This document shows, piece after piece, positions 1 to 64,000 of a DNA stretch of 64,000 nucleotides. Where the stretch lies: positions 188,290 through 252,289 of the forward strand of contig CAZYCL010000003.1 of the NCBI GenBank assembly GCA_964645795.1, given 5' to 3'. Both the position numbers and the translations under genes were made by a program. The DNA comes from an uncultured Planctomycetales bacterium (GTDB lineage Bacteria; Omnitrophota; Gorgyraeia; Gygaellales; Profunditerraquicolaceae). The first letter of the stretch is position 1. Every line of letters starts with the position of its first letter. The notes below the pieces were generated by a model. It made no database searches. It saw nothing but the letters and a program-made list of their open reading frames with translations, and was not told the DNA's origin.

Positions 1-225
1 TATATAGGCCTGGGCTACCTTACCTCTTCGGTAAAGGCAGTTGAGGTTGACGGTGTAGCCGCCAGCAAAGAGACCGTGCTTAGCAATAAATACCCCATTG
101 CCAGGCCATTGTTTATGTACACTAACGGAGCCCCCAAAGGGCTAACCAAAGAGTTCATTGATTTTATTGTGAGCTCCGAAGGGCAAAAGCTAGTGGAAGA
201 GGATGGGTTTGTAGGTTTAAAATAG
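1..225 (+). CDS. pstS: phosphate ABC transporter substrate-binding protein PstS, C-terminal fragment (5' end outside window)
   Basis: Open frame from window edge ending TAG at 223-225; translation ...YPIARPLFMYTNGAPKGLTKEFIDFIVSSEGQKLVEEDGFVGLK matches PstS C-terminus; directly upstream of pstCAB. Confidence 0.7.
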   Translation, partial: YIGLGYLTSSVKAVEVDGVAASKETVLSNKYPIARPLFMYTNGAPKGLTKEFIDFIVSSEGQKLVEEDGFVGLK

Positions 226-242
226 GCCGCTTATAAGTTTAT

Positions 243-1124
243 ATGAGCATAAAGGAAAAACTGTATAAGTTGATTTTTGCCGCGCTGGCATTCTCTTCGC
301 TGGTTTTCTTGATCGGCATCATTATCGTGCTTTTCAAAGAAGCCCTGCCGATATTCAACAAAGTAAGTCTTGCGCAGTTTATATCAGGCAGATCGTGGCA
401 TCCCACCTACGACCCTCCCGAATTCGGGATCCTACCCTTGATATCTGCCTCGGCGTTGATAACGGTCGGCGCGGTGATCGTCTGCATCCCTCTGGGCATA
501 GGTAGCGCCCTATACCTGCATGAGCTGGCAGGAAATACCCAAAGGGCATTCCTTAAGCCCCTGGTCGAGCTTCTTGCCAGCATTCCTTCCGTAGTTTACG
601 GCTTTTTCGGCATGGTCATCCTTACGCCATTCCTACAGGAGGTTTTCCATCTTCCCACGGGCCTGACTGCCTTGAACGCCAGCTTAGTGCTGGGGATAAT
701 GGCAACCCCCACTGTATGCAGCATAGCGGATGACGCCCTCGGCTATGTGCCCAAAACTTTCCGCGAGGCATCATTTGCCGTAGGCGCAAACCGCTGGCAG
801 ACCTTGACCCGGGTAGTGATCCCGGCTGCGGGTTCAGGCATATCTACTGCGGTGATCCTGGGGATGAGCCGGGCAATAGGCGAAACAATGACCGTCTTAA
901 TGGTTGCGGGCGGCGCAGCAGTAATACCGCGTTCATTCCTTGAGCCGGTAAGGCCCATGACCGCGGCCATTGCCGCGGAGATGGGAGAGGCGCCCATGGG
1001 AGGGGCGCATTATCACGCCCTTTTTGCAATCGCGCTGATTCTTTTCCTGACTACTTTCGTCTTCAACATTACTGCCGAGATAGTCAGCAGGCGTTTCCGG
1101 ATAAAATTGGGATTAAGCGGATGA
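243..1124 (+). CDS. pstC: phosphate ABC transporter permease PstC
   Basis: 293 aa, multi-TM; EAA-like permease loop (MSRAIGETMTVLMVAGG); operon position after pstS. Confidence 0.85.
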   Translation: MSIKEKLYKLIFAALAFSSLVFLIGIIIVLFKEALPIFNKVSLAQFISGRSWHPTYDPPEFGILPLISASALITVGAVIVCIPLGIGSALYLHELAGNTQRAFLKPLVELLASIPSVVYGFFGMVILTPFLQEVFHLPTGLTALNASLVLGIMATPTVCSIADDALGYVPKTFREASFAVGANRWQTLTRVVIPAAGSGISTAVILGMSRAIGETMTVLMVAGGAAVIPRSFLEPVRPMTAAIAAEMGEAPMGGAHYHALFAIALILFLTTFVFNITAEIVSRRFRIKLGLSG

Positions 1125-1969
1125 AAAAGGATTATATTCAAAGAATAGGTTTTCTTGCGCTTTTCTTGTGCATCGCCATTACCTTATTCTTTTTGGGCTC
1201 GATCATCTATTTTATCAGCGTAAGGGGCCTGGGGGTGCTCTCATGGGAATTTTTGACTCAAGGGCCACGTTCAGGCATGACCCAGGGCGGGATTGCCCCG
1301 GCCATCGTCGGGACATTTTATTTAACCCTGGCCGCTGTTTTATTTGCGCTCCCTTTGGGCCTGGCTTGCGCCATATATTTGTGCGAATATTCGCCCAAGG
1401 GCATTGCGGTCAACCTCATCAGGATAAGCATCAATAATCTTGCCGGCGTGCCATCGGTGGTCTTCGGGCTTTTCGGGCTGGCCGTGTTTGTGAAGTTCTT
1501 TGGCTTTGGCGTATCTATACTCTCAGGCGCTCTTACTCTTGGGATACTGGTGCTTCCTTTGATAATCTCTTCAAGCCAGGAAGCCCTGTTAGCCGTACCC
1601 CAGTCAATAAGAGAGGCCTCGCTGTCATTGGGTGCCTCTAAATGGGAAACTATAAAAAATATAGTTATACCTACGGCAATCCCGGGCATACTCACCGGGA
1701 TAATATTAAGCATCGGCAGGGTGGCAGGGGAAACCGCGCCCATACTTTTTACCGCTGCCTCTTTCTACACCCGCGGCTATCCCGACTCGATCTTCTCGGA
1801 AGTAATGGCGCTGCCGTATCACATCTACGCATTGATGACTGAGGGGACCCATCCGGAAAAACAAACCGCCATCGCATACGGCTCCAGCCTGATACTATTG
1901 TTCATGGTCTTGTTGATCTCGGGGCTGGCTATTTATATCCGTCAGAAACAGAAAAGCGCGCATGGATAA
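1121..1969 (+). CDS. pstA: phosphate ABC transporter permease PstA
   Basis: 282 aa multi-TM permease with [15 protein letters not shown] motif; 4-bp overlap with pstC. Confidence 0.85.
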
Positions 1970-2726
1970 TAATATAATAAAAATAAAGGCAGAAAATATT
2001 GATTTCTTCTACGGTAGTAACCAGGCCCTGAAGAACATAAGCTTGGATATTTACAAAAATCAGGTAACCGCGATTATCGGCCCTTCGGGATGCGGAAAAT
2101 CCACTTTTATCCGTCTTTTGAACCGGATGCACGAACTTGTACCCAATACCAGGCTTTCCGGAAGCATACTTTTAGACGGCCAGGAGATATGCAGTGACAA
2201 CATTGACGCAGTAGTTATAAGAAAACGCGTAGGAATGGTTTTTCAGAAACCCAACCCTTTTCCCAAAAGCATCTTCGACAACATCAGTTACGGCCTGAAG
2301 GTAAACGGCGTAAAAGATGAATCATATATCGAAGAAAGGGTGGAGCAATCATTAAAAAAAGCGGCATTGTGGCCTGAAGTAAAAGACCGGCTTAAGGAAA
2401 GCGCCCTGAAGCTTTCCGGGGGCCAGCAGCAGCGCCTGTGTATCGCCAGGTGCCTGGCAGTCCAATCCGAAGTCATCCTCTTTGACGAACCCTGCGCCAG
2501 CCTGGACCCCATATCTACCGCCAAAATAGAAGAGCTTATCCTGGAGCTAAAAAAAGATTACACTATTGTTATCGTTACACATAACATGCAGCAGGCAGCC
2601 CGGGTCTCGGATCATACCGCATTTTTCCTGATGGGCGAACTTATCGAGTTCGGTAAAACACAGGATATATTCACCAGGCCCAAGGACCCCAGAACAGAAG
2701 CCTATATCACCGGGAGATTCGGATAG
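1962..2726 (+). CDS. pstB: phosphate ABC transporter ATP-binding protein PstB
   Basis: Walker [10 protein letters not shown], signature LSGGQQQRL, Walker B ILFDEP; typical PstB N-terminus. Confidence 0.9.
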
Positions 2727-3145
2727 TGGGCGCTAAAAAGGTCTTATTCGTTTGTGTTGAAAACAGTTGCCGCAGTCAAATGGCAGAGGGGTTTGCGCGC
2801 AAGCTGGGCAAAGGCATAGTAGAGGCCTATAGTGCCGGATCTAAGCCTTCGGGACAGATAAACCCGCTTGCTGTTGAGGTCATGAAAGAGGCGGGGATTG
2901 ATATATCTTGCCATACTTCTAAAGGGTTTGACAATCTTGCCATAAGAGGCTTTGACTATGTGATATCGATGGGGTGCGCCGATGTTTGTCCTTTTGTTCC
3001 CGCAAAAAAGCATATAGAATGGAAGATTGACGATCCCAAAGGAAAAGCAATTTCCCGTTTCCGGCAGTCCAGAGACGAAATCAGAAACAAAGTAACGGAA
3101 TTAATAAGAAACTTATCCGCAGATGACACAAGAGAGGTGGGTTAA
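2726..3145 (+). CDS. ArsC-type arsenate reductase / low-molecular-weight phosphotyrosine phosphatase family protein (GTG start overlapping pstB stop)
   Basis: 139 aa; P-loop CVENSCRSQMAEG (CX5R) plus downstream Cys pair GCADVCP typical of thioredoxin-coupled ArsC/LMW-PTP fold. Confidence 0.65.
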   Translation: MGAKKVLFVCVENSCRSQMAEGFARKLGKGIVEAYSAGSKPSGQINPLAVEVMKEAGIDISCHTSKGFDNLAIRGFDYVISMGCADVCPFVPAKKHIEWKIDDPKGKAISRFRQSRDEIRNKVTELIRNLSADDTREVG

Positions 3146-3817
3146 ATGCAAAGACACCTGGACCAGGAGTTAAAAGAGCTTAATCAGCAGATCTTGCAGA
3201 TGGGCGCCTTGGCTGAAGAGGCGATTTACAAGTCCGTTGAAGCCCTCAAGAACAGAGATAAGGAGCTGGCCCAAAAGGTAATTGAATCCGACGGCCAGAT
3301 CGACCAGCTGGAGCTGGCGATAGACGAAAAGTGCGTTGACCTTATTGCCCTTTATCAACCCATGGCTAAAGACCTGCGCTTCATTACCATAGGCATGAAG
3401 ATAAACGCGGAGCTGGAGCGGATCGCGGATATCGCCGTTGATATTGCCCAGCGCACCCTTGAAATCGTAGATAAGCCTCTGCTTAAACCCCTGGTAGATA
3501 TCCCCAAGCTGACTGCTGTAGCCCAGAACATGGTAAAGCTGTCTATCGACGCCTTTGTAAAAGGGGATATTGAGCTTGCTAAAAAAGTGCTTTTATCCGA
3601 TTCGCAAGCCGACCAATTGCGCAACCTCATACAAAGGGAGCTGGTGGAAGATTATATGGTCAAAGACGGCTCTACTTCACCCAGAGCGGTGCAGCTTCTG
3701 CTTATAGCGCGCTTCCTGGAGCGGATCTGCGACCACGCTACCAATATCGCCGAAGACGTGATCTACATGGTCCAGGCAGAGGTAGTCAGGCACCATCCCG
3801 AGAAACTTAATGAGTAA
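3146..3817 (+). CDS. phoU: phosphate transport system regulator PhoU
   Basis: 223 aa with two PhoU repeats (..ERIADIAVDIAQ.. and ..ERICDHATNIAED..). Confidence 0.85.
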   Translation: MQRHLDQELKELNQQILQMGALAEEAIYKSVEALKNRDKELAQKVIESDGQIDQLELAIDEKCVDLIALYQPMAKDLRFITIGMKINAELERIADIAVDIAQRTLEIVDKPLLKPLVDIPKLTAVAQNMVKLSIDAFVKGDIELAKKVLLSDSQADQLRNLIQRELVEDYMVKDGSTSPRAVQLLLIARFLERICDHATNIAEDVIYMVQAEVVRHHPEKLNE

Positions 3818-3823
3818 ATCTTG

Positions 3824-3852
3824 TTGCCAATTAAAGAATTTATTCGTATAAT
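3824..3852 (+). promoter_or_regulatory. sigma-70-type promoter upstream of the rubrerythrin gene (TTGCCA-17 nt-TATAAT)
   Basis: ttgcca at 3824-3829, 17-nt spacer, tataat at 3847-3852; RBS aaggagga before ATG at 3904. Confidence 0.45.
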
Positions 3853-3903
3853 CTTAGCGTTCAACCAGAACAAATAATTCGGTCAGAAACCAAGGAGGAA
3901 GTT

Positions 3904-4482
3904 ATGGAAAAATCGCTAAAGGGCACTCAAACTGAGAAAAATCTCTTGGCGGCGTTCGCGGGAGAAGCACAGGCAAGGACAAGATATACTTATTTTGCCT
4001 CAGCGGCGCGCAAAGAAGGCTTTGAGCAGATCGCCAATATCTTCATGGAGACCGCGGAGAACGAAAAAGAACATGCCAAGGTATTCTTTAAATACCTTGA
4101 GGGCGGAGAAGTAGAGATAACAGCAGCCTACCCCGCGGGCATGATCAAAGACACCAAATCTAACCTTGAGGCAGCCGCTGCCGGAGAGAATATGGAATGG
4201 ACCACGATCTACTCCGACTTTGCCAAAACCGCTAAAGATGAGGGCTTTCCGGATGTCGCCCGCTCTTTTGAGCAGGTGGCAAAGGTAGAGAAGTTCCATG
4301 AGGCCCGCTACAGAAAGCTGGCCGGCAACATTGCCAGCTGCGAGGTATTTAAAAAGAAACAGCCGGTAAAATGGCACTGCATCAACTGCGGCTATGTCTT
4401 TGAAGGCCCGGAGGCGCCGAAAGAGTGCCCTGCCTGCAAGCATCCGCAGTCATTCTACGAGATCCTGGCAGAAAACTTCTGA
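3904..4482 (+). CDS. rbr: rubrerythrin (di-iron four-helix bundle with C-terminal rubredoxin-like CxxC...CxxC domain)
   Basis: 192 aa; E..EKEH and E..E..H ferritin-like motifs; C-terminal CINCG...CPACK. Confidence 0.85.
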
Positions 4483-4504
4483 TATATTATATAGCGGTAA
4501 AGCA

Positions 4505-4545
4505 GGGGAGGGAGGAGGCCAAATCTTCCCTCCCCTTAATTTTTA
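4505..4545 (+). terminator. rho-independent terminator after the rubrerythrin gene
   Basis: ggggaggga ... tccctcccc 9-bp GC-rich stem followed by ttaattttt. Confidence 0.5.
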
Positions 4546-4547
4546 CC

Positions 4548-4576
4548 TTGACATCCACACATTTGTGTGGTATTAA
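4548..4576 (+). promoter_or_regulatory. sigma-70-type promoter of lexA with a palindromic operator-like element (CCACAC-attt-GTGTGG) filling the -35/-10 spacer
   Basis: ttgaca 4548-4553, 17-nt spacer containing inverted repeat ccacac/gtgtgg (4555-4570), tattaa 4571-4576. Confidence 0.45.
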
Positions 4577-4593
4577 TACCCGTAGGGAGTTTG

Positions 4594-4630
4594 TCGGTTA
4601 CGGTTACGTATCGTTAGACGGTTTCGGTTA
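4594..4630. repeat. GGTTACG-heptamer-containing repeat upstream of lexA; same family as the repeats at 5232-5304 and 59739-59776
   Basis: cggttacggttacgtatcgttagacggtttcggtta. Confidence 0.35.
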
Positions 4631-5229
4631 TGGAGGCATGGATGGATTATAAGTTGACCCCCAAGCAAAAGAAAGTGCTGGATTTCATAAGGTTTGCCAC
4701 GCGCAAAAAGGCTGTGCCGACCATCAGAGAAATCGCGCAGGCCATGCATTTTTCTTCGACCGGTACGGTAAGAGACTATCTTAGGGCGCTGGAGAAGAAA
4801 GGATACCTGCGCCGCTTTAATAATAAATCCCGCGCCATCCAGCTCCTAAAGGGAGAAAAAATCCCCATACTCGGCACCATTACCGCGGGCGGCCCGGATC
4901 TGGCGGTAGAGGATGTCATCGGCTACCTTGACCCCCATGAGATATTGAATACCGAAAGCGGCGAGATCTTTGCTTTAAGGGTAAAGGGTGACAGCATGTT
5001 CGATGCCGGCATCCTTGAAGGTGACACCGCCATAATCAGGAAGCAGTCTACTGCCTATAACGGAGATATCATCGCCGCGCTCCTGGAAGGCAATGAAGTT
5101 ACCTTAAAAAGAATACGCATGAAATCCGGCCATCCGCCGTACCTGGAGCCCGCTAACAAGAACTACGAGCCGATCCACAAAGAATTCACTATCCTGGGAA
5201 GAGTGATAAATATAGTGAGAAACTACTGA
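4630..5229 (+). CDS. lexA: LexA repressor (winged-helix N-terminal domain + S24 peptidase C-terminal domain); probable true start ATG 4642 (RBS ggagg)
   Basis: N-terminal wHTH (LTPKQKKVLDFI...REIAQAM), Ala-Gly cleavage site (TAGGPD), catalytic GDSM and K in C-terminal domain. Confidence 0.8.
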   Translation: MEAWMDYKLTPKQKKVLDFIRFATRKKAVPTIREIAQAMHFSSTGTVRDYLRALEKKGYLRRFNNKSRAIQLLKGEKIPILGTITAGGPDLAVEDVIGYLDPHEILNTESGEIFALRVKGDSMFDAGILEGDTAIIRKQSTAYNGDIIAALLEGNEVTLKRIRMKSGHPPYLEPANKNYEPIHKEFTILGRVINIVRNY

Positions 5230-5231
5230 GA

Positions 5232-5304
5232 GTGTTACGAGTTACGTGTTGCGGGTTACGTGTTGCGGGTTTAACACGTAACGCTAAACACGCAACGCGC
5301 AACG
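5232..5304. repeat. Repeat/hairpin element directly after the lexA stop: GTTACG units with inverted repeats gttacgtgtt / aacacgtaac and cgcaacgcgcaacg
   Basis: gttacgagttacgtgttgcgggttacgtgttgcgggtttaacacgtaacgctaaacacgcaacgcgcaacg; can fold as a stem-loop. Confidence 0.4.
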
Positions 5305-5697
5305 AACTTCTGATATTGCCATGCGACATCCCGGATTTAACCCCAAGGCCCGCTGGGACAGGCACATCCCCGAAACCGATGCTGACCAGGCTGCTCCTTG
5401 CCAGCTTAATGATAAGATCGAAGTCCTGGCCAGATTCTCTGGCGCCAGGATCCTTCCTCAAAGCTTTTTCTGGAACAATAAGGAGTACTGCGTAAAAAAG
5501 ACAAATTACATCTGGAGGGAGCGCCAAGGGCAAGAAATCATAATCTACTTTTCGGTAGACACCGGCACCAATCTCTACCAGCTTTCATTCAACAACACCA
5601 GCTTCTCCTGGCGCCTGGTCAAATTGATAGCCTAAACAGGTCACCCGTCACCAGGTCACCACGTCACCGGTGACTTACCTGGCCTGCCGGACAGGCA

Positions 5698-5781
5698 GGG
5701 TGACTTGGTGACCAGTTCAATTTTACTTACCGGGTGACTTGGTGACCAGTTCAATTTTACTTACCGGGTGACTTGGTGACC
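5698..5781 (+). repeat. Tandem repeat of 2.5 x 34 bp (GGGTGACTTGGTGACCAGTTCAATTTTACTTACC) ending 3 nt before the dinB ATG; each unit carries the GGTGAC-TTG-GTGACC motif
   Basis: Units start at 5698, 5732 and 5766; preceded at 5636-5674 by inverted-orientation copies (ggtcacc..ggtcacc..gtcaccggtgac). Confidence 0.6.
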
Positions 5782-5784
5782 ACG

Positions 5785-6936
5785 ATGATCCTACATGTAG
5801 ATATGGACGCCTTCTTTGCCTCCATTGAGCAGGCGATCAACCCGCGCCTAAAAGGCAAGCCTCTTGTGGTAGGGGCGCGGCCAAACAAACCCTACACCGT
5901 AGTCTGCGCTGCCAGCTATGAAGCCAAAGCCATGGGAATAGGCTCCGGGATGAGCGTAAGGGAGGCCCTGAAATTATGTCCGAACCTGGAGTTCGTAGCT
6001 GCCCAGCAGGAAAAGTATATCTATACTTCACAGGAGATCCTGAAGCTTTTAGAAGGCTACGGCTTTACGGTAGAATACCCCTCAATAGACGAATTCCGGC
6101 TGGATGTGCCTGATGAGCTGAACCAGGCAAAAATTGCCGCGGATATCCAGAGACAGATATATGCAAACTTTAACATTACCGCGTCCCTTGGCATAGCCCA
6201 CAATTGCCTGCTGGCAAAGCTTGCCTCAAAGCTCAATAAACCAAACGGCATTGCCTGTATCAATCAGGATAACCTCAAAGACATGCTTTCCCAAACAGCC
6301 GCGGAAAAGCTCTGCGGTATCGGTCCGCAAACCGCGCCCGTACTCCAGAAACTGGGTATAAAAACCTGCTTTGATCTGTATCAAAGATCCGCGCAATACC
6401 TACAGCAGCTATTCGGCAAAAACGGCTTAAACCTTTACCTGGGCTTACACGAAAAAGAAACCCTTGATGATGGCGCAACTCAGGAGTTGCCCAAATCAAT
6501 AGGTCATTCATACACCTTTCCCATGGCCTCAAAAAACCCGGGGTTTATAAAGGCCTGGATAAGGCTCTTATCTGAGATGGTGGCGCGGCGCTTAAGGCAG
6601 GCAGAGCTGGTATCAAAAACCGTACACGTATGGCTAAGCAGCCCGGATAAGGCAGGATTTGACGGCCAGAAAAGCTTCCAGCAGGCCACAAATGACGGAC
6701 TCGAGATCTACTCCAGGAGCCTTAAAATTTGCGCCAGAACCGGCCTTAGCCGGCACAAAATAAGGGCTCTAGGCATCTCTTGTAGCAGTCTTCAAAAGAG
6801 CTGCTACAAGCCTCTTTTAAAGGAAGAGATCCGAAGGGAGGAGGTGACCCGCGCATTAGATAGGATAAACTCCCGCTTTGGCGAAGATTCCATACATCCT
6901 GCCGTAACCTTCCTTGCCGCAAAAATGACGAAATAG
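5785..6936 (+). CDS. dinB: Y-family DNA polymerase IV (DinB/UmuC family); ATG at 5785, the ORF-track TTG at 5773 lies inside the repeat
   Basis: N-terminus MILHVDMDAFFASIEQ (catalytic DMD.FFA motif), SLGIAHN motif, little-finger domain; ~384 aa. Confidence 0.85.
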   Translation: MILHVDMDAFFASIEQAINPRLKGKPLVVGARPNKPYTVVCAASYEAKAMGIGSGMSVREALKLCPNLEFVAAQQEKYIYTSQEILKLLEGYGFTVEYPSIDEFRLDVPDELNQAKIAADIQRQIYANFNITASLGIAHNCLLAKLASKLNKPNGIACINQDNLKDMLSQTAAEKLCGIGPQTAPVLQKLGIKTCFDLYQRSAQYLQQLFGKNGLNLYLGLHEKETLDDGATQELPKSIGHSYTFPMASKNPGFIKAWIRLLSEMVARRLRQAELVSKTVHVWLSSPDKAGFDGQKSFQQATNDGLEIYSRSLKICARTGLSRHKIRALGISCSSLQKSCYKPLLKEEIRREEVTRALDRINSRFGEDSIHPAVTFLAAKMTK

Positions 6937-7108
6937 GGCCCTGTAATTTTTGCTTTCAATAAACATGCTTTTTACTCTGATGTCATCATCTAAAAGAAGA
7001 AGTAAAACCGAGTAAATTAAAAACCCCTTATCCACAGGGAAAAAACAAATACGCGTAAACTATCTGGTACCAGAATGTTGGGGCAAGATTACCAATATGC
7101 TCAAGTTA

Positions 7109-7136
7109 ACATAAGATACATTATAGGAAGTTGGCG
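7109..7136. repeat. Left attachment site: 28-bp dif-like 11-6-11 site (acataagatac-attata-ggaagttggcg) containing the 21-bp direct repeat
   Basis: Shares aagatac-attata-ggaagttg with the right site. Confidence 0.45.
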
Positions 7137-7191
7137 GAATGGAGAGAAAAATGGTGGGTAATGTAAGTAAGATCAAAAAGGCCCAAAAAGC

Positions 7192-7866
7192 ATGCCAAAA
7201 GATAAGCTTAAACCCGGGTTTGATCCTGTGTGGCAAAGCGATCTCTTGGATTTGCGCCAGATGTCCAGCAAGGCCTTTATTCTGCGGCAGATGTATAGAT
7301 CATACCGTAACCCAGAAACAAATATCTGCACCCTTTCCGAGTATCAAATCCAGGCCATTACAGGCTGGAATCGTCAAACCATACGCCGGGCCAAACATCA
7401 GCTTTTCTCTCTTGGCGAGATTGTGCCCCGGGGATCGTTCTCTTTTCTTGTAAAACCCTTCCACCAATTTAAAGACCAAAAAACAGGACAAGAATTGTCC
7501 TGTTTAGAAAACACCCCCCAGGACAAAAACTGTCCTACAATAGGACAGAAATTGTCCTACCAACAGGACAATAATTGTCCTAAAGTAGGACAAAAATTGT
7601 CCCCCCCTAATAATACAGATACAGACAATACAGATACAGATAGCGGTCTTTCATCTTCTTCTGTTGAAAAACCTGTTAATAAGCATGAAGGAAAAATCTG
7701 CGGAAATTGCCAAAACTATGACCGCGAGCATTTAGATACCAGGGGAAATAAAGACGGGTATTGCCCTATTTTAAAAATGAGCTGCCCCCCTTCTCTTAAT
7801 GCCGCGCTTTGCATAAATTTTAATAAACCCGAGCAGCCGGCCCAGCCGGCAGAAAGTGAGGTTTAA
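7192..7866 (+). CDS. Putative replication initiator (lambda O-like organisation): N-terminal HTH, linker encoded by the iteron array, Cys-rich C-terminus
   Basis: HTH-like segment LSEYQIQAITGWNRQTIRRAKHQLFSLGEI; five iterons inside the ORF encode a repetitive linker (GQELSCL/DKNCPT/GQKLSY/DNNCPK/GQKLSP); C-terminal CGNC...C...C. Confidence 0.4.
   Translation: MPKDKLKPGFDPVWQSDLLDLRQMSSKAFILRQMYRSYRNPETNICTLSEYQIQAITGWNRQTIRRAKHQLFSLGEIVPRGSFSFLVKPFHQFKDQKTGQELSCLENTPQDKNCPTIGQKLSYQQDNNCPKVGQKLSPPNNTDTDNTDTDSGLSSSSVEKPVNKHEGKICGNCQNYDREHLDTRGNKDGYCPILKMSCPPSLNAALCINFNKPEQPAQPAESEV
7485..7645. repeat. Iteron array: five 17-bp palindromic iterons AGGACA-N5-TGTCCT (starts 7485, 7520, 7542, 7565, 7588; mostly 22-23 bp spacing) followed by ACAGATA-type AT-rich repeats; putative origin of replication
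   Basis: aggacaagaattgtcct, aggacaaaaactgtcct, aggacagaaattgtcct, aggacaataattgtcct, aggacaaaaattgtccc, then taataatacagatacagacaatacagatacagata. Confidence 0.6.
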
Positions 7867-8469
7867 ATGGCTATTGAGGCAAAAAGGCAATGCGGTTATA
7901 GGAAAATAGGCGGTATTTACTTAGTGGGATCAGGCGAAGGTATTGTTTGCGATCGCCTTCCTTATCCTCTTGAAATTTGTCCTTGCTGTGGGGCCGGGAT
8001 CAAGCCAGCGCGCGGCTTTACCTGGATTCACGCGATAAAATTCTTCGGGGTCGGGCATCTTAATTGTAAGGATAGCGTTCCCGGGTGTCCAATATGTAAC
8101 CCCTTACCCGGAAAATATGGTTTGCTCTGGGTCGGCGATAAATTTTATACGCCGCAAGAATTTATCCAAGAGGCCCGGGACCTGGGGATATCCCGGCGTA
8201 TAGCACAAATTCCAAAGGGCTTAAAGCTGGGTGAAACCTGGATTTTGTTTGCACATAGAAAAGCTATCGTCAAGCCGCAGCCAGGCCCCGGCGAACTGTT
8301 TAAGGATATACCGGCCATCTTTTACGCTTTTCGGCCCCAGCGCATTGAAAAGATCATCAGCGAAAGCCAGGCAACCGAAAAGGCCCTGGCTGATCTGGAA
8401 AAGCGCGGCATTACGCCGGTTATTGTGCCAGATGATGACTCGGATCATCAACCCGGGGGCAAACAATGA
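7867..8469 (+). CDS. Hypothetical Cys-rich protein (element-encoded)
   Basis: 200 aa, start 1 nt after previous stop; CPCCG...CKDSVPGCPIC cysteine clusters. Confidence 0.4.
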   Translation: MAIEAKRQCGYRKIGGIYLVGSGEGIVCDRLPYPLEICPCCGAGIKPARGFTWIHAIKFFGVGHLNCKDSVPGCPICNPLPGKYGLLWVGDKFYTPQEFIQEARDLGISRRIAQIPKGLKLGETWILFAHRKAIVKPQPGPGELFKDIPAIFYAFRPQRIEKIISESQATEKALADLEKRGITPVIVPDDDSDHQPGGKQ

Positions 8470-8744
8470 TCGCCAAAATTATCAAGGTGCATGAGCAAAA
8501 GTCCTTCCTGGGCCAGTCCTTCTATTACATCTTTTTCAAAGGAAAGGACGGCCATAGTTATAAGACCTGCGCTTATCCTCAATTCGGCAATTATCCGCGC
8601 TGGCAGAAATTCATTGAGGCATTTCGCGCGGCCCAGGGAATACGTGAGGTCTGGCTTGACGGCCTAAATGTAATAGGCAAAAACCTTATAGACGCGGACA
8701 GCTATGCGCGCGAACTCCAAGAAAGCGAGGTGATTGGATACTGA
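8466..8744 (+). CDS. Hypothetical protein (element-encoded)
   Basis: 92 aa ORF, 4-bp overlap with the upstream gene, same strand as neighbours. Confidence 0.35.
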   Translation: MIAKIIKVHEQKSFLGQSFYYIFFKGKDGHSYKTCAYPQFGNYPRWQKFIEAFRAAQGIREVWLDGLNVIGKNLIDADSYARELQESEVIGY

Positions 8745-8840
8745 AAATAATTTTAATGATATTAGGCCTGGGGTTATCTCATCTTGTAGCTTTTGGGATC
8801 GGTTATTTTATCTGCGTTATAGTCAACTTCATCGGCGAAG

Positions 8841-9050
8841 ATGTGCCGGCCGATATACAGAAAGGAAATTAAGCAGATGTTTGCGGAAATACTAAAAGCG
8901 GCCGGGCTTAATCCGGATGATCTTAAACAACTCCCCGTTATTATCAAGGGCGCTGCCGACAACTTCCAGGAGATTAAAAACCTGTTGGCTGATAACAACC
9001 GGCTTTTAGGCGATATTCTGGAAGAATTGAAAAAACGAGGCGGTAAATGA
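8841..9050 (+). CDS. Hypothetical small protein
   Basis: 69 aa; gaaaggaaattaagcagATG context; operon-like packing. Confidence 0.3.
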   Translation: MCRPIYRKEIKQMFAEILKAAGLNPDDLKQLPVIIKGAADNFQEIKNLLADNNRLLGDILEELKKRGGK

Positions 9051-9247
9051 TTACCTTGTATAAAAAAGACAAAGAGGTTGATATTACTGTGATCTACGAA
9101 CACCAGGTAGGCGCTCAGCCAAAGATACAAATAACCGGCACTGGCAACTTGTCGCATCATTTGATAGAAGGACTTCTTGATACGTTTGATAGGTTATCCA
9201 AAATGGAAGATTGCTGCCATAGATCAAGCGAATGGAGAAAAAAATGA
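9047..9247 (+). CDS. Hypothetical small protein
   Basis: 66 aa; 4-bp overlap with the upstream ORF. Confidence 0.3.
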   Translation: MITLYKKDKEVDITVIYEHQVGAQPKIQITGTGNLSHHLIEGLLDTFDRLSKMEDCCHRSSEWRKK

Positions 9248-9370
9248 TCCTCTCCCCTGCCCCTTCTTGGCTGCCTTCTCTTGTCCAGCCGGAAGATTGG
9301 TTAATGGCCCAGATTTTGGTCATGCTTTTAGTAATAGGGGTCATTACTATCTTTTTTCATAGTAAAGGGG

Positions 9371-9613
9371 GTGATACCTATGGCCCACGCTTTTAAGTGC
9401 GATAAATGTGGGGAGTTCCACGAAGGCAGCGCCGATATGCAGGTCGGACTTGATAAGCGAGGCGAAACGATTTTAAGGCACACTCTTGGCCTGAAATTCA
9501 GCCCAGAGAACCAGGAAGCGCCGGTCTATCTTAAAGACTTGTGCAATAAATGCACTAAGGGTTTTTGTGCATGGATTAAAGGAGAATATGATGCTCAAAA
9601 CAGAAAGAGTTAA
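9371..9613 (+). CDS. Hypothetical zinc-ribbon protein
   Basis: 80 aa; CDKCGEFH ... CNKCTKGFC. Confidence 0.35.
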   Translation: MIPMAHAFKCDKCGEFHEGSADMQVGLDKRGETILRHTLGLKFSPENQEAPVYLKDLCNKCTKGFCAWIKGEYDAQNRKS

Positions 9614-10058
9614 AACTATTTGTGCAGCTTGCGGCAAAGAAGGCACGCGTGCGCTCAAGCCCGAACCTAAGACGGCCCGGGAGAAAAAAGAGATCGCCTT
9701 CCTTTGCCGATTTTGCGGCGCGGCAAACCTGCGCGACGGAACAGCAGTCTTGAGAGATAAGAAACCTAAAAAGCCCAAGCTGGCAGCCAGGCCAGCGCCA
9801 GAGAAATCTGCCCCCCGGCCTAAAGAACCTCAAGCCAGCCAAGAAATTCAGGCAGTCAGCCAGGAAACACCTGCCGAGCCGGGCCAGGAAAAACCAGGAG
9901 AAGTCCAGGACAAGCCTAATGTTTTTCCTTATCTTCTCCTGGGCGGCCTGGCGGCAGTCGCGGCTTTTATCCTGAAGAAGTCCAAGAAACCACAGGAAGC
10001 ACCTCAAGAGCCCCCTGCGCCCGGGCCCCAGGACTTCCTAAGATCAGTAAGGAGTTAA
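9591..10058 (+). CDS. Hypothetical zinc-ribbon / Pro-rich protein with C-terminal TM helix (ATG 9591 after RBS aaaggag; the ORF-track GTG at 9567 is unlikely)
   Basis: CAACGKEG...CRFCGAAN zinc ribbon; PKKPKLAARPAPEKSAPRPKEP low-complexity; hydrophobic LLLGGLAAVAAFIL. Confidence 0.4.
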   Translation: MLKTERVKTICAACGKEGTRALKPEPKTAREKKEIAFLCRFCGAANLRDGTAVLRDKKPKKPKLAARPAPEKSAPRPKEPQASQEIQAVSQETPAEPGQEKPGEVQDKPNVFPYLLLGGLAAVAAFILKKSKKPQEAPQEPPAPGPQDFLRSVRS

Positions 10059-10063
10059 AAACT

Positions 10064-10624
10064 ATGGCAAAGAAAAAAGAGGCGATTTTAAAAGACAAGA
10101 ACAATCTGCCACCTGCGCCTGCGCCAGAGCCGCCTCCTGGCCCCAAAGATACCCAGCCCAGCCCTGTAACAGCCGGGCCAGTCCAGGAGATTGCTGCGGA
10201 AATTCCTGTTGAAATTAAGCCTACCGGTGACTTAAAACGTATTGTTTACGGCGGCCTTAATTTCTGGCTGAATCGCCGCAAAGACCCTCTTTTGCAGGAT
10301 GATGAAAAGGCGATGCTGGCCGATCCTCTGGATAGGTTTGAGTATGAGATATTAAAGGCCCTGCCCGGCTGGCTGCGCGATCAATTCCAGAAATCCGGCC
10401 CCTTTGGTGGGCCCGCCCTGGAAACCGGCCTGGCGGTGATGATTATTCTTGACCGCCGTAAAAAGCCCAAACCGGCAAAGCCTCCAGCACCGGCAGCTCA
10501 AGAACCCGCTGCGCCAGAAAAGCCGGCGCCCGGGCAAGAACTAACGCAGGCCCCCCCTCTCTCTCCGGCCCCGCGCCGGCTGGACAAGGACAGCAGCCAT
10601 GAGATTTTTCGGCCATATCCTTGA
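10064..10624 (+). CDS. Hypothetical Pro/Ala-rich protein
   Basis: 186 aa; PPAPAPEPPPGP and AKPPAPAAQEPAAPEKPAPG low-complexity segments. Confidence 0.4.
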   Translation: MAKKKEAILKDKNNLPPAPAPEPPPGPKDTQPSPVTAGPVQEIAAEIPVEIKPTGDLKRIVYGGLNFWLNRRKDPLLQDDEKAMLADPLDRFEYEILKALPGWLRDQFQKSGPFGGPALETGLAVMIILDRRKKPKPAKPPAPAAQEPAAPEKPAPGQELTQAPPLSPAPRRLDKDSSHEIFRPYP

Positions 10625-10714
10625 AATCAACCTGGTAACCGGCGACTGGCTGCTTAAGGATTTAAGAGATCATCCTTACTATAAACCACCGGAAAACTGT
10701 CGGGTTTATCCGAT

Positions 10715-11353
10715 ATGATTAAGCAACGCGAGGTTGTTCTGGTAACCGGCAAGACTGGCTCTGGTAAGTCGACGCTTATGCGTAAGATGCTGGCAGATAA
10801 AAGGCGTTTAATCATCTTGGACATGATATCAGAATACCAGGATTTAAGGCCCCCCTTCCCTGCCCTGTTTATTCACGATATCGGCAAGCTTTATGACTAT
10901 CTGGCAGACCACCACGACAAAGATTTTCGGATCATCTTCGACCCGGAAGACCCCGAGCAAATTTTGGATCTCGCGGACGGATCAAAAATAACAGTTTTCG
11001 AGGAAGTTTGCAAGCTGGTCTATAATCACCTGAACAACGTGATCCTGGCAGTTGAGGAAATGGCGAATCTTATGCAGGGCAGCCGCGCCCCGGAATACCT
11101 GCGTAAGATTACCCGCTTCGGCAGGCACTCGTCTATTTCCTTGTGGGCCACAACCCAGCGGCCGGCAGATATTCACCCGGTTATCCGGGCGCAGATCACC
11201 AGGTTTATTTCTTTCAGGCAGCATGAGCCGCGGGATATTGACTGGATTAGGCAGATCATTGGCGTTGCGGCTGATGATCTAAAAAACCTTACGCCCTTTG
11301 TTTGGGGTAAGCCGATGATCGAGGGAAAACACTATAAGGAGTATACGCTATGA
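10715..11353 (+). CDS. P-loop ATPase (FtsK/HerA-type Walker A; candidate genome-packaging or assembly ATPase)
   Basis: 212 aa; Walker A VLVTGKTGSGKSTL, Walker B-like ILAVEEMANL; no TM segment; immediately upstream of the capsid-like gene. Confidence 0.6.
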   Translation: MIKQREVVLVTGKTGSGKSTLMRKMLADKRRLIILDMISEYQDLRPPFPALFIHDIGKLYDYLADHHDKDFRIIFDPEDPEQILDLADGSKITVFEEVCKLVYNHLNNVILAVEEMANLMQGSRAPEYLRKITRFGRHSSISLWATTQRPADIHPVIRAQITRFISFRQHEPRDIDWIRQIIGVAADDLKNLTPFVWGKPMIEGKHYKEYTL

Positions 11354-11541
11354 ACAAGGAACAAAAAAAATGCCCTTTTTTACTCGTCGGTATTCAACCG
11401 GCCAGGATTCCCGGCAATCCCCCTGTTCTTCTTCTGGCCGATTGTCTTGGCGACAAATGCGCGTTGTGGTCTAACTATAATTTAAGAGATACTGGGATCG
11501 GAACAGAACTCAAACCCGGCTGCGGATTGGTAAGATATTAG
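11350..11541 (+). CDS. Hypothetical small Cys-containing protein
   Basis: 63 aa; 4-bp overlap with the ATPase gene. Confidence 0.3.
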   Translation: MNKEQKKCPFLLVGIQPARIPGNPPVLLLADCLGDKCALWSNYNLRDTGIGTELKPGCGLVRY

Positions 11542-11554
11542 GAGAAAAAACAGC

Positions 11555-11740
11555 ATGAAGCGTTTTAGGCCCTGTATCTTCTGCGGTAAGCCGGTCAGGC
11601 AGTTTTCCTCAAAACCGCGGCGTTTTTGCTCGCGCTATCATTACAACCTTTTCATTAAATTATCACAGGCGCACTCGGAAGCCAAAAACGAGTTTTTAAG
11701 GGCTATCCGTCGAGAAAAACCTGCCCTGGTAGCCCCGTAG
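11555..11740 (+). CDS. Hypothetical small zinc-finger protein
   Basis: 61 aa; CIFCGKP...CSRYHY; basic. Confidence 0.35.
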   Translation: MKRFRPCIFCGKPVRQFSSKPRRFCSRYHYNLFIKLSQAHSEAKNEFLRAIRREKPALVAP

Positions 11741-11904
11741 GGCCACGATCTTATCAGTAGTCAATATCTAACACCCCTCTATTTTTTCCATCCTCGGAAA
11801 TGCTACTTTTCCGCCGGGATAACCCTTAAAAATTTCCTACCAATGGAAACTTCTCTCTTTGACTTTATAAAATAATGCGATAAATTTTAAGTGAGATTTG
11901 CGAA

Positions 11905-11950
11905 ACCCGGGCGCGGAAGAAATTCCTGCCCGGGTTTTTTCTTCCGCGCC
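11905..11950 (+). promoter_or_regulatory. Terminator-like hairpin with an overlapping alternative 12-bp helix upstream of the structural-gene block
   Basis: cccgggc/gcccggg stem + T6 (11906-11940); ggcgcggaagaa (11910-11921) is the perfect complement of ttcttccgcgcc (11939-11950); the two helices are mutually exclusive. Confidence 0.3.
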
Positions 11951-11969
11951 TACCAAAAGGAGAGGACAG

Positions 11970-12119
11970 ATGATTAAAGCGATCTTCAACGCGATAAAGG
12001 CAGAGGCAACTGTGCCTAAGCTAGTGGTGGATATCCTGGTGGTCGTAGGCGTGTTATGGCTTTTGGCGATCATGAAGAAAAACGGCATCGCCAAACAGAT
12101 TAATCCTCTGGAGGCCTAA
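11970..12119 (+). CDS. Small single-TM protein (ATG 11970 after RBS aaaggagagg)
   Basis: 49 aa MIKAIFNAIKAEATVPKLVVDILVVVGVLWLLAIMKKNG... Confidence 0.4.
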   Translation: MIKAIFNAIKAEATVPKLVVDILVVVGVLWLLAIMKKNGIAKQINPLEA

Positions 12120-12300
12120 GATGAGAGATAAAACGATCACTTTTTTAATGTTTATAGGCGCGATCCTGGCAACCGGCTTTATTCTTGACGAGCTGGGGAA
12201 TCAGGGCCGGCTCGGTGATGTAGGCAAGGCCATAGCCAAGAAGATAACGGCTGGATATGGCGCGTAACGTAAATTTAACCCCTTAACAAGGAGAAATCCC

Positions 12301-13152
12301 ATGTATAGACAAATCATCAAACAACCGAACATCAGAGGCATTGCTGCCGGCGCAGTAGCAACCGGCGAAATCCCGACGACCGGCACGCACTACGGAACTT
12401 ATCTGCGTTGCCTTACCTCTGCCGGCGTAGCCCTTACCGCGGCTGAAATCAAGGCCGATGTCGGAAATATCATTATCCGCATTAACGGCCAGCAGATTGT
12501 AGAAGCAAGCGCTACCTTCTTGCTCGATTTGCAGAAGTATTACGGTGACGCCTTCGGCGCTGGCAACGTCAGCGGCATAATCCCAATAATCTGGGAGAGG
12601 CCGCATTTAGCCACTTTCCCCGAACGCGCAGTTACTGCTCTGGGAATGGCTAACGTTTCGAGTTTTACTGTGGACGTTAACGTGGTGGGGGTAGTTAAAC
12701 TTGCCTCTATTGAGGTTTTGAGCATGGTTTCCCCCGAAATCCGCAATCTCGGCCAGCATATCCGTATCAGCAAATTCCCGCAGAGCTTTGCTACAACCGG
12801 CCTGCAGGAAATTACCACGCTGCCGAAGGAAGGCAACGATGTCGGTTATCTTGCTATGCACATCGAGGAATCCACCGGCACGATATCCAAAGTAACCTGC
12901 AAGCTCGGCGGCCTCAACATCTTCGAGGAAGTTGATCCTAACCTCGACGAGGTTATCTTAAAGAGAGAACGCAGAACGCCGCAAACCGGATATTTCCACG
13001 TCGATTTTTCAGTTTCCAACGATATGTCCGGCTATATTCCTATGGCTGGCGTTCAGGACTGGCGGCAGCAGATCACCTGGACAACAGCAGCGCCCAATAA
13101 CTATAACATCTACACCGAGCGCATCTTTAGCCTGGGTAACGCCAAGAAATAG
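12301..13152 (+). CDS. Candidate major capsid protein (beta-rich, 283 aa; size and context compatible with a PM2 P2-like double-jelly-roll MCP)
   Basis: Strong RBS aaggagaaatcccATG, strong terminator directly after, highest-expression signature in the element; follows the P-loop ATPase; no database homology can be checked here. Confidence 0.45.
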   Translation: MYRQIIKQPNIRGIAAGAVATGEIPTTGTHYGTYLRCLTSAGVALTAAEIKADVGNIIIRINGQQIVEASATFLLDLQKYYGDAFGAGNVSGIIPIIWERPHLATFPERAVTALGMANVSSFTVDVNVVGVVKLASIEVLSMVSPEIRNLGQHIRISKFPQSFATTGLQEITTLPKEGNDVGYLAMHIEESTGTISKVTCKLGGLNIFEEVDPNLDEVILKRERRTPQTGYFHVDFSVSNDMSGYIPMAGVQDWRQQITWTTAAPNNYNIYTERIFSLGNAKK

Positions 13153-13174
13153 AGCTGCTCGTAGGTATAGCATA

Positions 13175-13210
13175 ATCAGGGGCAGCTTTATGAGCTGCCC
13201 CTGATTTTTA
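13175..13210 (+). terminator. rho-independent terminator after the capsid-like gene
   Basis: Perfect 13-bp stem atcaggggcagct / agctgcccctgat, 5-nt loop, then tttt. Confidence 0.65.
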
Positions 13211-13223
13211 AAAGGGGGCCTTC

Positions 13224-13508
13224 ATGGATTTAGGTAGCATAGCAAACACAATCGGTAGCTGGTCTAAGCAGCTCGTCAGCGTATTTGACAACGGCTGGAA
13301 TATATATCAAAACGTGCAGGACCGTATTGATGCGATCGAGGCCATAGACAACGAAACTGTCCAGCCGGCCGCAAAAAGTAGCTCGCCTATCAGCTTTGAA
13401 ATGGATATCGGAAAACAGACCCAGGCCGCAATTAATACGATCTCTTATGTTTTGATCGGCGCCGGGATCATTGTCTTGCTGATTATTATTCTTTCCAGGC
13501 GAAAGTGA
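13224..13508 (+). CDS. Small membrane protein (C-terminal TM helix + basic tail)
   Basis: 94 aa; ...ISYVLIGAGIIVLLIIILSRRK. Confidence 0.4.
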   Translation: MDLGSIANTIGSWSKQLVSVFDNGWNIYQNVQDRIDAIEAIDNETVQPAAKSSSPISFEMDIGKQTQAAINTISYVLIGAGIIVLLIIILSRRK

Positions 13509-13517
13509 GGCCGGGGA

Positions 13518-13736
13518 ATGGCTCTTGATCCGAAATCCATACTTTCAAACCTCACTAATAGCCCGCCTTCTTTTACTTCCGGGGCCCGGGCAGATGCCTT
13601 TTCCGATGCTACAACCCGCGTTGATTACTCTACCGGCTCTTTTTCCGTCGGCGGCTCAAGTAACCTAAATACCCTTTTCTGGATAGCCGGGGCAATTGCC
13701 CTTGTTTTTATCTTAAAGGAGTTTTTTAAGAAATGA
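13518..13736 (+). CDS. Small membrane protein (C-terminal TM helix + basic tail)
   Basis: 72 aa; ...LFWIAGAIALVFILKEFFKK. Confidence 0.4.
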   Translation: MALDPKSILSNLTNSPPSFTSGARADAFSDATTRVDYSTGSFSVGGSSNLNTLFWIAGAIALVFILKEFFKK

Positions 13737-14146
13737 TAACCGATATCGCCGTTAACTTAAAGCGCATCCCCTGGGGCCCGGAAATCGAGGCTTCGGTAGA
13801 GCGGCTTAACCCGGTCTACGGTGTTACGGTTTTAAAAGCAAAAGTAGAATCCGGCGCGTTCGGCCTCTTTGAAATAAGCGTGGAAGATCGCCGCCTGGGG
13901 GTGTTAATTACCCGCCTGGACACCATGCTTGACGGCTCAAAGGAGCTGGTTATAATGCACGCCGTCGGTGATTTTAAGACTTCTCAAAACCTCGTAGGCG
14001 TATTAAGTTTTGCCTTTGACAACCTGGCCCGGATGCACAAGGTTAAAGTGATCCGCGTGCATACCAGCCGGCGCGGAATGGATGCGCTGCTGGAAGAAAA
14101 CGGTTATCAATTTATAGAAAATGTTTATAAAAAAAGGATAGATTAA
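13733..14146 (+). CDS. Hypothetical protein (possible acyltransferase-like fold)
   Basis: 137 aa soluble protein; 4-bp overlap with upstream gene. Confidence 0.3.
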   Translation: MITDIAVNLKRIPWGPEIEASVERLNPVYGVTVLKAKVESGAFGLFEISVEDRRLGVLITRLDTMLDGSKELVIMHAVGDFKTSQNLVGVLSFAFDNLARMHKVKVIRVHTSRRGMDALLEENGYQFIENVYKKRID

Positions 14147-14530
14147 ATGTCGCAGAGCGAAAGCGAAAGCAGCTCCTCTACAACTACGACAACGCAGCAA
14201 TACGATCAGCGCGTAGGCGCGGAAGGCGGCGCGATCGCCATAGGGTCAGGGGCCCAGATAAGCATCAACGAAGAATTCGGCTCAAATGTGGCCCAGGCGT
14301 TTAATCAGCTTATTTCTCTGGCCCGGGATGCCGGCCAGCTCGTTGATACGCTTAATAAGACAACCCAGGACACTACGACTAAGGCCGTTGATCTCCTGGC
14401 AAAACAGGTCGAACGATCGGAAAAAGGGGCCTCTACGATCTATACCGATATATTTCCGTATGTAGCCGCGGCAATTATCGGGATTGTGGCGATTTTTATT
14501 TTTATAAATTTTTCAAAACGTAAGAGGTAA
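14147..14530 (+). CDS. Small membrane protein (Ser/Thr-rich N-terminus, C-terminal TM helix + KRKR tail)
   Basis: 127 aa; SESESSSSTTTTTQQ...; ...YVAAAIIGIVAIFIFINFSKRKR. Confidence 0.4.
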   Translation: MSQSESESSSSTTTTTQQYDQRVGAEGGAIAIGSGAQISINEEFGSNVAQAFNQLISLARDAGQLVDTLNKTTQDTTTKAVDLLAKQVERSEKGASTIYTDIFPYVAAAIIGIVAIFIFINFSKRKR

Positions 14531-14534
14531 AACT

Positions 14535-15134
14535 ATGGATGCCATAACGCTTGAGAATGTATATCAATTTTTCCGTCGGACAATAGCAGCCGGTGAAACC
14601 GCCAAGATAAACGCCTGGGGCAACTATGTTACGCTGCTCTCCAATAGCGGCAGCAATAATATCTTTATCTCCATAGGCGGCCAGCCCATGCAGGAGATGC
14701 CTTTTGGCTTGTCTGTGGCCCTTCCGCACGATGCGCGATTTAAATATCTCGAATTCTACAATAGCGCGGGCGTTTCGGTAACCATAGAGTTTACCGTATC
14801 GGCCGGATTAGTGTCCGATAACCGCAGCGTTATCAACTCAACCCTGGTTGTTGATCCTTCATCCGACGGCCTTGCGACGCCGGCAGCCATTACCGTAAAT
14901 ACCGCAGCCCCTGGAGCGGCCACAATTGCCGCGGACTCAACCCGGCGCGAGGTAATTATCCAGAACAACGGCGCAAATCCTATTTGGGCCGGCGATGCCA
15001 ATGTTGACGGCGCAAATAACCGCGGCATCTTAATACCTATCGGCCAGGCCATTGTTTTATCTACCCAGGCCGCGATTTACCTGCGATCAACCGGTGGGGC
15101 ATCTACCGCCTCAACAATGAACTTAACGAGGTAA
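14535..15134 (+). CDS. Hypothetical structural protein
   Basis: 199 aa, Ala/Thr/Ser/Gly-rich, predicted beta; inside the structural block. Confidence 0.35.
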   Translation: MDAITLENVYQFFRRTIAAGETAKINAWGNYVTLLSNSGSNNIFISIGGQPMQEMPFGLSVALPHDARFKYLEFYNSAGVSVTIEFTVSAGLVSDNRSVINSTLVVDPSSDGLATPAAITVNTAAPGAATIAADSTRREVIIQNNGANPIWAGDANVDGANNRGILIPIGQAIVLSTQAAIYLRSTGGASTASTMNLTR

Positions 15135-15136
15135 AA

Positions 15137-15703
15137 ATGAGTGGAGCTTTTGGGGTAAATACCTTTAATTTTATAAAGTTGACAATGCAGGCGGCGGCTC
15201 CAGGAACGCCAGATTTAGGGGCGGTAATCTACGCAAAATCATCTTCGGCCCGGGTTGTTGATGGAGCTTATACAATAACGCCGGCATTTACCGACGGAAG
15301 CATCGCAAACCTTCTTGATGGAAATGTATCAACATACGCCCAAAATGTGAACGCCCTACCTCATACTTTTAAGGTCGACTTTGGCGCTGCCAGAAAAATT
15401 AATCGCTATGGATTCGGGAACTGGGATGCTAGCAACGGCGGCCAGCCGAAAACCTGGACTTTTGAGGGATCAAACAATGGCACAGATTGGACAGTAATAG
15501 AAACCCGGACAAACGAAGCCCAGCGGGCTAGTGGCGCGTCGTTCTATTTCGATATCGCCGAGCAGAATTACCGCTATTATCGCTGGGTTGTTACGGTAAC
15601 TTGGGATGCAACTTATATCGGCGGTGAGCTGTATTTGTATTCGCCGCGGACTGATTTTTTCGCAAAGAATGATGCTGGAACTGAAAAACAGCTAACACCA
15701 TAA
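15137..15703 (+). CDS. Discoidin/F5-8 type C (galactose-binding-like) domain protein; candidate receptor-binding or spike protein
   Basis: 188 aa; KVDFGAARKINRYGFGNW...WTFEGSNNGTDWTVIE...YRYYRWVVT typical of discoidin-domain carbohydrate-binding modules. Confidence 0.4.
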   Translation: MSGAFGVNTFNFIKLTMQAAAPGTPDLGAVIYAKSSSARVVDGAYTITPAFTDGSIANLLDGNVSTYAQNVNALPHTFKVDFGAARKINRYGFGNWDASNGGQPKTWTFEGSNNGTDWTVIETRTNEAQRASGASFYFDIAEQNYRYYRWVVTVTWDATYIGGELYLYSPRTDFFAKNDAGTEKQLTP

Positions 15704-15717
15704 AAGCGAGGTTTTCT

Positions 15718-15933
15718 ATGCCCTTGATGATCGCTATTCCCATTATAACCGGCCTGGCCGCTTTATTTGTCGGTAGTCAAATAGAAAATAAAATAGACAA
15801 CCCGACACAACCGATTACCGGGGCCCAGCAGACAACCCCGCCCTGGTATATTTCGGTCGCGCTCCTTGTTGTTCTGGCAGTCGCCGGTATTCTGATCGTA
15901 AAAGGTTTACTTAAAAAAGCTAAATTAGCTTAA
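15718..15933 (+). CDS. Small membrane protein (two hydrophobic segments, basic C-terminus)
   Basis: 71 aa; MPLMIAIPIITGLAALFVG...ISVALLVVLAVAGILIVKGLLKKAKLA. Confidence 0.4.
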   Translation: MPLMIAIPIITGLAALFVGSQIENKIDNPTQPITGAQQTTPPWYISVALLVVLAVAGILIVKGLLKKAKLA

Positions 15934-16041
15934 AGGAGATCAACTATGATTATCGTCTGGCTTGCCCTCGCGTTCGCTGCCGGCGCTCTCTGCGCTTTTG
16001 TCTATCTTGCAGTTACCAGCCAGTTAAGGCTTAAAGCATAA

Positions 16042-16302
16042 ATGGAACTCCCCGACGCGAAAAAATGGTTTACCGGATTTTTTGACATTACGCGCTGGAT
16101 AAAAGACGGCGGCACACTAATCCGGCTTTTATTGATCGCCGCGGCTATTTGGCTGCTGGCCCTGGGCGCCGGCAGAATAAAGCAGCTCTTTTTCACTCCC
16201 CCAGCTCCCCCGCAGATTCAGGGGGTTAGCGGCGGCAAGGTGAGCGTGGACAATTCGCAGCAGAAGGTAAAAAACAAAATAGGAGTTTTTAACTTATGGT
16301 AA
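16042..16302 (+). CDS. Small membrane protein
   Basis: 86 aa; LIRLLLIAAAIWLLALGAGRIKQLFF hydrophobic helix. Confidence 0.3.
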   Translation: MELPDAKKWFTGFFDITRWIKDGGTLIRLLLIAAAIWLLALGAGRIKQLFFTPPAPPQIQGVSGGKVSVDNSQQKVKNKIGVFNLW

Positions 16303-16371
16303 AGAGCGCGGAAATGAAAGGCTGGATGAAGGCAATAGTCGTCGGCGTGGTTACTTCGGTTATAGCGACCA

Positions 16372-16581
16372 TTGTTATCAAAAAATTCATTGATAAAAAT
16401 GGACAAGCTCAAGCTGCAGTTTGACGAAGGCATTAACGTTGACACCCTTACCGGCCGGACTGTGCAGAAATCGGTTTATATTGAATCCGGGGCCCGGCGT
16501 ATCTACATAGGCATCAATACCCTGGTTGAGATATGCGATTATTTAAGATCGCAAGGAATACGGATAACGCCAGATGTTTAA
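16372..16581 (+). CDS. Hypothetical small protein
   Basis: 69 aa ORF in the element. Confidence 0.25.
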   Translation: MLSKNSLIKMDKLKLQFDEGINVDTLTGRTVQKSVYIESGARRIYIGINTLVEICDYLRSQGIRITPDV

Positions 16582-16804
16582 AAAGATAATGGAAAAATTA
16601 CGCTGCAATCCCCTGGCCTGCTTTACGACCTTTTTTATTATTAACGGCCTTCTGTTTGCATGGATAAAAACCGATATTGTGGAGATGCGGGGTATTCTTT
16701 ATAAAATTTTAGCCGGCGAATACCGAAAAACCGTTGAAATAGGCCCTACAACGCAAAAACTCGCCCAGATAGCACCCTACCCTGGCTTACGCCAAAACAA
16801 TTGA
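16574..16804 (+). CDS. Hypothetical small membrane protein
   Basis: 76 aa with hydrophobic segment CFTTFFIINGLLFAWI. Confidence 0.25.
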   Translation: MFKKIMEKLRCNPLACFTTFFIINGLLFAWIKTDIVEMRGILYKILAGEYRKTVEIGPTTQKLAQIAPYPGLRQNN

Positions 16805-16864
16805 AATTTGGCCAAGAAAACTGCCTCAAAACCTACCATTTAAAATGCGCTGCTGGGGCTTTTG

Positions 16865-24548: not shown

Positions 24549-25483
24549 TTTTTTAGCGGATGGTCGCGGTAATACAAATACAGCGTTGCCGTCGTAATGG
24601 TTATCAGGGCATCTACTATGAAATTTCCGACTAATATTCCCAAAAACACGACTACCAGGACAAACTCGGGGAACACCCTGTTTATCAGAAAAGGCGTACT
24701 GTGTTTGAGTATTGTTATGGGAACGTAACAAAGCATCAATGAAAAGATGATCACCACTGTCGGGAAAAACAGCCGGTAAAAGACAACGAAGGTCCTGTAG
24801 GCGGCTTTTATGATCCCGTTATTTTCATAAACGATAAGCGGGATCATGTAGATCAGCACTGACTGAATACCGAGGGCAAGCAGGAAATTAAGCACCGGCA
24901 GCATCGGCCCCAGCCACCACTGGGCGCCCAGCCAGATAAGGCGCACGTGCCCCACCGCGAAATAACGGGCGATGGTCCCCAGCAAGAATTTGGCTGAAAA
25001 ATAAAAGGTTGCGGTAACGATGAAGGTAACGATAAAAAGGTAAATATATTTCTTAAGGGCTTTGCCGAAGGCGTCTTTAAGCTTCGGGGCTTTGTTATGG
25101 TAAGCATCGGCGACCATATAAACGGTCGTGCCGGTAAGAAGCGAGCCGAAGACGACCGCCATGAACATGCGGGCCAGGGACATGAGCTTGTGGGTAAGAA
25201 GGAAATTATTGGGAAAATGCAGGAATGTCTCTCCCCAGATCGAGCGTATGGGCGGCCCAAGCAGGACTACAAAAGGCTGGCGGGGAGAGATATAGATGAT
25301 TAATAATGCCAGCAGCTCCAACACGCTGAACGCCACGAACGGCAGAAGAAGAACCGGGTACTTTCTTATACTGGCAGTGGCCAAGCTGAAGGCTTGATTC
25401 AAATACTTTAAACCGAATAGTTTAGGTTTTATCATATTTTTAGGGATTAATGAAACTTTGGCTAGGATTTTCAAGTATAACAC
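24545..25483 (-). CDS. Polytopic inner-membrane protein of unknown function, first gene of the TPR-HK-RR operon
   Basis: 312 aa with ~7 hydrophobic helices; stop overlaps the TPR gene start (ATGA). Confidence 0.5.
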   Translation of the reverse strand: MLYLKILAKVSLIPKNMIKPKLFGLKYLNQAFSLATASIRKYPVLLLPFVAFSVLELLALLIIYISPRQPFVVLLGPPIRSIWGETFLHFPNNFLLTHKLMSLARMFMAVVFGSLLTGTTVYMVADAYHNKAPKLKDAFGKALKKYIYLFIVTFIVTATFYFSAKFLLGTIARYFAVGHVRLIWLGAQWWLGPMLPVLNFLLALGIQSVLIYMIPLIVYENNGIIKAAYRTFVVFYRLFFPTVVIIFSLMLCYVPITILKHSTPFLINRVFPEFVLVVVFLGILVGNFIVDALITITTATLYLYYRDHPLKK

Positions 25484-25561
25484 TTGGAGCGGCCTTTGTC
25501 AAGACGCAAAACCCTTAATTTTATTACGGTTAAGGCAAATAAGGGCGGCCGGGATGAGGCC

Positions 25562-28261
25562 TTAGCCGCTGGCAAAAGGCTTTATCTTGAAAAGGAGCTC
25601 CCTGACTGTGCGGGAATAGAATATATTGGTAGTGGCGCTTTCGGGGACGGATATCTTAAGCAGCTTCTGGATCTCAAATAGAAGCTCAAGCTTGCCAAGC
25701 GAATCAAGCCCAAGGTCCAACTCCAGGTTATCGTCAAGCCTGACAGCCCTGCCCAGACGCATTGACAAATACTCGATCACCGTTCTCGAGGCAGCGTCCC
25801 CGGCCTCCTCTTCTGGCTCTAACCCGGCCTTACCCTGCTGCTTGGCCGGATACGAAGGTGATTTGCACTCTCTGGCAAACCTCTCTGCAACCAGCTTTCT
25901 TTTGAGCTTCCCGAGAGCAGTGCGCGGCAGAGATGAGTTGCTTAAAAGAAACCCGTGGACACGCTTATGCTCGCTTAGCCCCTGTGAAAGCGCCTCCAGC
26001 TCCTTCTTAATGGCTACGTCGCTTCTTGCGTTCTCCGAAGGGACGATCACCGCTGCCAGCTGCTTGCTGGTCTCAAAGATGCCTTTCTTAAGCGACAAGA
26101 ATACGCAAGCCTCCTTGATAAGCCGGCTTGTCTGGTAGTGTTTTTCGATCTCTTCGGGGCTTACTTTCTTGCCGGAATCCAGCACGATCGTTTCATCCCT
26201 CCTGCCCAGCACAAAGAGAAACCCGTCCCTGTCGATGCAACCGGCATCTCCGGTGAGGAGCCAGCCGTTCTGCACGACTTTGCTTGAGTCTACCGGAGAC
26301 TGGAAGTAGCCGGCCATGATATTCAGGCCTTTGACCGCAATTTCCCCTACGCCTTTTTTATCAGGATTAAGGATAACCACATCCACATGCGGGATAGGCT
26401 TTCCAACAGAGCCTATCTTACAGGACTGCGGAGTATTCCAGGAAACTACCGGAGAGGCTTCCGTAAGGCCGTAACCCTCAAGGAGCGTAAAACCCCATTT
26501 ATAGAAGTCCTTTACGATATAACTCTCAAGGCTCGCCCCGCCGCTGACCATGAATCTCAGGCTGCTGCCGAAGATACGATGGATCTTGGCGAAGATACGT
26601 TTGGCGGGATTTAATCCAAACAGGCTTCTAACCAGCCAACAAACCTCTTCAGCCAGCTTAATGAACCCCCTGCTGATAAAAACCATCCTGCTAAGCCTGT
26701 CCTTTACCTGCCGGTGCAGAAGAGCGAATATCTGCGGCACGGCGGTAAAGATGGTCACCCTGGTTGCGGCGATACACTCGATAATACTATCAAGGTTCAT
26801 GGACGATGGAAAGCTTACTTTTGCTCCCGCAAGCAAGGGGAGGACGCAGTTTACCATAAAAGGATAGGGGTGATAAAACGGGAGCATCGAAATAAAGACG
26901 TCGTCAGCACGGCATAAGCCGGTATTTACTATTGAATTAAAGTTGGAGATGATGTTTTGCTGAGAAAGCATCACCAGCTTAGGGATGGTCTGAGAGGTAG
27001 CGGTAGTCCCCGAGGTATAAAAAAGCAGCGCCGTGTCATCTGCGTCCGGATAGCTTAATCCGAGGATGTCCTGAGCTAACATTTTTTGGATCTGCGCCTG
27101 CGCCTGGAAAGAATCAATAACCAGGTTTTCCGCGACCTTCTGGCCCTGTGAAGCCAGTTCCAAGAGGTTAGACAGGTTTTTTTCCTGACAGATCACCAGC
27201 CTCGGATAGCAAAGCCTTAGCCGCTGGTAAAGCTCTTCTTGCGTAAGCGCCGGGTCTATGGGCACAACCGCGCACTGATTATACTGCAGGGCAAGAAAGG
27301 CCTGGAGCCACTGCGGCGAGTTTTCAAGATAGATCACCACTCTATCTCTGGGCCTTATCCCTATACTATGTAAGTAGTTACCAAACTTAAGGCTGCTCAG
27401 ATAGAGGTCTGAAAATGTAAACTCTTCAAATACCTCCTCCCTCTTATATGCGGCTGCCGCCTTTTCTGGATTGAGCTTAGCGACGCCGGCAAATGCATTG
27501 AAGACCCCCGGTATAAGGTCAGAGGCAGCCAGCTCCACCTCATGCTTAGGCCAGAACTCGCTCTCCAGCCCTTCGAGAAAATACTTCTGGAAGAAATCCG
27601 GGAATTTCCTGCTGACGCTGTTTTCTATCTCGTTAAGCTTTGCCAGGTAGGGCTTGACCGGGCCGTAATAATCTATCTCGTCTCCGATGGGATGAAAAGT
27701 AAATCCGTGAAAACACAAAAGCTTCCAGAGCGACTCCTCCATGCAGGCAAACCAATAGTTGATCCCCAGGCGCTTGCAATCCTGGTACATCTCGCGGTAC
27801 AAACCGAAGGCCATTGGCCGCATACGTTGAGCAGGCCCCTGAGCCTGAGGGAGAGGAGGCTTCTCCTGGAAATCCGGCGAGTAGTAAAGACCGTCTGCGG
27901 CCCTCTTTCGGTACTCTTTGCTTATTACCAACCGCGATACTTCAGCCAGGCGGTTACGCGGCAGCTTAGCAGTGTCGATATTGAGCCTGCCGCGGTAATG
28001 CTCCTCTAAGGGAAAACCGAGGTTGGAGTTAAGGATAAGCCGGGCGGTCCCGACCAGGCCCTTGGCGTCCTCAATGGCGAACTGAAGCGAATGCGCGTCA
28101 TACTGGTCCTGCTCGATCCTCAACGGATAATCTTCGGGCTTGAGGAACCGGCACTCTTCGCAGTAGACCTTATAGCGCAGCTTGAATATCTCGCTTAAGA
28201 GCTCGGGCGAATCAGCCTTGCTGAAGCTAAACTCCGTATTCCCAATGAGTTCTTTATGCAT
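25562..28261 (-). CDS. Tri-domain fusion: exosortase-system-type N-acyl amino acid synthase (GNAT-like) + AMP-dependent acyl-CoA ligase + C-terminal acyl carrier protein domain (ATG 28261 with RBS ggaga)
   Basis: N-terminal ~270 aa autoinducer-synthase-like acyltransferase (LRYKVYCEECRFL); central AMP-binding domain (TSGTTATSQ..., GYGLTEASP); C-terminal LGLDSLGKLEL phosphopantetheine-attachment motif. Confidence 0.6.
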   Translation of the reverse strand: MHKELIGNTEFSFSKADSPELLSEIFKLRYKVYCEECRFLKPEDYPLRIEQDQYDAHSLQFAIEDAKGLVGTARLILNSNLGFPLEEHYRGRLNIDTAKLPRNRLAEVSRLVISKEYRKRAADGLYYSPDFQEKPPLPQAQGPAQRMRPMAFGLYREMYQDCKRLGINYWFACMEESLWKLLCFHGFTFHPIGDEIDYYGPVKPYLAKLNEIENSVSRKFPDFFQKYFLEGLESEFWPKHEVELAASDLIPGVFNAFAGVAKLNPEKAAAAYKREEVFEEFTFSDLYLSSLKFGNYLHSIGIRPRDRVVIYLENSPQWLQAFLALQYNQCAVVPIDPALTQEELYQRLRLCYPRLVICQEKNLSNLLELASQGQKVAENLVIDSFQAQAQIQKMLAQDILGLSYPDADDTALLFYTSGTTATSQTIPKLVMLSQQNIISNFNSIVNTGLCRADDVFISMLPFYHPYPFMVNCVLPLLAGAKVSFPSSMNLDSIIECIAATRVTIFTAVPQIFALLHRQVKDRLSRMVFISRGFIKLAEEVCWLVRSLFGLNPAKRIFAKIHRIFGSSLRFMVSGGASLESYIVKDFYKWGFTLLEGYGLTEASPVVSWNTPQSCKIGSVGKPIPHVDVVILNPDKKGVGEIAVKGLNIMAGYFQSPVDSSKVVQNGWLLTGDAGCIDRDGFLFVLGRRDETIVLDSGKKVSPEEIEKHYQTSRLIKEACVFLSLKKGIFETSKQLAAVIVPSENARSDVAIKKELEALSQGLSEHKRVHGFLLSNSSLPRTALGKLKRKLVAERFARECKSPSYPAKQQGKAGLEPEEEAGDAASRTVIEYLSMRLGRAVRLDDNLELDLGLDSLGKLELLFEIQKLLKISVPESATTNIFYSRTVRELLFKIKPFASG

Positions 28262-28319
28262 GCGTTCTCCGAATGCCCTCAGTTTAACACACCGACCGTA
28301 TCGAGTCAAATATTATAGA

Positions 28320-28352
28320 GGGACGGTTCTCAAAACAATTTAGAACTGTCCC
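28320..28352. repeat. REP-like palindrome (GGGACGGTTCT...AGAACTGTCCC) in a divergent intergenic region
   Basis: gggacggttctcaaaacaatttagaactgtccc. Confidence 0.4.
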
Positions 28353-28463
28353 CTTTCGAGTATTCGAGAGGGACACTTTTAGATTGTCTTGAGAAGCGTC
28401 CCTGTGGTTTACGCAGTTTTGTTGTTGACTGCTTCCGGTTAACTACTTATAATATTGTCTGTC

Positions 28464-29210
28464 ATGAGGATAGCAAAATTTATAATTATCTTCCTCCTGC
28501 TTCTTCCTCTCTCCTCTCAAGCCGGTCAGCTCAACGCCAAGGAGATGATCAGGCGCGCAGATGACCTTTTGCGCGGCGACACATCTTCAGGCACATACGA
28601 GATGAAAGTAACCACCCCTGCCTGGAGCCGAACGTTAAAACTTAACGCTATATCCAAAGACAAGAATAAAACATTCATCAAAATCCTCTCGCCGGCAAAA
28701 GAAGCCGGCATTACAACTCTTCGCGTCGACAATAATATGTGGAACTACCTGCCCAAGGTTGAAAGGACGATAAAAGTCCCCCCCTCGATGATGCTGGAGC
28801 CGTGGATGGGCAGCGACTTCTCTAACGACGACCTGGTCAAAGAAAGCAGCATCGTTAACGATTACGAGCATTCCATTGAAGCCGATGATGAAGTCGGCGG
28901 TGTACCGGCATACAAAATCCGGCTTATCCCAAAGCCTGATGCCGCGGTCACCTGGGGAAAGCTCTACTACTGGGTAAAGAAAGACGATAATACTCCCCTT
29001 AAAGAAGAGTTTTACGACGAGCACGGCAAGCTCATCAAAACCCTGGATTATTCCCAAATAAAGAAAATGTCCGACCGTAAGATCCCGACGCTCTGGGCCA
29101 TGCGCTCAAACGTCAAACCCGGTAATATTACTGTAATAAAAGTCCTAAATATAATCTATAATCAACCGATTGATGAAAACGTATTCAGCCTGCAGAACCT
29201 GAAAAAGTAG
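28464..29210 (+). CDS. LolA-like outer-membrane lipoprotein-sorting family protein (secreted); ATG 28464, the ORF-track TTG at 28455 is less likely
   Basis: Signal peptide IAKFIIIFLLLLPLSSQAG; beta-rich ~230 aa mature domain; genomic partner of the FtsX-type ABC permease. Confidence 0.5.
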   Translation: MRIAKFIIIFLLLLPLSSQAGQLNAKEMIRRADDLLRGDTSSGTYEMKVTTPAWSRTLKLNAISKDKNKTFIKILSPAKEAGITTLRVDNNMWNYLPKVERTIKVPPSMMLEPWMGSDFSNDDLVKESSIVNDYEHSIEADDEVGGVPAYKIRLIPKPDAAVTWGKLYYWVKKDDNTPLKEEFYDEHGKLIKTLDYSQIKKMSDRKIPTLWAMRSNVKPGNITVIKVLNIIYNQPIDENVFSLQNLKK

Positions 29211-29218
29211 CCGGATTT

Positions 29219-29255
29219 GGGGACGGTTCCGGGACCTGTCCCCGGAACCGTCCCC
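29219..29255. repeat. REP-like perfect palindrome GGGGACGGTTCCGGG-acctgtc-CCCGGAACCGTCCCC
   Basis: 15-bp perfect arms; lies between the LolA-like and permease genes. Confidence 0.5.
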
Positions 29256-29265
29256 AAAAATAGAA

Positions 29266-30486
29266 ATGCTAATCTTTCTAAAAATAGCGCTGCGCAACAT
29301 TCTACGCAACAAATTCCGCAGCCTCCTTACGATAGCGGCCATTGCCATCGGCTTTGCCAGCCTGGTATTCATCCGCGCCTTTGTCGACGGCTCGCATTAC
29401 CAGATGATCGAAAACTACACCGACCTTCTCTCCGGGCATATCCAGATACACGCAAAAGGTTTTCAGGATGATATGTCCCTGGCCAAAAGCATACAAAACC
29501 CCGCGGCCATTCAACAAAGACTAAAAGGCATGGAAGGCGTAAGCGCCTCGTCAAAGCGCATAAAAGAGTTCGTGCTTGTCAGCAGCGCGCAGAATTCATC
29601 GGGCGTGCTGCTTTTAGGGGTGGAGCCTTTAAGCGAAGAGCGAGTAAGCAAGCTGCACAAACGCGTGCGCGAAGGAAAATTCCTTGATTCCGACGACCAG
29701 ATGGTCATAGGAAAAAAGCTGGCGCAGTCGCTTAAAGCCGGCCTCTTCGACAAGATCGTCATCATGGCCCAGGGCGCTGACGGCAGCCTTTGCAGCGGGG
29801 TGTATCGCATCTCGGGGCTGCTTGATACAGGCGCCGAAGAATTGGATAAAAACCTGGCGATAATCACTTTAAAAGCCGCACAGGAGATGCTGGTCATGGA
29901 CGCAGCGGCCTCGGAGATCGCCGTGCGCACCAAAGACGTAGAAAAAGCCGTCTTCTACGCGCAACTCATCAAAAAGGGCCTGAATGACCCAAGGCTTGAG
30001 ATATTAAGCTGGGATGAGATCTCCCCCATCATTATGCAGTGGGTGGAGTTTGACGTAGCCTTTATAAATATGATCCTATTCGTGGTATTGCTGGTAGTGG
30101 CGGCCGGGATACTCAATACCCTGATGATGGGGATATTGGAGCGCATACGCGAATTCGGGATAATGCTTGCGCTGGGGACAAAAAGACTCCAGATAATGCT
30201 TTTGGTAATAATGGAGTCCTGCATCCTTGGCCTATTAGGGCTTTTTATCGGAGCCATCGCAAGCGTTGCGCTCTCCGGTTACTTCGGGGCAAAAGGCGTA
30301 GATTTATCCAAATTCTCGACGGCGCTTAACAATTATTACACCGGCTCGGTGATCTATACCCGGCTAGACCCTTCGGCAATGACCGAATATGCGTTAGTGG
30401 TACTAGCTGCCAGCATACTGATAGCGATTTTGCCGGCATGGAAAGCGGCGAATTTGAAGCCGACTGAAGCGATTTATAAAATATAA
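29266..30486 (+). CDS. ABC transporter permease, FtsX/MacB/LolE-like (4 TM helices with a large periplasmic domain)
   Basis: 406 aa; N-terminal TM, ~230-aa periplasmic domain, C-terminal FtsX-type three-TM bundle. Confidence 0.7.
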   Translation: MLIFLKIALRNILRNKFRSLLTIAAIAIGFASLVFIRAFVDGSHYQMIENYTDLLSGHIQIHAKGFQDDMSLAKSIQNPAAIQQRLKGMEGVSASSKRIKEFVLVSSAQNSSGVLLLGVEPLSEERVSKLHKRVREGKFLDSDDQMVIGKKLAQSLKAGLFDKIVIMAQGADGSLCSGVYRISGLLDTGAEELDKNLAIITLKAAQEMLVMDAAASEIAVRTKDVEKAVFYAQLIKKGLNDPRLEILSWDEISPIIMQWVEFDVAFINMILFVVLLVVAAGILNTLMMGILERIREFGIMLALGTKRLQIMLLVIMESCILGLLGLFIGAIASVALSGYFGAKGVDLSKFSTALNNYYTGSVIYTRLDPSAMTEYALVVLAASILIAILPAWKAANLKPTEAIYKI

Positions 30487-31157
30487 TGGCATTGATCGAA
30501 ATTAAAGAGCTTACGAAGACTTACCAACAAAAAGGCTCGCCTTCTACGCAGGCCCTGCGCGGCATTGACCTGGCCATTGAGGAAGCTTCATTCCTGGCTA
30601 TAGCCGGGCCTTCCGGCTCAGGCAAAACCACTCTGCTTAACATGATCGGCTGCCTGGACAGGCCTGACTCCGGGTTCATCTCTATCGAAGGCGACGTCGT
30701 ATCCGACCTTTCTGCGCCCCGCCTGTCGGGATTCCGCCTTAACAAGATCGGATTTGTCTTTCAATCATACAACCTTTTCTATCAACTAACTGCGCTTGAG
30801 AATGTGGAGTACGTGATGCTGCTTCAGGGGGCCGGAGCCGATTTACGCGCAAAAAAAGCCATTGAGATGCTGGAAAAGGTCGGCCTCAAAGACCAGGCCT
30901 CAAAATACCCCGGAAAGCTAAGCGGCGGACAACAGCAAAGAGTAGCGGTAGCCCGCGCCCTCGCCTCCTCTCCCCGCATTATCCTGGCTGATGAGCCTAC
31001 GGCAAACCTGGATTCCGTGACCGCTGCGGGCCTCATTGATTTGATGAGAGAACTTAACCGCCAGATGAAGACCACCTTCATCTTCTCCACCCACGACAAG
31101 ATGGTGATGGATAAGGCCGAGCGGCTCGTTTTACTTAAGGATGGGAAAATTGCGTAG
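30486..31157 (+). CDS. ABC transporter ATP-binding protein (LolD/MacB-type)
   Basis: Walker A GPSGSGKTT, signature LSGGQQQRV, Walker B ILADEPT; 1-nt start/stop overlap with the permease gene. Confidence 0.85.
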   Translation: MALIEIKELTKTYQQKGSPSTQALRGIDLAIEEASFLAIAGPSGSGKTTLLNMIGCLDRPDSGFISIEGDVVSDLSAPRLSGFRLNKIGFVFQSYNLFYQLTALENVEYVMLLQGAGADLRAKKAIEMLEKVGLKDQASKYPGKLSGGQQQRVAVARALASSPRIILADEPTANLDSVTAAGLIDLMRELNRQMKTTFIFSTHDKMVMDKAERLVLLKDGKIA

Positions 31158-32322
31158 AGGCTGTCCCGTCATTGGCAATAGCTTCCTCTCTTTGCTTCTG
31201 GTTGCAGTATTTTTACCGCTTGCCCTGCCCGCAGCGTCTGCCGAAGACAAACTCAACTTCTCCGGCTCCTACAAGAACCTCTTTACCAGCTCCAAAGCTG
31301 CCTGCGACAACCAGACTCTCTATGCCGTTACCCAGCGCCTAAGGCTGCAGATCGAGCCGCAGCTTACGGACGAACTTTCCGCTCTTATCGCTTATGACAA
31401 CGAGTTTATACTAAGCGACTTCTCACGGACAGCTGATTTTGGACCGGTACGCCAAAAAAACCAGAAAACTTTGAACTTCTGGGACGCGGACAAGGTAATG
31501 GCTGACCGCAGCCACTTCTACTGGAAGACCGGTTTATACCGCGCCTACCTTAAGTACGCCTCGAAATCCCTGCACTGCACTGCCGGAAAACTGGCCATTG
31601 ACTGGTCAAGAATGAAGTTCTATGGCCCTCTGGATATCTTTAACGCCGTCTCACCTCTTGATATCGAGCGTGATGAGCGGATTGGCGTGGATGCCGTTAA
31701 CTTGGAGTATTTTCCAACGGGATTTAGCGCCATACAGCTTATCTATATACCGCATAAAAACGATGAGCGTTCAGGCATAGCGCTTAAGGCAGGGCAGAAA
31801 ATCAAAGATTACGACCTCGGTATAAATGTATCTTATTATAAAAAAGAGCTTATGGCAGGCGCTTCTTTTGACGGCTATATTAAAGATGCCGGTCTGCGCG
31901 GCGAGGTAAGCTTCCATAGGCCGGATGACCGCAGGGAGTTTATCCGGGCTGCGATCGGCTCGGACTACAACTTCAATCCCAAGCTCTACGGGGTATTCGA
32001 ATACTTCTTTAACGGCGGCAGGGCGGCTGATGCCGCACAGTTTTCAGGCTCATACGAGTACTCGCGCCAGAGGCTTACGCTTTTTAAGCATATACTCTCG
32101 GCAGGCCTGGAGTACGCCCTGTCGGGTATCACCAAACTATGCGGCTATCTCTTTTACGACTGCCAGAAAAAAAGCTTTTTCTATAATCCTGAAATACGCT
32201 ATAATGTCTTGAGTAACCTCGATTTTACATGCGGCGCCCAGCTTTTCTCGGGCAGCGATACTCAGAGCGAATTTGGCGGCTACAACAACCTGTACTACGC
32301 CCAATTAAAGTTTTATTTCTAA
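31141..32322 (+). CDS. Putative outer-membrane beta-barrel protein
   Basis: Signal peptide ...PLALPAASA; alternating amphipathic beta pattern; C-terminal ...YAQLKFYF with terminal Phe. Confidence 0.4.
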   Translation: MGKLRRGCPVIGNSFLSLLLVAVFLPLALPAASAEDKLNFSGSYKNLFTSSKAACDNQTLYAVTQRLRLQIEPQLTDELSALIAYDNEFILSDFSRTADFGPVRQKNQKTLNFWDADKVMADRSHFYWKTGLYRAYLKYASKSLHCTAGKLAIDWSRMKFYGPLDIFNAVSPLDIERDERIGVDAVNLEYFPTGFSAIQLIYIPHKNDERSGIALKAGQKIKDYDLGINVSYYKKELMAGASFDGYIKDAGLRGEVSFHRPDDRREFIRAAIGSDYNFNPKLYGVFEYFFNGGRAADAAQFSGSYEYSRQRLTLFKHILSAGLEYALSGITKLCGYLFYDCQKKSFFYNPEIRYNVLSNLDFTCGAQLFSGSDTQSEFGGYNNLYYAQLKFYF

Positions 32323-32351
32323 TATGAGCGGTCGAAGCATTCATTAAACGG

Positions 32352-33860
32352 GTGACTTGGGATGTTTTTGAGCCGCGTGCTGCGGCGAGAAAATATCCCA
32401 AGGCAGGACCGTTTCCGAAAATTAACATGAACGGACTTTCAAAGCTGATCGAACAGTACAAGCGCCGCAAGATCATCCAGCTGCTTAAAAACTCCTCTCC
32501 TGAGGCCATCGAGCAGATGGGCACGCGCGCCCTCATCCCTGCCTTCCGCCGCGCAGCCACCAAAATGCCTGCCTACAAGAAGATATTAAGCGAAAATAAT
32601 ATCGATCACAGACAAGTCACCGACGAGAAAAGCTTCAAGAAAACAGTTCCTGTGCTGGATAAACAATCGGTCTTCGGCAGGTTTGAAGATATCGAAGAGC
32701 TCTGCGTAGGCGGCACCATAAAGAATATGAAGCTGGCCATGACCAGCTCCGGTTTTTCCGGATGCTTCTCTTACGGCATAAACACGGTTTACAACCAGCG
32801 CAATATCGCCAAATCCATCGATACCGCCCTTGAATACGTCTTTGACATAAGCAGAAAAAAGACCTTTATCGTCAACTGCCTGCCAATGGGCGTAAAGGTC
32901 TCCACCTCTCTTATGCTTTCAGAGAACAGCGTGCGCGAAGACATGGCCCTGGCCATTATCAAGAAATTCTCCCCTAAGTTTGACCAAACCGTAGTTGTTG
33001 CCGACCCCAACTATCTTAAGAAGCTGGCTGAAGACGCCAATGAGAAGAAGCTCATAGACTGGAACAAGCTTAACATAAACTTTATTTCCGGCGAAGACTG
33101 GTTCTCAGAGTCTTTCCGCTCATACCTGGCGCATCTTATTGAGATTGACCTGGATAATCCTGGCGAGCGCATGATCGGCACCACTATGGGTGTGGCGGAG
33201 CTTGATCTCAACCTTTTCCATGAATCAAAGTTCACTATCCAGATACGGCGAAATGTCCAGCAAAATCAAGCACTTAGGAGAGAGTTGTTCGGGGATGACT
33301 GCGTGGTCGCACCGATTATCTTCCATTACTATCCTCATCGCATCATTCTGGAAGCCCTTCCCGAAGACTCAAACGATAAAGAACTGGTCTTCTCTATGCT
33401 TAGCCCCCATATGCTTGTGCCGCTTATGCGTTATAACTCCAAGGACCGCGGCTGGATATTCAGCTACAACCAAATGAAGGGCATTTTAGCCAAACACGGC
33501 CTCCAGGATATCACACCCGATATTAAGCTGCCCTGCGTGGCCGTAGGAGGCAGAAAAGACCGTTTTTTAATGGCTAGTGGGCATACCCCGGTTTACCCGG
33601 AGGAGATTAAACAAGGCCTTTATGAAGATTTTGAGGCAGCAGCCAGGACCACCGGATACTTCTTTCTTAACCCCGCGGACGGTGGCAGGCTGGAAGTTCA
33701 GCTAAAAGACGGGATCTTTGTCAGTGAAGAACTGAGGCACCGCTTCGAGAGATGCTGCTTCAAATACACCCGCACATCCCTTCCTCTCATTCTCTATTCA
33801 TACCGAGACTTCCCGCACGGGATGGTCCTTGACTACGAACGCAAGTTCAAACATATTTAA
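32352..33860 (+). CDS. Phenylacetate-CoA ligase-like (CapK/PaaK family) adenylate-forming enzyme; true start possibly ATG ~32426
   Basis: LAMTSSGFSGCFSYGIN resembles the PaaK P-loop (T/SSGTTG); ~480 aa typical of CapK-like proteins in polysaccharide loci. Confidence 0.45.
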   Translation: MTWDVFEPRAAARKYPKAGPFPKINMNGLSKLIEQYKRRKIIQLLKNSSPEAIEQMGTRALIPAFRRAATKMPAYKKILSENNIDHRQVTDEKSFKKTVPVLDKQSVFGRFEDIEELCVGGTIKNMKLAMTSSGFSGCFSYGINTVYNQRNIAKSIDTALEYVFDISRKKTFIVNCLPMGVKVSTSLMLSENSVREDMALAIIKKFSPKFDQTVVVADPNYLKKLAEDANEKKLIDWNKLNINFISGEDWFSESFRSYLAHLIEIDLDNPGERMIGTTMGVAELDLNLFHESKFTIQIRRNVQQNQALRRELFGDDCVVAPIIFHYYPHRIILEALPEDSNDKELVFSMLSPHMLVPLMRYNSKDRGWIFSYNQMKGILAKHGLQDITPDIKLPCVAVGGRKDRFLMASGHTPVYPEEIKQGLYEDFEAAARTTGYFFLNPADGGRLEVQLKDGIFVSEELRHRFERCCFKYTRTSLPLILYSYRDFPHGMVLDYERKFKHI

Positions 33861-33867
33861 GCAAAAT

Positions 33868-33933
33868 GGGGACGGCTCTCTAAAGAGGGCATCTAAAGGA
33901 AATGGGGACGGTTCTCTTTAGAGAACCGTCCCC
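33868..33933. repeat. REP-like palindrome pair (partial copy + full copy GGGGACGGTTCTCTTTAGAGAACCGTCCCC) acting as a convergent terminator
   Basis: ggggacggctctctaaagagggcatc ... ggggacggttctctttagagaaccgtcccc. Confidence 0.5.
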
Positions 33934-33976
33934 ATTTATCACGAGGTTTTACCCTCGCGCGCTCAACTCCTATCCC

Positions 33977-34543
33977 TTACATAACCCTCTTGCGCAGCTT
34001 AAAGCCGAACAACCCGGCCAGGCCGAGGCCTAAAAGCGAGATGCTTGCGGGCTCGGGGACTACGCTATTATCAGTAGTAGTGGTGATACTGCCGTAATTA
34101 AACCACCACAATGTATAAAGATTCTCTCCTCGCCTGACACCATCCATCTGAATATGGTCATTGCTTACGGGGAAATACCCATCGCCAACGGGTGCCCACA
34201 TTCCGTTGGAAGGTTGATCGCTAAGAAGATAGTATGTCTGACCGGCATCAAGGCCCCAGGACACATCCGCAAAATATGAAGTATTTCCTGCGGGAGAAGA
34301 AAGGGTTTCCAGAATCGAAAAGCTGTCATCCATTAACCAAATAGTATCCGCGCTGCCCTGATTATAAAAAACGAAGCTATCCAGGGTAACATCCATTAAA
34401 GCGGTCAGCTGCATCCCCGCATCATCCCAGTTGCCAATAGGGAAAGGCAGTGACGGGCCATTCATTACCTGCGTATCCGCAAAAACCTGGCCGCAGCACA
34501 TACCGACCAATAAAAATGCCAAAAGAACTACTTTTACTTTCAC
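33977..34543 (-). CDS. PEP-CTERM sorting-domain protein (secreted, exosortase substrate) 8 of 8
   Basis: N-terminal signal peptide; C-terminal VPEPASISLLGLGLAGLFGFKLRKR. Confidence 0.7.
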   Translation of the reverse strand: MKVKVVLLAFLLVGMCCGQVFADTQVMNGPSLPFPIGNWDDAGMQLTALMDVTLDSFVFYNQGSADTIWLMDDSFSILETLSSPAGNTSYFADVSWGLDAGQTYYLLSDQPSNGMWAPVGDGYFPVSNDHIQMDGVRRGENLYTLWWFNYGSITTTTDNSVVPEPASISLLGLGLAGLFGFKLRKRVM

Positions 34544-35145
34544 TTTCTCCTCCTTTTCATTAATCCGAATAAACCCAATCCCAAAAGCGAAAGGCTTGAC
34601 GGCTCGGGGACAACTCCTGCTTCGCTATACAGCCTAAGGCCAAAATCATAATTCTCAGCAACATAAAATCCAATACCTGGTTGCCGGCCGTAATACTGCA
34701 GCGAATCCGGAGGAGTCGCGCTTCCAGGCATTGCTCCACCGCTTGCACTGTCAGTCTCAAAGAAAACCCAGTAATCCGTATCCTTGCTTAATTGAAAATC
34801 CACATCAAAACTCCTCCAGGCCGCCGGCTGAAGGCTTGTTAATGTTTCGGTATAGCTGTATAAAAGCGTATCCGGAAGCAAATCAAGATCTGAATCAGTG
34901 TAAATAGTAGTCCTATACTCTCCCGCTCCGTTTGAATAAACATTCATCCAGCCCTCTATCTTATCTATATTATAATCCTGGCTGAAATTTACCCTCTTGC
35001 CGAGCCATTGCCCGGAATTAAGGCTCCAGCCATAGCTGGAATCCGATCCAGGACCGGTATCATAGATAAGCGCCGCCCAACATGCGGAGCTTATAAATAC
35101 GGTAAATACCATAACGCTCATGACAAAAAACAACTTCTTAACCAT
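34540..35145 (-). CDS. PEP-CTERM sorting-domain protein 7 of 8
   Basis: Signal peptide; C-terminal VVPEPSSLSLLGLGLFGLMKRRRK. Confidence 0.75.
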   Translation of the reverse strand: MVKKLFFVMSVMVFTVFISSACWAALIYDTGPGSDSSYGWSLNSGQWLGKRVNFSQDYNIDKIEGWMNVYSNGAGEYRTTIYTDSDLDLLPDTLLYSYTETLTSLQPAAWRSFDVDFQLSKDTDYWVFFETDSASGGAMPGSATPPDSLQYYGRQPGIGFYVAENYDFGLRLYSEAGVVPEPSSLSLLGLGLFGLMKRRRK

Positions 35146-35815
35146 TCCGCCTCCTCCTTTTTGTTGCTAATCCAAGCAATCCCAGCCCCAAAAGCGAAAG
35201 GCTCGCGGGTTCGGGGACAACGCCTGTTGTTTCTCCGAATACTATGTCATCTACAGCGTAACTGCTGGAATAAGTGACGTATCCGGTAACGGAAAACCTG
35301 ATCCGGGAAATGTCATTACCGCTGAGCGTCACAACATCCTTGCCCCAATTAGGGTAAGTCCCGGGGTTGGTCACCAAAACACTGTCCAGCACCGTCTGGT
35401 GATCATCGGCAAGGGCAAAAACAGTTATCACCTGGTCCCATGCCCAAAAGATAGACGCGGTTACTTCTCCGCTGTAAGGGGCGATAAAATCCATGCATAT
35501 GTCGTTTACGTATTCGCTAAAGCCTATAGCGTGCCGGTTAACCAGGCAGTTCGGCGAAGAGCTAAACTCAGGATCCGGATAATAACTGATCCAATCTAAA
35601 GTACTTGGCGTACTTGGGAATTCGCCCCAAATCTCGTAACCGGAAAATAAAACCCCGTAGGCAGCGTATTGGTCGGTAATGTAATCCCATGCGGGGACCG
35701 GGTCTCCGTTGGGGAAGACATCGAAGTTTATGGTAGTGGCTTTAGCGGGAGAAAAACTAAATAGAATAGAAAAAGACAGGATTGCTGCGAGTAGTAAGAA
35801 ACAAGGAGCCTTCAT
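35138..35815 (-). CDS. PEP-CTERM sorting-domain protein 6 of 8
   Basis: Signal peptide; C-terminal VPEPASLSLLGLGLLGLATKRRRR. Confidence 0.75.
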   Translation of the reverse strand: MKAPCFLLLAAILSFSILFSFSPAKATTINFDVFPNGDPVPAWDYITDQYAAYGVLFSGYEIWGEFPSTPSTLDWISYYPDPEFSSSPNCLVNRHAIGFSEYVNDICMDFIAPYSGEVTASIFWAWDQVITVFALADDHQTVLDSVLVTNPGTYPNWGKDVVTLSGNDISRIRFSVTGYVTYSSSYAVDDIVFGETTGVVPEPASLSLLGLGLLGLATKRRRRNG

Positions 35816-35965
35816 ACCCTGGGTTGCTTAATCCCCCCTAGTAGCAAAAATAGTTTAAGAAAAGGCGCCCGCTCTTTTTTTGTAAAGACCGAGCGCCTTT
35901 TTCTTTTTGGTTAAGAGCTCTTTTCCACAAAAGAAAAGGGCGCTTAATCTTATATTGCTATAAGA

Positions 35966-36766
35966 CTAAGCAGCTCTTCTCCTTCTTAATGCTAAACCGG
36001 CTAACCCTAAGCCTAAAAGGCTCATAGTAGCTGGTTCAGGTATTACGTTGGCGATGGTCGGGTCATTGAAGCTCTGCGACCATAGCTGTGATTCATTCTC
36101 AGGCGTAACGGGGCTGTTCAACGGAGGCTGAACGCCAAATGACATAAACAGGTCGTTACCCGACCCGTTAATATCACCGCCATCGAGATATGGGGCATAC
36201 CATCCTCCCGTGATATCTCCATAGCCATTACCCTTACCGGTTGCCGGAGCAGTGGTAGAAGTAACATCCTGTAATACTGTGGTAGTATTGTCTCCCGGAA
36301 CAAAACCAGGGACGAAATTACCGGACAGCCACAGCGAGCTACCCACGATATCCGTAACGGTATAATAACCGTTAGCAGCATATCTTCCACCAGCGCCTTG
36401 ACCAGTGTTATACTCACCGGTATGGCTACCAGCCGGAACGTAGTAAATATCAAAGCTACCGCCGGACTGATAAACATAGAAACCCATGCTGCCACCAGGA
36501 GCATAAGCAGTATCAGTTAGGCCATAGATCATAGCGTACATACGCTCACCGCTTGCCAATGGCGACCACAACTGCGAGGATCCACCTAGAGTCTCAATAC
36601 TGGTTATTGAAGCGATACCCCATGTCTCACCGCCGAGATAGCCGGATGACATAGTGTAGCCTGACATCTTTAGCTGTATAGGACCGGTGTACCCGCCCAA
36701 ATCAAAGGCGAATGCCGGAGATACGGCTACCGCTAACAACACAACTGCTAGTAATAACTTCTTCAT
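35966..36766 (-). CDS. PEP-CTERM sorting-domain protein 5 of 8 (Gly/Tyr-rich)
   Basis: Signal peptide; C-terminal IPEPATMSLLGLGLAGLALRRRRAA. Confidence 0.75.
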   Translation of the reverse strand: MKKLLLAVVLLAVAVSPAFAFDLGGYTGPIQLKMSGYTMSSGYLGGETWGIASITSIETLGGSSQLWSPLASGERMYAMIYGLTDTAYAPGGSMGFYVYQSGGSFDIYYVPAGSHTGEYNTGQGAGGRYAANGYYTVTDIVGSSLWLSGNFVPGFVPGDNTTTVLQDVTSTTAPATGKGNGYGDITGGWYAPYLDGGDINGSGNDLFMSFGVQPPLNSPVTPENESQLWSQSFNDPTIANVIPEPATMSLLGLGLAGLALRRRRAA

Positions 36767-36791
36767 TCTTGTTTCACCCCCCTTCTCTTTA

Positions 36792-37568
36792 TTATTTAAT
36801 AAACCTCTTTCTTCCTAATAAACCCAAAAGGCCTAAGCCCAGAAGCGACATGGTTGCCGGTTCGGGAACAACGCGCTGATCGGCTTCCTGCTGTGCCGCG
36901 AAAAACTCATTCTGCCTGAATATATAGCGAGTATTGGAGTTATCGCCAGATCCCCATTCAACGGTCATCATGGTAGCCCTGACCTCTCCATCGCCAAAAG
37001 GATAGATTATATAAATAGGTTTATCGGTGCCCTGGTCCAAGATTGTTTCGGTTCCCGCAAGCAGATCAGTAAAATATCCGTGCGAAGTGTAGTTCCATGC
37101 CTGGAACTGCGCTTCGGTAAGCTCTCCATACGGACCGTCAACTATCGGGCTTAATGGATCGGTGACGTTAACAGCCTGAGTATACTCCGCAACCCTATTT
37201 ACGCCTCCCGGCAGGTAATTCGGAGACTCCCATCCCGGATTTGCATCTTCCCAGCCCCAAAGGCAAGAGTGGGCTACCAAGATACCGCCGTTCTGAACGT
37301 AGCTATTGATCAGGCCAAAGTTGGTCGCCACATTATCATAGTAGGACTGCGGCTGATCAGAAGCATAGACTACGAACTGGTAATCGCTAAGGGTTGTGGC
37401 AGCTATCTGGCTTGATGCAATCTTGGTAAAAGATATCCCTATATCACCTAAGGTTTCGGAGTTAGAATTATACCCCCAAGGAAGGATGTCCTCGATCAAC
37501 AAGGCATCCGCATAAACAGCTGAAACAGAAAACGCCAATATTGCTAATACTAAAACCAGCTTACGCAT
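36792..37568 (-). CDS. PEP-CTERM sorting-domain protein 4 of 8
   Basis: Signal peptide; C-terminal VPEPATMSLLGLGLLGLLGRKR. Confidence 0.75.
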   Translation of the reverse strand: MRKLVLVLAILAFSVSAVYADALLIEDILPWGYNSNSETLGDIGISFTKIASSQIAATTLSDYQFVVYASDQPQSYYDNVATNFGLINSYVQNGGILVAHSCLWGWEDANPGWESPNYLPGGVNRVAEYTQAVNVTDPLSPIVDGPYGELTEAQFQAWNYTSHGYFTDLLAGTETILDQGTDKPIYIIYPFGDGEVRATMMTVEWGSGDNSNTRYIFRQNEFFAAQQEADQRVVPEPATMSLLGLGLLGLLGRKRFIK

Positions 37569-37585
37569 CCATGCTCTCCTTTCTG

Positions 37586-38278
37586 TTACTGTTTACGCCT
37601 TTTTAATCCTGCTAACCCAAGTAACCCTAAGCCCAGAAGCGACATAGTTGCAGGCTCGGGCACGGCATTCTGTACGTCACCTCTTATCTCAGCCAGCTTC
37701 TCGCTGTAAACAACGGTGCCTGCTTCATCCCTGGCAAAGATCAGAGCAAAATCATGATAAGGATCATAGTCTCCTGCGGCAAAAGCCCAATCAAAAGAAA
37801 CCGAATCCCCCGGATAGAGGACCACGTTCGGGAACAAAACGATCGAGCCATCGGTACCGCCAAATTCATCTACGTTAGTACTGTCATTACTGACCATGCG
37901 CATCATATAACTACCTTCGGTAGGGTTATAAACATCGCCGTGATAGGAAAACCCGGATGTAACTGCCTGGGCATATCCATCGCTGTCATACTGGTTATTA
38001 TCGCCTTCAAACCCCTCGAATATATCTGCGGCGTCAATGCTGCTATTAAACCAGACATTGTCTAGAAACATCCACGAATCAGCAGCTGTGTCGCCGTAAT
38101 TGCTTACTACGAAACCAAATGAACCGCTTATCAGCTGCTCGTCATCTCCGAGGGTGTAAGAATAATGCTGCCATCCGGTATGGCCGTAATCCGGCACGCT
38201 TATGGTGGCGTAAGCATTACCTAAGGATAAAAACGCGCTCGCTAACAGTGCTGCTGCCAACGCAAAACATTTGCTCAT
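37586..38278 (-). CDS. PEP-CTERM sorting-domain protein 3 of 8
   Basis: Signal peptide; C-terminal VPEPATMSLLGLGLLGLAGLKRRKQ. Confidence 0.75.
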   Translation of the reverse strand: MSKCFALAAALLASAFLSLGNAYATISVPDYGHTGWQHYSYTLGDDEQLISGSFGFVVSNYGDTAADSWMFLDNVWFNSSIDAADIFEGFEGDNNQYDSDGYAQAVTSGFSYHGDVYNPTEGSYMMRMVSNDSTNVDEFGGTDGSIVLFPNVVLYPGDSVSFDWAFAAGDYDPYHDFALIFARDEAGTVVYSEKLAEIRGDVQNAVPEPATMSLLGLGLLGLAGLKRRKQ

Positions 38279-38979
38279 CTTCTCCTCCTCTTTGCTGCCA
38301 ATCCTAATAGCCCTAACCCCAGAAGCGACAGGCTCGCCGGCTCAGGCGTTACTGCCCCTCCTATATAATCATTGGCACAGGTAGCGCCGCCATAGAAGAA
38401 CTGAAAACCGTGCTGCATGCCAGGCAAATAGCTTTCGTCCAATATCAGGCGTATATCGTAATCGGCAATACCGTTATTCTGATTGAGTGAAGGGTCATTG
38501 AGTATCCAGCTTAAGAAATTATCGCTGATAAGTTGCCCTGCCTCGATTGAAACAATCTGATTTTGATGATAAACGTAGCCGCCGGGCGGAGCAAAATCGT
38601 TGGAAATATACCAATCGGTCACGCTATAAAGGGAGCCTGCAGTAAACCCATCATGGTCCCTGAAGGCCACGCCGTACTCAAACACGCCGTCACCGTTAAA
38701 ATCCAAACCCAAATCCGCAGGCATGGTATTCCAGCTGCCCACGGTCTTTCCTGCCTGAGGATAATTAGTGAAGATATCAAAGGTAATATTGCCTGCATTA
38801 CGGGTTATATCAACACTGTAAAGCTCAAAAACAGCCGCTCCCACCCTATCGTAATTATCCGGGTTAGCCCCGCCTCCGGGCCAGGCATTGTTGACCGGGT
38901 CAACAAAAGTATAGGCAAAGGCAGAGGCCGGCATGATTACCATCGCCAGCACTAATCCTAATAAAAGGCTTCTCTTCAT
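38275..38979 (-). CDS. PEP-CTERM sorting-domain protein 2 of 8
   Basis: Signal peptide; C-terminal TPEPASLSLLGLGLLGLAAKRRRR. Confidence 0.75.
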   Translation of the reverse strand: MKRSLLLGLVLAMVIMPASAFAYTFVDPVNNAWPGGGANPDNYDRVGAAVFELYSVDITRNAGNITFDIFTNYPQAGKTVGSWNTMPADLGLDFNGDGVFEYGVAFRDHDGFTAGSLYSVTDWYISNDFAPPGGYVYHQNQIVSIEAGQLISDNFLSWILNDPSLNQNNGIADYDIRLILDESYLPGMQHGFQFFYGGATCANDYIGGAVTPEPASLSLLGLGLLGLAAKRRRR

Positions 38980-38981
38980 CT

Positions 38982-39611
38982 TTATTTAGCCTTCCTTCTG
39001 CGCAGCATTATCCCGAACAATCCGAGGCCCATCAAAGACAGGCTTGCCGGTTCAGGCACAGCTGCTGTGGTTATTTGAAGTTTAATCCCATTGTTCCAGT
39101 AATGGCAATCAGGATCGAACCCCAGGCCAAAATAATCGTTAGCGGCAAAGCTCTCAAGAAGCCCGAGCTGGGTAGGATTGAACAAATAGGTAAAATCCTC
39201 CGGATAACCTGTGCCGTTAGTATCGGTGTAAGAGGTCAAAAACGGCGAAAGCCCCCAGTTATCTCCTCCAACCTGCCCGTCGTACCAGCGCTTTGCGGTG
39301 CTGGAGTAAGTAGGCTTGGTGTTTGTCCCTATGATTGTGCCGCCGGTCTTAAATGGATCGTCCAAAAGATGGATATAAAGTATATTTAAATTGTTGTCCC
39401 AGTTATCTATATCATCAATAGTAAGCCTGGCGCTGACTATTTTCTCATTAGCGGGGATCACCCAGTTGATAAACCAACCGTAATAATAACTATGATCCAG
39501 GTCCTGCATATCTACAGGCTTTGGCTCAAAGGTAAAAGTAGTCATAGCGAAGGCGGGAACGGCTGTCAGAATTACTGCCGAGATAACTGCCAAAAGCATG
39601 AGCTTTTTCAT
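38982..39611 (-). CDS. PEP-CTERM sorting-domain protein 1 of 8
   Basis: Signal peptide; C-terminal VPEPASLSLMGLGLFGIMLRRRKAK. Confidence 0.75.
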   Translation of the reverse strand: MKKLMLLAVISAVILTAVPAFAMTTFTFEPKPVDMQDLDHSYYYGWFINWVIPANEKIVSARLTIDDIDNWDNNLNILYIHLLDDPFKTGGTIIGTNTKPTYSSTAKRWYDGQVGGDNWGLSPFLTSYTDTNGTGYPEDFTYLFNPTQLGLLESFAANDYFGLGFDPDCHYWNNGIKLQITTAAVPEPASLSLMGLGLFGIMLRRRKAK

Positions 39612-39623
39612 TCGTTCTCCTTA

Positions 39624-40493
39624 CTAGCGCGCGCCTTTACCTGTCAGGGCCACGACAAAGGTCTGGGCAAGTATGCGCATCTCCACCAACCAGCACATCT
39701 TCTTTATATAGAGTAAATCGTACTTTACCTTCTTACGCACATCCTCTATTGTCTCATCGTACTTATGGGAAACCTGGGCAAGTCCGGTAATACCGGGCTG
39801 GACCATCAGGCGCTTCTCGTAATCCATGATAAGGGTCTTTAAGTCCCTGACCATCTCCGGCCTTTCGGGGCGCGGCCCGACAATGCTCATCTCGCCTCTT
39901 GCCACATTAATTACCTGCGGTATCTCATCAAGGTGGGTCTTTCTCAGGAACCTGCCGATAGGGGTGATGCGCGGGTCATTCTCTCTTGCCCATACCGCTC
40001 CGGTAAACCTTTCGGCATCCACAAACATGGTCCTTAGCTTATAGATCTCAAAGACCTTGCCGCTGAGGCCTACGCGTTTTTGCTTATAGATTATCGGGCC
40101 CTTGGAAGTAAGTTTTATGATTGCAGCGCAAATAACCAAAACCGGCAGCGTGACGAACAAGCCGAAGCTGGCCAGAAGCAGGTCAAGAAGCCTCTTAAAC
40201 TTGGCAAAGCTCTTCTGGGCAAAACGCACGACCATGCTTCCCAGGCCTCCCAGCATCAATAACAACGTTGTGGGCTCAGGCGCATGGGAGCGTTCAGGCT
40301 TAGGCGGATTTAGATTTGAAAGGTCTATGGGAACGTATTTATCAGTAGGCAGGAAATCCTGATAAGAAACCCCCGGGTTGTTCAATGAAGCCGGCACAGC
40401 CAGGATAAAGCTATTTTTGAGCAGCGGCTCGGCAAAACACAAAATATTTAGGAACGCTGCGACACAAATTACTTTTAAGATTAATTTTCTCAT
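39624..40493 (-). CDS. Polyprenyl-phosphate sugar phosphotransferase (bacterial sugar transferase, EpsB/WbaP C-terminal-domain family) with an unusual N-terminal secreted segment carrying a PEP-like motif
   Basis: C-terminal domain KRLLDLL...VLVICAAIIKLTSKGPIIYKQKRVGL...IVGPRP typical of PF02397; N-terminal signal peptide then ..APEPTTLLLMLGGLGSMVVRFAQKSFAKFKR. Confidence 0.75.
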   Translation of the reverse strand: MRKLILKVICVAAFLNILCFAEPLLKNSFILAVPASLNNPGVSYQDFLPTDKYVPIDLSNLNPPKPERSHAPEPTTLLLMLGGLGSMVVRFAQKSFAKFKRLLDLLLASFGLFVTLPVLVICAAIIKLTSKGPIIYKQKRVGLSGKVFEIYKLRTMFVDAERFTGAVWARENDPRITPIGRFLRKTHLDEIPQVINVARGEMSIVGPRPERPEMVRDLKTLIMDYEKRLMVQPGITGLAQVSHKYDETIEDVRKKVKYDLLYIKKMCWLVEMRILAQTFVVALTGKGAR

Positions 40494-40636
40494 ATGTTGT
40501 TTTAGGGGATTGTTCTTGCTAGAAAATACTTTGTTCTACAGCCACGCTGCGGCAGAACTCCTTTTGAGGTATTTCTAGGCTTACTTTGTCAAACTTTTAA
40601 TTATTTGCTTAAAATCGCAACTTCTAATTTATATAT

Positions 40637-40653
40637 AGCAATTCCCATGCCAA
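40637..40653 (-). promoter_or_regulatory. Sigma-54 promoter (-24 TGGCAT / -12 TTGCT) ~150 bp upstream of the sugar transferase / PEP-CTERM array operon
   Basis: Minus-strand reading TTGGCATGGGAATTGCT matches TGGCAC-G-N4-TTGCW with correct GG/GC spacing. Confidence 0.5.
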
Positions 40654-40900
40654 CTTAGCTTAATCGGTATATTTTTTTAAAAATATTCTAAACCTTTGCA
40701 TAACAACATGTTAACAGAATCTGCTGCATGGATAATGTTTTCAAAAAAGAAAGCGTTTTCTTTTAATTGGTTGCCAATGTAGCTATTTAGCAACAATGCA
40801 ATCGGAGTTTACAACACATCATGTAAGACTATTATTAGCAACAAGTTGCAATCCCTAAAACAGTTACCAATATCAACAGGTGTATTGAGGGATAAGGGAG

Positions 40901-41521
40901 CTAAGGAAGGTATTTATCGACCAACGGGGCTGCCTCCTTGCAAAAAGACCTGATCAATGCAAGGGCTTTATTATAATCGCCGTCTTTGACTGCTGCCGAG
41001 ACCCTGATAAGGGCGCCGGCTGTCCTTTTTCCAAGCATCCTATCTATCACAACGTGTGCCTGCTGGCGAAGGTAATTAGGGGTGAAGAACTTCCCTGCTT
41101 TATACCAGTATACGATCATCTCCTGATTAGGCCCGTATTCGACTATAAGCTTCACGCCTTTTATGTTACCGGGCATATCTACGATGGCCTTGTTAGCTAC
41201 ATTTCCGCCGCTGCCCATAAGGCATACTTCAGGCGGATGGCTGACTTTGCGGTTGTCTTCGGAATAAACCACATATAGCTGCACAACCTCTCCCCTTTTA
41301 TTCTTGTAATCCCTCACAAAGAGGTTACGGGTTTCCAGTATCCGGAATACGCTCTCATCAAGCTTTATCTCTTCGGCCTTCCAATCACCGATATTCATCG
41401 GAAATGAGGCTACCTTCGTGCGGGAAGTAATATCCACCCTGGCAGGCAGGTAAGCGATGAGCGCCACAACGCCCGAGATAGCCAGGAACAGCATTGCTGC
41501 AATAAAGCTTCTATTGTTCAT
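40901..41521 (-). CDS. epsI: EpsI-family exosortase-associated protein
   Basis: 206 aa; N-terminal TM; conserved H-P-P-E-V-C motif (SHPPEVCLMGSG); adjacent to the exosortase gene. Confidence 0.7.
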   Translation of the reverse strand: MNNRSFIAAMLFLAISGVVALIAYLPARVDITSRTKVASFPMNIGDWKAEEIKLDESVFRILETRNLFVRDYKNKRGEVVQLYVVYSEDNRKVSHPPEVCLMGSGGNVANKAIVDMPGNIKGVKLIVEYGPNQEMIVYWYKAGKFFTPNYLRQQAHVVIDRMLGKRTAGALIRVSAAVKDGDYNKALALIRSFCKEAAPLVDKYLP

Positions 41522-41524
41522 ATA

Positions 41525-42340
41525 TCACTCCAGGAGCTTGCCGACCATTGATAACCCTGCAAAAGCAATAACAAATACCGCGATACCCATCGTGTCGTGG
41601 AACCAACCGGTGGCATATTTAGAACCGTAGATCTCGGATACCATGCTAAGGGCAACGATCCTGAAAACGTTGGCGCCGATAGCAATGGGCACGGCTGATA
41701 AGAATAAAACGGCTTTCTTTACGCGGGAGATATCCGTAAAATAGGCCATTAACGCGCCTAATGCGATCAGGGCGATCAATGACCTGATCCCCGAACAAGG
41801 GTCTTCAACTGATAAATAAGCATGCATGGTGCGAATAATGCTCCCATCCCTTATTGCCGGCACCCCCATGCCGTTGATTATCCCGGTAGCGATCTTAGCG
41901 GCAAATATCTTGAGTTGAAAGCTGATATTGGCAATGGCTACTAATGGCAGCGGCATCATAAAAACAAGGAATGACAGCGGGAACCAGAGGGCTTTTAAGT
42001 ACTGCCTGCCTAAAAAGATAAGGATCAACCCCGCCAGTGTAAGCAGCATCGAAAACGCAGAAGTAAAATATACCCTTAAAACAGCACTGACTATATGGAT
42101 CCCCATCCCCGCCCCAAACAATCCCCATCCCCAGCCCGCTAACCCGCTAACCCGCAAACTCGCTAACTGTTTTCTTTTCGTCCACACAATAAACCCACTG
42201 ATAAAAGGTATCAGGAAACCATGGCTATAATAGGTATCCTTGGCATTCCAGCGATCGATCATCCAAAGAATCGTAGGAAAATAGGCAATAATCGTCACAG
42301 CACCCAGAGTAACGATCTTATATAAGTCGATTTTCTTCAT
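41525..42340 (-). CDS. Exosortase (EpsH/XrtA-type transpeptidase)
   Basis: 271 aa, 8 TM; catalytic Cys in EDPCSGIRS, conserved Arg in ANVFRIVALS, conserved His in WFHDTMG. Confidence 0.75.
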   Translation of the reverse strand: MKKIDLYKIVTLGAVTIIAYFPTILWMIDRWNAKDTYYSHGFLIPFISGFIVWTKRKQLASLRVSGLAGWGWGLFGAGMGIHIVSAVLRVYFTSAFSMLLTLAGLILIFLGRQYLKALWFPLSFLVFMMPLPLVAIANISFQLKIFAAKIATGIINGMGVPAIRDGSIIRTMHAYLSVEDPCSGIRSLIALIALGALMAYFTDISRVKKAVLFLSAVPIAIGANVFRIVALSMVSEIYGSKYATGWFHDTMGIAVFVIAFAGLSMVGKLLE

Positions 42341-43479
42341 CAGCCAGCCTTCTCCCAGGTAACTTCCTGCTTATTATGTAAAAACCTGTATAATCCTACC
42401 ACGGCAGCCAAGTTCATCACACAGAACATATGTGGAACGTCAAAAAGCTTATTTTCCGTATTAAACGTCCCTCCAAGGATAGCCAGGCCATAAAAGGTGA
42501 TCTGCAGTAAGATGAATATACCATAGAATAAAGACAATTTCACAATAAAAATATTGCTAACGAAGACCGCCAGCAGCAGAAACGGCACCATTAATCTTAA
42601 GAATTTATGCGAAAAGAACTGCCAGGAGATTTTACCCTTAAATGGATTGAATAAATAACCTAAGTAATAAATTAACTGATAATTGCCCGCCAGGGTTCGA
42701 GTTTTGCGCAAGAACTCCTCTCTCGACTCCTTAAAGACTTTATCGTATACCTTCGCTCGCTTGTCAAATATCGCTCGATACCCCTTATCCACTATTTTCA
42801 TCGGGATATACACATCATCCAATATCAGATCTGCCGGCAGATCAGGAAACAACTCTCTTCTTATGGCATACAAAGCTCCGGTTGCGCCTAACATTGAACC
42901 TAAACGCGATTCTGACTTACGAATAAATTTCTCATATTTCCAGTATATACCTAAGCCTGCGGCTATTTTATTTTTATCATCGCTTTCGTAATAAAGCTCG
43001 CCGCTTACCGAGCCTACTTTCGGGTCCTCAAAATACTTGACTATTTCCTTAACTGCTCTTTCATCTAAGCGCTGCCGGCAATCACCAAAGATCAAAATAT
43101 CATTTTTTGCTTTTGAAGCAAGAAGATTAAGCATGTTAGGCTTACCTTCTCTCCTCTCTTTTCGATAAAAATAAAGCATAAACTTCGGTTTTTCCTGGAT
43201 AAATCTATTTACAATGCTATCAGTAGAATCGGTTGAGCCGTCAGAACCAATCAATATTTCAAGCCTCTCTTCGGGGTAATCCATGGATAAAAGACTATTC
43301 AGCTTATTTTCGATGTTTTTCCCTTCATTGTAAGCGGAAACAATAAGCGAAACAGTTGGGTAAATATACTTACCAATCGTCCTTTTTTTATAAAAATTCG
43401 ATAATAAATAAACTAGGATTGGATAGCCTATATAGGTATAAAGAATTAACGCTATAGAAACCCAAAAAAGAATCTTCAT
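42340..43479 (-). CDS. Family 2 glycosyltransferase with C-terminal TM segments
   Basis: SLIVSAYNEGKNIENKL GT-A N-terminus; DxD-like FGDCRQRLDE; C-terminal hydrophobic helices. Confidence 0.7.
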   Translation of the reverse strand: MKILFWVSIALILYTYIGYPILVYLLSNFYKKRTIGKYIYPTVSLIVSAYNEGKNIENKLNSLLSMDYPEERLEILIGSDGSTDSTDSIVNRFIQEKPKFMLYFYRKERREGKPNMLNLLASKAKNDILIFGDCRQRLDERAVKEIVKYFEDPKVGSVSGELYYESDDKNKIAAGLGIYWKYEKFIRKSESRLGSMLGATGALYAIRRELFPDLPADLILDDVYIPMKIVDKGYRAIFDKRAKVYDKVFKESREEFLRKTRTLAGNYQLIYYLGYLFNPFKGKISWQFFSHKFLRLMVPFLLLAVFVSNIFIVKLSLFYGIFILLQITFYGLAILGGTFNTENKLFDVPHMFCVMNLAAVVGLYRFLHNKQEVTWEKAG

Positions 43480-44159
43480 GAGATTAATTTACTCCTTAAT
43501 CTATCGTACGCTTTTGAACCTAACAGGTTTTTAATCGTATTTTTACAGCCATCTACTACCCTATCTTTTAGAGGCAGACCGTTCTCAATTACATATTTAA
43601 ATTTCTCTATATTCCAATTATGCCGCACGGCGATCCGGCCGATCCTAAACCCATCGCTGTCATTCGGGTTTGAGGTAAAGACTGCCCTGTATCCCGCATC
43701 TTTTATTCTATCAATGATGGCCTTCGTAACAAACCCCCTTGGAATAGAGAAATACTCGACTTTTTGCCTTAGCTTATCCTCAAGAATACTTTTAGATCCA
43801 TTAATCTCATGTTCAAGCTCAGCGGTTGTTAAGCCAGTCAAGATCCTATGGGACATTCCATGTGAACCTATAATCATTCCAGATACCGCCAATTCCTTAA
43901 CTTGAGCCCAGCTCATATACCCATCTGTACCTAATTTATCCGGCATTACAAAAAAATACGACTTTAAGCCTGATTCTTTTAGAATAGGGAACGCATTCGA
44001 ATAATTATCAGCTAATCCGTCATCAAAAGTTAAAAGTACATTGACTCGGCAGGCATACGCCATTTGTTTTTTAAAACTATCGACTAAAACTGCGTAAGCT
44101 CCTGCGCCGATCTCTTTAGTAACGCCGCCTATCGAATGGTACATCAACGCCCTATTCAT
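43476..44159 (-). CDS. Polysaccharide deacetylase family protein (PEP-CTERM-locus type)
   Basis: 227 aa; LTFDDG NodB motif 1, IGSHGMSH motif. Confidence 0.65.
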   Translation of the reverse strand: MNRALMYHSIGGVTKEIGAGAYAVLVDSFKKQMAYACRVNVLLTFDDGLADNYSNAFPILKESGLKSYFFVMPDKLGTDGYMSWAQVKELAVSGMIIGSHGMSHRILTGLTTAELEHEINGSKSILEDKLRQKVEYFSIPRGFVTKAIIDRIKDAGYRAVFTSNPNDSDGFRIGRIAVRHNWNIEKFKYVIENGLPLKDRVVDGCKNTIKNLLGSKAYDRLRSKLIS

Positions 44160-47100
44160 TCGTAAATCTTGAAGTATCCTGAATAGCGATTGCTTTAATT
44201 TTCATAGACCCCTGGTAATAATTCTCGTGAGGGTCTCCAATTACGAAGTAGTCGGGGTATCGAGTCTCCGAATGCCATACGCGGCTAAGCGGCACTATCC
44301 CTCCATTAAGAAGCTTACCGCTAGCGTCATAAATCAAAAATTTGTAACTATTCTTGTTCTTTTCTAATACAATCTTATACCAAAACTTTGGATTATAGTT
44401 AATAGCGGAATCCCATTTATATTCCCATTGGTCATTCCTGTTATGTGCAACTAATTTGTTCTCTTTGTCAAAATAAATCATAAAAATAGGATTGGACATA
44501 CCGCATCCCCATTTGTTATTGTCTACATCCATGACAACTTTACGATGTTGATGCCACCAATCATTAGTATGATGCCCAATAGGTAATTCGTCAGTTATAG
44601 CTATTAAATACACTCCATTTTCCCCTAATGGGCCTTCATTATAACGAGTGTCTTCTTTTAAACCAGCGATATTCTCAAGCCCATAGTTAATGTCTCCTAC
44701 AATTACGGTTATTTTATAGGTTTTGGGTAACTCTTCAGTTGAGCGGATTAAACAAACATCGCCATAGTTATCGGATTTCTGCCAAGCGAATTTTGATTTA
44801 CCGTCAATAATAAACGTCCCACCTCTATAAAGCTCAAAAGAAAACTTACCCTCCGGACCAAAGCGTTTTCCGGAAGATGCTTCAATGGGACTTGAAAAAG
44901 TCTCTAACATCTGGCAGGAATCCTTTTTTAATTCTTCTAAAAGTTTATCTGCGCTATCTTCCGTATTCTTAATTGTGTTTGAACAAATAATTTGAGATGG
45001 TTCACTTTCAATCTTAACTTCAGAAACTACATTATCACTCTCGTCTTCTGTTAATTCTTCAATAAGCTTACCTATTTTTTCTCTGCGCCCTAAAAGCACC
45101 TTAGCGTCTTTGGTAAAGGAGCGAAGCGAGCTAGCAATAGAATGATCAACCTCCAACATCTTCTCTGCTTCCTTAAGCGCTGCGGCTTTGGCTGCGGGAA
45201 CCTCTTGCGATCTCAAAATCTCTACTTTTTTGGCCAACAGATACAAATACTCATAATCCTGCATACCTTCGCGGAAGATTTCTGCACGCAATGAATCAAT
45301 GGGGCCGTTATCTCCGGGGTAAAACAACAAGCCATTGCCGTTCTGTTCCCACTTGGTATTTGCTGCGCTATAAAACGGGTTAACAAACGGCCACCAGTTT
45401 ACACACCAATATAAAAACCCTTTTAAATCGAATTTCCAACATAACCAAGGGATGATGCGGTAATCGATAGAGTCGAAATCGATTGCCAAATTAGGCGCTC
45501 CGGATCCGCTCGGGCCTGAGATATACATCCACATCTCCATACCTAAATCTCTTAAAGTATTAATTTTCTTTTCGTTAAAGTTATCTATACCAAAACACCA
45601 TATATCTATATCCTTGCCCCAATCAGGATATTTTTGCGGATCCCAAAATCCATGATAACAAACCATATTCTTAAGTTGAGGATAAGCGCGATGGACCATA
45701 GAGCATACCTTAGCTACAATAGGATCATGCAATTTACTTTCATCCCAGGTATAAAGATAGGCATATTGAAGCATTTTGTTGATTTTTAAATACTCTCCAT
45801 AACCGCGGTAAACAGGAAGAAGCTTCTCGATCCCTTCATCGGTAATCGGCCAATTATTATTGAACGTCCCTCCTTTTTTGCCTATGGCAAAGTTAGTCAA
45901 TCCGTAGCTCATATATTTTTCTACTCTACCTAGGTCCCGCTGAGATGAAGGATCAATATTAAGTATGGGATTCATACGGTGCTTAAGCATATTGATTATA
46001 AAGAGCTCATTCAGTTCTTCAATCCTTGAGGCATGTCCCTGGCCTGTTTCTTTATCTGCCCTGGGGTAACGATTGGAAGTTATGTGCCCGTAAAAGTCAA
46101 ACGCCGTCTTCAAATGGCTCTCAAGAGGCAAAGTAAAATTCTCTACCCTGGCATTAATGGGGATCTCCGTTAGTTTAGTATCTCCGGAGATTATCTCAAT
46201 TTTTCCTTTATATATTCCGGCCTTTGTGCCGCAGGGCGCATAAACCGTTACCCAAAACGGCTGTGTAATGCCGGGGCTTATGTTTATTTTTTGCGCCGGC
46301 AGTAAGGGATCCGGCCACAGCCCAACAACTTTTACCGGATAATAAGGCTTTTTTGTAGGGACATAACCGACTATGCGCCAGGAGATGTTATTTTTTTTAA
46401 TACTGACACCGGCATCTTTATTTACCAAGTCAGAAATTTTCAACCAGACATCCCTTAGCTCTTTATTACCGTTAGTTACAACTACCTGAAAAGACGCATA
46501 CTCATTTCTAGCAAGGAGAATATCTGCGTCAGAAGTAAAATTTGGCTTAAGAAGCGTCTTCCCGTCTTGAAAAATCCGATCAAGGCTTGAGGCGACAAAA
46601 ATATCCGTATCTTTTTTTAATCCAGTGGCAAGCACAATTGCCCCTATCTTGGCCAAGTCATCTTTATCACTTTTTTCATCGTTTTTTTCTCCTGACCTTG
46701 TTCCAATATTATCAAAATAGAGTATCACTTCATTTTTCGGAGATTTCATGAACATCTTAACGTATGACATTTGAGTAACATCGCAATATTGAGAAATTTG
46801 TTCCAAGGGTATCGAAAAGGCATTCTCCTTAAGCGGCTCAAGCGTAACCGAATAGGAGAAACTCTTCTTGGGATATTCCCTTCCGCTCTTAAATTTTACC
46901 GTAAGCTGAACACTGTCTTCGCTGTTGTTAAAAACATCGAAATGAAAATCTTTGACACCGCTCCAATTTTGCGCGCCGCTTCCGTATTCTTCCCACTGCA
47001 ATCCGGGATAATCCGAACCGGGAGAAATCTTGAGCATCAAGGAACGCTTACCGTGTGTTGGGTGTGCGTTCGATATCTCAGCAAGTGCCGTACCGCTTGG

Positions 47101-47349
47101 CTTAAATACACCCAGATCGGAGGATTTCTCAAAACTTAAATAAAAATTCTTAAAATTGCCTTTTGCTGCCTTTTTATGCTGAACCTGTCTTTCCAGACCC
47201 CGGGTAAATCTTTGCATAGAACCGGCTGAGCCGCCCTTTACGGTAATATAGATCATTGCCCCGCAAAAGGCGGTAAAAACAATACCAATAATTATTCCGA
47301 TAAGGGCAAAAATTATATTATCTTTAGTTAAGCGCACGAGCCACCTCAT
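44152..47349 (-). CDS. Large membrane-anchored protein of unknown function (possible glycoside-hydrolase-like central domain and C-terminal beta-sandwich)
   Basis: 1065 aa; single N-terminal TM helix; Trp/Tyr-rich central region WPDPLLP...WMYISGPSGSGAPN...; no firm family assignment from sequence alone. Confidence 0.35.
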   Translation of the reverse strand: MRWLVRLTKDNIIFALIGIIIGIVFTAFCGAMIYITVKGGSAGSMQRFTRGLERQVQHKKAAKGNFKNFYLSFEKSSDLGVFKPSGTALAEISNAHPTHGKRSLMLKISPGSDYPGLQWEEYGSGAQNWSGVKDFHFDVFNNSEDSVQLTVKFKSGREYPKKSFSYSVTLEPLKENAFSIPLEQISQYCDVTQMSYVKMFMKSPKNEVILYFDNIGTRSGEKNDEKSDKDDLAKIGAIVLATGLKKDTDIFVASSLDRIFQDGKTLLKPNFTSDADILLARNEYASFQVVVTNGNKELRDVWLKISDLVNKDAGVSIKKNNISWRIVGYVPTKKPYYPVKVVGLWPDPLLPAQKINISPGITQPFWVTVYAPCGTKAGIYKGKIEIISGDTKLTEIPINARVENFTLPLESHLKTAFDFYGHITSNRYPRADKETGQGHASRIEELNELFIINMLKHRMNPILNIDPSSQRDLGRVEKYMSYGLTNFAIGKKGGTFNNNWPITDEGIEKLLPVYRGYGEYLKINKMLQYAYLYTWDESKLHDPIVAKVCSMVHRAYPQLKNMVCYHGFWDPQKYPDWGKDIDIWCFGIDNFNEKKINTLRDLGMEMWMYISGPSGSGAPNLAIDFDSIDYRIIPWLCWKFDLKGFLYWCVNWWPFVNPFYSAANTKWEQNGNGLLFYPGDNGPIDSLRAEIFREGMQDYEYLYLLAKKVEILRSQEVPAAKAAALKEAEKMLEVDHSIASSLRSFTKDAKVLLGRREKIGKLIEELTEDESDNVVSEVKIESEPSQIICSNTIKNTEDSADKLLEELKKDSCQMLETFSSPIEASSGKRFGPEGKFSFELYRGGTFIIDGKSKFAWQKSDNYGDVCLIRSTEELPKTYKITVIVGDINYGLENIAGLKEDTRYNEGPLGENGVYLIAITDELPIGHHTNDWWHQHRKVVMDVDNNKWGCGMSNPIFMIYFDKENKLVAHNRNDQWEYKWDSAINYNPKFWYKIVLEKNKNSYKFLIYDASGKLLNGGIVPLSRVWHSETRYPDYFVIGDPHENYYQGSMKIKAIAIQDTSRFTNE

Positions 47350-48514
47350 GGTAAATGGCGTTTATTTTTTTTCCTATAATTTTCCAATCGTATTTTTCAC
47401 AGACAAGCCTCCGTCCGGATTGGCCTAATGATTCACGCTCTCCTTTACTATTAAGTAAATGTAGGACCGAAGCAGCAAAACCTTCAGGAGAATCTCTAAT
47501 AACGATATTCCTTCCGTCAGAATACGCTATTCCCTCGGCTCCCAGCGCAGTAGAAATCACGGGCTTAGCTATGCTCATTGCTTCAAGTATCTTTAGCCTT
47601 GTCCCTCCTCCAACCCTAAGCGGGACCACAAATACCTTTGCCTTTGCCATATAATCCCGCACATCATCCACTCTCCCGGTAATCACGATACGCTTGTCAG
47701 ATTTACCCAGCCTTATAATATCCGCTGAAGGATTCCTGCCGACAACATACAATTTAACACTTTCTTTTTTAGCCCAGACCAAAGGAAGTATCTCCCGGAA
47801 AAAATAGGTAATGGCGTCGGAGTTTGGCAACCAATCCATGGAACCGGTAAAAACCAAAGCATCTTCTTCAATAATCCCTCCGAACTTGGCTGGATCAAAG
47901 AAACCCGTATCCACACCGTTAGGTATGACATCTACGACTAATTGCCCGTCAGCAAGCTTCTGCAATTCCTCTCTGTCGTTATCAGAAACGACAAAGCATC
48001 TATTCACTGTTCCTGCGATCCTTTTCTCGATAATTGCCATTTTTTCTGCCTGCGATCTAAGTATAATTCTTTTTACGGGATTAGTCTCTAGAACAGAGTA
48101 TCTGCGCAGAATTACGGCTTCTACATTATGTTCATCCATCACTACCGGCAATCCACCCAGGCAATTTGCATACTGAGCCATATGCAGGTGGTCACAATGC
48201 ACAAGGTCATACTTCTCCTCTTGCAAGACCGCTTTCAGCTTATCCTTAAAAGACGAGGAAAAGTATTTGGCAATGGAAATAGGTTTACCGTTAAATATGG
48301 ATAGAGCTCCTTTTTTCTCCCTGGCAGGAACAACGATGACCCGAATGCCCAGGCCCTCAAGTAAGCTTACTGAAGCCGGATCATCTTCAAAATAGAAGCA
48401 AAGCAAGGTCAACCGGTTGCAGCTGGCGACCGTCTTAAGCAGATTATATGTCCTTATCTTTGCTCCGGTATCTGCCGGCAAGGGCAGACGAGGAGCAATA
48501 AATAGTATCTTCAT
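47324..48514 (-). CDS. Family 4 glycosyltransferase (GT-B)
   Basis: 396 aa; C-terminal EGIAYSDGRNIVIRDSPEGFAASV-type E-x7-E region; GT4 architecture. Confidence 0.75.
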   Translation of the reverse strand: MKILFIAPRLPLPADTGAKIRTYNLLKTVASCNRLTLLCFYFEDDPASVSLLEGLGIRVIVVPAREKKGALSIFNGKPISIAKYFSSSFKDKLKAVLQEEKYDLVHCDHLHMAQYANCLGGLPVVMDEHNVEAVILRRYSVLETNPVKRIILRSQAEKMAIIEKRIAGTVNRCFVVSDNDREELQKLADGQLVVDVIPNGVDTGFFDPAKFGGIIEEDALVFTGSMDWLPNSDAITYFFREILPLVWAKKESVKLYVVGRNPSADIIRLGKSDKRIVITGRVDDVRDYMAKAKVFVVPLRVGGGTRLKILEAMSIAKPVISTALGAEGIAYSDGRNIVIRDSPEGFAASVLHLLNSKGERESLGQSGRRLVCEKYDWKIIGKKINAIYHEVARALN

Positions 48515-50733
48515 TGGAGTAACCCGCTGTATACTGATTCGTATCTTGAAGCCATCTTCTGAACATTAAATATCTCGATTAAATCAGAATAAGCATGTTC
48601 AACCAACCTATTCCTTAATGAGACATCGGTAACCACTGAATAAAGACTGCCAGCTAACGCGTCCACCTGACCGGCATCAACCAGCATTCCGTTCATCCTG
48701 TCCTTGATAACCTGAGACACAGCACCAACTCTTGTAGCCACAATCGCAGTTTTTGCCGCCATACCCTCAAGTATATTCAACGGTAGCCCTTCGATATAGG
48801 AAGCGCTGACTAGAATATCGGTCAAGGAGTATATATCCTGCATGTCCTTTCTGATACCGGCAAAAATAAAACTTCCTTTTGGCAGCTCCCTGTCGGCAAT
48901 TGATTCCAGTTCGCTGCGCAACGGTCCGTCACCAACAAATAATAATTTTATGGATCTAACCTTATCAGTAAGAATACGGAAGCTTTTAATTAAAATGTCC
49001 TGACCCTTTTCCCGGCTTAACCGTCCCACGGACGATATAACAACATCATTCTCTCCGATCTTGAATTCTTCCCGCAGCCGTTTTAGATCGTTTTTCCCCT
49101 TTCTGACAAATTCAGAATGGTCTATGCCGTTATAAATAACTTCTAATGACTCGGACGCAATCTTCTTATTGATCAAGTCGCCCTTTATCTCATCTGAAAC
49201 AGCTATAACCTTATGGGCAAAACGCAAAACCAAGGCATCCAAGGCCTCGTAAAGCTTAAGCTTGCTGTCTGTCCCATGCCATACATGGTTGGTGGCGACC
49301 CATTTGGTTTTAAGAAAGCGCGTTGCGCAAAACCCTATTAAATCCGATTTATAATTATGAGTATGGAGGATATCAATCTTATGTTTTTTTAAATACCGCC
49401 TTACTCTTATTATGGCCAGAAAATCAAATTGCCAGAGACAGTCAAAAAATGCAGTTTTAAAATTACGCCTTGCCGCTTCTTCGATCATCTCCAGGTGAGG
49501 ATTATGAAAATTACTCAGTGCGCCAACGATTACAGAAATATTATTGCAGCTTTTAGCTAAGCCCAAAATCACATTCTCCGCACCGAATATTCCATTACTA
49601 CTAACCAGGTGCAATACCTTGGGCTTATTCAAATGTAATAATAATTTTTCATATTTAGCGAGCATTGCCTGAAGTGAAAATTTTGTATTGGCAGTCTCTT
49701 CGGCATTTACCGCTATTTTCCTCCGCAACTCATCATTTTTAAGCAGATTACGGATTGCCCAAGATATGGCCGCCGGGTTGCCTGGTTCTATCAATATTCC
49801 ATTTACACCATCAGTTATAACTTCTGTATTGCCGCCAACCTTAGTGGCAATTATCGGCTTAGCCGCAGCCATATATTCCAGTAGCGCATTTGATAATCCT
49901 TCGCTTAATGAAGGAAGAATACATATATCGGATAAATCCAACAAATCGACTACGTCATTCCTTTTACCGAGAAAAATAATCCTGTCTTGAAGCCGTTTTT
50001 CTTTAACCATAAACGAAAGCATGCTACGCAATGGACCATCGCCGATCAACAGCAGATAGGCATTTGGGAAATCATTTGACGTGGAGACAAACCCCTCGAC
50101 CAGAAATTTATGCCCTTTAACAGGCGTAAAATTCCCAACGCTTACCATTATTAAATCGCTGTCGGTAAACCCAAGTTCTTTTTTTAGCGCTTCTGATCTA
50201 ACATTATTGCCGAATCTCGCTGCATCAACTCCATTATACAGAACCTCAATCTTATCATCAGGCACCCCTTCTTCCTTGACTACCATTTTCTTTACACCTT
50301 CTGAAACAACGATTATCTTCGCCACAAAAACATTTATTAATCTATAAGCCTTTTTGTGAAGGCCATTCCGCCAAAATCCCTCATCCCGTCTGCTGGAAAA
50401 AATATTTTTGACACCGGATAAATAAGAAAAAAAAGTACCCCAAATATCCGCACTGAAGTGATAAGTAATAACTGTATCAATATTTTTTTTCTTTATAAAA
50501 CATAATAACTTAAATCCTTTCAAGATGCCATTTAAATCATAAATACGGGTAATACCTAACCCCTCAGCGTCTATATTTAATTTCTTGACTTCATCTGGAA
50601 TGAAATTCTGATGCAGGGCTTTTAAATATAGCTCATGTCCTCTTTCGGATAAAAATTTTAATAGCTCAAAAACCTGCCTTTCGGCACCGCCTTTAATATC
50701 TTCCAATACGTCAATCAGAACCAATATTTTCAT
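48511..50733 (-). CDS. Tandem double family-4 glycosyltransferase (two complete GT4 units fused)
   Basis: 740 aa; two GT4 units each with the EGLSNALLEYMA / EGLPLNILEGMA E-x7-E motif. Confidence 0.7.
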   Translation of the reverse strand: MKILVLIDVLEDIKGGAERQVFELLKFLSERGHELYLKALHQNFIPDEVKKLNIDAEGLGITRIYDLNGILKGFKLLCFIKKKNIDTVITYHFSADIWGTFFSYLSGVKNIFSSRRDEGFWRNGLHKKAYRLINVFVAKIIVVSEGVKKMVVKEEGVPDDKIEVLYNGVDAARFGNNVRSEALKKELGFTDSDLIMVSVGNFTPVKGHKFLVEGFVSTSNDFPNAYLLLIGDGPLRSMLSFMVKEKRLQDRIIFLGKRNDVVDLLDLSDICILPSLSEGLSNALLEYMAAAKPIIATKVGGNTEVITDGVNGILIEPGNPAAISWAIRNLLKNDELRRKIAVNAEETANTKFSLQAMLAKYEKLLLHLNKPKVLHLVSSNGIFGAENVILGLAKSCNNISVIVGALSNFHNPHLEMIEEAARRNFKTAFFDCLWQFDFLAIIRVRRYLKKHKIDILHTHNYKSDLIGFCATRFLKTKWVATNHVWHGTDSKLKLYEALDALVLRFAHKVIAVSDEIKGDLINKKIASESLEVIYNGIDHSEFVRKGKNDLKRLREEFKIGENDVVISSVGRLSREKGQDILIKSFRILTDKVRSIKLLFVGDGPLRSELESIADRELPKGSFIFAGIRKDMQDIYSLTDILVSASYIEGLPLNILEGMAAKTAIVATRVGAVSQVIKDRMNGMLVDAGQVDALAGSLYSVVTDVSLRNRLVEHAYSDLIEIFNVQKMASRYESVYSGLLQ

Positions 50734-52040
50734 TTCTTACTTTCTTTTAACGCTTTATTCGTTTGAGAAATTTCCTGAGCCGTTATGAAATTGCTCCGCT
50801 CTACTAAACCTAGAAATATCCAATAATATGCTCCAAGCTGCAGATATGTCCACCTATCTCCGAAAAAATTACCTACCATCACAGCAAGTCCACAGGCCGC
50901 AAAACCTAATCCTAAGCCTTTCAAAATTCTGTCTTTGCTTCTGCGAAAGAGCTTTAATCCTTTCTGGATAGCCAAAATCATGATCATTATCAAAAAGATT
51001 ACACCCGTAACACCCTGCTCCATCAATGTCCTGAGATAGAGATTATGCGTATCTCTTTTCGAGCCAACGTAGGATTTAACATTATAGCCTACGCCGATCA
51101 AAGGACTTTGTAGGAAATACTCTATGCTTTCCTGCCAATAGTCCAGGCGCTTGCTTGCGGATTCATCAAGTTCTCCTTCATGTTCGGTGAAAGTAAGCCT
51201 CTCGATTACCCTGGCAGGCAAAATGAATTGCCAAGATAAAGCTAAAACCAATATAACAACCAGAAGAATCCTGTTCTTTGCCAAGCCAATAAGGAACAAG
51301 CCGGCAAGTATAGCAAAATAGGCGCCGCGGGAAAATAGAAACACAAGGCAATAAAGATTCAGAGAAATAATAGTACCAAGTGACAGTCTCCATTTTAAAG
51401 CCCTTTCATGCAAAAACAAACCTATCAACACAAGGGTATAAGTAGCATAAAAGGCAGCTACTTCATTTGCCCCTAACCATTCAAAAGTCCCGTGGAATTT
51501 AGCCCGTGAGGTCCATGACCCCGCGTATCTCACTTCGGATAGGACCGACCGATCCATCAAAAACATAGACAAACAGACGAATATAATGGCGCGCTTCAGA
51601 GTTTTCTTTTCTGTTATGTTGTTTAAGGTAATAAGGAAGAGTATCGGCAGCATCATATAATTTTTCCAATTTTGCAGCCTGATAACCGTTAAGTCGCAAT
51701 TGAGGGGCAAACCAAGAAAAAGAGTGCCCTGCCAGAAACTAAAATAAGTGAAGATTAAATACAAAAAAAGGATAATATTGAATGAACTTGGCGTAAATAA
51801 CCTTTGCCCGCTCGATAGCTTGCTTACCAGCCAGCCGATAAACATCGCTAAAACCAAAAGGTCGTTTATATCCTTACCGAAAGGGAAGGTAAAAAGCTTC
51901 ATTATCACATTCTGCAAGGGGATAAACAGAATGAGAAAATACATGCCGTACTTGACGCGCCCGGTTAATGAAGCAATGAAAGCCGCTACCGCGCCTGCGT
52001 AGATAAAGAAAGGCATTACATTATTCAATTCATGCGTCAT
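50730..52040 (-). CDS. O-antigen ligase / Wzy-like polymerase family membrane protein (exosortase-locus O-glycosylation ligase-like)
   Basis: 436 aa, ~10 TM helices with a large periplasmic loop. Confidence 0.55.
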   Translation of the reverse strand: MTHELNNVMPFFIYAGAVAAFIASLTGRVKYGMYFLILFIPLQNVIMKLFTFPFGKDINDLLVLAMFIGWLVSKLSSGQRLFTPSSFNIILFLYLIFTYFSFWQGTLFLGLPLNCDLTVIRLQNWKNYMMLPILFLITLNNITEKKTLKRAIIFVCLSMFLMDRSVLSEVRYAGSWTSRAKFHGTFEWLGANEVAAFYATYTLVLIGLFLHERALKWRLSLGTIISLNLYCLVFLFSRGAYFAILAGLFLIGLAKNRILLVVILVLALSWQFILPARVIERLTFTEHEGELDESASKRLDYWQESIEYFLQSPLIGVGYNVKSYVGSKRDTHNLYLRTLMEQGVTGVIFLIMIMILAIQKGLKLFRRSKDRILKGLGLGFAACGLAVMVGNFFGDRWTYLQLGAYYWIFLGLVERSNFITAQEISQTNKALKESKK

Positions 52041-52576
52041 GTTCTCTTCTCAATGATTTTCGCCGGAACGCCGACCCAAACAGTATTATCCGGAGCATCA
52101 GTTATAACTACTGCATTTGCACCGATTTTTACATTGTTTCCGATCTTTATATTACCAAGCACCTTTGCCCCTGAACCAATAAATACATTATCTCCAATAA
52201 TAGGCACCCCTGTCCTTCCAGCGCCCTTCGTCCCGATTACCACACCCGGCGCTATACTGCAATTTCTTCCAATAACAACGCAACCATTAATTATAATTCC
52301 CCCAAAATGTCCAATATAGAACCCTTCTCCGATCTGCACACTGAATGGTATAGAGATTCCAGTAAATATCTCTATAATCTTAAAAAATAAAAAACATATT
52401 ACTTTTGGAATAAATGATATAAACTTTATCTTAAATCCTCGGTGCACCCAATAGCCTAATCTATAAATAGCGATTGCCCAAAGGGCTTGAGAAGATAATA
52501 GGTAAAGAATGCTCCCCTTGGTAATTTGCTCAACCTCAATGAACCTTTCTAAATCTTTTCTAAATTTGTTCAACAT
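52037..52576 (-). CDS. Hexapeptide-repeat (LbH) acetyltransferase, WcaB/serine acetyltransferase-like
   Basis: Left-handed beta-helix hexapeptide repeats (IGENAVIGANAVV..., GDNVFIGSGAKVLGNIKIGNNVKIGANAVV). Confidence 0.65.
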   Translation of the reverse strand: MLNKFRKDLERFIEVEQITKGSILYLLSSQALWAIAIYRLGYWVHRGFKIKFISFIPKVICFLFFKIIEIFTGISIPFSVQIGEGFYIGHFGGIIINGCVVIGRNCSIAPGVVIGTKGAGRTGVPIIGDNVFIGSGAKVLGNIKIGNNVKIGANAVVITDAPDNTVWVGVPAKIIEKRT

Positions 52577-52580
52577 AAAA

Positions 52581-53288
52581 TTAGTATTGTTTTTTTATAA
52601 TGATGTCCTTAATGATTTCAATCTTCTTGTTTCTTTCGGTTAAGAATTTATCCATATCTATTTGTGCTTGTTCTTTCAGAAGCTTCTTTCTTAAGATCCA
52701 GGTCATACCACCCCAATGCCTAATGTCGTTTTTAAATCCATATTTATAGAATTTCCACTTATTTTGCCTAGCAAACTGGAAATATGCAATTGCACCCGTA
52801 TCAAATCCCGTAATTTTGCCCCAATGTAAATCAAGCTCATCTTGCGCCTGTTTTCTAACCAGCATTGCCAGAGGGAAAAATCTTTTATTTAAAGGAGAAA
52901 ATAAGCTCAATTGAGACTTTAACCCATACAAATAATTATAGGCCAAAACTCCAAGAGCGCCAACCTTAGGGAAGCTTTCCATAACCTCTACTCTTCTATT
53001 TAACCATCCCTTTCTAAGGATTTGCACATCGTCGTGAAGAAAAATAAAAAAAGGGGTATCGACAGACTTAGCTAAGGTATCTTTCGGCCGCAAAGGATCC
53101 GGGCAATCTAGCATTTTTATGTCGCCTTGTGAATACAGAAATGAACTCGTTTCTTCGTCTAAACCGGCATTTCCAATAACAATCCTATAGGGATAGTCAG
53201 TATATTTACGTATTGTCAAAAGGCACAATTCGATTATATATCTGGAATTAAAACGACTGGGTATAAGAATAGAAATCTCCTCTTTCAT
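52581..53288 (-). CDS. Hypothetical protein, possible GT-A-like glycosyltransferase
   Basis: 235 aa; ISILIPSR N-terminus resembling a GT-A beta1 strand; FIFLHDDV; low certainty. Confidence 0.3.
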   Translation of the reverse strand: MKEEISILIPSRFNSRYIIELCLLTIRKYTDYPYRIVIGNAGLDEETSSFLYSQGDIKMLDCPDPLRPKDTLAKSVDTPFFIFLHDDVQILRKGWLNRRVEVMESFPKVGALGVLAYNYLYGLKSQLSLFSPLNKRFFPLAMLVRKQAQDELDLHWGKITGFDTGAIAYFQFARQNKWKFYKYGFKNDIRHWGGMTWILRKKLLKEQAQIDMDKFLTERNKKIEIIKDIIIKKQY

Positions 53289-54286
53289 ATTGAATTTGAA
53301 TAGAAACGGTCCTTAACCGCTTTAAAATATGATTTAATTTGTGAAGGTATCATTAATATTAATGCTAAAGGAATAATCATAGGATCGTATCCATAAATAC
53401 TCAACGACTTTAGGTAGAACTTTAATGCTCTTATTTTATCAGCCTGTCGATATGCTAATATACCTTTTTCCTTAAATTTTCTTGCAGCTATGCGCCTTCT
53501 AAATACCCTGATCAATCCCTTATCAAAATCAAGCTGATTCAGAATTTTTATATGCTTGACGTAGCGTTTTCTTTCAAAAAGATAAAGTTTATATAAATCT
53601 TTAGCATGGCTACTTAAATAAAACCTACAAATGCTTAAAACTTTGTCTATAAATACGAATTTTTCAGCATTAAGAAAAGCCCTGAACCATAAATCGATGT
53701 CCGTGGAAATTATTTGATTTTCATCGAAAAGCCCTATACTCAATAAAAAATCCTTTCTAAACAAAATTGAATTTGAATCTACAAAAAACCCCTTCTGGAT
53801 CCCCATCCGAAAGAATATTTTCCCATCGCAAAGATATATCTGATCATGACCTTCAATTATTGATTGAGTATATGTTTTCATAAAGTCCTTTGTAAAAAAA
53901 TGCCTGGATCTGCTATCAAGAATTTTTTTGCGTTTGCCTATTACTAAATTTGCTTTATAAGCATCTAATGCCTTTAGCCTCAATTCAATGCTGTCATCCG
54001 TATAATAATCATCGGAGTCTAAGAAACATACGTAGTCACCCGAAGCTTCGCTTATCCCTCTATTTCTAGCTGATGCCTCGCCCTTATTCTCTTGATAGAT
54101 ATATTTTATTTTGCCAGGCGCCATTTTTAGAAAACCATCTACTACTTCCCTGGTATCATCTTTTGAGCCGTCATCAACAATTACAATCTCGAAATCTTGG
54201 TAAGTCTGTCTTAGGAGGCTTTCTACGGCTACCGGCAAATGCTTACCGCAATTGAACGTAGGGATTATTACGCTTAATTTAAACAT
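53285..54286 (-). CDS. Family 2 glycosyltransferase
   Basis: LSVIIPTFNCGKHLPVAVESLLRQTYQDFEIVIVDDGS...FLDSDD. Confidence 0.75.
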   Translation of the reverse strand: MFKLSVIIPTFNCGKHLPVAVESLLRQTYQDFEIVIVDDGSKDDTREVVDGFLKMAPGKIKYIYQENKGEASARNRGISEASGDYVCFLDSDDYYTDDSIELRLKALDAYKANLVIGKRKKILDSRSRHFFTKDFMKTYTQSIIEGHDQIYLCDGKIFFRMGIQKGFFVDSNSILFRKDFLLSIGLFDENQIISTDIDLWFRAFLNAEKFVFIDKVLSICRFYLSSHAKDLYKLYLFERKRYVKHIKILNQLDFDKGLIRVFRRRIAARKFKEKGILAYRQADKIRALKFYLKSLSIYGYDPMIIPLALILMIPSQIKSYFKAVKDRFYSNSI

Positions 54287-55266
54287 TATAAATATCTTTC
54301 AGATTTAATATTACACAATTTACTATAGTTAACACCGTAAAGCCTTCCTATAAGCATTTCGAATTTGGAGGATTCAAGTATTCTGCTGGTAAGCCGAGAG
54401 GCTTTTGCAGTATCAAAACAACTATGAACGCTGTGCATCTCATGCCATTTTACTCCTCGCTCGCGTAAAGAAAACTCCCAAACAGACCTGTTCTTATGGT
54501 AACTATTAGCGATAAGAGTTGCCGGGATATTGATGATTGTCGCTAAAATAGACGAGTGTAGTCTGTTTGTAATAATTTCTTTTGCCATGGCGTGTAACAT
54601 TATCCAATGCTCAAAGTTCTTGCAAAATCTTATAGGGTCAAGCCATAGACTTAGAATATTTCTCTTGAAGCAATCTTTTAGCTCCTTATCTCTTCTAATC
54701 GCATATAACTTATATTTGCCATAAACCTGGTCCTTATGCAGATCCTGATAATTTAAATTCAAGGCAGTATCATGATCCAGTAGAATTTCTACGGTGGAAG
54801 GAAGGTTATCCTTTAAGAACGCGTATGAAACGCGTTCGCGGGCAAAAATGTAAACCTTGTTACAAGAACAACCCCTGAAAATAGGTTTTATCGATTCTTT
54901 CAGAAAAGAAGAATCAGTATAGAATGTCGTTGGCCCCACTATGGTCATTCCCCTATGCGTCTTAACGATTCTATTTAAAGCTTGCATAGGGGTTCCAGAC
55001 CACCAAGGAACAAAACCCCCACTACCATGAATATATATAACCGTGTCGCTATCATATTCAGAAGTCATAAAATTCATGAATTTGACAGTTTGATAATCTA
55101 TGCCAGAGAAATCCGCTAATTTATATGCGCCTCTATATATCAAATAATCACCGTAGTTACCGCCCGGCTCTACAAAGATAAATTTATGCTTTTTATACTG
55201 CCTAAACAACGATAGAAGCAAAGTTGAAGCCGTATTATTTCCTGTTGGTTCAGTTCCCGTAGTCAT
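54286..55266 (-). CDS. Polysaccharide pyruvyl transferase family protein
   Basis: 326 aa; PGGNYGDYLIYRG resembles the PS_pyruv_trans GxNxGD motif. Confidence 0.5.
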   Translation of the reverse strand: MTTGTEPTGNNTASTLLLSLFRQYKKHKFIFVEPGGNYGDYLIYRGAYKLADFSGIDYQTVKFMNFMTSEYDSDTVIYIHGSGGFVPWWSGTPMQALNRIVKTHRGMTIVGPTTFYTDSSFLKESIKPIFRGCSCNKVYIFARERVSYAFLKDNLPSTVEILLDHDTALNLNYQDLHKDQVYGKYKLYAIRRDKELKDCFKRNILSLWLDPIRFCKNFEHWIMLHAMAKEIITNRLHSSILATIINIPATLIANSYHKNRSVWEFSLRERGVKWHEMHSVHSCFDTAKASRLTSRILESSKFEMLIGRLYGVNYSKLCNIKSERYL

Positions 55267-55299
55267 AATTTAATATATTGATGTCCTTAGCGTAGATCT

Positions 55300-56808
55300 T
55301 TAATACCTTAAGAATACGACTTTACTGAGATAACTTCTCTCTGTCCTATTAAAACCGAAAAAGACTATAAAAATTAAGAAAAAGATCAATTGAGTAAGAG
55401 CTAAACCTCCTAAAAGCAAATAGTTCGGCGCAACGAAACCTCTAAATATTAACCAGGAAAAATAAAAAATAAAAAAGCACTTTATAGCTATTGGCAATAA
55501 TATCTCTGTATAATATTTATTAACCTTTAACCCGATGAATTTACAGGTATAGATTGGCTGCACAAAAAGTTTGGTAATTACCATAGGGATAGCGGTCCCC
55601 ATGGCGACGCCGAATATTCCGAACTTTTTGACTAAAATCAAGCTCAATACTAAATTAGCAACTCCCTCCATAAGATTGCTTATCGCATAAAACCTATGTT
55701 TGGATATCCCCTGCAATAACTGTATGGAAGGAACCTGCATAGATGAAATAATGCTTGGGACTATTAAAACCAGTAATATATTGAACGCGTAGATATATCT
55801 ATCAGTTACCCACCTGGCAATGAATGCCTTTCCAAACATGATCAAACAACCACCAATAAAAATCGACATATAACAAGATATTTTGGTTAATAGAATGAAC
55901 TTCTCCCTAATGGCCCTATAATCTCCCTTGGCCTCATATTGGCTGAATAACGGCATGGTTATTCCTAATGAGGTATTAATTAAGCTAGCAAAATATTTTA
56001 CAAGCCGCGATGCAATCGAATATACCGTGATAGAGCTTACTCCTACGAAACCAGCAATCACGAAATTATCCAGGTCGAACTTAAACCTGTTGGCAAGCTC
56101 TGCTATAAAAATATAACTGCTATAAGAAAAGATCTCTTTGATCCTTTTCTTATCTACAAGCCTGATGCTCAAGCGCATATATGTGGCCAGTCTTTGTGCG
56201 AATAGATTTATTAGAAAATAATATCCGAGCGAAGTGCCTAAGCTGATAAACGCCAGGGACATAATCCCGTATCCTTTTTTTAAGAAAATAACGATTAGGG
56301 CCGTCCTAACGGCAACCCGGATGATCTCTATCAGGCTTTTTAAATCAAACCTAAGGTGCGCCGATAGCACGCCTGAAAAAGCACGATTAGGAAATCCTAT
56401 CGCAATTTCAAGCCCTAATAAAATTACAACTTTCTGTAAAAGCGCTATTTCATTTACATTCCTAATGAAAAAAGGAAGGAGAAATGAAATTAATAAAGCC
56501 AATAGAAATACGCTTATCCCTATGATAACGTATATCATCAATGAAGTATTGATGGCTATATTGGCTTCTTTGTAGTCTTTATTCCCGAGAGCTCTGGAAA
56601 CGTACCGCTGAGTAGCAGCATCCATGCCGAAATCAAACAGCTGGTAAAACCCATTAAAAGAACCTAACAAGATCCAGAAACCATACATCCTATCGCCCAA
56701 AGAATATATAATAAAAGGCATCAGCAAAAAAGAGGTAAATAAATTTACAAAGAAATTTACGCTCCTTAACCCCGAACCCTTGATTAATATTCTAGCCCTT
56801 GAGCTCAT
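55300..56808 (-). CDS. Polysaccharide flippase, Wzx/MOP superfamily
   Basis: 502 aa, ~14 TM helices. Confidence 0.7.
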   Translation of the reverse strand: MSSRARILIKGSGLRSVNFFVNLFTSFLLMPFIIYSLGDRMYGFWILLGSFNGFYQLFDFGMDAATQRYVSRALGNKDYKEANIAINTSLMIYVIIGISVFLLALLISFLLPFFIRNVNEIALLQKVVILLGLEIAIGFPNRAFSGVLSAHLRFDLKSLIEIIRVAVRTALIVIFLKKGYGIMSLAFISLGTSLGYYFLINLFAQRLATYMRLSIRLVDKKRIKEIFSYSSYIFIAELANRFKFDLDNFVIAGFVGVSSITVYSIASRLVKYFASLINTSLGITMPLFSQYEAKGDYRAIREKFILLTKISCYMSIFIGGCLIMFGKAFIARWVTDRYIYAFNILLVLIVPSIISSMQVPSIQLLQGISKHRFYAISNLMEGVANLVLSLILVKKFGIFGVAMGTAIPMVITKLFVQPIYTCKFIGLKVNKYYTEILLPIAIKCFFIFYFSWLIFRGFVAPNYLLLGGLALTQLIFFLIFIVFFGFNRTERSYLSKVVFLRY

Positions 56809-56816
56809 GGTAATAA

Positions 56817-57848
56817 TTAAATATACTTAAGGTGAGATTTATTTTTTGCCTGAGCGATGTCATTTTCATTTAAATCAAGCGTACTAAGAAAGATATTAAC
56901 TGCCTGGGCTAAATCCTGATGCTCTTCCTGATAGGCTCGGTTAATTGCTTCGTCCCTATTAATCTGTCCTGCCCGCACCATAGCTGCATATTTGGTGGTT
57001 TTCTCGCCAAAACCCCATTTCTGCACCACCAGATAATTCTTAACTGGAGCAAACAAGCAGTCAATATGGTCGCTTGAGCCGTCAACCCTCTTCTCCCAAC
57101 CAAGTTCATTGTAAATAGTATCCTTTATCTGTTTATCATTCCAGACAATATAATCCGGCAGTGATATCTGCCGGCGATAGCGAGTGAAACGGCCGTGTTT
57201 GAGGCGGCGGATAATCTTCTGTAAAGCGGTCTGCTCAAGAAAATCCGCCATCTCTTTCTTTCTGATAACTCCGGTAGCTACAGCCTGGAATAGTTTATTA
57301 CTGAAGGAATATATCTTCTTCCCCCTTGATTCAATCTGGGAAGAAAACCCTGAGACGATCAACGGAACGTCATATAGTTCCGCAACGCGGTGCACCGTTG
57401 CCCATATCCCCATATCGCAAGGAAAACAGAATTGCCCTGTCTTAAGCAGAAATTCTCGATAAAGCTTACGCATTGTCTCCCGCCCTGGGCCGTAACAAAC
57501 ATAGGCACAATCGGTCTTTCTGATGATATTTTCCATGTTAAGCAGCGCCTCGGGAGTACGCAAGCCGTTATTGAAATTAACCGCCAATACCTTCAGTCCG
57601 AATTTCCTACGGCATAGATAGAGGGTATACGAACTATCCTTGCCGCCGCTAAAAGGTACAACACAGTCGTAACGCTTATTTTGTGCCTTGGCCCAGGCGA
57701 ATATCTCTTCCAGCTCTTTTCCTAGTTTATTCAGATCGCGACTTCCATAGGTATTGCCATATTCATGGCACTTATGGCAAATACCTTTTTCGTCAAATCT
57801 GATATCCGGATACGCAGCCGGAAGAATACAACGAGCACAGCGCTCCAT
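56817..57848 (-). CDS. N-acetyl sugar amidotransferase (PP-loop ATP pyrophosphatase family, WbuX/LPS-biosynthesis type)
   Basis: N-terminal CARCILP...CHKCHEY zinc ribbon; PP-loop VPFSGGKDSSYTL. Confidence 0.65.
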   Translation of the reverse strand: MERCARCILPAAYPDIRFDEKGICHKCHEYGNTYGSRDLNKLGKELEEIFAWAKAQNKRYDCVVPFSGGKDSSYTLYLCRRKFGLKVLAVNFNNGLRTPEALLNMENIIRKTDCAYVCYGPGRETMRKLYREFLLKTGQFCFPCDMGIWATVHRVAELYDVPLIVSGFSSQIESRGKKIYSFSNKLFQAVATGVIRKKEMADFLEQTALQKIIRRLKHGRFTRYRRQISLPDYIVWNDKQIKDTIYNELGWEKRVDGSSDHIDCLFAPVKNYLVVQKWGFGEKTTKYAAMVRAGQINRDEAINRAYQEEHQDLAQAVNIFLSTLDLNENDIAQAKNKSHLKYI

Positions 57849-57861
57849 AATTTTTATATTC

Positions 57862-58512
57862 CTATTTTGCTGCCTTAAGCAGTAACTTCCTCTGCTCCAT
57901 TAATCCCTTAATAATAAATATTACGCCTAATATTTCGCATGCTTCCTCAATAATGTATTCAGAAGCCCACAACCATCGAGGTTCGCTGTGGGGCATAAAG
58001 TTGATCGTTGCCTCTAAAACGAATGCACCGGATAGATAAAGCAATGCCCCGGTCAATAACATATCTCTGACCTTTTTCGAAAATTTTAAATATTTTTTTA
58101 ACTTAAATGTAAAAATGATTATCGTAAATAATACTATTGGGCCTGATACAATTACCCAGGCAGAATTGACGCTTCCGGGTCTAAAGGCATATTTTCTCAG
58201 CAATAAACCTATGCTTTCATGTATCATGGCTGTTTCATCAAGTGACATAAATATTAAGCAGACAGCTAAGAACTGCCACATCCGCTTGCCATTTTGATAA
58301 GTCTTGCTGGCTACAGAGCAACTATAAGCAAAATATGAAGCTATCGCCAGCAGCATACTGGAAAACCAGGTGGAAAAATTACTTTCCAGCCTGAAACTGA
58401 ATAACCTATCGAAATTCCAACAATATTTGGCCGTAAACAAATTAATTATATTGGCCAAAAGAAGCATTGCTGCTATAACAAATAGCGATCTTATAAGCTT
58501 GCTTTCGTTCAT
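57862..58512 (-). CDS. Hypothetical polytopic membrane protein
   Basis: 216 aa with ~6 hydrophobic helices. Confidence 0.4.
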   Translation of the reverse strand: MNESKLIRSLFVIAAMLLLANIINLFTAKYCWNFDRLFSFRLESNFSTWFSSMLLAIASYFAYSCSVASKTYQNGKRMWQFLAVCLIFMSLDETAMIHESIGLLLRKYAFRPGSVNSAWVIVSGPIVLFTIIIFTFKLKKYLKFSKKVRDMLLTGALLYLSGAFVLEATINFMPHSEPRWLWASEYIIEEACEILGVIFIIKGLMEQRKLLLKAAK

Positions 58513-58516
58513 TTTC

Positions 58517-59695
58517 TTAACCCTTATTTATGCTCTTAAAGTATTCTACAGTTCTCTTCAACCCTTCTTCAAACCCTACCGGGTCTTTATATCCGAGCAT
58601 GGATTTGATCTTGGAAATGTCGGCGCAGGTGCGGAAGACGTCGCCCGGGCGGACAGGTAAGAATTTAGGCTTGATGCTCTGACCGATGATCTTGTTCAGG
58701 TAATCAACAAGCTGTAGGACAGTATTATCCTGGCCGTTGGCGACGTTGAAGACTTCATGGGCGGCAGGGATACTTCCGCTTGTTGTATCGGAAAAGCTTG
58801 GGACAGTCCCCTTTTGGTTGCTCTGTGATAGCCCTGACGGGGACAGTCCCTGCTTTTCCGCCTCGGAGGACAGTCCCTGTTTGGCCGCAAGTCCCTGCTT
58901 TTCCGCCTTCGGGGACAGTCCCCGATGTAGAGGCTGGGTCATGGCAAGGACATTTGCTTGGACGACGTTGTCAATATAGGTGAAGTCGCGGGATTGTTTA
59001 CCGGTGCCAAAGATCGGCGGCTGTTCGTCATGCAGGATACAGTGGATGAACTTGGGGATGACTACGGCATACTCGTCATCCAGCGCCTGTCGCGGGCCAA
59101 AGACGTTAAAGTAACGCAGGCCTACTGTCTCTAAACCCCAGGCGCTTGAGAAAATACGGCAGTAATACTCATTGGCAAGCTTGCTTAAGGCGTAAGGCGA
59201 GATAAGGAGCGGAAAGGCGTCCTCTCTCTCAGGAAACTTATCCGTGTCGCCGTAGACAGAACTGGAGGATGCGAATACGAAGCGCTTGACCTTGTTTTTA
59301 AGAGCTGACTGCAGGAGGTTAAGCGTGCCGCCGATGTTGACGTCATTATAGCTTTCGGGGTCTTTCATGGATTTTGGAACGCTGCGCAGGGCTGCCTGGT
59401 GGCTGATGTAGTCGATGCCTTCGCAGGCTTTGTCGCAGGTGGCTTTGTCACGGATGTCGCCTTCGAATACTTCCAAATCGGGGACAGAACTAGGCACCCC
59501 GCCGTATCGGATCGGCGGGTGCCCCACCTCCTGTGGGGACAGTCCCTGCTTGACTGCCTGTTTGGCCGCCTCGACATTCTCGCGTTTGCCGCTTGAGAAA
59601 TTATCAAGAACTCGGACGAAGTGGCCGTCTTTGAGTAATCGCTCAACGATATGCGAACCTATAAAACCGGCGCCGCCTGTTACTAAAAATCTCAT
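58517..59695 (-). CDS. NAD-dependent nucleotide-sugar epimerase/dehydratase carrying two in-frame low-complexity insertions derived from GGGGACAGTCCC repeats
   Basis: Rossmann GGAGFIGSH, catalytic YxxxK (YALSKLANE); insertions KQAVKQGLSPQEVGHPPIRYGGVPSSVPD and RGLSPKAEKQGLAAKQGLSSEAEKQGLSPSGLSQSNQKGTVPSFSDTT coincide with DNA repeats at 59479-59569 and 58799-58922. Confidence 0.75.
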   Translation of the reverse strand: MRFLVTGGAGFIGSHIVERLLKDGHFVRVLDNFSSGKRENVEAAKQAVKQGLSPQEVGHPPIRYGGVPSSVPDLEVFEGDIRDKATCDKACEGIDYISHQAALRSVPKSMKDPESYNDVNIGGTLNLLQSALKNKVKRFVFASSSSVYGDTDKFPEREDAFPLLISPYALSKLANEYYCRIFSSAWGLETVGLRYFNVFGPRQALDDEYAVVIPKFIHCILHDEQPPIFGTGKQSRDFTYIDNVVQANVLAMTQPLHRGLSPKAEKQGLAAKQGLSSEAEKQGLSPSGLSQSNQKGTVPSFSDTTSGSIPAAHEVFNVANGQDNTVLQLVDYLNKIIGQSIKPKFLPVRPGDVFRTCADISKIKSMLGYKDPVGFEEGLKRTVEYFKSINKG

Positions 59696-59738
59696 CTTAA
59701 TCCTCCTAATGGTTGTTATGTCGGAAATCAGATTTGCT

Positions 59739-59776
59739 GCGGGTTACGTGTTACGGATTACGTATTACGGATTACG
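59739..59776. repeat. GTTACG-heptamer repeat between the BY-kinase and epimerase genes (same family as 4594-4630 and 5232-5304)
   Basis: gcgggttacgtgttacggattacgtattacggattacg followed by T6. Confidence 0.35.
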
Positions 59777-59784
59777 TTTTTTCA

Positions 59785-60573
59785 TTACAGATACCGGTAG
59801 ATGTAAGCCGGAATGTGATACTGAATGCTGGTCAGAACGCAGCCGAGGAGCTTGACCTGGGACTGCTTTAAGAGGCTTTGGGCGTGCTTTACGATGCCTT
59901 TTTGGGTGCGGCCTGCCTGCACTACCATCATCACCCCGTCCAGGTGGGTGCCCAGAAGGCTGGGGTCAGTGACCGCGATAATCGGCGGGACATCCACGAC
60001 AATATAATCATACCTGCTCTTAAGGTTGGTGAGCAGACCCGAGACTTTCGCGGATGAAAAAAGCTCGGCCGCGTTATGCACGCTTTTGCCGGCAGGAAGC
60101 ACGGTCAGGTTCTCTATCCCGATATTTAGGAGAGCGTCATCTACGGCGGCGTTATCGCCGATTACTTCAGCCAGGCCTGTTTCGGCAGTAACCCCCAAGT
60201 ACTTACTGATACGCGGACGGCGCAGGTCAGCGTCAACCAACAGGATGCTTTTCTTGTTAAGGTCCTTGGCCATGGTAATAGCCAGGTTTACGGAGGTAAC
60301 GGTCTTGCCTTCTCCGTGGATGGCGCTGGTAATGGCAAAGGCCCTTACCGGCTTCTGGGGATTGAGGCTCTGGATATGCGTGCGAAGCGTGCGGTATTGT
60401 TCCGTGACCGGAGAATGAGAATCATAGAAAGTCACTATCCGCGGGTCGATCTTGGAGTCAACCGTCTTTTTGGCTATGAACTGGTATTTGACCTGGTTCT
60501 GGCCGTCAAGCTTCTCTATGTGCGAGAGGCGCTCTTGTGCCGCCTTCTTGAGTGCGTCGGTAATCTTACCCAT
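59785..60573 (-). CDS. BY-kinase (CpsD/CapB-family tyrosine autokinase, P-loop ATPase domain only) with C-terminal Tyr cluster
   Basis: Walker A-like AITSAIHGEGKT, Walker A' LLVDADLRRP, Walker B YDYIVVDVPP; C-terminal YHIPAYIYRY; RBS aaggag. Confidence 0.7.
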   Translation of the reverse strand: MGKITDALKKAAQERLSHIEKLDGQNQVKYQFIAKKTVDSKIDPRIVTFYDSHSPVTEQYRTLRTHIQSLNPQKPVRAFAITSAIHGEGKTVTSVNLAITMAKDLNKKSILLVDADLRRPRISKYLGVTAETGLAEVIGDNAAVDDALLNIGIENLTVLPAGKSVHNAAELFSSAKVSGLLTNLKSRYDYIVVDVPPIIAVTDPSLLGTHLDGVMMVVQAGRTQKGIVKHAQSLLKQSQVKLLGCVLTSIQYHIPAYIYRYL

Positions 60574-60611
60574 TAGTTCTCCTTCGTAAGTAAGTGTGTG
60601 GTTTAACGATT

Positions 60612-60641
60612 GGTCACCAGGCCACCTGTCACCAGGTCACC
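60612..60641. promoter_or_regulatory. GGTGAC-CTG-GTGAC direct-repeat motif pair in the BY-kinase upstream region (same motif as upstream of dinB and of the HTH gene)
   Basis: Minus-strand reading GGTGACCTGGTGACAGGTGGCCTGGTGACCAATCG, 30 bp upstream of the RBS. Confidence 0.35.
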
Positions 60642-60659
60642 GGTACAAATCTCTATTTT

Positions 60660-60689
60660 GGGGACGGTTCTCTTAAGAGAACCGTCCCC
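60660..60689. repeat. REP-like palindrome GGGGACGGTTCTCTTAAGAGAACCGTCCCC
   Basis: Perfect 13-bp arms; between the ATPase stop and the BY-kinase upstream region. Confidence 0.5.
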
Positions 60690-60702
60690 AAAACTCCTAT
60701 CG

Positions 60703-61557
60703 TTATAGCTGTTTGCTCAATACGTCGAGCCCTTCTTCTTTTAATTCTGTAAAACGTTCCAAAGAGCGCTCTTTGATGACTTCGTCTATGATCTTTGCGT
60801 CAATGACCTTTGTATCCAGGACATAAGCCGACAAAAGCGCCGAGTCGCAGGTAAGATTGACCAGGCGCGGCGTGCCTTTGGAGTAAACGTATATCGCCTC
60901 TATCGCATCGGGAGTGAATATCTCCTGCTGGCTGCCGGCAAGCTTCAGGCGGTGTTTTATGTATTCGGTTGTCTCGGCGCGTGTAAGGCTGTAGAGGTGG
61001 TAGTAAACGGCGATGCGCTGCTTGAACTGTTCTAATTTTATGTTGGAAAGCTTTGCCTTTAACTGCGGCTGGCCCAGCAGTATTATCTGAATAAGCTTCT
61101 CCTTTTCAGTCTCAAGGTTTGAAAGCATGCGCACCTCTTCAAGCACCTTGGAGCTTAAGTTTTGCGCCTCATCGATTATAAGCACGACATTGATGTCGGC
61201 GGCCAGCTGCTGGATAAGGAACTGATTGAGCTGTGAGAGCAGCTTCTGCTTGGTGCCCGGCTTGTAATCCACCTCCAGCTCTTCAAGCATCTCGGTAATA
61301 AGCTCGCGTGCCGTCAGATGCGTGTTGGTAATCAGCGCGATCTTTGTCCCGGCCTCCATCTGGTTGAGCAGCGTGCGGCAGACCGTGGTCTTTCCGGAGC
61401 CGATCTCGCCGGTTATGACCACAAACCCCTTCCTCTCATCTATGGCATAGCGCAGGCTGTTTAAGGCCTCCACGTGCTTGGGGCTGGGGAAGAAAAACTT
61501 AGAATCAGGTGTAGTGTTAAAGGGTTTTTCGCTAAAACCAAAGAACTGCTCGTACAT
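60703..61557 (-). CDS. AAA-type ATPase (ExeA-like, PEP-CTERM-locus putative secretion ATPase)
   Basis: Walker A GEIGSGKTT, Walker B VVLIIDEAQNL. Confidence 0.7.
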   Translation of the reverse strand: MYEQFFGFSEKPFNTTPDSKFFFPSPKHVEALNSLRYAIDERKGFVVITGEIGSGKTTVCRTLLNQMEAGTKIALITNTHLTARELITEMLEELEVDYKPGTKQKLLSQLNQFLIQQLAADINVVLIIDEAQNLSSKVLEEVRMLSNLETEKEKLIQIILLGQPQLKAKLSNIKLEQFKQRIAVYYHLYSLTRAETTEYIKHRLKLAGSQQEIFTPDAIEAIYVYSKGTPRLVNLTCDSALLSAYVLDTKVIDAKIIDEVIKERSLERFTELKEEGLDVLSKQL

Positions 61558-61561
61558 AAAA

Positions 61562-62875
61562 TTACCTCATCAATAGGTATATAAGCAATGAAACGACGAT
61601 AAGCGCCGCACCCACAATTCCGGCAAGCTTAACCTTAACTTTGATCTTTGCCCTTTCCTTCTCCATCTCTTCCTGAGTGGTTATCTTGGAAATGGCGCCT
61701 AAAACCGTCATATCAAGGCTGCGCTTGGCATCTTCGATATCAAGCACGGACTGATCGGTGAATTCGCGTAAAAATATCATGCCCACGCCCGAGCCAAGCC
61801 CAAGGAATATCCCTGCCAGCATCACTACTGCCTTATTCGGTTTAATGGGCCTAAGAGGCAATCTCGGCGGGTCAATTATGGTATAGCGGGTGCCGGCGCG
61901 CGAAGCCTCAAGGCGCTGGGTGATCTTGGCGGTCTCGAGCTTCTGCAGGAGCATGGAGTAGATCTTCTCGTTTACGTCAACATCCCTGGCCATAGTGGAG
62001 CTTAACCTATCCATCAGCATTACCTTATAGAGGGCATCGTTAGCCTGCTGTTCGGTATAGGGGACCTTGGAAGTCGTGGCCTGCTGGCTGACTTCGTTAT
62101 TGATAAGCTTGTCCAGCTCATCCTGCATTGCCTGGCGCGTGGCGTCATTGATAGCTACATCCCCGACCTTTATCTCGAACTCACCCGAATTAAGCTGCTC
62201 TTCGGCGAGTTTTATCCTATAGCGCAGCTCCTTTACTATAGGGTGAGCCTCGGTAGAATCCAATAGCAGGTTCTTTAACTCATCCTGAAGCTTGGATACC
62301 TCGGCTTCCTTGATCTTGCGTTTATAGATCGCCAGCTGTTCGGTGATGAACTTTATGGCGATATCGGTCTCTTTGGTCTGGGTCTGGACGTTCTTCTGCA
62401 CCAGGATCTCCATCAGGTTTTTAGCCACAAGCTGCGTCTCAGCCGGGCTCTTTTGGCCGCGGTAGGCGATCCTTATGATGTTGCCGGAGCGCATCTGAAC
62501 CAGGATGTTCCTTCTTAGGTTTAATATCAGGGCTTCATAGCCTGCCTGGTCGCGGATGTCTTTGGCAAGATTCAGCCTCTCTGTCAACTCAACCAGGCTA
62601 TTCCAGCCAAGGATCGTCTCGCGGATGCTCTCCATCCTCTGGCCGGCAGAAGTGGAAACCGCCAGGTTCTGGATAAGAGGATTGATTATCTTCTCCTCCT
62701 CTACCAGTATTATGGCTGAGGACTCCCAGGTGCGGGGCAGGATAAAACAGGCGGCTATGCCCAGGATCAACCCCGCGTAGGTCGGCCAGACCAGAAACCA
62801 TTTGCGGCGGAAGAAGAGCTTGAGGTAGTCAACAGGGCTCTGGTACTTGGATGTCTGTTCTTGTTCGAATTCCAT
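61562..62875 (-). CDS. Polysaccharide chain-length determinant protein (Wzz/PCP family, PEP-CTERM-locus type)
   Basis: 437 aa; N-terminal TM, long coiled-coil periplasmic region, C-terminal TM helix LAGIVGAALIVVSLLIYLL. Confidence 0.65.
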   Translation of the reverse strand: MEFEQEQTSKYQSPVDYLKLFFRRKWFLVWPTYAGLILGIAACFILPRTWESSAIILVEEEKIINPLIQNLAVSTSAGQRMESIRETILGWNSLVELTERLNLAKDIRDQAGYEALILNLRRNILVQMRSGNIIRIAYRGQKSPAETQLVAKNLMEILVQKNVQTQTKETDIAIKFITEQLAIYKRKIKEAEVSKLQDELKNLLLDSTEAHPIVKELRYRIKLAEEQLNSGEFEIKVGDVAINDATRQAMQDELDKLINNEVSQQATTSKVPYTEQQANDALYKVMLMDRLSSTMARDVDVNEKIYSMLLQKLETAKITQRLEASRAGTRYTIIDPPRLPLRPIKPNKAVVMLAGIFLGLGSGVGMIFLREFTDQSVLDIEDAKRSLDMTVLGAISKITTQEEMEKERAKIKVKVKLAGIVGAALIVVSLLIYLLMR

Positions 62876-62916
62876 TAAGCTTCTCTCTTTCAGGTTAAAG
62901 CTAACCTTTTGATAAA

Positions 62917-63750
62917 TTAGTAGTTGATGTTGGTCTTTCCTTCAAGCTTTTCCACGGCGCCTTTTCCGGTAGCCGCGCTTTCCGGCACTGAAGAGCTCAC
63001 GCCCAGGACCGTCGCGATGGGGCTTATCTCGCGGATAGCCTTGGCGATCAGGGTGGCCGGCACGTAAAGGATATCTCCGGATTTGATTGTCACGTCTTTA
63101 CGCAAGTCCCCGTAATAGAGCAGGGAAAACAGGTCGACTTTGCGGACTTTGGACTTGCCTTTCTCCGAAGGAGTGATTATGCGGCAGCGGCGCATCGCGG
63201 CGTTCTGCGTAGGCAGGCCTGCCATATGTATCGCCTCTCTTAAGGATATCTCTTCCGAGCGCATGGTAAACCGGCCGGGCGCAGCGACTTCTCCGATTAC
63301 GTAGAAAACCTTGCTGCCAAACTGGACTATCGTAATGTTTACCTCGGGGCTTACTACAAACTGCGACAGGGCATCGCTGAGCTTTTTCTCAAGCTCTTTC
63401 TTGCTTAAGCCCTTTACGTTCAAATCACCGACGTACTTATACTGAAGCTTGCCTTCCTGATCAATGGGGTATTTACCGCTGAACTCCGGATGACGCATTA
63501 CTTCTATTTCGACTACATCGTTGGGGCCCAGGGTGTAATTTACGGGGTCAAATTGAACATCGGAAGCCTGGCCCTCTTCTGTCGTTTTGCCCGCAGGCTG
63601 CATATACTGGCCAGTGCTTACCTCAAAGCTTGTGTTCCTGTCCCTGCCGCGGTTAATGATAACGTCTTCGGCAAAAACCACGCTTACGACGTTAAGCAAG
63701 AATGCGGCGAAGAGAAAATAAGTAAATCTTTTCATGATGCCCTCCTTCAT
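62917..63750 (-). CDS. Polysaccharide export outer-membrane protein (Wza-like, PES/SLBB domains)
   Basis: Signal peptide; YTLGPNDVVEIEV polysaccharide-export motif; SLBB-like IKSGDILYVP. Confidence 0.75.
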   Translation of the reverse strand: MKEGIMKRFTYFLFAAFLLNVVSVVFAEDVIINRGRDRNTSFEVSTGQYMQPAGKTTEEGQASDVQFDPVNYTLGPNDVVEIEVMRHPEFSGKYPIDQEGKLQYKYVGDLNVKGLSKKELEKKLSDALSQFVVSPEVNITIVQFGSKVFYVIGEVAAPGRFTMRSEEISLREAIHMAGLPTQNAAMRRCRIITPSEKGKSKVRKVDLFSLLYYGDLRKDVTIKSGDILYVPATLIAKAIREISPIATVLGVSSSVPESAATGKGAVEKLEGKTNINY

Positions 63751-63935
63751 AGCACTACTACCGTCTCTTTAAAATCCTTCAATCTCCTGTAATCGTCCTT
63801 TTCATAGATACGCCAACCGCGCCAGTCGCGCTTGGCCTTACCTACCTTCCCCGACTTTTCCCAGCGGATAATCGTCTTGGTGGTAACACCAAGCCTCTCC
63901 GCCACATCCGTAATCGTCATTCTACCGTTGCTCAC
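63747..63935 (-). CDS. Small excisionase/MerR-type HTH DNA-binding protein, first gene of the EPS export operon (likely GTG start 63935 after RBS aggagg; the ORF-track TTG 63980 lies in the motif)
   Basis: MTITDVAERLGVTTKTIIRWEKSGKV HTH; 4-bp overlap (ATGA) with the wza-like gene. Confidence 0.45.
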   Translation of the reverse strand: MSNGRMTITDVAERLGVTTKTIIRWEKSGKVGKAKRDWRGWRIYEKDDYRRLKDFKETVVVL

Positions 63936-63971
63936 TTTGCAACCCTCCTGTTTATTGAACTGCTCTAAATT

Positions 63972-63986
63972 GGTCACCAAGTCACC
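63972..63986. promoter_or_regulatory. GGTGAC-TTG-GTGACC motif copy upstream of the HTH/EPS-export operon
   Basis: Minus-strand reading GGTGACTTGGTGACCAATT, identical to the dinB-proximal repeat unit. Confidence 0.35.
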
Positions 63987-64000
63987 TTAGAATTAAAATT

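Follow-up and report, generated by a model that had tools for sequence, protein, structure and literature searches.

An iteron array inside the initiator gene of a PM2-like prophage as its probable replication origin

The prophage and its integration site

The window, by which we mean the whole 64-kb stretch of DNA analysed here, contains an 11.0-kb element (7113-18112) lying between exact 21-bp direct repeats (Table 1). One ORF of this element (12301-13152) matches the profiles P2_C (3.1e-20) and P2_N (2.8e-9) of the PM2-type P2 capsid protein, both above the Pfam cut-off. A second (10715-11353) encodes a small FtsK/HerA-type packaging ATPase (phrog_2666 at 5e-31, plus DUF87), and many small membrane-type ORFs accompany them. 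Judged by this gene content, the element is a tailless, PM2-like (Vinavirales) prophage. Pfam and PHROG searches of its genes revealed no integrase, helicase, primase or loader and no ParA/ParB-type gene. A loader gene was not recognised after the initiator gene either, the ORFs at 7867-10624 having no Pfam or PHROG replication matches, and the gene directly after the initiator is not conserved among relatives. This gene, a Cys-rich ORF of 200 aa immediately 3' of the initiator (7867-8469), matches no Pfam or PHROG profile, and three related loci (L001, L002 and L007) have no counterpart of it at the equivalent position. The sole minus-strand gene of the prophage (16865-17764) encodes 299 aa with predicted membrane segments at 34% GC. 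It has no family match, is absent from the relative L002 and is probably a cargo (moron) gene.

Near the right end of the prophage, a strong promoter (17835-17862) precedes a small HTH_17 gene (17870-18070), whose likely start, ATG 17870, leaves it almost leaderless. In the excised circle this unit immediately precedes attP and the initiator gene. The same order of HTH_17 gene, attP and initiator gene is found in L002 (L002 3050-3350), a non-integrated relative contig that joins window position ~18066 to ~7113. Integration therefore separates the initiator gene, and the putative origin within it, from this promoter. The stretch from attL to the start codon of the initiator yielded no sigma-70-like promoter. 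Purine-rich repeats of the GGAAG/GGAGA/GGTGA type are conserved between the att core and the initiator start (window 7126-7165, L001 5-45, L002 3340-3380 and L007 3360-3410) and may constitute a regulatory or Xer-accessory site.

The left junction has the structure GTTAACATAA-GATACA-TTATAGGAAGT and resembles the reverse complement of E. coli dif, a 28-mer attested in the literature. The element has the features of an IMEX: a dif-like 28-mer marks one end and an incomplete copy the other, and no integrase was found. Since the element lacks an integrase, it probably integrates via the host XerCD recombinases, as its junction sequences also suggest. In four related loci (L007, L011, L012 and L015) the dif-like 25-mer lies beside unrelated host genes, and in L013 it is inverted. 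Double jelly-roll (DJR) prophages of the dif type have been described previously (PMC12715192). On the host side of attL, lexA (4630-5229) and a dinB-type polymerase gene (5773-6936) read toward the initiator gene with no obvious terminator between. The order lexA-dinB-prophage also occurs in the Omnitrophota MAG contig L007, and SOS-driven read-through into the prophage is conceivable from this layout.

Table 1. Positions of the features at the prophage ends and in the initiator gene (window coordinates)
Feature	Position	Strand	Basis
attL core	7113..7133		Direct repeat; with left flank (7105-7133) forms dif-like XerD arm, centre and XerC arm
Initiator gene, 224 aa: winged helix, disordered linker, 4-Cys module	7192..7866	+	ORF list, PHROG, AF2 model
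Winged-helix domain coding, aa ~20-90	7249..7461	+	AF2 pLDDT 85-96, Foldseek
Iteron 1, AGGACAAGAATTGTCCT	7485..7501		Pattern search and locus comparison
Iteron 2, AGGACAAAAACTGTCCT	7520..7536		Pattern search and locus comparison
Iteron 3, AGGACAGAAATTGTCCT	7542..7558		Pattern search and locus comparison
Iteron 4, AGGACAATAATTGTCCT	7565..7581		Pattern search and locus comparison
Iteron 5, AGGACAAAAATTGTCCC, one arm mismatch	7587..7603		Pattern search and locus comparison
A-rich ACAGATA repeat tract, encodes TDTD	7608..7645		Repeat finders; AATACAGATACAGA twice
C-terminal 4-Cys module coding (C170, C173, C191, C207)	7699..7812	+	Alignment, AF2
Promoter TTGACA-N16-TATAAT and small HTH_17 gene	17835..18070	+	Sequence; Pfam HTH_17 4.1e-10
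attR core	18092..18112		Exact 21-bp direct repeat of attL

The initiator gene and its iterons

An earlier note on this DNA had described the product of the initiator gene as an HTH-like N-terminus, a linker and a Cys-rich C-terminus, and structure prediction agrees with this picture. An AF2 model from 3 sequences was poor, and a PDB fold search with it was not significant. With an alignment of 12 sequences, the N-terminal domain alone became confident (pLDDT 85-96). It is predicted to form a winged helix with helices at residues 26-38 and 50-57, a recognition helix at residues 61-74 and a wing at residues 77-87. Residues 92-172, which correspond to the part encoded by the iterons and the ACAGATA tract, are predicted to be disordered (pLDDT ~30, and <40 in the array-encoded linker). 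The C-terminal module is modelled as a small beta-type fold with short strands (pLDDT 61-70), and its four cysteines are invariant in the 12 sequences.

Profile searches link the protein weakly to phage initiators. Its best PHROG match is the DnaD-like loader family phrog_186 (5.5e-5), followed by weak matches to O-like profiles (1.6e-3 and 9.6e-3). More distant members of the family score better with the same profiles (DnaD-like 3.2e-10, O-like 2.9e-7), which suggests a kinship with the O family that is remote only. BLASTP of the window protein against lambda O was not significant. The alignment of a 30-sequence profile to lambda O by hhalign reached a probability of 58% (E 1e-4) and spans both linkers. 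Searches of Pfam gave no match at E <= 0.1, including Phage_rep_O, Rep_3 and the N- and C-terminal DnaD domains, and a profile search of PDB sequences returned noise only (bL32 zinc ribbons at E 0.25). With Foldseek, the matches in the PDB were generic wHTH regulators, among them the plasmid initiator 4pta, and the structural neighbours in BFVD were phage replisome organizers and replication initiators (E 3.5e-4 to 2e-3). Two other identities were considered and rejected. A plasmid Rep_3 protein was set aside for want of a Rep_3 match in Pfam, and a PM2 P12-type HUH Rep because the 224 aa contain no HxH (His-hydrophobic-His) motif and match no RCR Rep profile in Pfam or PHROG.

Across the family, the N-terminal winged helix and the repeat-encoded linker are kept and at least four unrelated C-terminal modules alternate, the 4-Cys module occurring in only some of the members compared (P0011, P0013, P0015, P0024-P0027, P0032 and P0046). 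Such C-terminal modularity is what would be expected of a recruitment domain, and the comparison suggests that a domain recruiting a host factor has been swapped between family members. The 4-Cys module is presumed to be this domain in the window protein.

A pattern search with AGGACANNNNNTGTCCT (AGGACA-N5-TGTCCT) located five 17-bp dyads at 7485-7603, of which four are exact and the fifth has one mismatch (TGTCCC at 7587-7603). The search found no further site in the 64-kb window and no second array was found in the element. By chance, 0.06 matches would be expected, and 0 of 100 shuffles reached five. TRF detected a 22-nt period over 7520-7602, and a repeat finder was in agreement. All five dyads lie inside ORF 7192-7866 (gene positions 294-412, codons ~98-137), in line with what the earlier note had claimed. 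Its count of spacings needs correcting: it gave four of five spacings as ~22-23 bp, and five sites have only four spacings (35, 22, 23 and 22), three of which are about two helical turns. When one base is added on each flank, the window sites become 7-N5-7 (17/19-bp dyads). In iterons 2-5 the half-sites are ~11 bp apart, leaving the dimer register ambiguous from the window alone; the relatives decide it in favour of dyads with A-rich spacers. Neighbouring iterons fall in different reading frames, with the period alternating between 22 and 23. Because the frames differ between adjacent iterons and the encoded peptide is predicted to be disordered, selection acts on the DNA rather than on the peptide. 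A promoter and terminator scan around the initiator gene was uninformative, its 'terminators' being the iterons themselves.

The array is followed by the ACAGATA tract, in which repeat finder and TRF place two copies of AATACAGATACAGA at 7612-7640. The earlier note had called this tract AT-rich; the repeat is indeed present, and its AT enrichment is moderate (62% AT at 7604-7645). The tract is the least stable 40-mer inside the initiator gene and ranks at about 500 of 11,000 windows (top ~5%) in the prophage. Less stable DNA is found in several intergenic regions of the prophage, such as 17773-17832 with 85% AT. The tract may serve as the DNA-unwinding element or as the binding site of a conserved factor.

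Arrays at related loci

Relatives of the initiator are rare: only 21 were found in 5.8 billion clusters, and an exhaustive HMM search of 1.84 billion representatives yielded 36. A tblastn search against 50,697 phage records returned nothing, and no relative was found by a scan of IMG/VR contigs. We compared ten loci with an intact gene (the window, L001, L002, L007, L008, L009, L011, L012, L013 and L014) and one decayed locus (L015). The earlier note had named homologues lacking the repeats as evidence that would count against its view. All nine further intact loci carry an array at the same codons, and the sole array-less homologue is the pseudogene L015. The view of the note thus survived this check, and we regard the comparison as the decisive evidence. 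The decayed initiator of L015 (9930-10340) occupies the same dif-like site amid different host genes; a stop codon interrupts it in frame near its start, and a deletion has removed the iterons, the ACAGATA tract and the CxxC.

The ten intact loci carry 48 iterons in total, with 3-5 dyads each, a 7-N5-7 geometry and an A-rich spacer. The iteron centres lie at ~300-303, 335-338, 358-361, 381-383 and 403-406 nt downstream of the start codon; the L014 centres are displaced by ~+9-10 nt (312-413), which we attribute to extra N-terminal residues. The first gap of 34/35 bp is kept in 10/10 loci and is followed by a spacing of 22/23 bp three times, a pattern held even at 34% protein identity. The linker peptides encoded by the arrays are not conserved among the relatives. 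L002 and L009 are near-identical, yet have three and five iterons, respectively, owing to a 45-bp, 15-codon indel. The alternating 22/23 period is explained by the fact that two periods preserve the reading frame.

The sequences of the arms differ from locus to locus, and nine different arm sequences are present among the ten loci (Table 2). Within sites, the two arms are complementary at 290 of 336 positions (86%). Between loci, the arms are on average 46% identical, compared with 69% for the adjacent wHTH-coding DNA, and the window arms are 7-49% identical to those of the other loci; the neighbouring wHTH-coding DNA is 61-78% identical. The combination of high complementarity within sites and low identity between loci indicates that both arms have changed together, nine times over. 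Thus, as far as sequence comparison can tell, the arms co-evolve within an element and diverge fast between elements, and the geometry and the ACAGATA tract are fixed. Tracts of this type follow the array at all ten loci and are conserved across lineages, in contrast to the arms. They take the form of ACAGATACAGATA-type tracts 3' of the array in relatives, with identical ACA/GAT codons in the four closest lineages.

Table 2. Half-sites of the iterons at the ten intact loci, read from the outside to the centre
Locus	Half-site
Window	TAGGACA
L001	TTGTCGG
L009 / L002	TTGCGCC
L007	TAGAGCC
L008	TTGCGGG
L011	TTTAGGG
L012	TTTCGCA
L013	Left arm TTTAGCA, right arm TTTCGCC
L014	TTTTGCA

Changes in the half-sites are accompanied by changes in the winged helix. 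An arginine at residue 61, the first of the recognition helix, occurs with G at half-site base 3 in 5/5 loci, and L/Y61 occurs with T in 4/4; this correlation may reflect two clades rather than nine independent events. In L009 and L007 the helix begins identically (GWHRRAIR) and the half-sites have the same core, GMGCC. In several arrays the same arm mismatch recurs in every copy: in L011 the left arm is TTTAGGG and the complement of the right arm TTTCGGG, and in L009 TTGCGCC is paired with TTGAGCC. These are C/A clashes and not G-U wobbles.

Readings of the array and its surroundings

The earlier note had likened the locus to lambda O, and the comparison is apt, as the array is a near-exact geometric match to ori-lambda. 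The latter consists of four TCCCTC-AAAAC-GAGGGA sites at O-gene positions 349-433, spaced at 20, 24 and 23 bp and followed by an A-rich tract. Both arrays are thus built of 6-5-6 inverted repeats with A-rich centres (AGGACA-AAAAC-TGTCCT in the window) at a spacing of about two turns (22-23 bp in the window), and an A-rich tract comes after the iterons in both. They also share a mid-gene location (gene positions 294-412 in the window), in the segment coding for the linker that joins a DNA-binding N-terminal domain to a C-terminal domain for recruitment, a role presumed in the window protein. As in lambdoid and Stx phages, the iteron number differs between close relatives with the protein length changing in frame; lambda and Stx phages have four and six iterons, respectively, with 13 extra residues (PMC7466680). 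The window protein differs from lambda O in that it is not detectable as a member of the Pfam O family and reaches only the hhalign probability given above. Furthermore, the array here has five sites, the first of them set apart by 34-35 bp, four cysteines mark the C-terminal module, no P-like loader gene follows, and the carrier is an ~11-kb tailless DJR prophage, lambda being a tailed phage.

A second parallel is SPP1, in which gp38 (G38P) binds repeats within its own gene 38 (oriL) that adjoin an AT-rich unwinding element (PMC6316719). Repeats internal to the initiator gene and an adjoining tract are found in both, and the best profile of the window protein is the phrog_186 family named above. 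SPP1 differs in its direct repeats, its second origin oriR and its own loader and helicase, gp39 and gp40 (PMC6316719). In contrast, the window element has dyads, a single array and no loader or helicase gene that could be found. Iteron plasmids (RepA, pi, TrfA; Rep_3) have direct, non-palindromic iterons outside the rep gene and initiators with two WH domains. The array resembles theirs in its multiple phased, putatively initiator-binding repeats beside a candidate unwinding element, repeats that in these plasmids set incompatibility, and differs in that the dyads are inside the gene and the protein has no Rep_3 match. Among the Vinavirales, replication modules include DnaD-like wHTH initiators (Yutin et al. 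2022, PMC9502842), and those of PM2-like prophages are often swapped, possibly as a result of incompatibility (Krupovic & Bamford 2007, PMC1950889). By initiator type, the element is like these viruses in combining a P2 capsid protein and an FtsK/HerA-type ATPase with a non-RCR, wHTH-type initiator. Neither paper mentions iterons or an origin inside a gene (PMC9502842, PMC1950889), and our literature search found no paper combining 'iterons' with 'double jelly-roll'.

We propose, with a probability of about 0.78, that the array at 7485-7603 and the ACAGATA tract form the vegetative theta-type origin of the ~11-kb prophage, located inside its own initiator gene. This proposal is supported by comparison, not by experiment, in that from the anatomy of the locus and the covariation of protein and site we infer binding, melting and recruitment. 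Dimers of the 224-aa protein would bind each dyad via the winged helix, as suggested by the dyad symmetry and by the protein/site covariation. By analogy with lambda, the four phased sites and the fifth, one extra turn off, could then assemble into a bent O-some-like complex. Its stress on the supercoiled circle would open the adjoining A-rich ACAGATA tract, and the 4-Cys module would bring in a helicase or loader of the host, as the element has no gene for either. Binding within the gene could also reduce the initiator's own expression, and since the sites are lineage-specific, the array should also set incompatibility and titrate the initiator. That replication is of the theta type is an assumption made from the type of initiator, PM2 itself being a rolling-circle replicator. 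We count in favour of an in-gene origin that the element appears to have no RCR Rep, no helicase or loader and no second array. The 62% AT of the tract, the weak O and DnaD links of the window protein and the missing downstream loader gene count against it.

The modest AT content of the tract bears on a second explanation, in which the product of the gene does bind the dyads, but these act only as operator, handcuffing or incompatibility sites and the true origin lies elsewhere, for example at 17773-17832. This interval, and not the DNA adjacent to the iterons, is the least stable of the prophage, and in the excised circle it lies ~0.6 kb upstream. Plasmid iterons serve control and initiation alike, and lineage-specific arms would fit a role in incompatibility equally well. 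However, the AT-rich stretch at 17.8 kb adjoins the cargo gene that is absent from L002 and overlaps the promoter region, whereas the ACAGATA tract beside the array is retained in lineages whose arms differ. Moreover, iterons, flanking tract and initiator gene together have the layout of the proven lambda and SPP1 oriL origins (PMC7466680, PMC6316719). On balance, we regard a purely regulatory role for the dyads as unlikely.

It is very unlikely, in our estimate, that the repeats serve some other protein or process, whether as a packaging signal recognised by the FtsK/HerA-type ATPase, as a partition centromere or as a binding site of the HTH_17 protein. No mechanism of DNA recognition for packaging is known in PM2-like viruses, and the element does encode a second DNA-binding protein at 17870-18070. 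Nevertheless, the site covaries with recognition-helix residues of the very protein whose gene holds the array, and in L015 the array and the gene were lost together. A partition site in particular was rejected because the element has no ParA/ParB-type gene that Pfam or PHROG could detect. Least probable of all are RNA or ssDNA hairpins (attenuation, mRNA stability or a rolling-circle/single-strand origin) or a by-product of a repetitive peptide: single-strand folding of the segment is far above that of shuffles (z = -8.4) and PM2 itself uses rolling-circle replication (PMC1950889), but so strong a fold is a trivial consequence of palindromes, the recurrent C/A arm mismatches of L011 and L009 weaken hairpins and suit degenerate protein half-sites, no Rfam family came near threshold, the initiator lacks both the motif and the profile match of an RCR Rep, and the peptides are not conserved, with adjacent iterons in different frames.

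If the array is the origin, as we propose, the gene and its iterons would be a candidate replication module with a probable origin for tailless, membrane-containing prophages whose replication is uncharacterised, a group that occurs in Omnitrophota-type MAGs and metagenome assemblies. The lambda design, with the origin in the disordered linker of the initiator gene, would then recur in a different virus realm. The in-gene arrangement is classical; what is added here is a natural series of nine specificities on one scaffold. These nine site/protein pairs with identical geometry offer a series for re-targeting a winged helix, with residue 61 against base 3 as the lead. They also offer a way to ask if incompatibility between DJR prophages that share a host is set by the specificity of their origins, and the gene with its array is a candidate minimal replicon for hosts without genetic tools.

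A broader reading joins these observations with the position of the promoter, and we hold it to be rather unlikely as a whole. It combines at least nine orthogonal initiator/iteron pairs on one scaffold, diversified by incompatibility between co-infecting tailless phages, with a prophage origin that is silent by design until excision or read-through from lexA-dinB. Xer integration at attP falls right between the sole strong promoter of the element (17835-17862) and the initiator gene with its putative origin. On this reading, the origin would fire once excision has reunited the two, or when transcription reads through from the SOS-controlled lexA-dinB operon of the host, which is just upstream here and in L007. 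Replication would in that case be coupled to excision or DNA damage without a repressor.

Several further observations concern the host DNA around the prophage. The window contains a single perfect DnaA box, TTATCCACA, at 7028-7036, ~80 bp outside the left end of the prophage on the host side. By our own estimate 64 kb should contain about 0.5 perfect 9-mers, and the box may be due to chance. DnaA boxes were rejected as a mark of the origin, the perfect one being outside the prophage and near-matches occurring at about chance level. Up to ~16 kb every long ORF is encoded by the plus strand, beyond ~20 kb most are encoded by the minus strand, and the GC skew turns negative after ~17 kb; this switch in strand and skew is consistent with a replication terminus at the dif-like site. 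GC skew, which the earlier note had suggested as a check, was uninformative for an origin in the 11-kb prophage and reflects the chromosome terminus, because the prophage sits at the dif-like site where chromosome skew and gene orientation change. Finally, the region at 42-58 kb has a low GC content (0.33-0.44) and a run of minus-strand ORFs, and is possibly a horizontally acquired cluster.

Follow-up and report, generated by a model that had tools for sequence, protein, structure and literature searches.

[quoted passage not shown]

Does one gene in the 64,000-nucleotide stretch of DNA analysed here (the window) encode an enzyme that activates a fatty acid, loads it onto a carrier in the same polypeptide and transfers it to an amine, and is that enzyme a fused form of the acyl genes described at proteobacterial XrtA loci? 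A sequence-only reading of the window had proposed both, describing a fusion of about 900 residues in the order acyltransferase, AMP-ligase, ACP.

The fusion gene and its domains

The gene lies in a minus-strand open reading frame whose longest form (25562-28309) starts at a TTG and spans 915 aa; an ATG at 28261, with GGAG 8 nt upstream, gives 25562-28261, or 899 aa plus the stop. No internal stops were found in this ORF, and domain searches recovered the three proposed domains in the proposed order:

25562-28261, minus strand: whole fusion gene, NAS (N-acyl amino acid synthase), fatty-acid ligase and ACP (ORF with start context; domains)
27587-28237, minus strand: NAS domain, aa 9-225, TIGR03694 and Pfam FeeM plus Acetyltransf_5 (profile match, AF2 fold)
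27482-27586, minus strand: inter-domain linker, aa 226-260, the former gene boundary (comparison with stand-alone NAS)
25865-27481, minus strand: AMP-forming fatty-acid ligase, aa 261-799, ElbD/ACSL-like type (AMP-binding plus C-terminal subdomain)
25634-25780, minus strand: acyl carrier (PP-binding) domain, aa 828-876 (profile match plus LGLDSLG motif)

The single NAS-ligase-carrier gene is genuine, yet rare. In neighbouring genomes the two corresponding genes lie 2-30 nt apart, at times in the same frame (TAG CTT ATG in L006), so that one base error could mimic a fusion, but the reading of this gene as an artefact (a sequencing frameshift, or a stop codon lost in one assembly) is effectively refuted already by a 100% identical 899-aa protein in two independent Logan assemblies, from separate read sets, and an NCBI contig, and by three other full-length fused homologues (54, 47 and 46% identity) on unrelated contigs from unrelated samples, whose linkers have diverged but are uninterrupted.

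[quoted passage not shown] In its AF2 model (pLDDT 87.8), the domain is a FeeM/LuxI-type GNAT fold. Foldseek returned TofI (3p2h, E 2.6e-9) and FeeM (2g0b, E 6.8e-9, TM(target) 0.69-0.75), followed by BjaI and LasI. The modelled likeness to LuxI-type AHL synthases appears to be one of fold only; Pfam Autoind_synth (PF00765) had no match at E <= 0.1 in the window protein, and in the fused homologue P0004 its 16.2 bits fell short of the cutoff, 24. Glu107, in the motif AEVSRL, is putatively catalytic and is invariant in the four fused proteins and 47 family members, and Ser109 and Arg110 are likewise invariant across the 47 homologues. Judged by its position in the motif, Glu107 would be the counterpart of FeeM Glu95 and Nas354 Glu103; in Nas354, the equivalent glutamate is required (PMC4897644). 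FeeM and the AHL synthases use acyl-ACP as acyl donor (PMC11631085). The best 120 relatives of the NAS domain were all stand-alone proteins of 224-266 aa, and the C-terminus of stand-alone NAS proteins reads ...GLExE(F/Y)xPK; at this point the fused proteins have a non-conserved 10-14 aa, after which the ligase starts with a conserved GIFxxF.

Within the ligase, AMP-binding (aa 261-653) scored 251.6 bits and AMP-binding_C_3 (aa 689-799) 28.9 bits, and the top-scoring HMMs were long-chain fatty-acid ligase models (242 bits). The signatures GYGLTE, TGD and the A10 lysine in GKLKR are intact, and the A4 region, LPFYHPYPF, is of the fatty-acid-ligase type, not the NRPS FDxS type. The A3 P-loop carries a four-residue insertion in the window protein and one fused homologue, P0002 (TSGTTATSQTIPK, versus TSGTTGLPK in P0003). 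PP-binding was marginal in the window copy (20.9 bits, cutoff 20.8) and scored 25-33 bits in fused P0003 and P0004. The phosphopantetheine site, Ser854 (codon 25700-25702), lies in an LGLDSLG motif that does not vary among the fused proteins and recurs in the split ligase-carrier (A-ACP) relatives inspected; 23 residues follow from the carrier domain to the protein end. The window showed no phosphopantetheinyl transferase.

Split relatives and known systems

In at least 13 related loci, the genes for NAS and A-ACP(-PlsC) follow one another on the same strand with spacers of 2-30 nt, and within this clade NAS and A-ACP stand side by side without exception. The genomes with this split pair are mostly labelled Omnitrophota, and the second gene often bears an extra PlsC O-acyltransferase domain (L007, L009, L011, L012, L014, L017 and L034). 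This gene pair is the true split counterpart of the fusion. The four fused proteins were monophyletic in a neighbour-joining tree, and the data are consistent with a fusion that arose once, via stop-codon loss between adjacent NAS and A-ACP genes.

The counterpart originally suggested was a different one. The window gene had been taken for a fusion of the three genes described at proteobacterial XrtA loci, and this did not survive the domain check: TIGR03694 and, marginally, PP-binding were recovered, but TIGR03098 gave only 144.1 bits on the window ligase against a cutoff of 592.35. A genuine TIGR03098 ligase in a betaproteobacterial locus (L053) scored 727 bits and is non-orthologous, at 21.5% identity to the window ligase. 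The XrtA acyl module (TIGR03098, the TIGR03099 decarboxylase and the TIGR03100/03101 hydrolases) resembles the window in that an exosortase locus holds an AMP-forming ligase close to a TIGR03694 acyltransferase, as verified in L053, but the window ligase falls outside TIGR03098 and the window represents a different, non-orthologous solution. No TIGR03099 homologue was found in the window, and alpha/beta-hydrolase models had no match among the ORFs scanned across 243-62875 (a 277-aa ORF at 62917-63750 and several short ORFs lay outside the scan). The reported absence of hydrolases therefore stands as far as these ORFs go, and it is not a loss, because the XrtA acyl module was never present here. 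The window exosortase scored 186.7 bits against the 208 of the XrtA-specific model and 194 against the 425 of XrtW, and the accessory proteins (ATPase, tyrosine kinase, chain-length determinant and response regulator) all scored under equivalog cutoffs.

The nearest relatives of aa 250-897 (35-42% identity) were A-ACP, A-ACP-PlsC and ElbD-like reductase-A-ACP-PlsC proteins, and by homology the ligase-carrier part is an ElbD-type didomain. ElbD from Myxococcus xanthus and ElbD-like A-ACP-PlsC proteins without the reductase share this didomain at 28-42% identity over aa 250-897 (E ~1e-157 to ~1e-49); all the top non-fused matches aligned to aa 250-897, at 30-42% identity, and their Pfam content was AMP-binding and PP-binding, with Acyltransferase and NAD_binding_4 as optional additions. 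ElbD would share its logic with the window protein, in that a fatty acid is activated, an in-cis carrier is loaded and an acyltransferase of the same protein receives the acyl group, and its ACS and ACP activities have been confirmed in vitro, according to a review (PMC9131029). The acyltransferase of the window protein is N-terminal and a GNAT-type N-acyltransferase, whereas that of ElbD-like proteins is a C-terminal PlsC/AGPAT O-acyltransferase, and the product here would be an amide lipid rather than a glycerolipid or ether lipid. The fatty acyl reductase domain (PF07993) had no match in the window protein, whose N-terminus is the NAS domain. PlsC/AGPAT (PF01553) was absent from the window protein and was found neither window-wide (tblastn with the L012 PlsC domain) nor in the scanned ORFs.

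Other known systems resemble parts of this arrangement. Aas of E. coli (2-acyl-GPE acyltransferase / acyl-ACP synthetase) likewise combines an acyltransferase with an AMP-forming, carrier-charging enzyme in one protein; its transferase is PlsC-type, with ACP acting in trans. NCBIfam Aas models scored 131-150 bits on the ligase part, far under their cutoffs of 1221 and 1349. Compared with OlsB (PF13444), OlsA (PF01553) and OlsF aminolipid synthesis, the window shares the acyl-ACP-using PF13444 N-acyltransferase family, and the sister loci with NAS and A-ACP-PlsC bring together the N-acyltransferase and the O-acyltransferase type that the two-step OlsB/OlsA pathway uses (PMC11631085). A further OlsB-type likeness is that one exosortase-annotated NAS produces lyso-ornithine and lyso-lysine lipids (PMC9762135). 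Because no O-acyltransferase for a second acyl chain (PF01553 or PF19576) was found there, the window locus would encode at most the first (lyso) step. OlsF joins two transferases, whereas the window protein joins a transferase to a ligase, and we know of no aminolipid pathway that includes a dedicated ligase or carrier. In the NAS-PilZ fusions (Nas343 and Nas354), NAS is paired with a c-di-GMP-binding domain of regulatory role instead of a ligase and carrier that supply substrate. Members of the TIGR03694 NAS family share with the window protein the HMM, the FeeM/LuxI-type fold, the catalytic glutamate and the exosortase/PEP-CTERM/EPS setting, but the known family uses housekeeping acyl-ACP in E. 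coli (PMC4897644), whereas in the window protein a covalent link ties the NAS domain to a ligase and carrier of its own. The protein is a fused variant of known NAS and ElbD-type parts.

Gene neighbourhood

The fusion gene is part of a conserved cluster adjoining an exosortase/EPS locus, with the following features:

20083-24731, minus strand: conserved downstream regulatory block of four genes (profile matches)
20083-21093, minus strand: PocR-GAF protein of this block
21090-22493, minus strand: sigma-54-dependent response regulator of this block
22486-23667, minus strand: GAF histidine kinase of this block
23664-24731, minus strand: TPR/YbgF-like protein of this block
24545-25483, minus strand: multi-pass membrane protein, 312 aa, conserved downstream (hydrophobic throughout)
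28455-31157, plus strand: putative lipid-export genes, divergent from the fusion gene (Pfam matches)
28455-29210, plus strand: LolA_like periplasmic protein (Pfam LolA_like, 189 bits; signal peptide)
29266-30486, plus strand: MacB/FtsX-type permease (MacB_PCD plus FtsX)
30486-31157, plus strand: ABC ATPase (ABC_tran)
31141-32322, plus strand: 393-aa secreted protein, putative outer-membrane beta-barrel (signal-peptide-like N-terminus, C-terminal ...KFYF)
32427-33860, plus strand: adenylate-forming enzyme with a PaaK fold, about 477 aa when read from Met26 in ORF 32352-33860 (AF2 plus structure matches)
33977-39611, minus strand: eight genes in tandem for small PEP-CTERM proteins, the exosortase substrates (PEP-CTERM family models at the C-termini, 8/8)
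40901-42340, minus strand: EpsI (40901-41521) and exosortase (41525-42340), separate genes (profile matches)

Downstream, the 312-aa membrane protein had no match in Pfam or NCBIfam searches; in 12 related loci (L003, L006-L014, L017 and L034) the NAS/A-ACP unit has a homologue of it immediately downstream, which is missing in L004 and L005. Synteny of the regulatory block is kept in L003, L006, L007, L010-L014 and L017, and its response regulator scored 405.9 bits on PEP_resp_reg, under the 502.6 cutoff.

On the divergent side, a block of LolA-like, MacB, ABC, outer-membrane and PaaK-like genes stands beside every fused gene and is kept in most split loci. The putative export genes are LolCE/LolD-like, but under the model cutoffs. 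The 393-aa protein, a candidate outer-membrane beta-barrel from its two termini, had no match in family searches, yet it is conserved in the module. The PaaK-fold enzyme had no Pfam or NCBIfam HMM match; its AF2 model (pLDDT 91) matched PaaK1 (2y27), BT_0428, NatL2 and AjiA1 (E ~1e-19, TM 0.67-0.76). Homologues of about 475 aa, some named phenylacetate-CoA ligase or F390 synthetase at source, adjoin NAS in at least 20 loci, Proteobacteria included.

The exosortase, EpsI and all eight PEP-CTERM genes lie within 14 kb of the fusion gene, and in L004 and L005 the exosortase and EpsI directly adjoin the fused gene. Against a cutoff of 42.8, EpsI_fam scored 105.5 bits; 8TM_EpsH, which models exosortases generically, scored 169.7 bits (cutoff 105.55), and the generic sorting-signal model TIGR02595 was listed for four of the eight PEP-CTERM proteins at 26-28 bits (cutoff 16). 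The surrounding region forms an EPS/surface locus, in which a polysaccharide deacetylase and numerous glycosyltransferases are encoded, and linkage of NAS to exosortases spans many phyla.

Proposed function and competing readings

We propose that the fusion is a self-sufficient enzyme that loads its carrier in cis and makes an N-acyl amino acid lipid for export, and we give this reading a probability of roughly 0.65. Counting against it are the threshold-level PP-binding score of the window copy, the four-residue P-loop insertion and the failure to see a phosphopantetheinyl transferase in the window. The central AMP-forming ligase would adenylate a free long-chain fatty acid and pass the acyl group to the phosphopantetheine arm at Ser854, on the carrier of the same polypeptide. 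From there, the N-terminal FeeM/OlsB-type acyltransferase would move it to the amino group of a cytoplasmic amino acid, yielding an N-acyl amino acid, a lyso-aminolipid. Going by gene neighbourhood only, the adjacent PaaK-fold ligase would probably process this product, and the MacB-type ABC transporter, the LolA-like periplasmic carrier and the putative outer-membrane protein would export the lipid. The neighbouring sigma-54 two-component system may control expression, within an exosortase/PEP-CTERM/exopolysaccharide surface programme. The assembly-line view of the sequence-only reading, in which a fatty acid is activated, loaded onto the in-cis ACP and transferred to an amine, is supported at the level of sequence by the conserved signatures, the ElbD-type relatives and the adjacency of the split halves.

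With the same chemistry, the acceptor could be a cytoplasmic amine other than a free proteinogenic amino acid: a polyamine, an amino sugar or lipid-linked EPS precursor, or S-adenosylmethionine, which would give an AHL-like signal. The top structural match is the AHL synthase TofI, marginally ahead of FeeM, and, by comparison with LuxI-family motifs, the residues ExDxxD and R...ExSR are retained in the NAS domain; the polysaccharide deacetylase and the many glycosyltransferases would also suit an acceptor of this kind. The passed TIGR03694 model and the unmatched Autoind_synth profile argue against it, the cluster showed no LuxR-type receptor, and characterised exosortase-linked family members reportedly gave N-acyl amino acids (work of Craig et al. 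in 2011). In E. coli, the N. meningitidis member of this family produced N-(3-hydroxyacyl)-ornithine and -lysine (PMC9762135). We consider such an acceptor unlikely.

It is also possible, if rather improbable, that nothing is handed over between the halves, such that the carrier feeds another acyltransferase or membrane-lipid pathway, the NAS domain takes ordinary acyl-ACP supplied by FAS and the fusion serves co-expression only. Stand-alone NAS enzymes are functional in E. coli on housekeeping acyl-ACP (PMC4897644), so the NAS domain would have no strict need for a dedicated carrier, and since A-ACP in most sister loci is fused to the PlsC O-acyltransferase, not to NAS, the carrier can serve another transferase. 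However, tblastn found no PlsC-like domain in the window for the carrier to serve, NAS and A-ACP never part company in the clade, and the fusion has been kept among homologues that span 46-54% identity.

An NRPS-like logic, in which the adenylating domain tethers an amino acid to the carrier and NAS then N-acylates it, is suggested by the A-T (adenylation-thiolation) arrangement and 140.8 bits on TIGR01733, but it is highly improbable: this score is far under the cutoff of 317.4 and under the fatty-acid ligase models, the aspartate of FDxS, by which NRPS enzymes bind the alpha-amino group, is missing from the A4 region, the closest relatives are ElbD-like lipid enzymes, and no condensation or thioesterase domain is present to free a tethered product.

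The product of the fused synthase may have a further role, although we regard this extension as speculative and doubtful. The fused synthase might make an amine-bearing lipid of the N-acyl-ornithine or -lysine type that is the exosortase acceptor, which the PaaK-fold ligase might elaborate and the ABC, LolA-like and outer-membrane proteins deliver to the outer membrane. By analogy with sortase and lipid II, and with similarly slight odds, the free amine of the lipid would be the nucleophile in PEP-CTERM cleavage, leaving the eight proteins lipid-anchored at the cell surface. Consistent with this idea are the linkage of NAS to exosortases across phyla, that of the exporter to NAS within the clade, and the exosortase and EpsI genes beside the fused gene in two loci, and the side-chain amine is free in the N-acyl-ornithine and -lysine made by an exosortase-annotated NAS (PMC9762135). 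If true, the cluster would make the long-sought exosortase acceptor rather than a signalling surfactant. The fusion is not a new kind of enzyme; because the same units occur as two adjacent genes in related bacteria, it offers a natural test case for which lipid exosortase-linked surface-protein sorting systems make.

Domain content and rarity of the fused gene

Pfam and NCBIfam placed three units in the fusion protein in the order that the sequence-only reading had given: acyltransferase, ligase and carrier. An ATG at 28261, preceded by GGAG, gives a protein of 899 aa and matches the coordinates of that reading exactly.

The fusion gene and the domains of its product
25562-28309 (-), longest ORF of the fusion gene as called
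aa 9-225, NAS (N-acyl amino acid synthase) domain, TIGR03694 (Pfam FeeM and Acetyltransf_5 also matched)
aa 261-799, AMP-binding enzyme with its C-terminal subdomain (Pfam, 251.6 bits)
aa 828-876, phosphopantetheine-binding carrier domain

Because the N-terminal part passed TIGR03694 with 188.8 bits (cutoff 111.95), its assignment to an unrelated family fails, and the identification as an exosortase-linked NAS was upheld. By every feature that could be tested the fusion protein is a TIGR03694 member; it belongs to none of the TIGR03098 ligases, NRPS loading modules or LuxI synthases. A search of PDB sequences with the whole protein returned only ANL-family enzymes (adenylate-forming ligases), and one with an NAS-domain profile failed to recover FeeM (best E 0.1). 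The fold of the NAS domain was assigned by structure prediction and fold search, beyond the reach of PDB sequence searches.

The GYGLTE and TGD motifs of the ligase are intact, as is the A10 lysine in GKLKR. Its A3 P-loop (aa 414-427; 26980-27021, -) has the sequence TSGTTATSQTIPK in both the window protein and the homologue P0002, differing from the canonical TSGTTGLPK of the homologue P0003 by a 4-residue insertion and a Gly to Ala change. The carrier domain is marginal in the window copy (20.9 bits against a threshold of 20.8) and scores 25-33 bits in P0003 and in a further homologue, P0004; the serine of its LGLDSLG motif is invariant across all homologues. No phosphopantetheinyl transferase was seen within the window.

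The fusion is genuine. An identical protein was found on two independent Logan assemblies and one NCBI contig, and unrelated contigs carry three diverged full-length homologues with no internal stop (P0002, 54% identity; P0003, 47%; P0004, 46%). The chance that a frameshift or other artefact produced the fusion is negligible. The fused architecture is also very rare: only four clusters among 5.8 billion proteins, searched by word index, combine NAS and ligase. When 1.84 billion cluster representatives were scanned exhaustively with HMMER, one of the best 150 matches was full-length; the other 149 spanned only aa 230-899, mostly starting near aa 250. If the NAS domain is taken by itself, its 120 closest relatives are without exception stand-alone proteins 224-266 aa long, and those with names are mostly from Candidatus Omnitrophota. 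The names of the closest homologues point to an Omnitrophota affiliation for the window. No relevant paper emerged from literature searches on an NAS-ligase-ACP fusion or on PEP-CTERM systems in Omnitrophota. The chemistry of the enzyme is conventional and not surprising; what is new, in that it was not found in the literature searched, is a GNAT-type N-acyltransferase joined to its own ligase and carrier.

Relatives, split counterparts and origin

The ligase had been proposed to be the XrtA-associated TIGR03098 enzyme, an identification that failed (144 bits against a cutoff of 592). For comparison, a betaproteobacterial locus, L053, holds a genuine TIGR03098 ligase (727 bits) 4.7 kb from a stand-alone NAS, and the window ligase domain is only 21.5% identical to it. 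The ORFs of that locus chosen for scanning gave no match to the TIGR03100/03101 hydrolases. The nearest relatives of the ligase-carrier half are instead 35-42% identical over aa 250-897 and fall into three groups.

Nearest relatives of the ligase-carrier half
Ligase-carrier (A-ACP) didomain proteins, about 650 aa
A-ACP proteins with an O-acyltransferase domain (A-ACP-PlsC), about 900 aa
Reductase-A-ACP-PlsC proteins of Myxococcota, about 1500 aa

The last group has the architecture of ElbD, the Myxococcus ether-lipid enzyme, whose ACS and ACP activities have been confirmed in vitro according to a review, which also notes ElbD-like proteins without the reductase in other phyla (PMC9131029). ElbD-type enzymes are related to the ligase-carrier half of the fusion, which lacks their PlsC and reductase domains. 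The likeness of the fusion to Aas, ElbD and OlsF is a general one, that of a multi-domain lipid enzyme coupling acyl activation or carriage to transfer.

Scanning the NAS-domain alignment against one genome per GTDB species yielded 79 loci. In the closest of these a stand-alone NAS gene is followed by an A-ACP gene on the same strand; the genomes with the closest split loci are labelled Omnitrophota, "Planctomycetia", "Deltaproteobacteria" and Patescibacteria.

Arrangements at the closest loci
NAS gene, then A-ACP-PlsC gene: L007, L009, L011, L012, L014, L017, L034 (PF01553 at 75-95 bits; motifs NHVSFLD and FPEGQRS)
NAS gene, then A-ACP gene without PlsC: L006, L008
Fused NAS-A-ACP: only the window, L003, L004 (the same as L021) and L005

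L006, L012, L017 and L034, where tblastn HSPs span in-frame stops and mimic fusions, in some cases with PlsC as a fourth domain, are split loci; the true fusions are P0001 (the window protein) to P0004 only. Spacers at split loci are 2-30 nt long, and the junction of L006 reads TAG CTT ATG. Stand-alone NAS proteins end in ...GLExE(F/Y)xPK, exactly the point at which the fused proteins run on through a non-conserved linker of 10-14 residues into the conserved ligase start GIFxxF. A neighbour-joining tree built from the A-ACP region, without support values, groups the four fused proteins in a single clade that lies among split forms. The most economical account is one fusion event through loss of a stop codon, in a sub-lineage already without PlsC.

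The window has a single NAS domain and neither a PlsC-like sequence nor a TIGR03099 decarboxylase. In many split loci, four of the seven with A-ACP-PlsC among them, another NAS paralogue lies just upstream; such a second copy was seen neither in L006 nor in any fused locus, the window included. Since NAS adjoins A-ACP-PlsC at these seven loci (for example L012, 10001-13432), each combines N- and O-acyltransferases with a fatty-acid ligase and a carrier, a set that resembles a self-contained pathway to an ornithine-lipid-like aminolipid, here in candidate phyla.

Genomic neighborhood

The fusion gene is the first in a conserved same-strand run, and five genes run divergently from it.

Genes flanking the fusion gene
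Same strand, first after the fusion gene: multi-pass membrane protein, 312 aa, no family
Same strand: TPR/YbgF-like protein
Same strand: GAF histidine kinase
Same strand: sigma-54 response regulator similar to the PEP-CTERM-box regulator, below the cutoff of that model
Same strand: PocR-GAF protein
Opposite strand, just past this run: rpoN
Divergent 1: LolA_like periplasmic protein
Divergent 2: MacB/FtsX-type permease
Divergent 3: ABC ATPase
Divergent 4: 393-aa secreted protein ending in ...KFYF, which we infer to be an outer-membrane barrel
Divergent 5: cytoplasmic protein of about 477 aa, no HMM match
Beyond the exporter: priming sugar transferase

The exporter block stands beside the fused gene in L003, L004 and L005 and beside most split versions too; on L001, the contig identical to the window, the first exporter gene lies at the contig end. 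The intergenic stretch that separates the fusion gene from the divergent LolA-like/ABC operon contains an inverted repeat (28319-28403; 34-nt arms, 85% complementary, 17 nt apart), whose sequence is not conserved in L003-L006. A scan of the window for sigma-54 promoters gave 17 matches against 28.7 expected by chance, and therefore no enrichment, with none upstream of the fusion gene. The best -24/-12 match, TGGCATGGGAATTGCT at 40637-40652 (-) with one mismatch, lies upstream of both the gene for the priming sugar transferase and the array of eight PEP-CTERM genes.

Loci with the PaaK-fold adenylate-forming enzyme (divergent gene 5)
Window, 32427-33860 (+)
L018, 10886-12340
L038, 4883-6298
L046-L053

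The 502-aa ORF of this neighbor had no match in Pfam, NCBIfam or the PDB (phmmer). Its structure model (pLDDT 91) retrieved PaaK1, BT_0428, NatL2, AjiA1 and ClxA in a fold search and, because these matches reach E values of about 1e-19 and TM scores of 0.67-0.76, the predicted fold identifies it as a PaaK-family adenylate-forming enzyme; some sources name its homologues phenylacetate-CoA ligase or F390 synthetase. The gene is a conserved neighbor of exosortase-linked NAS in Omnitrophota-like genomes and lies directly downstream of stand-alone NAS in Sneathiellales, Rokubacteria, Undibacterium, Acidovorax and other Proteobacteria. The NAS-PaaK-like pair occurs much more often and more widely than the fusion, and it was not found in the literature searched.

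Exosortase and polysaccharide region of the window
33977-39611 (-), tandem array of eight paralogous small proteins (188-266 aa) whose ends match PEP-CTERM family models
40901-41521 (-), EpsI, a separate gene
41525-42340 (-), exosortase, a separate gene that passed the generic model
42-58 kb, low-GC block (0.35-0.43) with glycosyltransferases, a deacetylase, an O-antigen-ligase-like protein and a flippase

As a set of exosortase substrates the PEP-CTERM array is unusually dense, and it sits right between the exosortase and the lipid/export cluster. The exosortase scored 186.7 against an XrtA cutoff of 208, with XrtW as its best partial match, and none of the XrtA-type accessory genes (ATPase, tyrosine kinase, chain-length) reached its equivalog cutoff. 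Exosortase and EpsI directly adjoin the fused gene in L004 and L005. The region 39624-62875 (-) looks like a divergent, unclassified exosortase system. Inside its EPS block, a 1065-aa ORF (44152-47349, -) had no NCBIfam match at all.

Elsewhere in the window, the ORF at 12301-13152 (+) matches the N- and C-terminal domains of the PM2-type double-jelly-roll "Viral coat protein P2", and that at 10715-11353 (+) gave a HerA/FtsK-type ATPase match. These family matches suggest a putative small corticovirus-like prophage at about 9500-15700 (+). It is adjoined by lexA (4630-5229) and dinB (5773-6936), and GC falls to 0.39 at 16-18 kb.

Proposed function and significance

The analysis established what the domains are, that catalytic residues are conserved, which fold the N-terminal domain has, that the ligase-carrier half is homologous to ElbD-type units, how fused and split genes are related, and that the neighborhood is conserved. 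We propose, with a probability of roughly 0.65, that a fatty acid is activated, loaded on the protein's own carrier and passed by NAS to an amino acid. The ligase would adenylate a free long-chain fatty acid and then load Ser854 of the carrier, and the NAS domain would move the acyl group onto the amino group of an amino acid; acyl-ACP is the donor for NAS, OlsB and LuxI enzymes (PMC11631085). The product would be a cytoplasmic N-acyl amino acid (a lyso-aminolipid). Judging by the gene neighborhood, the carboxylate of this product may be activated for further coupling by the PaaK-like enzyme, and export may proceed by the MacB-type transporter, the LolA-like carrier and the putative outer-membrane protein.

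An ornithine- or lysine-type headgroup is a reasonable guess, no more, made by analogy because NAS is paired at sister loci with an O-acyltransferase of PlsC type, and the ornithine-lipid pathway employs transferases of these two types (PMC11631085). One exosortase-annotated NAS makes N-(3-hydroxyacyl)-ornithine and -lysine (PMC9762135). Another amine acceptor, including one giving an AHL-like product, is unlikely, and independent action of the two halves, with no channeling between them, slightly more so. The A4 region of the ligase (LPFYHPYPF) is of fatty-acid rather than amino-acid type, and the ligase scores far below the cutoff of the amino-acid adenylation model; NRPS-like loading of an amino acid is very improbable.

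Environmental bacteria widely carry exosortase/PEP-CTERM systems. That the exported lipid is the nucleophile by which exosortase anchors PEP-CTERM proteins is a long shot that would be of high interest if true. The PaaK-fold ligase accompanies NAS even in Proteobacteria, which makes it a new candidate for genetics in the tractable Methylomonas or Zoogloea; in Methylomonas LW13, mutation of NAS abolishes the polysaccharide band (PMC11072679). The fusion packs the whole proposed reaction into one soluble 899-aa protein that could be produced and assayed with no knowledge of the host, a useful format because the organisms are uncultured. Rare as it is, with four sequence clusters out of billions of proteins, it provides Rosetta-stone evidence that, in this lineage at least, an ElbD-type ligase-carrier rather than the housekeeping fatty-acid synthase feeds NAS, and the surrounding cluster points to an exported lipid.

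Follow-up and report, generated by a model that had tools for sequence, protein, structure and literature searches.

Short palindromic repeats translated in frame in two disordered loops of a nucleotide-sugar 4-epimerase, probably as copies of a dispersed element

The epimerase gene of the window (the whole stretch of 64,000 nucleotides that was analysed, from an uncultivated bacterium that is probably a member of Omnitrophota) carries two in-frame segments. These are probably copies of a short palindromic element, non-autonomous and of the REP/REPIN/MITE kind, together with local tandem amplifications of it. The gene encodes an intact WbpP/WbgU/TviC-like epimerase and stands last in the conserved, GC-rich export block of an exopolysaccharide locus. 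The gene order Poly_export-Wzz-AAA_22-AAA_31-epimerase is common to the window and to three other loci (L086, L087 and L209). The protein exceeds its shortest close orthologues (313 aa) by 79 aa, and the excess residues are located at two loops, termed site 1 and site 2 (Table 1). A first-pass annotation of this DNA had described an epimerase of ~330 aa lengthened to 392 aa by two insertions; the lengthening is borne out, with an insert-free length of ~313 aa. The limits given there to the segments, 58799-58922 and 59479-59569, are shifted by the alignment, and site 2 reaches 39 nt further.

The epimerase matches PF01370 in Pfam with E=6.8e-61 and 206 bits (gathering cut-off 20.9), and its nearest relatives in the PDB are 10ke/9pmn, WbgU and WbpP. 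The score against the TviC equivalog NF011728 is 228 bits, under the curated cut-off of 760, and gives the protein no substrate assignment. Foldseek searches with the epimerase model recovered 9pmn, 1sb8, 3lu1 and 6dnt (E ~1e-31 to 1e-29), and the core aligns with solved UDP-HexNAc 4-epimerases at a target-normalised TM of 0.82-0.89. The GxxGxxG NAD motif is intact (GGAGFIG, G7-G13) and is invariant across 120 orthologues, as are the catalytic residues S143-S145, Y168 and K172 (YxxxK). The fold, the cofactor motif and the catalytic Ser/Tyr/Lys are thus shared with the WbpP/WbgU/TviC UDP-HexNAc(A) 4-epimerases, from which the window epimerase differs by 25 additional residues at the alpha2-beta3 loop and 54 before the strand starting at aa 313. 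The solved WbgU/WbpP-type enzymes contain neither segment; together with the alignment of the 120 orthologues this confirms that the segments are insertions relative to close orthologues. AlphaFold2 places the inserts in stretches with pLDDT <50 between secondary-structure elements and models the rest of the fold with confidence, in agreement with the disordered loops that had been proposed from the sequence. Site 1, which separates helix 38-49 from strand 74-78, is 31 aa long (6 in the shortest orthologues), with pLDDT <50 at aa 59-69 and a GC content of 0.68. Site 2 is 59 aa long (5 in the shortest orthologues), lies between helix 241-253 and strand 313-318, and has pLDDT <50 at aa 260-262, 267-269 and 272-297. 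Its GC content is 0.59, against 0.50 in the gene core, and its six frames contain 4 stops, against 16.3 expected.

Table 1. Coordinates of the epimerase gene and of the repeat features in its two variable segments (positions in the window).
Feature	Position	Strand	Description
Epimerase gene	58517..59695	(-)	392-aa ORF, extended-SDR nucleotide-sugar 4-epimerase, WbpP/WbgU/TviC-like
Site 1 insert/variable segment	59480..59572	(-)	aa 42-72; orthologue alignment
Sole full GGGACAGTCCC core of site 1	59536..59546	(-)	read GLSP
Second palindrome GGCACCCCGCCGTATCGGATCGGCGGGTGCC	59493..59523	(-)	middle 31 nt of site 1; read HPPIRYGGV
Site 2 insert/variable segment	58760..58936	(-)	aa 254-312; MAFFT alignment of 120 orthologues
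51-nt doublet	58800..58850	(-)	coding strand GGGACTGTCCCC-GTCAGGGCTATCACAGAGCAACCAAAA-GGGGACTGTCCC; left arm read GLSP, right arm GTVP
Hairpin extension	58790..58797	(-)	GGAAAAGC (+ strand), pairs with GCTTTTCC at 58852-58859
Left-arm tandem amplification	58851..58923	(-)	arm with 5' flank GGCGGAAAAGCAGGGACTGTCC; three units

The sequence GGGGACAGTCCC, with at most one mismatch, occurs on the + strand at 58799, 58839, 58866, 58911 and 59535 and at no other site in the 64 kb. Both strands together give 7 matches (0.18 expected), a number reached by none of 100 shuffles. All five GGGACAGTCCC cores of the 64-kb window lie inside the two epimerase segments, and the other 63 kb hold none outside the gene. 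A GCTTTTCCGCC tail follows two of the cores, and its variants GTTTGGCCGC and GCTTGACTGC follow two more. Each arm is a palindrome of 12 nt; two arms are separated by 3-4 nt in the 27-28-nt form of the doublet and by ~27 nt in the 51-nt form. The two arms of the doublet in the gene present one core in two frames of a single ORF, which supports the view that the segments are repeats at the level of DNA and not of peptide. The arms pair with each other at 11 of 12 positions, and the central T-T mismatch makes the doublet a direct repeat as well. Over 11 doublet copies 91.7% of the cells are paired, against 29-61% when the partner is slid. The relation to a REP core that had been suggested for these units is only a loose one: the intergenic hairpins of the window (GGGGACGGTTCTCT...AGAGAACCGTCCCC) have the outer GGGGAC/GTCCCC in common with the epimerase repeats, and the inner GGGACCTGTCCCC is present in a single hairpin (29216-29258). 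An Rfam scan of 58300-59900 (E<=1) returned only a chance miRNA match of 23 bits (gathering score 60), and a promoter/terminator scan found a terminator-like site in neither insert.

Translation in frame to KQGLSP-type peptides, as reported earlier, was seen at both sites of the ORF; the description of both segments as built of repeated units holds at site 2 and is incorrect for site 1. Site 2 consists of one 51-nt doublet and three tandem copies of the left arm, and reads RGLSP / KQGLAA / KQGLSS / KQGLSP / KGTVP. With the pairing of its extension included, the hairpin of the doublet comprises ~21 bp. The RNA fold of 58780-58945(-) has an energy of -69.3 kcal/mol (z = -4.1), and none of 200 shuffles was equally stable. 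The tandem arm units read RGLSPKAE / KQGLAA / KQGLSSEAE and have their starts spaced 27 and 18 nt apart; the left arm of the doublet belongs to the same repeat family. Copies of 33 nt at a spacing of 45 are 91% identical and copies of 21 nt at spacings of 27 and 18 are 86% identical, and it is to this local tandem duplication that the young look of the segments appears limited.

At site 1, one arm is combined with a different palindrome and with a half core at 59480-59487. KQGLSP is the reading of the core region. On the coding strand, GCGGCCAAACAGG and a 12-nt tandem (59545-59571), both resembling site 2, precede the core, and its repeat unit is 86% identical to that of site 2. The second palindrome and the adjoining arm form a composite that recurs at site 1 of P0016/L085 and in the C-terminal tails of P0004 and P0038. 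In the comparison of the window gene with that of L085, no other part is as well conserved as this composite of 57 nt (87.7%, mean 69%). The RNA fold of site 1 is unexceptional (z = -1.4). A nested insertion of a 48-nt unit flanked by the 7-nt TGTCCCC was considered and rejected as a simple event, because 55 nt is not divisible by 3 and the frames of the two copies differ.

In the MAFFT alignment several families of palindrome-derived peptides fill the two loops, one loop in 66 and the other in 61 of the 120 orthologues, and many close orthologues are without either segment. Pairs of orthologues with 90-95% core identity differ in the presence or the family of the repeat. Some "empty" alleles have KGL.., KGLTP or KGLSH at the insert position; these may be decayed remnants, in which case part of the variation is loss and not gain. 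Comparison of filled with empty alleles (L209/L210 at 84% and L211/L212 at 92.6% identity) gave neither a recognisable target-site duplication nor a definable clean empty-site junction. The flanks of 11 copies have a weak preference for (G/A)(T/C)A | TGA, and no consistent duplication. The orientation is nearly uniform: readings in the orthologues are GLSP or GDCP in 50 cases and GQSP or GDSP in 0, and among sense-strand cores of exopolysaccharide loci 34 are T-centred and 1 is A-centred. A handful of founder events with subsequent descent, or a constraint on the nucleic acid itself, would account for such uniformity no less well than repeated insertion. A scan of genome collections returned at least 80 orthologous loci, with ~10 from Omnitrophota among the matches listed and the source genome not among these; the motif is missing in most of the 80 orthologous loci among the matches listed.

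Copies were found well beyond this gene, and they support a dispersed element family that resides between genes and in unrelated genes. A metagenome scan returned at least 120 contigs with doublets, Omnitrophota-like and Patescibacteria-like ones among them. In low-GC contigs the 27- or 51-nt doublets lie in intergenic DNA and in frame in other genes: among the matches listed from such contigs, ~20 of 45 doublets (~44%) fall within ORFs of 200 aa or more, in either orientation, and ~14 of 45 are clearly intergenic. A test of orientation on ORFs spanning the doublets gave 54 sense and 54 antisense in the 120 metagenome contigs listed; it is unreliable at high GC and was therefore redone on contigs with <52% GC. 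Among the matches listed, ten in-frame hosts were verified with Pfam: IscS, NifU, QueA, FabD, two GT4 proteins, a MiaB-like protein, ValRS, UvrA and TrpF. In L087 one 50/51-nt element is present four times within 4 kb: twice in the epimerase (site 1 and site 2), once at the C-terminal end of a different gene and once between genes. L209 has an identical 27-nt doublet at both epimerase sites and further copies upstream and downstream, and in L025 and L085 the copies occupy 5' regions and a C-terminal tail. The density of cores in these relatives reaches 9 in 21 kb (L087) and 8 in 3.6 kb (L085).

Near-identical copies of the window 51-mer (49-50 nt, with the same GYYAGRGCTA spacer start) occur in L151, L152 and L207. 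The copies in L152 and L207 have no spanning ORF of 120 aa or more, and that in L151 has only a 126-aa antisense stop-to-stop frame; judged from their sequence context, all three apparently occupy non-coding positions, after a stop codon or before a start. Elements of the GGGAC type and the GAAAC type are equal in length and have the same spacer start. The palindrome has been kept across the two families, since four arm pairs differ on both sides. The element does not appear to be phage-borne, as only 6 matches were obtained in 2.9 million viral contigs. The element could be linked to no transposase, whether of the RAYT/IS200-like type, RAYTs being the Y1 HUH transposases that mobilise REPINs, or of another type, and Y1_Tnp is missing from the Pfam lists of the retrieved loci, which is weak evidence. 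A literature search for the motif returned only primers and eukaryotic sequences, and the text of a recent preprint on complete Omnitrophota genomes does not contain "palindrom", "MITE" or "interspersed".

In the proposed explanation, copies of the element would have landed in, or recombined into, the two most permissive loops of the epimerase. Being G+C-rich and nearly stop-free in six frames, copies in frame would only add flexible surface loops rich in Gly, Ser, Pro and Lys and leave the enzyme intact. Slippage in replication or unequal exchange between arms could then account for the three additional left-arm units of site 2, and likewise for the 12-nt duplication of site 1. Arrival by transposition or gene conversion, near-neutrality for the enzyme and an origin of the tandem units by slippage are what we infer, and the insertion is probably functionally neutral for the epimerase. 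The recent invasion put forward in the first-pass annotation is unproven, and nothing points to a burst under way in this genome, because the other 63 kb of the window hold no further copy. On the same ground the epimerase copies may be old relics, or may have come in together with the gene, rather than products of an element active in this genome. A wider and tentative reading, which we hold possible and no more, is that GGGAC/GAAAC doublets and the other loop palindromes form a class of mobile palindromic DNA, ultra-short and so far undescribed, that persists mostly within genes, homes to arm-like sequences already present, is widespread in small-celled uncultivated bacteria (Omnitrophota, Patescibacteria and others) and is a major source of variation in loop length among their proteins. 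Homing of this kind would explain the refilling of loops, the replacement of one family by another and the fixed orientation within a locus.

The same arms might instead be kept as signals in DNA or RNA, the peptide loops being a by-product, for example as operators through which a dimeric regulator would control the exopolysaccharide locus, or as mRNA hairpins that pause, protect or process a polycistronic transcript. Each arm has the perfect symmetry over 11-12 nt that is typical of dimeric binding sites, and the two-sided changes between families, the conservation of the site 1 composite above that of the surrounding gene and the stability of the site 2 mRNA against shuffles all agree with this. 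In several loci the copies also cluster at the epimerase, inside the gene and next to it, nearly all in one orientation relative to transcription, and those of L025, L151 and L207 include copies directly 5' of genes or beside a TATAAT-like box. We nevertheless regard a cis-acting role as unlikely, since unrelated housekeeping genes of different phyla carry the doublets in frame and in either orientation, and since the two loops are occupied in close relatives by palindrome families that are quite unlike one another; the inserts, moreover, contain no terminator-like site and match no Rfam family, and the site 1 fold is ordinary. Old lineage-wide linkers of low complexity, ancestral or functional, shaped by ordinary slippage and point mutation and only secondarily resembling repeats, are a poor candidate as well. 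Variability of the same two positions in more than half of the 120 orthologues, uniform orientation, KGL-like residues in "empty" alleles and a window without other copies would suit them. They are opposed by identical 27-nt or near-identical 51-nt units at both gene sites and in intergenic DNA of the same contig, by the presence of the window 51-mer subfamily between genes in three unrelated contigs, by the reading of the core in different frames, and by relatives of 92-95% core identity with different families or none. The insert DNA is better conserved than the gene, which is the opposite of a drifting linker. The same segments in orthologues from unrelated taxa had been named beforehand as the mark of an ancestral linker, and motifs of a similar kind occur at the two loops in many orthologues; yet pairs of 90-95% core identity differ in the presence and the family of the repeat, and the 51-mer is found in non-coding DNA as well. 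Doublets elsewhere, loops filled by several families and the differences between such pairs thus argue for a dispersed REPIN/MITE-like element in disordered loops over an ancestral linker.

A phase-variable or slippage-prone site affecting polysaccharide composition had also been suspected. A contingency locus of this kind, in which frequent slipping of tandem units alters epimerase activity, would agree with the three tandem arm units at site 2 (86-91% identical), the 12-nt tandem at site 1 and the position of the gene in a surface-polysaccharide locus. It is very improbable, however: the periods of the repeats in the gene (12, 18, 27 and 45 nt) lie within the ORF and are all multiples of 3, so that slippage cannot turn the gene off, and just ~3 imperfect copies are present. 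Length polymorphism between samples is lacking at the assembly level, since four independent assemblies (ERR4524290, ERR4519284, ERR4524288 and ERR4539293) are 100% identical over the gene, and the 90%-identity cluster of the protein has a single member. A repeat-induced chimera or collapsed repeats, arising in assembly or binning, can be considered only because short G+C-rich palindromes trouble assemblers. With the sequence recovered in four separate assemblies, an intact frame, all catalytic motifs present and analogous inserts in orthologues from many studies, such an artefact is hardly credible.

The dispersed element resembles several known systems and coincides with none. Rickettsia palindromic elements (RPEs) are inserted in frame in many genes (PMC10969869). 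The window element is likewise a non-autonomous palindrome that is read in frame within several unrelated genes and leaves their reading frame intact, adding peptide compatible with the fold and coexisting in several families. RPEs are ~100-150 bp long and restricted to Rickettsia, whereas the units described here are 27-51-nt doublets of a 12-nt palindrome in Omnitrophota-like and Patescibacteria-like contigs, and kinship in sequence between the two is not expected. To our knowledge, RPEs have not been described as filling one pair of loops repeatedly with members of different families. REPINs are doublets of REPs that form hairpins, and tandem arrays occur too (PMC3116915). The window element shares with them inverted, hairpin-capable doublets, mainly with a short spacer, singlets that look like remnants, and tandem arrays. 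Unlike REPs and REPINs, which are extragenic by definition, nearly half of its sampled copies among the matches listed lie inside genes, and its doublet has the central T-T mismatch and hence is also a direct repeat. Bacterial MITEs (ERIC, Correia, BOX and cyanobacterial MITEs) are small inverted repeats that are sometimes fused in frame with host ORFs, as here; they are usually >100 bp with terminal inverted repeats and target-site duplications, whereas the search for a duplication or a parent transposon of the window element identified none.

If the proposed explanation is correct, the gene is a clear worked example of very short REP-like palindromes beyond intergenic DNA, and a second system, independent of the RPEs, for the study of how palindromes enter coding DNA and of any exaptation of the new loops. 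In candidate phyla represented by metagenomes only, palindromes would then repeatedly become parts of proteins at permissive loops. For annotation, length outliers and "low-complexity" loops might be selfish DNA and not functional domains; for alignment, phylogeny and structure prediction, inserts at one site would be non-homologous between orthologues.

Readings of the repeats as uptake sequences, CRISPR or integron attC sites were rejected on density and anatomy. DNA uptake sequences (USS/DUS) are short motifs tolerated in poorly conserved protein segments, with preferred frames. They are spread evenly at about 1 per kb, whereas here five of five cores are confined to 1.2 kb, the remaining 63 kb being free of them, and the copying extends to entire 51-nt units, whose spacer is conserved.

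The repeats lie in the single long ORF of their region, which encodes a 392-aa extended-SDR nucleotide-sugar 4-epimerase (PF01370, E = 6.8e-61). The closest solved structures are 10ke/9pmn, WbgU and WbpP, and the AlphaFold2 model (pTM 0.81) gives a target-normalised TM of 0.82-0.89 to solved relatives. The nearest NCBIfam model is TviC; the protein falls far under its equivalog cut-off, and therefore no substrate is given. The NAD motif and catalytic Ser/Tyr/Lys are intact and are invariant among the best 120 orthologues. Extra residues occur at exactly two places relative to the solved enzymes and the shortest close orthologues (313 aa): site 1 (aa 42-72; 31 residues versus 6 in the shortest orthologues) and site 2 (aa 254-312; 59 versus 5). 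Both are modelled as loops between a helix and a strand (38-49 and 74-78 for site 1, 241-253 and 313-318 for site 2), with pLDDT below 50 at aa 59-69 and most of 260-297 and mostly above 90 in the core; the first-pass annotation had suggested disordered loops. By Rossmann topology both loops would lie at the N-terminal strand ends, away from the cofactor edge.

The core GGGGACAGTCCC, with at most one mismatch, was found at five plus-strand sites, all in this gene and none elsewhere in the 64 kb. On both strands there are seven matches versus 0.18 expected, a count no shuffle reached. The repeats first noticed in the sequence are real and far beyond chance. A looser search with GGGACNGTCCC added only three sites, of the GGGACGGTTCC type, in intergenic hairpins. 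The coding-strand form, GGGACTGTCCC, is translated as G-L-S-P (GGA CTG TCC CC) at four places and as G-T-V-P (GGG ACT GTC CC) at one; since the core is read in two frames, what is repeated is DNA and not peptide. The inserts have a GC content of 0.59-0.68, versus 0.50 in the gene core and 0.46 in the window, and contain 4 stops in six frames versus 16.3 expected, a number equally low in about 0.07% of window segments.

On the coding strand, site 2 starts with three tandem arm units (the arm itself being a 12-nt palindrome), followed by a doublet of left arm, spacer and right arm. The unit copies are 86-91% identical, the start-to-start spacings of the repeat family are 27 and 18 nt with the doublet's left arm counted in, and inverted GGAAAAGC/GCTTTTCC flank the doublet. 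Site 1 consists of a 12-nt tandem, one arm, a different palindrome and a closing half arm. The RNA fold of site 2 is -69.3 kcal/mol (z = -4.1); that of site 1 is not exceptional (z = -1.4).

Coordinates of the epimerase gene, its repeats and other features of the window and of orthologous loci
Feature	Position	Strand	Length	Sequence or reading
Epimerase ORF	58517-59695	minus	392 aa	
Core matches (at most one mismatch)	58799, 58839, 58866, 58911, 59535	plus		GGGGACAGTCCC
Site 2, three tandem arm units	58923 down to 58851 (plus-strand coordinates)			unit GGCGGAAAAGCAGGGACTGTCC
Site 2, doublet	58850-58800		51 nt	GGGACTGTCCCC-27 nt-GGGGACTGTCCC
Site 1, second palindrome	59493-59523			coding strand GGCACCCGCCGATCCGATACGGCGGGGTGCC, read HPPIRYGGV
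Intergenic hairpins	19992-20059, 29216-29258 (inner GGGACCTGTCCCC), 33864-33937, 60656-60693			AAAWGGGGACGGTTCTCT...AGAGAACCGTCCCCWTTT
Tandem repeats	5232-5303, 59740-59777, 5637-5782, 60612-60641			
Defence/mobile genes, orthologous loci	L086 8727-9089 and 3633-4451; L087 2780-3586; L211 3404-12353			

The same two loops vary among the 120 best homologues (307-472 aa; those named are mostly Candidatus Omnitrophota), which are 69-84% identical to the query over the aligned columns of the 120-sequence alignment and 62-78% in the BLASTP column. Positional orthology is supported by the conserved synteny Poly_export - Wzz - AAA_22 - AAA_31 - epimerase. Extra residues are present at the two loops in 66 and 61 and at the C-terminus in 48 of the 120, and no other alignment position is length-variable in more than 11. 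The insert peptides comprise the families GLSP...GTVP/GDCP, KQFP...ETV, RHCEEPRRGDEAIS/VIASEAKQS, IDHRPSTIDP, PSPxxGEGKGEG, GGGTPGLPIGRGASV and PPIRYGGV, all of which look like translated palindromes. One family usually fills both sites of a gene, and presence or family differs at 90-95% core identity (P0043/P0091, P0003/P0009/P0026, P0048/P0076, P0005/P0007, P0106/P0116). Orthologue P0027 (472 aa) has a C-terminal extension of about 90 aa with a POTRA-like Pfam match (PF08479), which may be a gene fusion or read-through. Two epimerase homologues, L010 10001-11588 (Omnitrophota MAG) and L055 1070-2692 (Phycisphaerae MAG), have matches about 1.6 kb long rather than about 0.93 kb, which suggests much larger insertions within the same gene family.

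In the DNA of relatives, both sites of the P0048 locus (L209) hold the same 27-nt doublet, GGGACTGTCCCCGAAGGGGACTGTCCC, with AGGACTG at the start of the left arm in site 1; L210, 84% identical to L209, has short unrelated loops at both. In L087 a single 50/51-nt element (GGGACTGTCCCCGCAGATGTTGATAAAYTTGAAACCAAGGGGACTGTCCC) occurs four times inside 4 kb, at the two epimerase sites, the AAA_22 gene C-terminus and an intergenic spacer. Within 3.6 kb L085 carries eight cores, including in a C-terminal tail (...KKGLSPQGTVPKI-stop), and L025 has a doublet in a 5' region. At site 2 the 'empty' allele of L212 retains a solo GGGACTGTCCC where the 92.6%-identical L211 has a 51-mer of the GAAAC-type family. 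The KQFP...ETV family (GAAACAGTTTCC...GGAAACTGTTTC) has the 27-/51-nt lengths and GCA/GCAGA spacer start of the GGGAC-type element; in four arm pairs both partners differ, which keeps the palindrome. Between the window and L085, the arm and PIRYGG palindrome that make up the site 1 composite are 87.7% identical, against a gene mean of 69% (sd 6.7) and 77% in the next-best window of the comparison; this composite also forms the C-terminal tail of two other orthologues. The window's 51-mer subfamily (spacer start GYYAGRGCTA) recurs in the unrelated metagenome contigs L151, L152 and L207, apparently at non-coding positions; in L207, CGTAATCC repeats directly adjoin the doublet.

A metagenome scan returned doublets in at least 120 contigs. 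Among the matches listed, in contigs below 52% GC (n = 40), an ORF of 200 aa or more encloses about 20 of 45 doublets, and about 14 stand clearly between genes. Also among the matches listed, in-frame doublets occur in both orientations (T-centred cores giving GLSP/GDCP/GTVP, A-centred GQSP/GDSP/GTVP), and ten hosts are Pfam-verified: cysteine desulfurase, NifU, QueA, FabD, two GT4 glycosyltransferases, a MiaB-like radical-SAM enzyme, ValRS, UvrA and TrpF. One contig listed, L126, is an orthologous exopolysaccharide locus. In the NifU/IscU host (Patescibacteria MAG, L100 6293-6796) the peptide RGLSPKGTVP lies in a beta-hairpin loop. Among 120 relatives (P0121-P0240) this loop is hypervariable in 67, and its low-complexity peptides SAVGS...QTANRK, KSKVKSQ and KRPLHGPLE may be other translated palindromes. 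Viral contigs seldom hold the doublet, with 6 matches among 2.9 million.

The inserts are most economically explained as in-frame copies, tolerated at permissive loops, of a dispersed palindromic element of the REP/REPIN/MITE kind. In-frame insertion of a mini-repeat, as first proposed, is supported in substance and can be extended to relatives' loci and other genes. The proposed recency is not shown for this genome, where nothing but the local tandem duplication appears young. Phase variation is not supported; all repeat periods are multiples of three. Length polymorphism left no sign in four independent assemblies from different runs, which share 100% DNA identity over 1.3-3 kb; the gene with its inserts is therefore no artefact. 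The 90%-identity cluster of the host protein has one member.

In-frame palindromic repeats are a known kind, of which the present case is a variant. Copies of Rickettsia palindromic elements (RPEs) are described as tolerated in frame (PMC10969869), as here, but the present units are far shorter. REPINs have a doublet-hairpin architecture and tandem arrays (PMC3116915), which the window element shares, whereas about half of the copies sampled here are intragenic. No RAYT link was found in the precomputed Pfam lists of the fetched loci, and no target-site duplication at the filled versus empty alleles and copy flanks examined. Together with unit length and intragenic share, this places the element outside RPEs and REPINs as defined. 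A cis-acting DNA or RNA signal, or homing to arm-like targets, is kept alive as an explanation by the near-uniform orientation in exopolysaccharide loci (34 versus 1 at the DNA level, 50 versus 0 by diagnostic peptides), by the confinement of every core copy in the window and in L086 to the epimerase gene, and by the position of that gene as the last of a GC-rich export block adjoining a low-GC glycan block. Tolerated copies of a dispersed element would open a view onto a phenomenon that may be widespread in uncultivated phyla and has apparently not been described.

The conserved export block (58517-63750, epimerase included) has GC 0.50-0.54 and GC3 0.62-0.68, and the variable glycan-synthesis genes downstream (50730-58512) GC 0.33-0.45. 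The sharp step at about 58515 is typical of a conserved flank beside a laterally exchanged, serotype-like variable block. A small MerR/HTH_17-like gene opens each orthologous exopolysaccharide locus, and these loci are interspersed with defence/mobile genes (bAvd/23S_rRNA_IVP, AbiEii, Fic, Zeta toxin, IS110-type transposase). The window's intergenic hairpins, perfect or near-perfect, directly follow stop codons, the neighbouring genes being convergent or tandem, and are a family of the genome's own, REP- or terminator-like. Orthologue P0008 (L213) has the right arm of such a hairpin, GGAAACCGTCCCC, in its site 2. Tandem repeats upstream of genes include GTTACG[TG] heptamers, the second array of which (59740-59777) is directly upstream of the epimerase start, and GGTGACC/GTCACCAC-type repeats with a perfect 34-nt x 2.5 array. 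ORF 7192-7866 (plus, 224 aa, no Pfam match) contains five 17-bp palindromes GGACAAnAATTGTCC with a 22-nt period (7485-7602), read in frame as GQELSC / QDKNCP / GQKLSY / QDNNCP / GQKLSP and followed by an A/T-rich tandem, ACAGATACAGAC (7612-7642). Together these features look like iterons and an origin inside a gene of replication-initiator type, as with lambda O, and may belong to a mobile element beside the Y-family polymerase gene (5773-6936).
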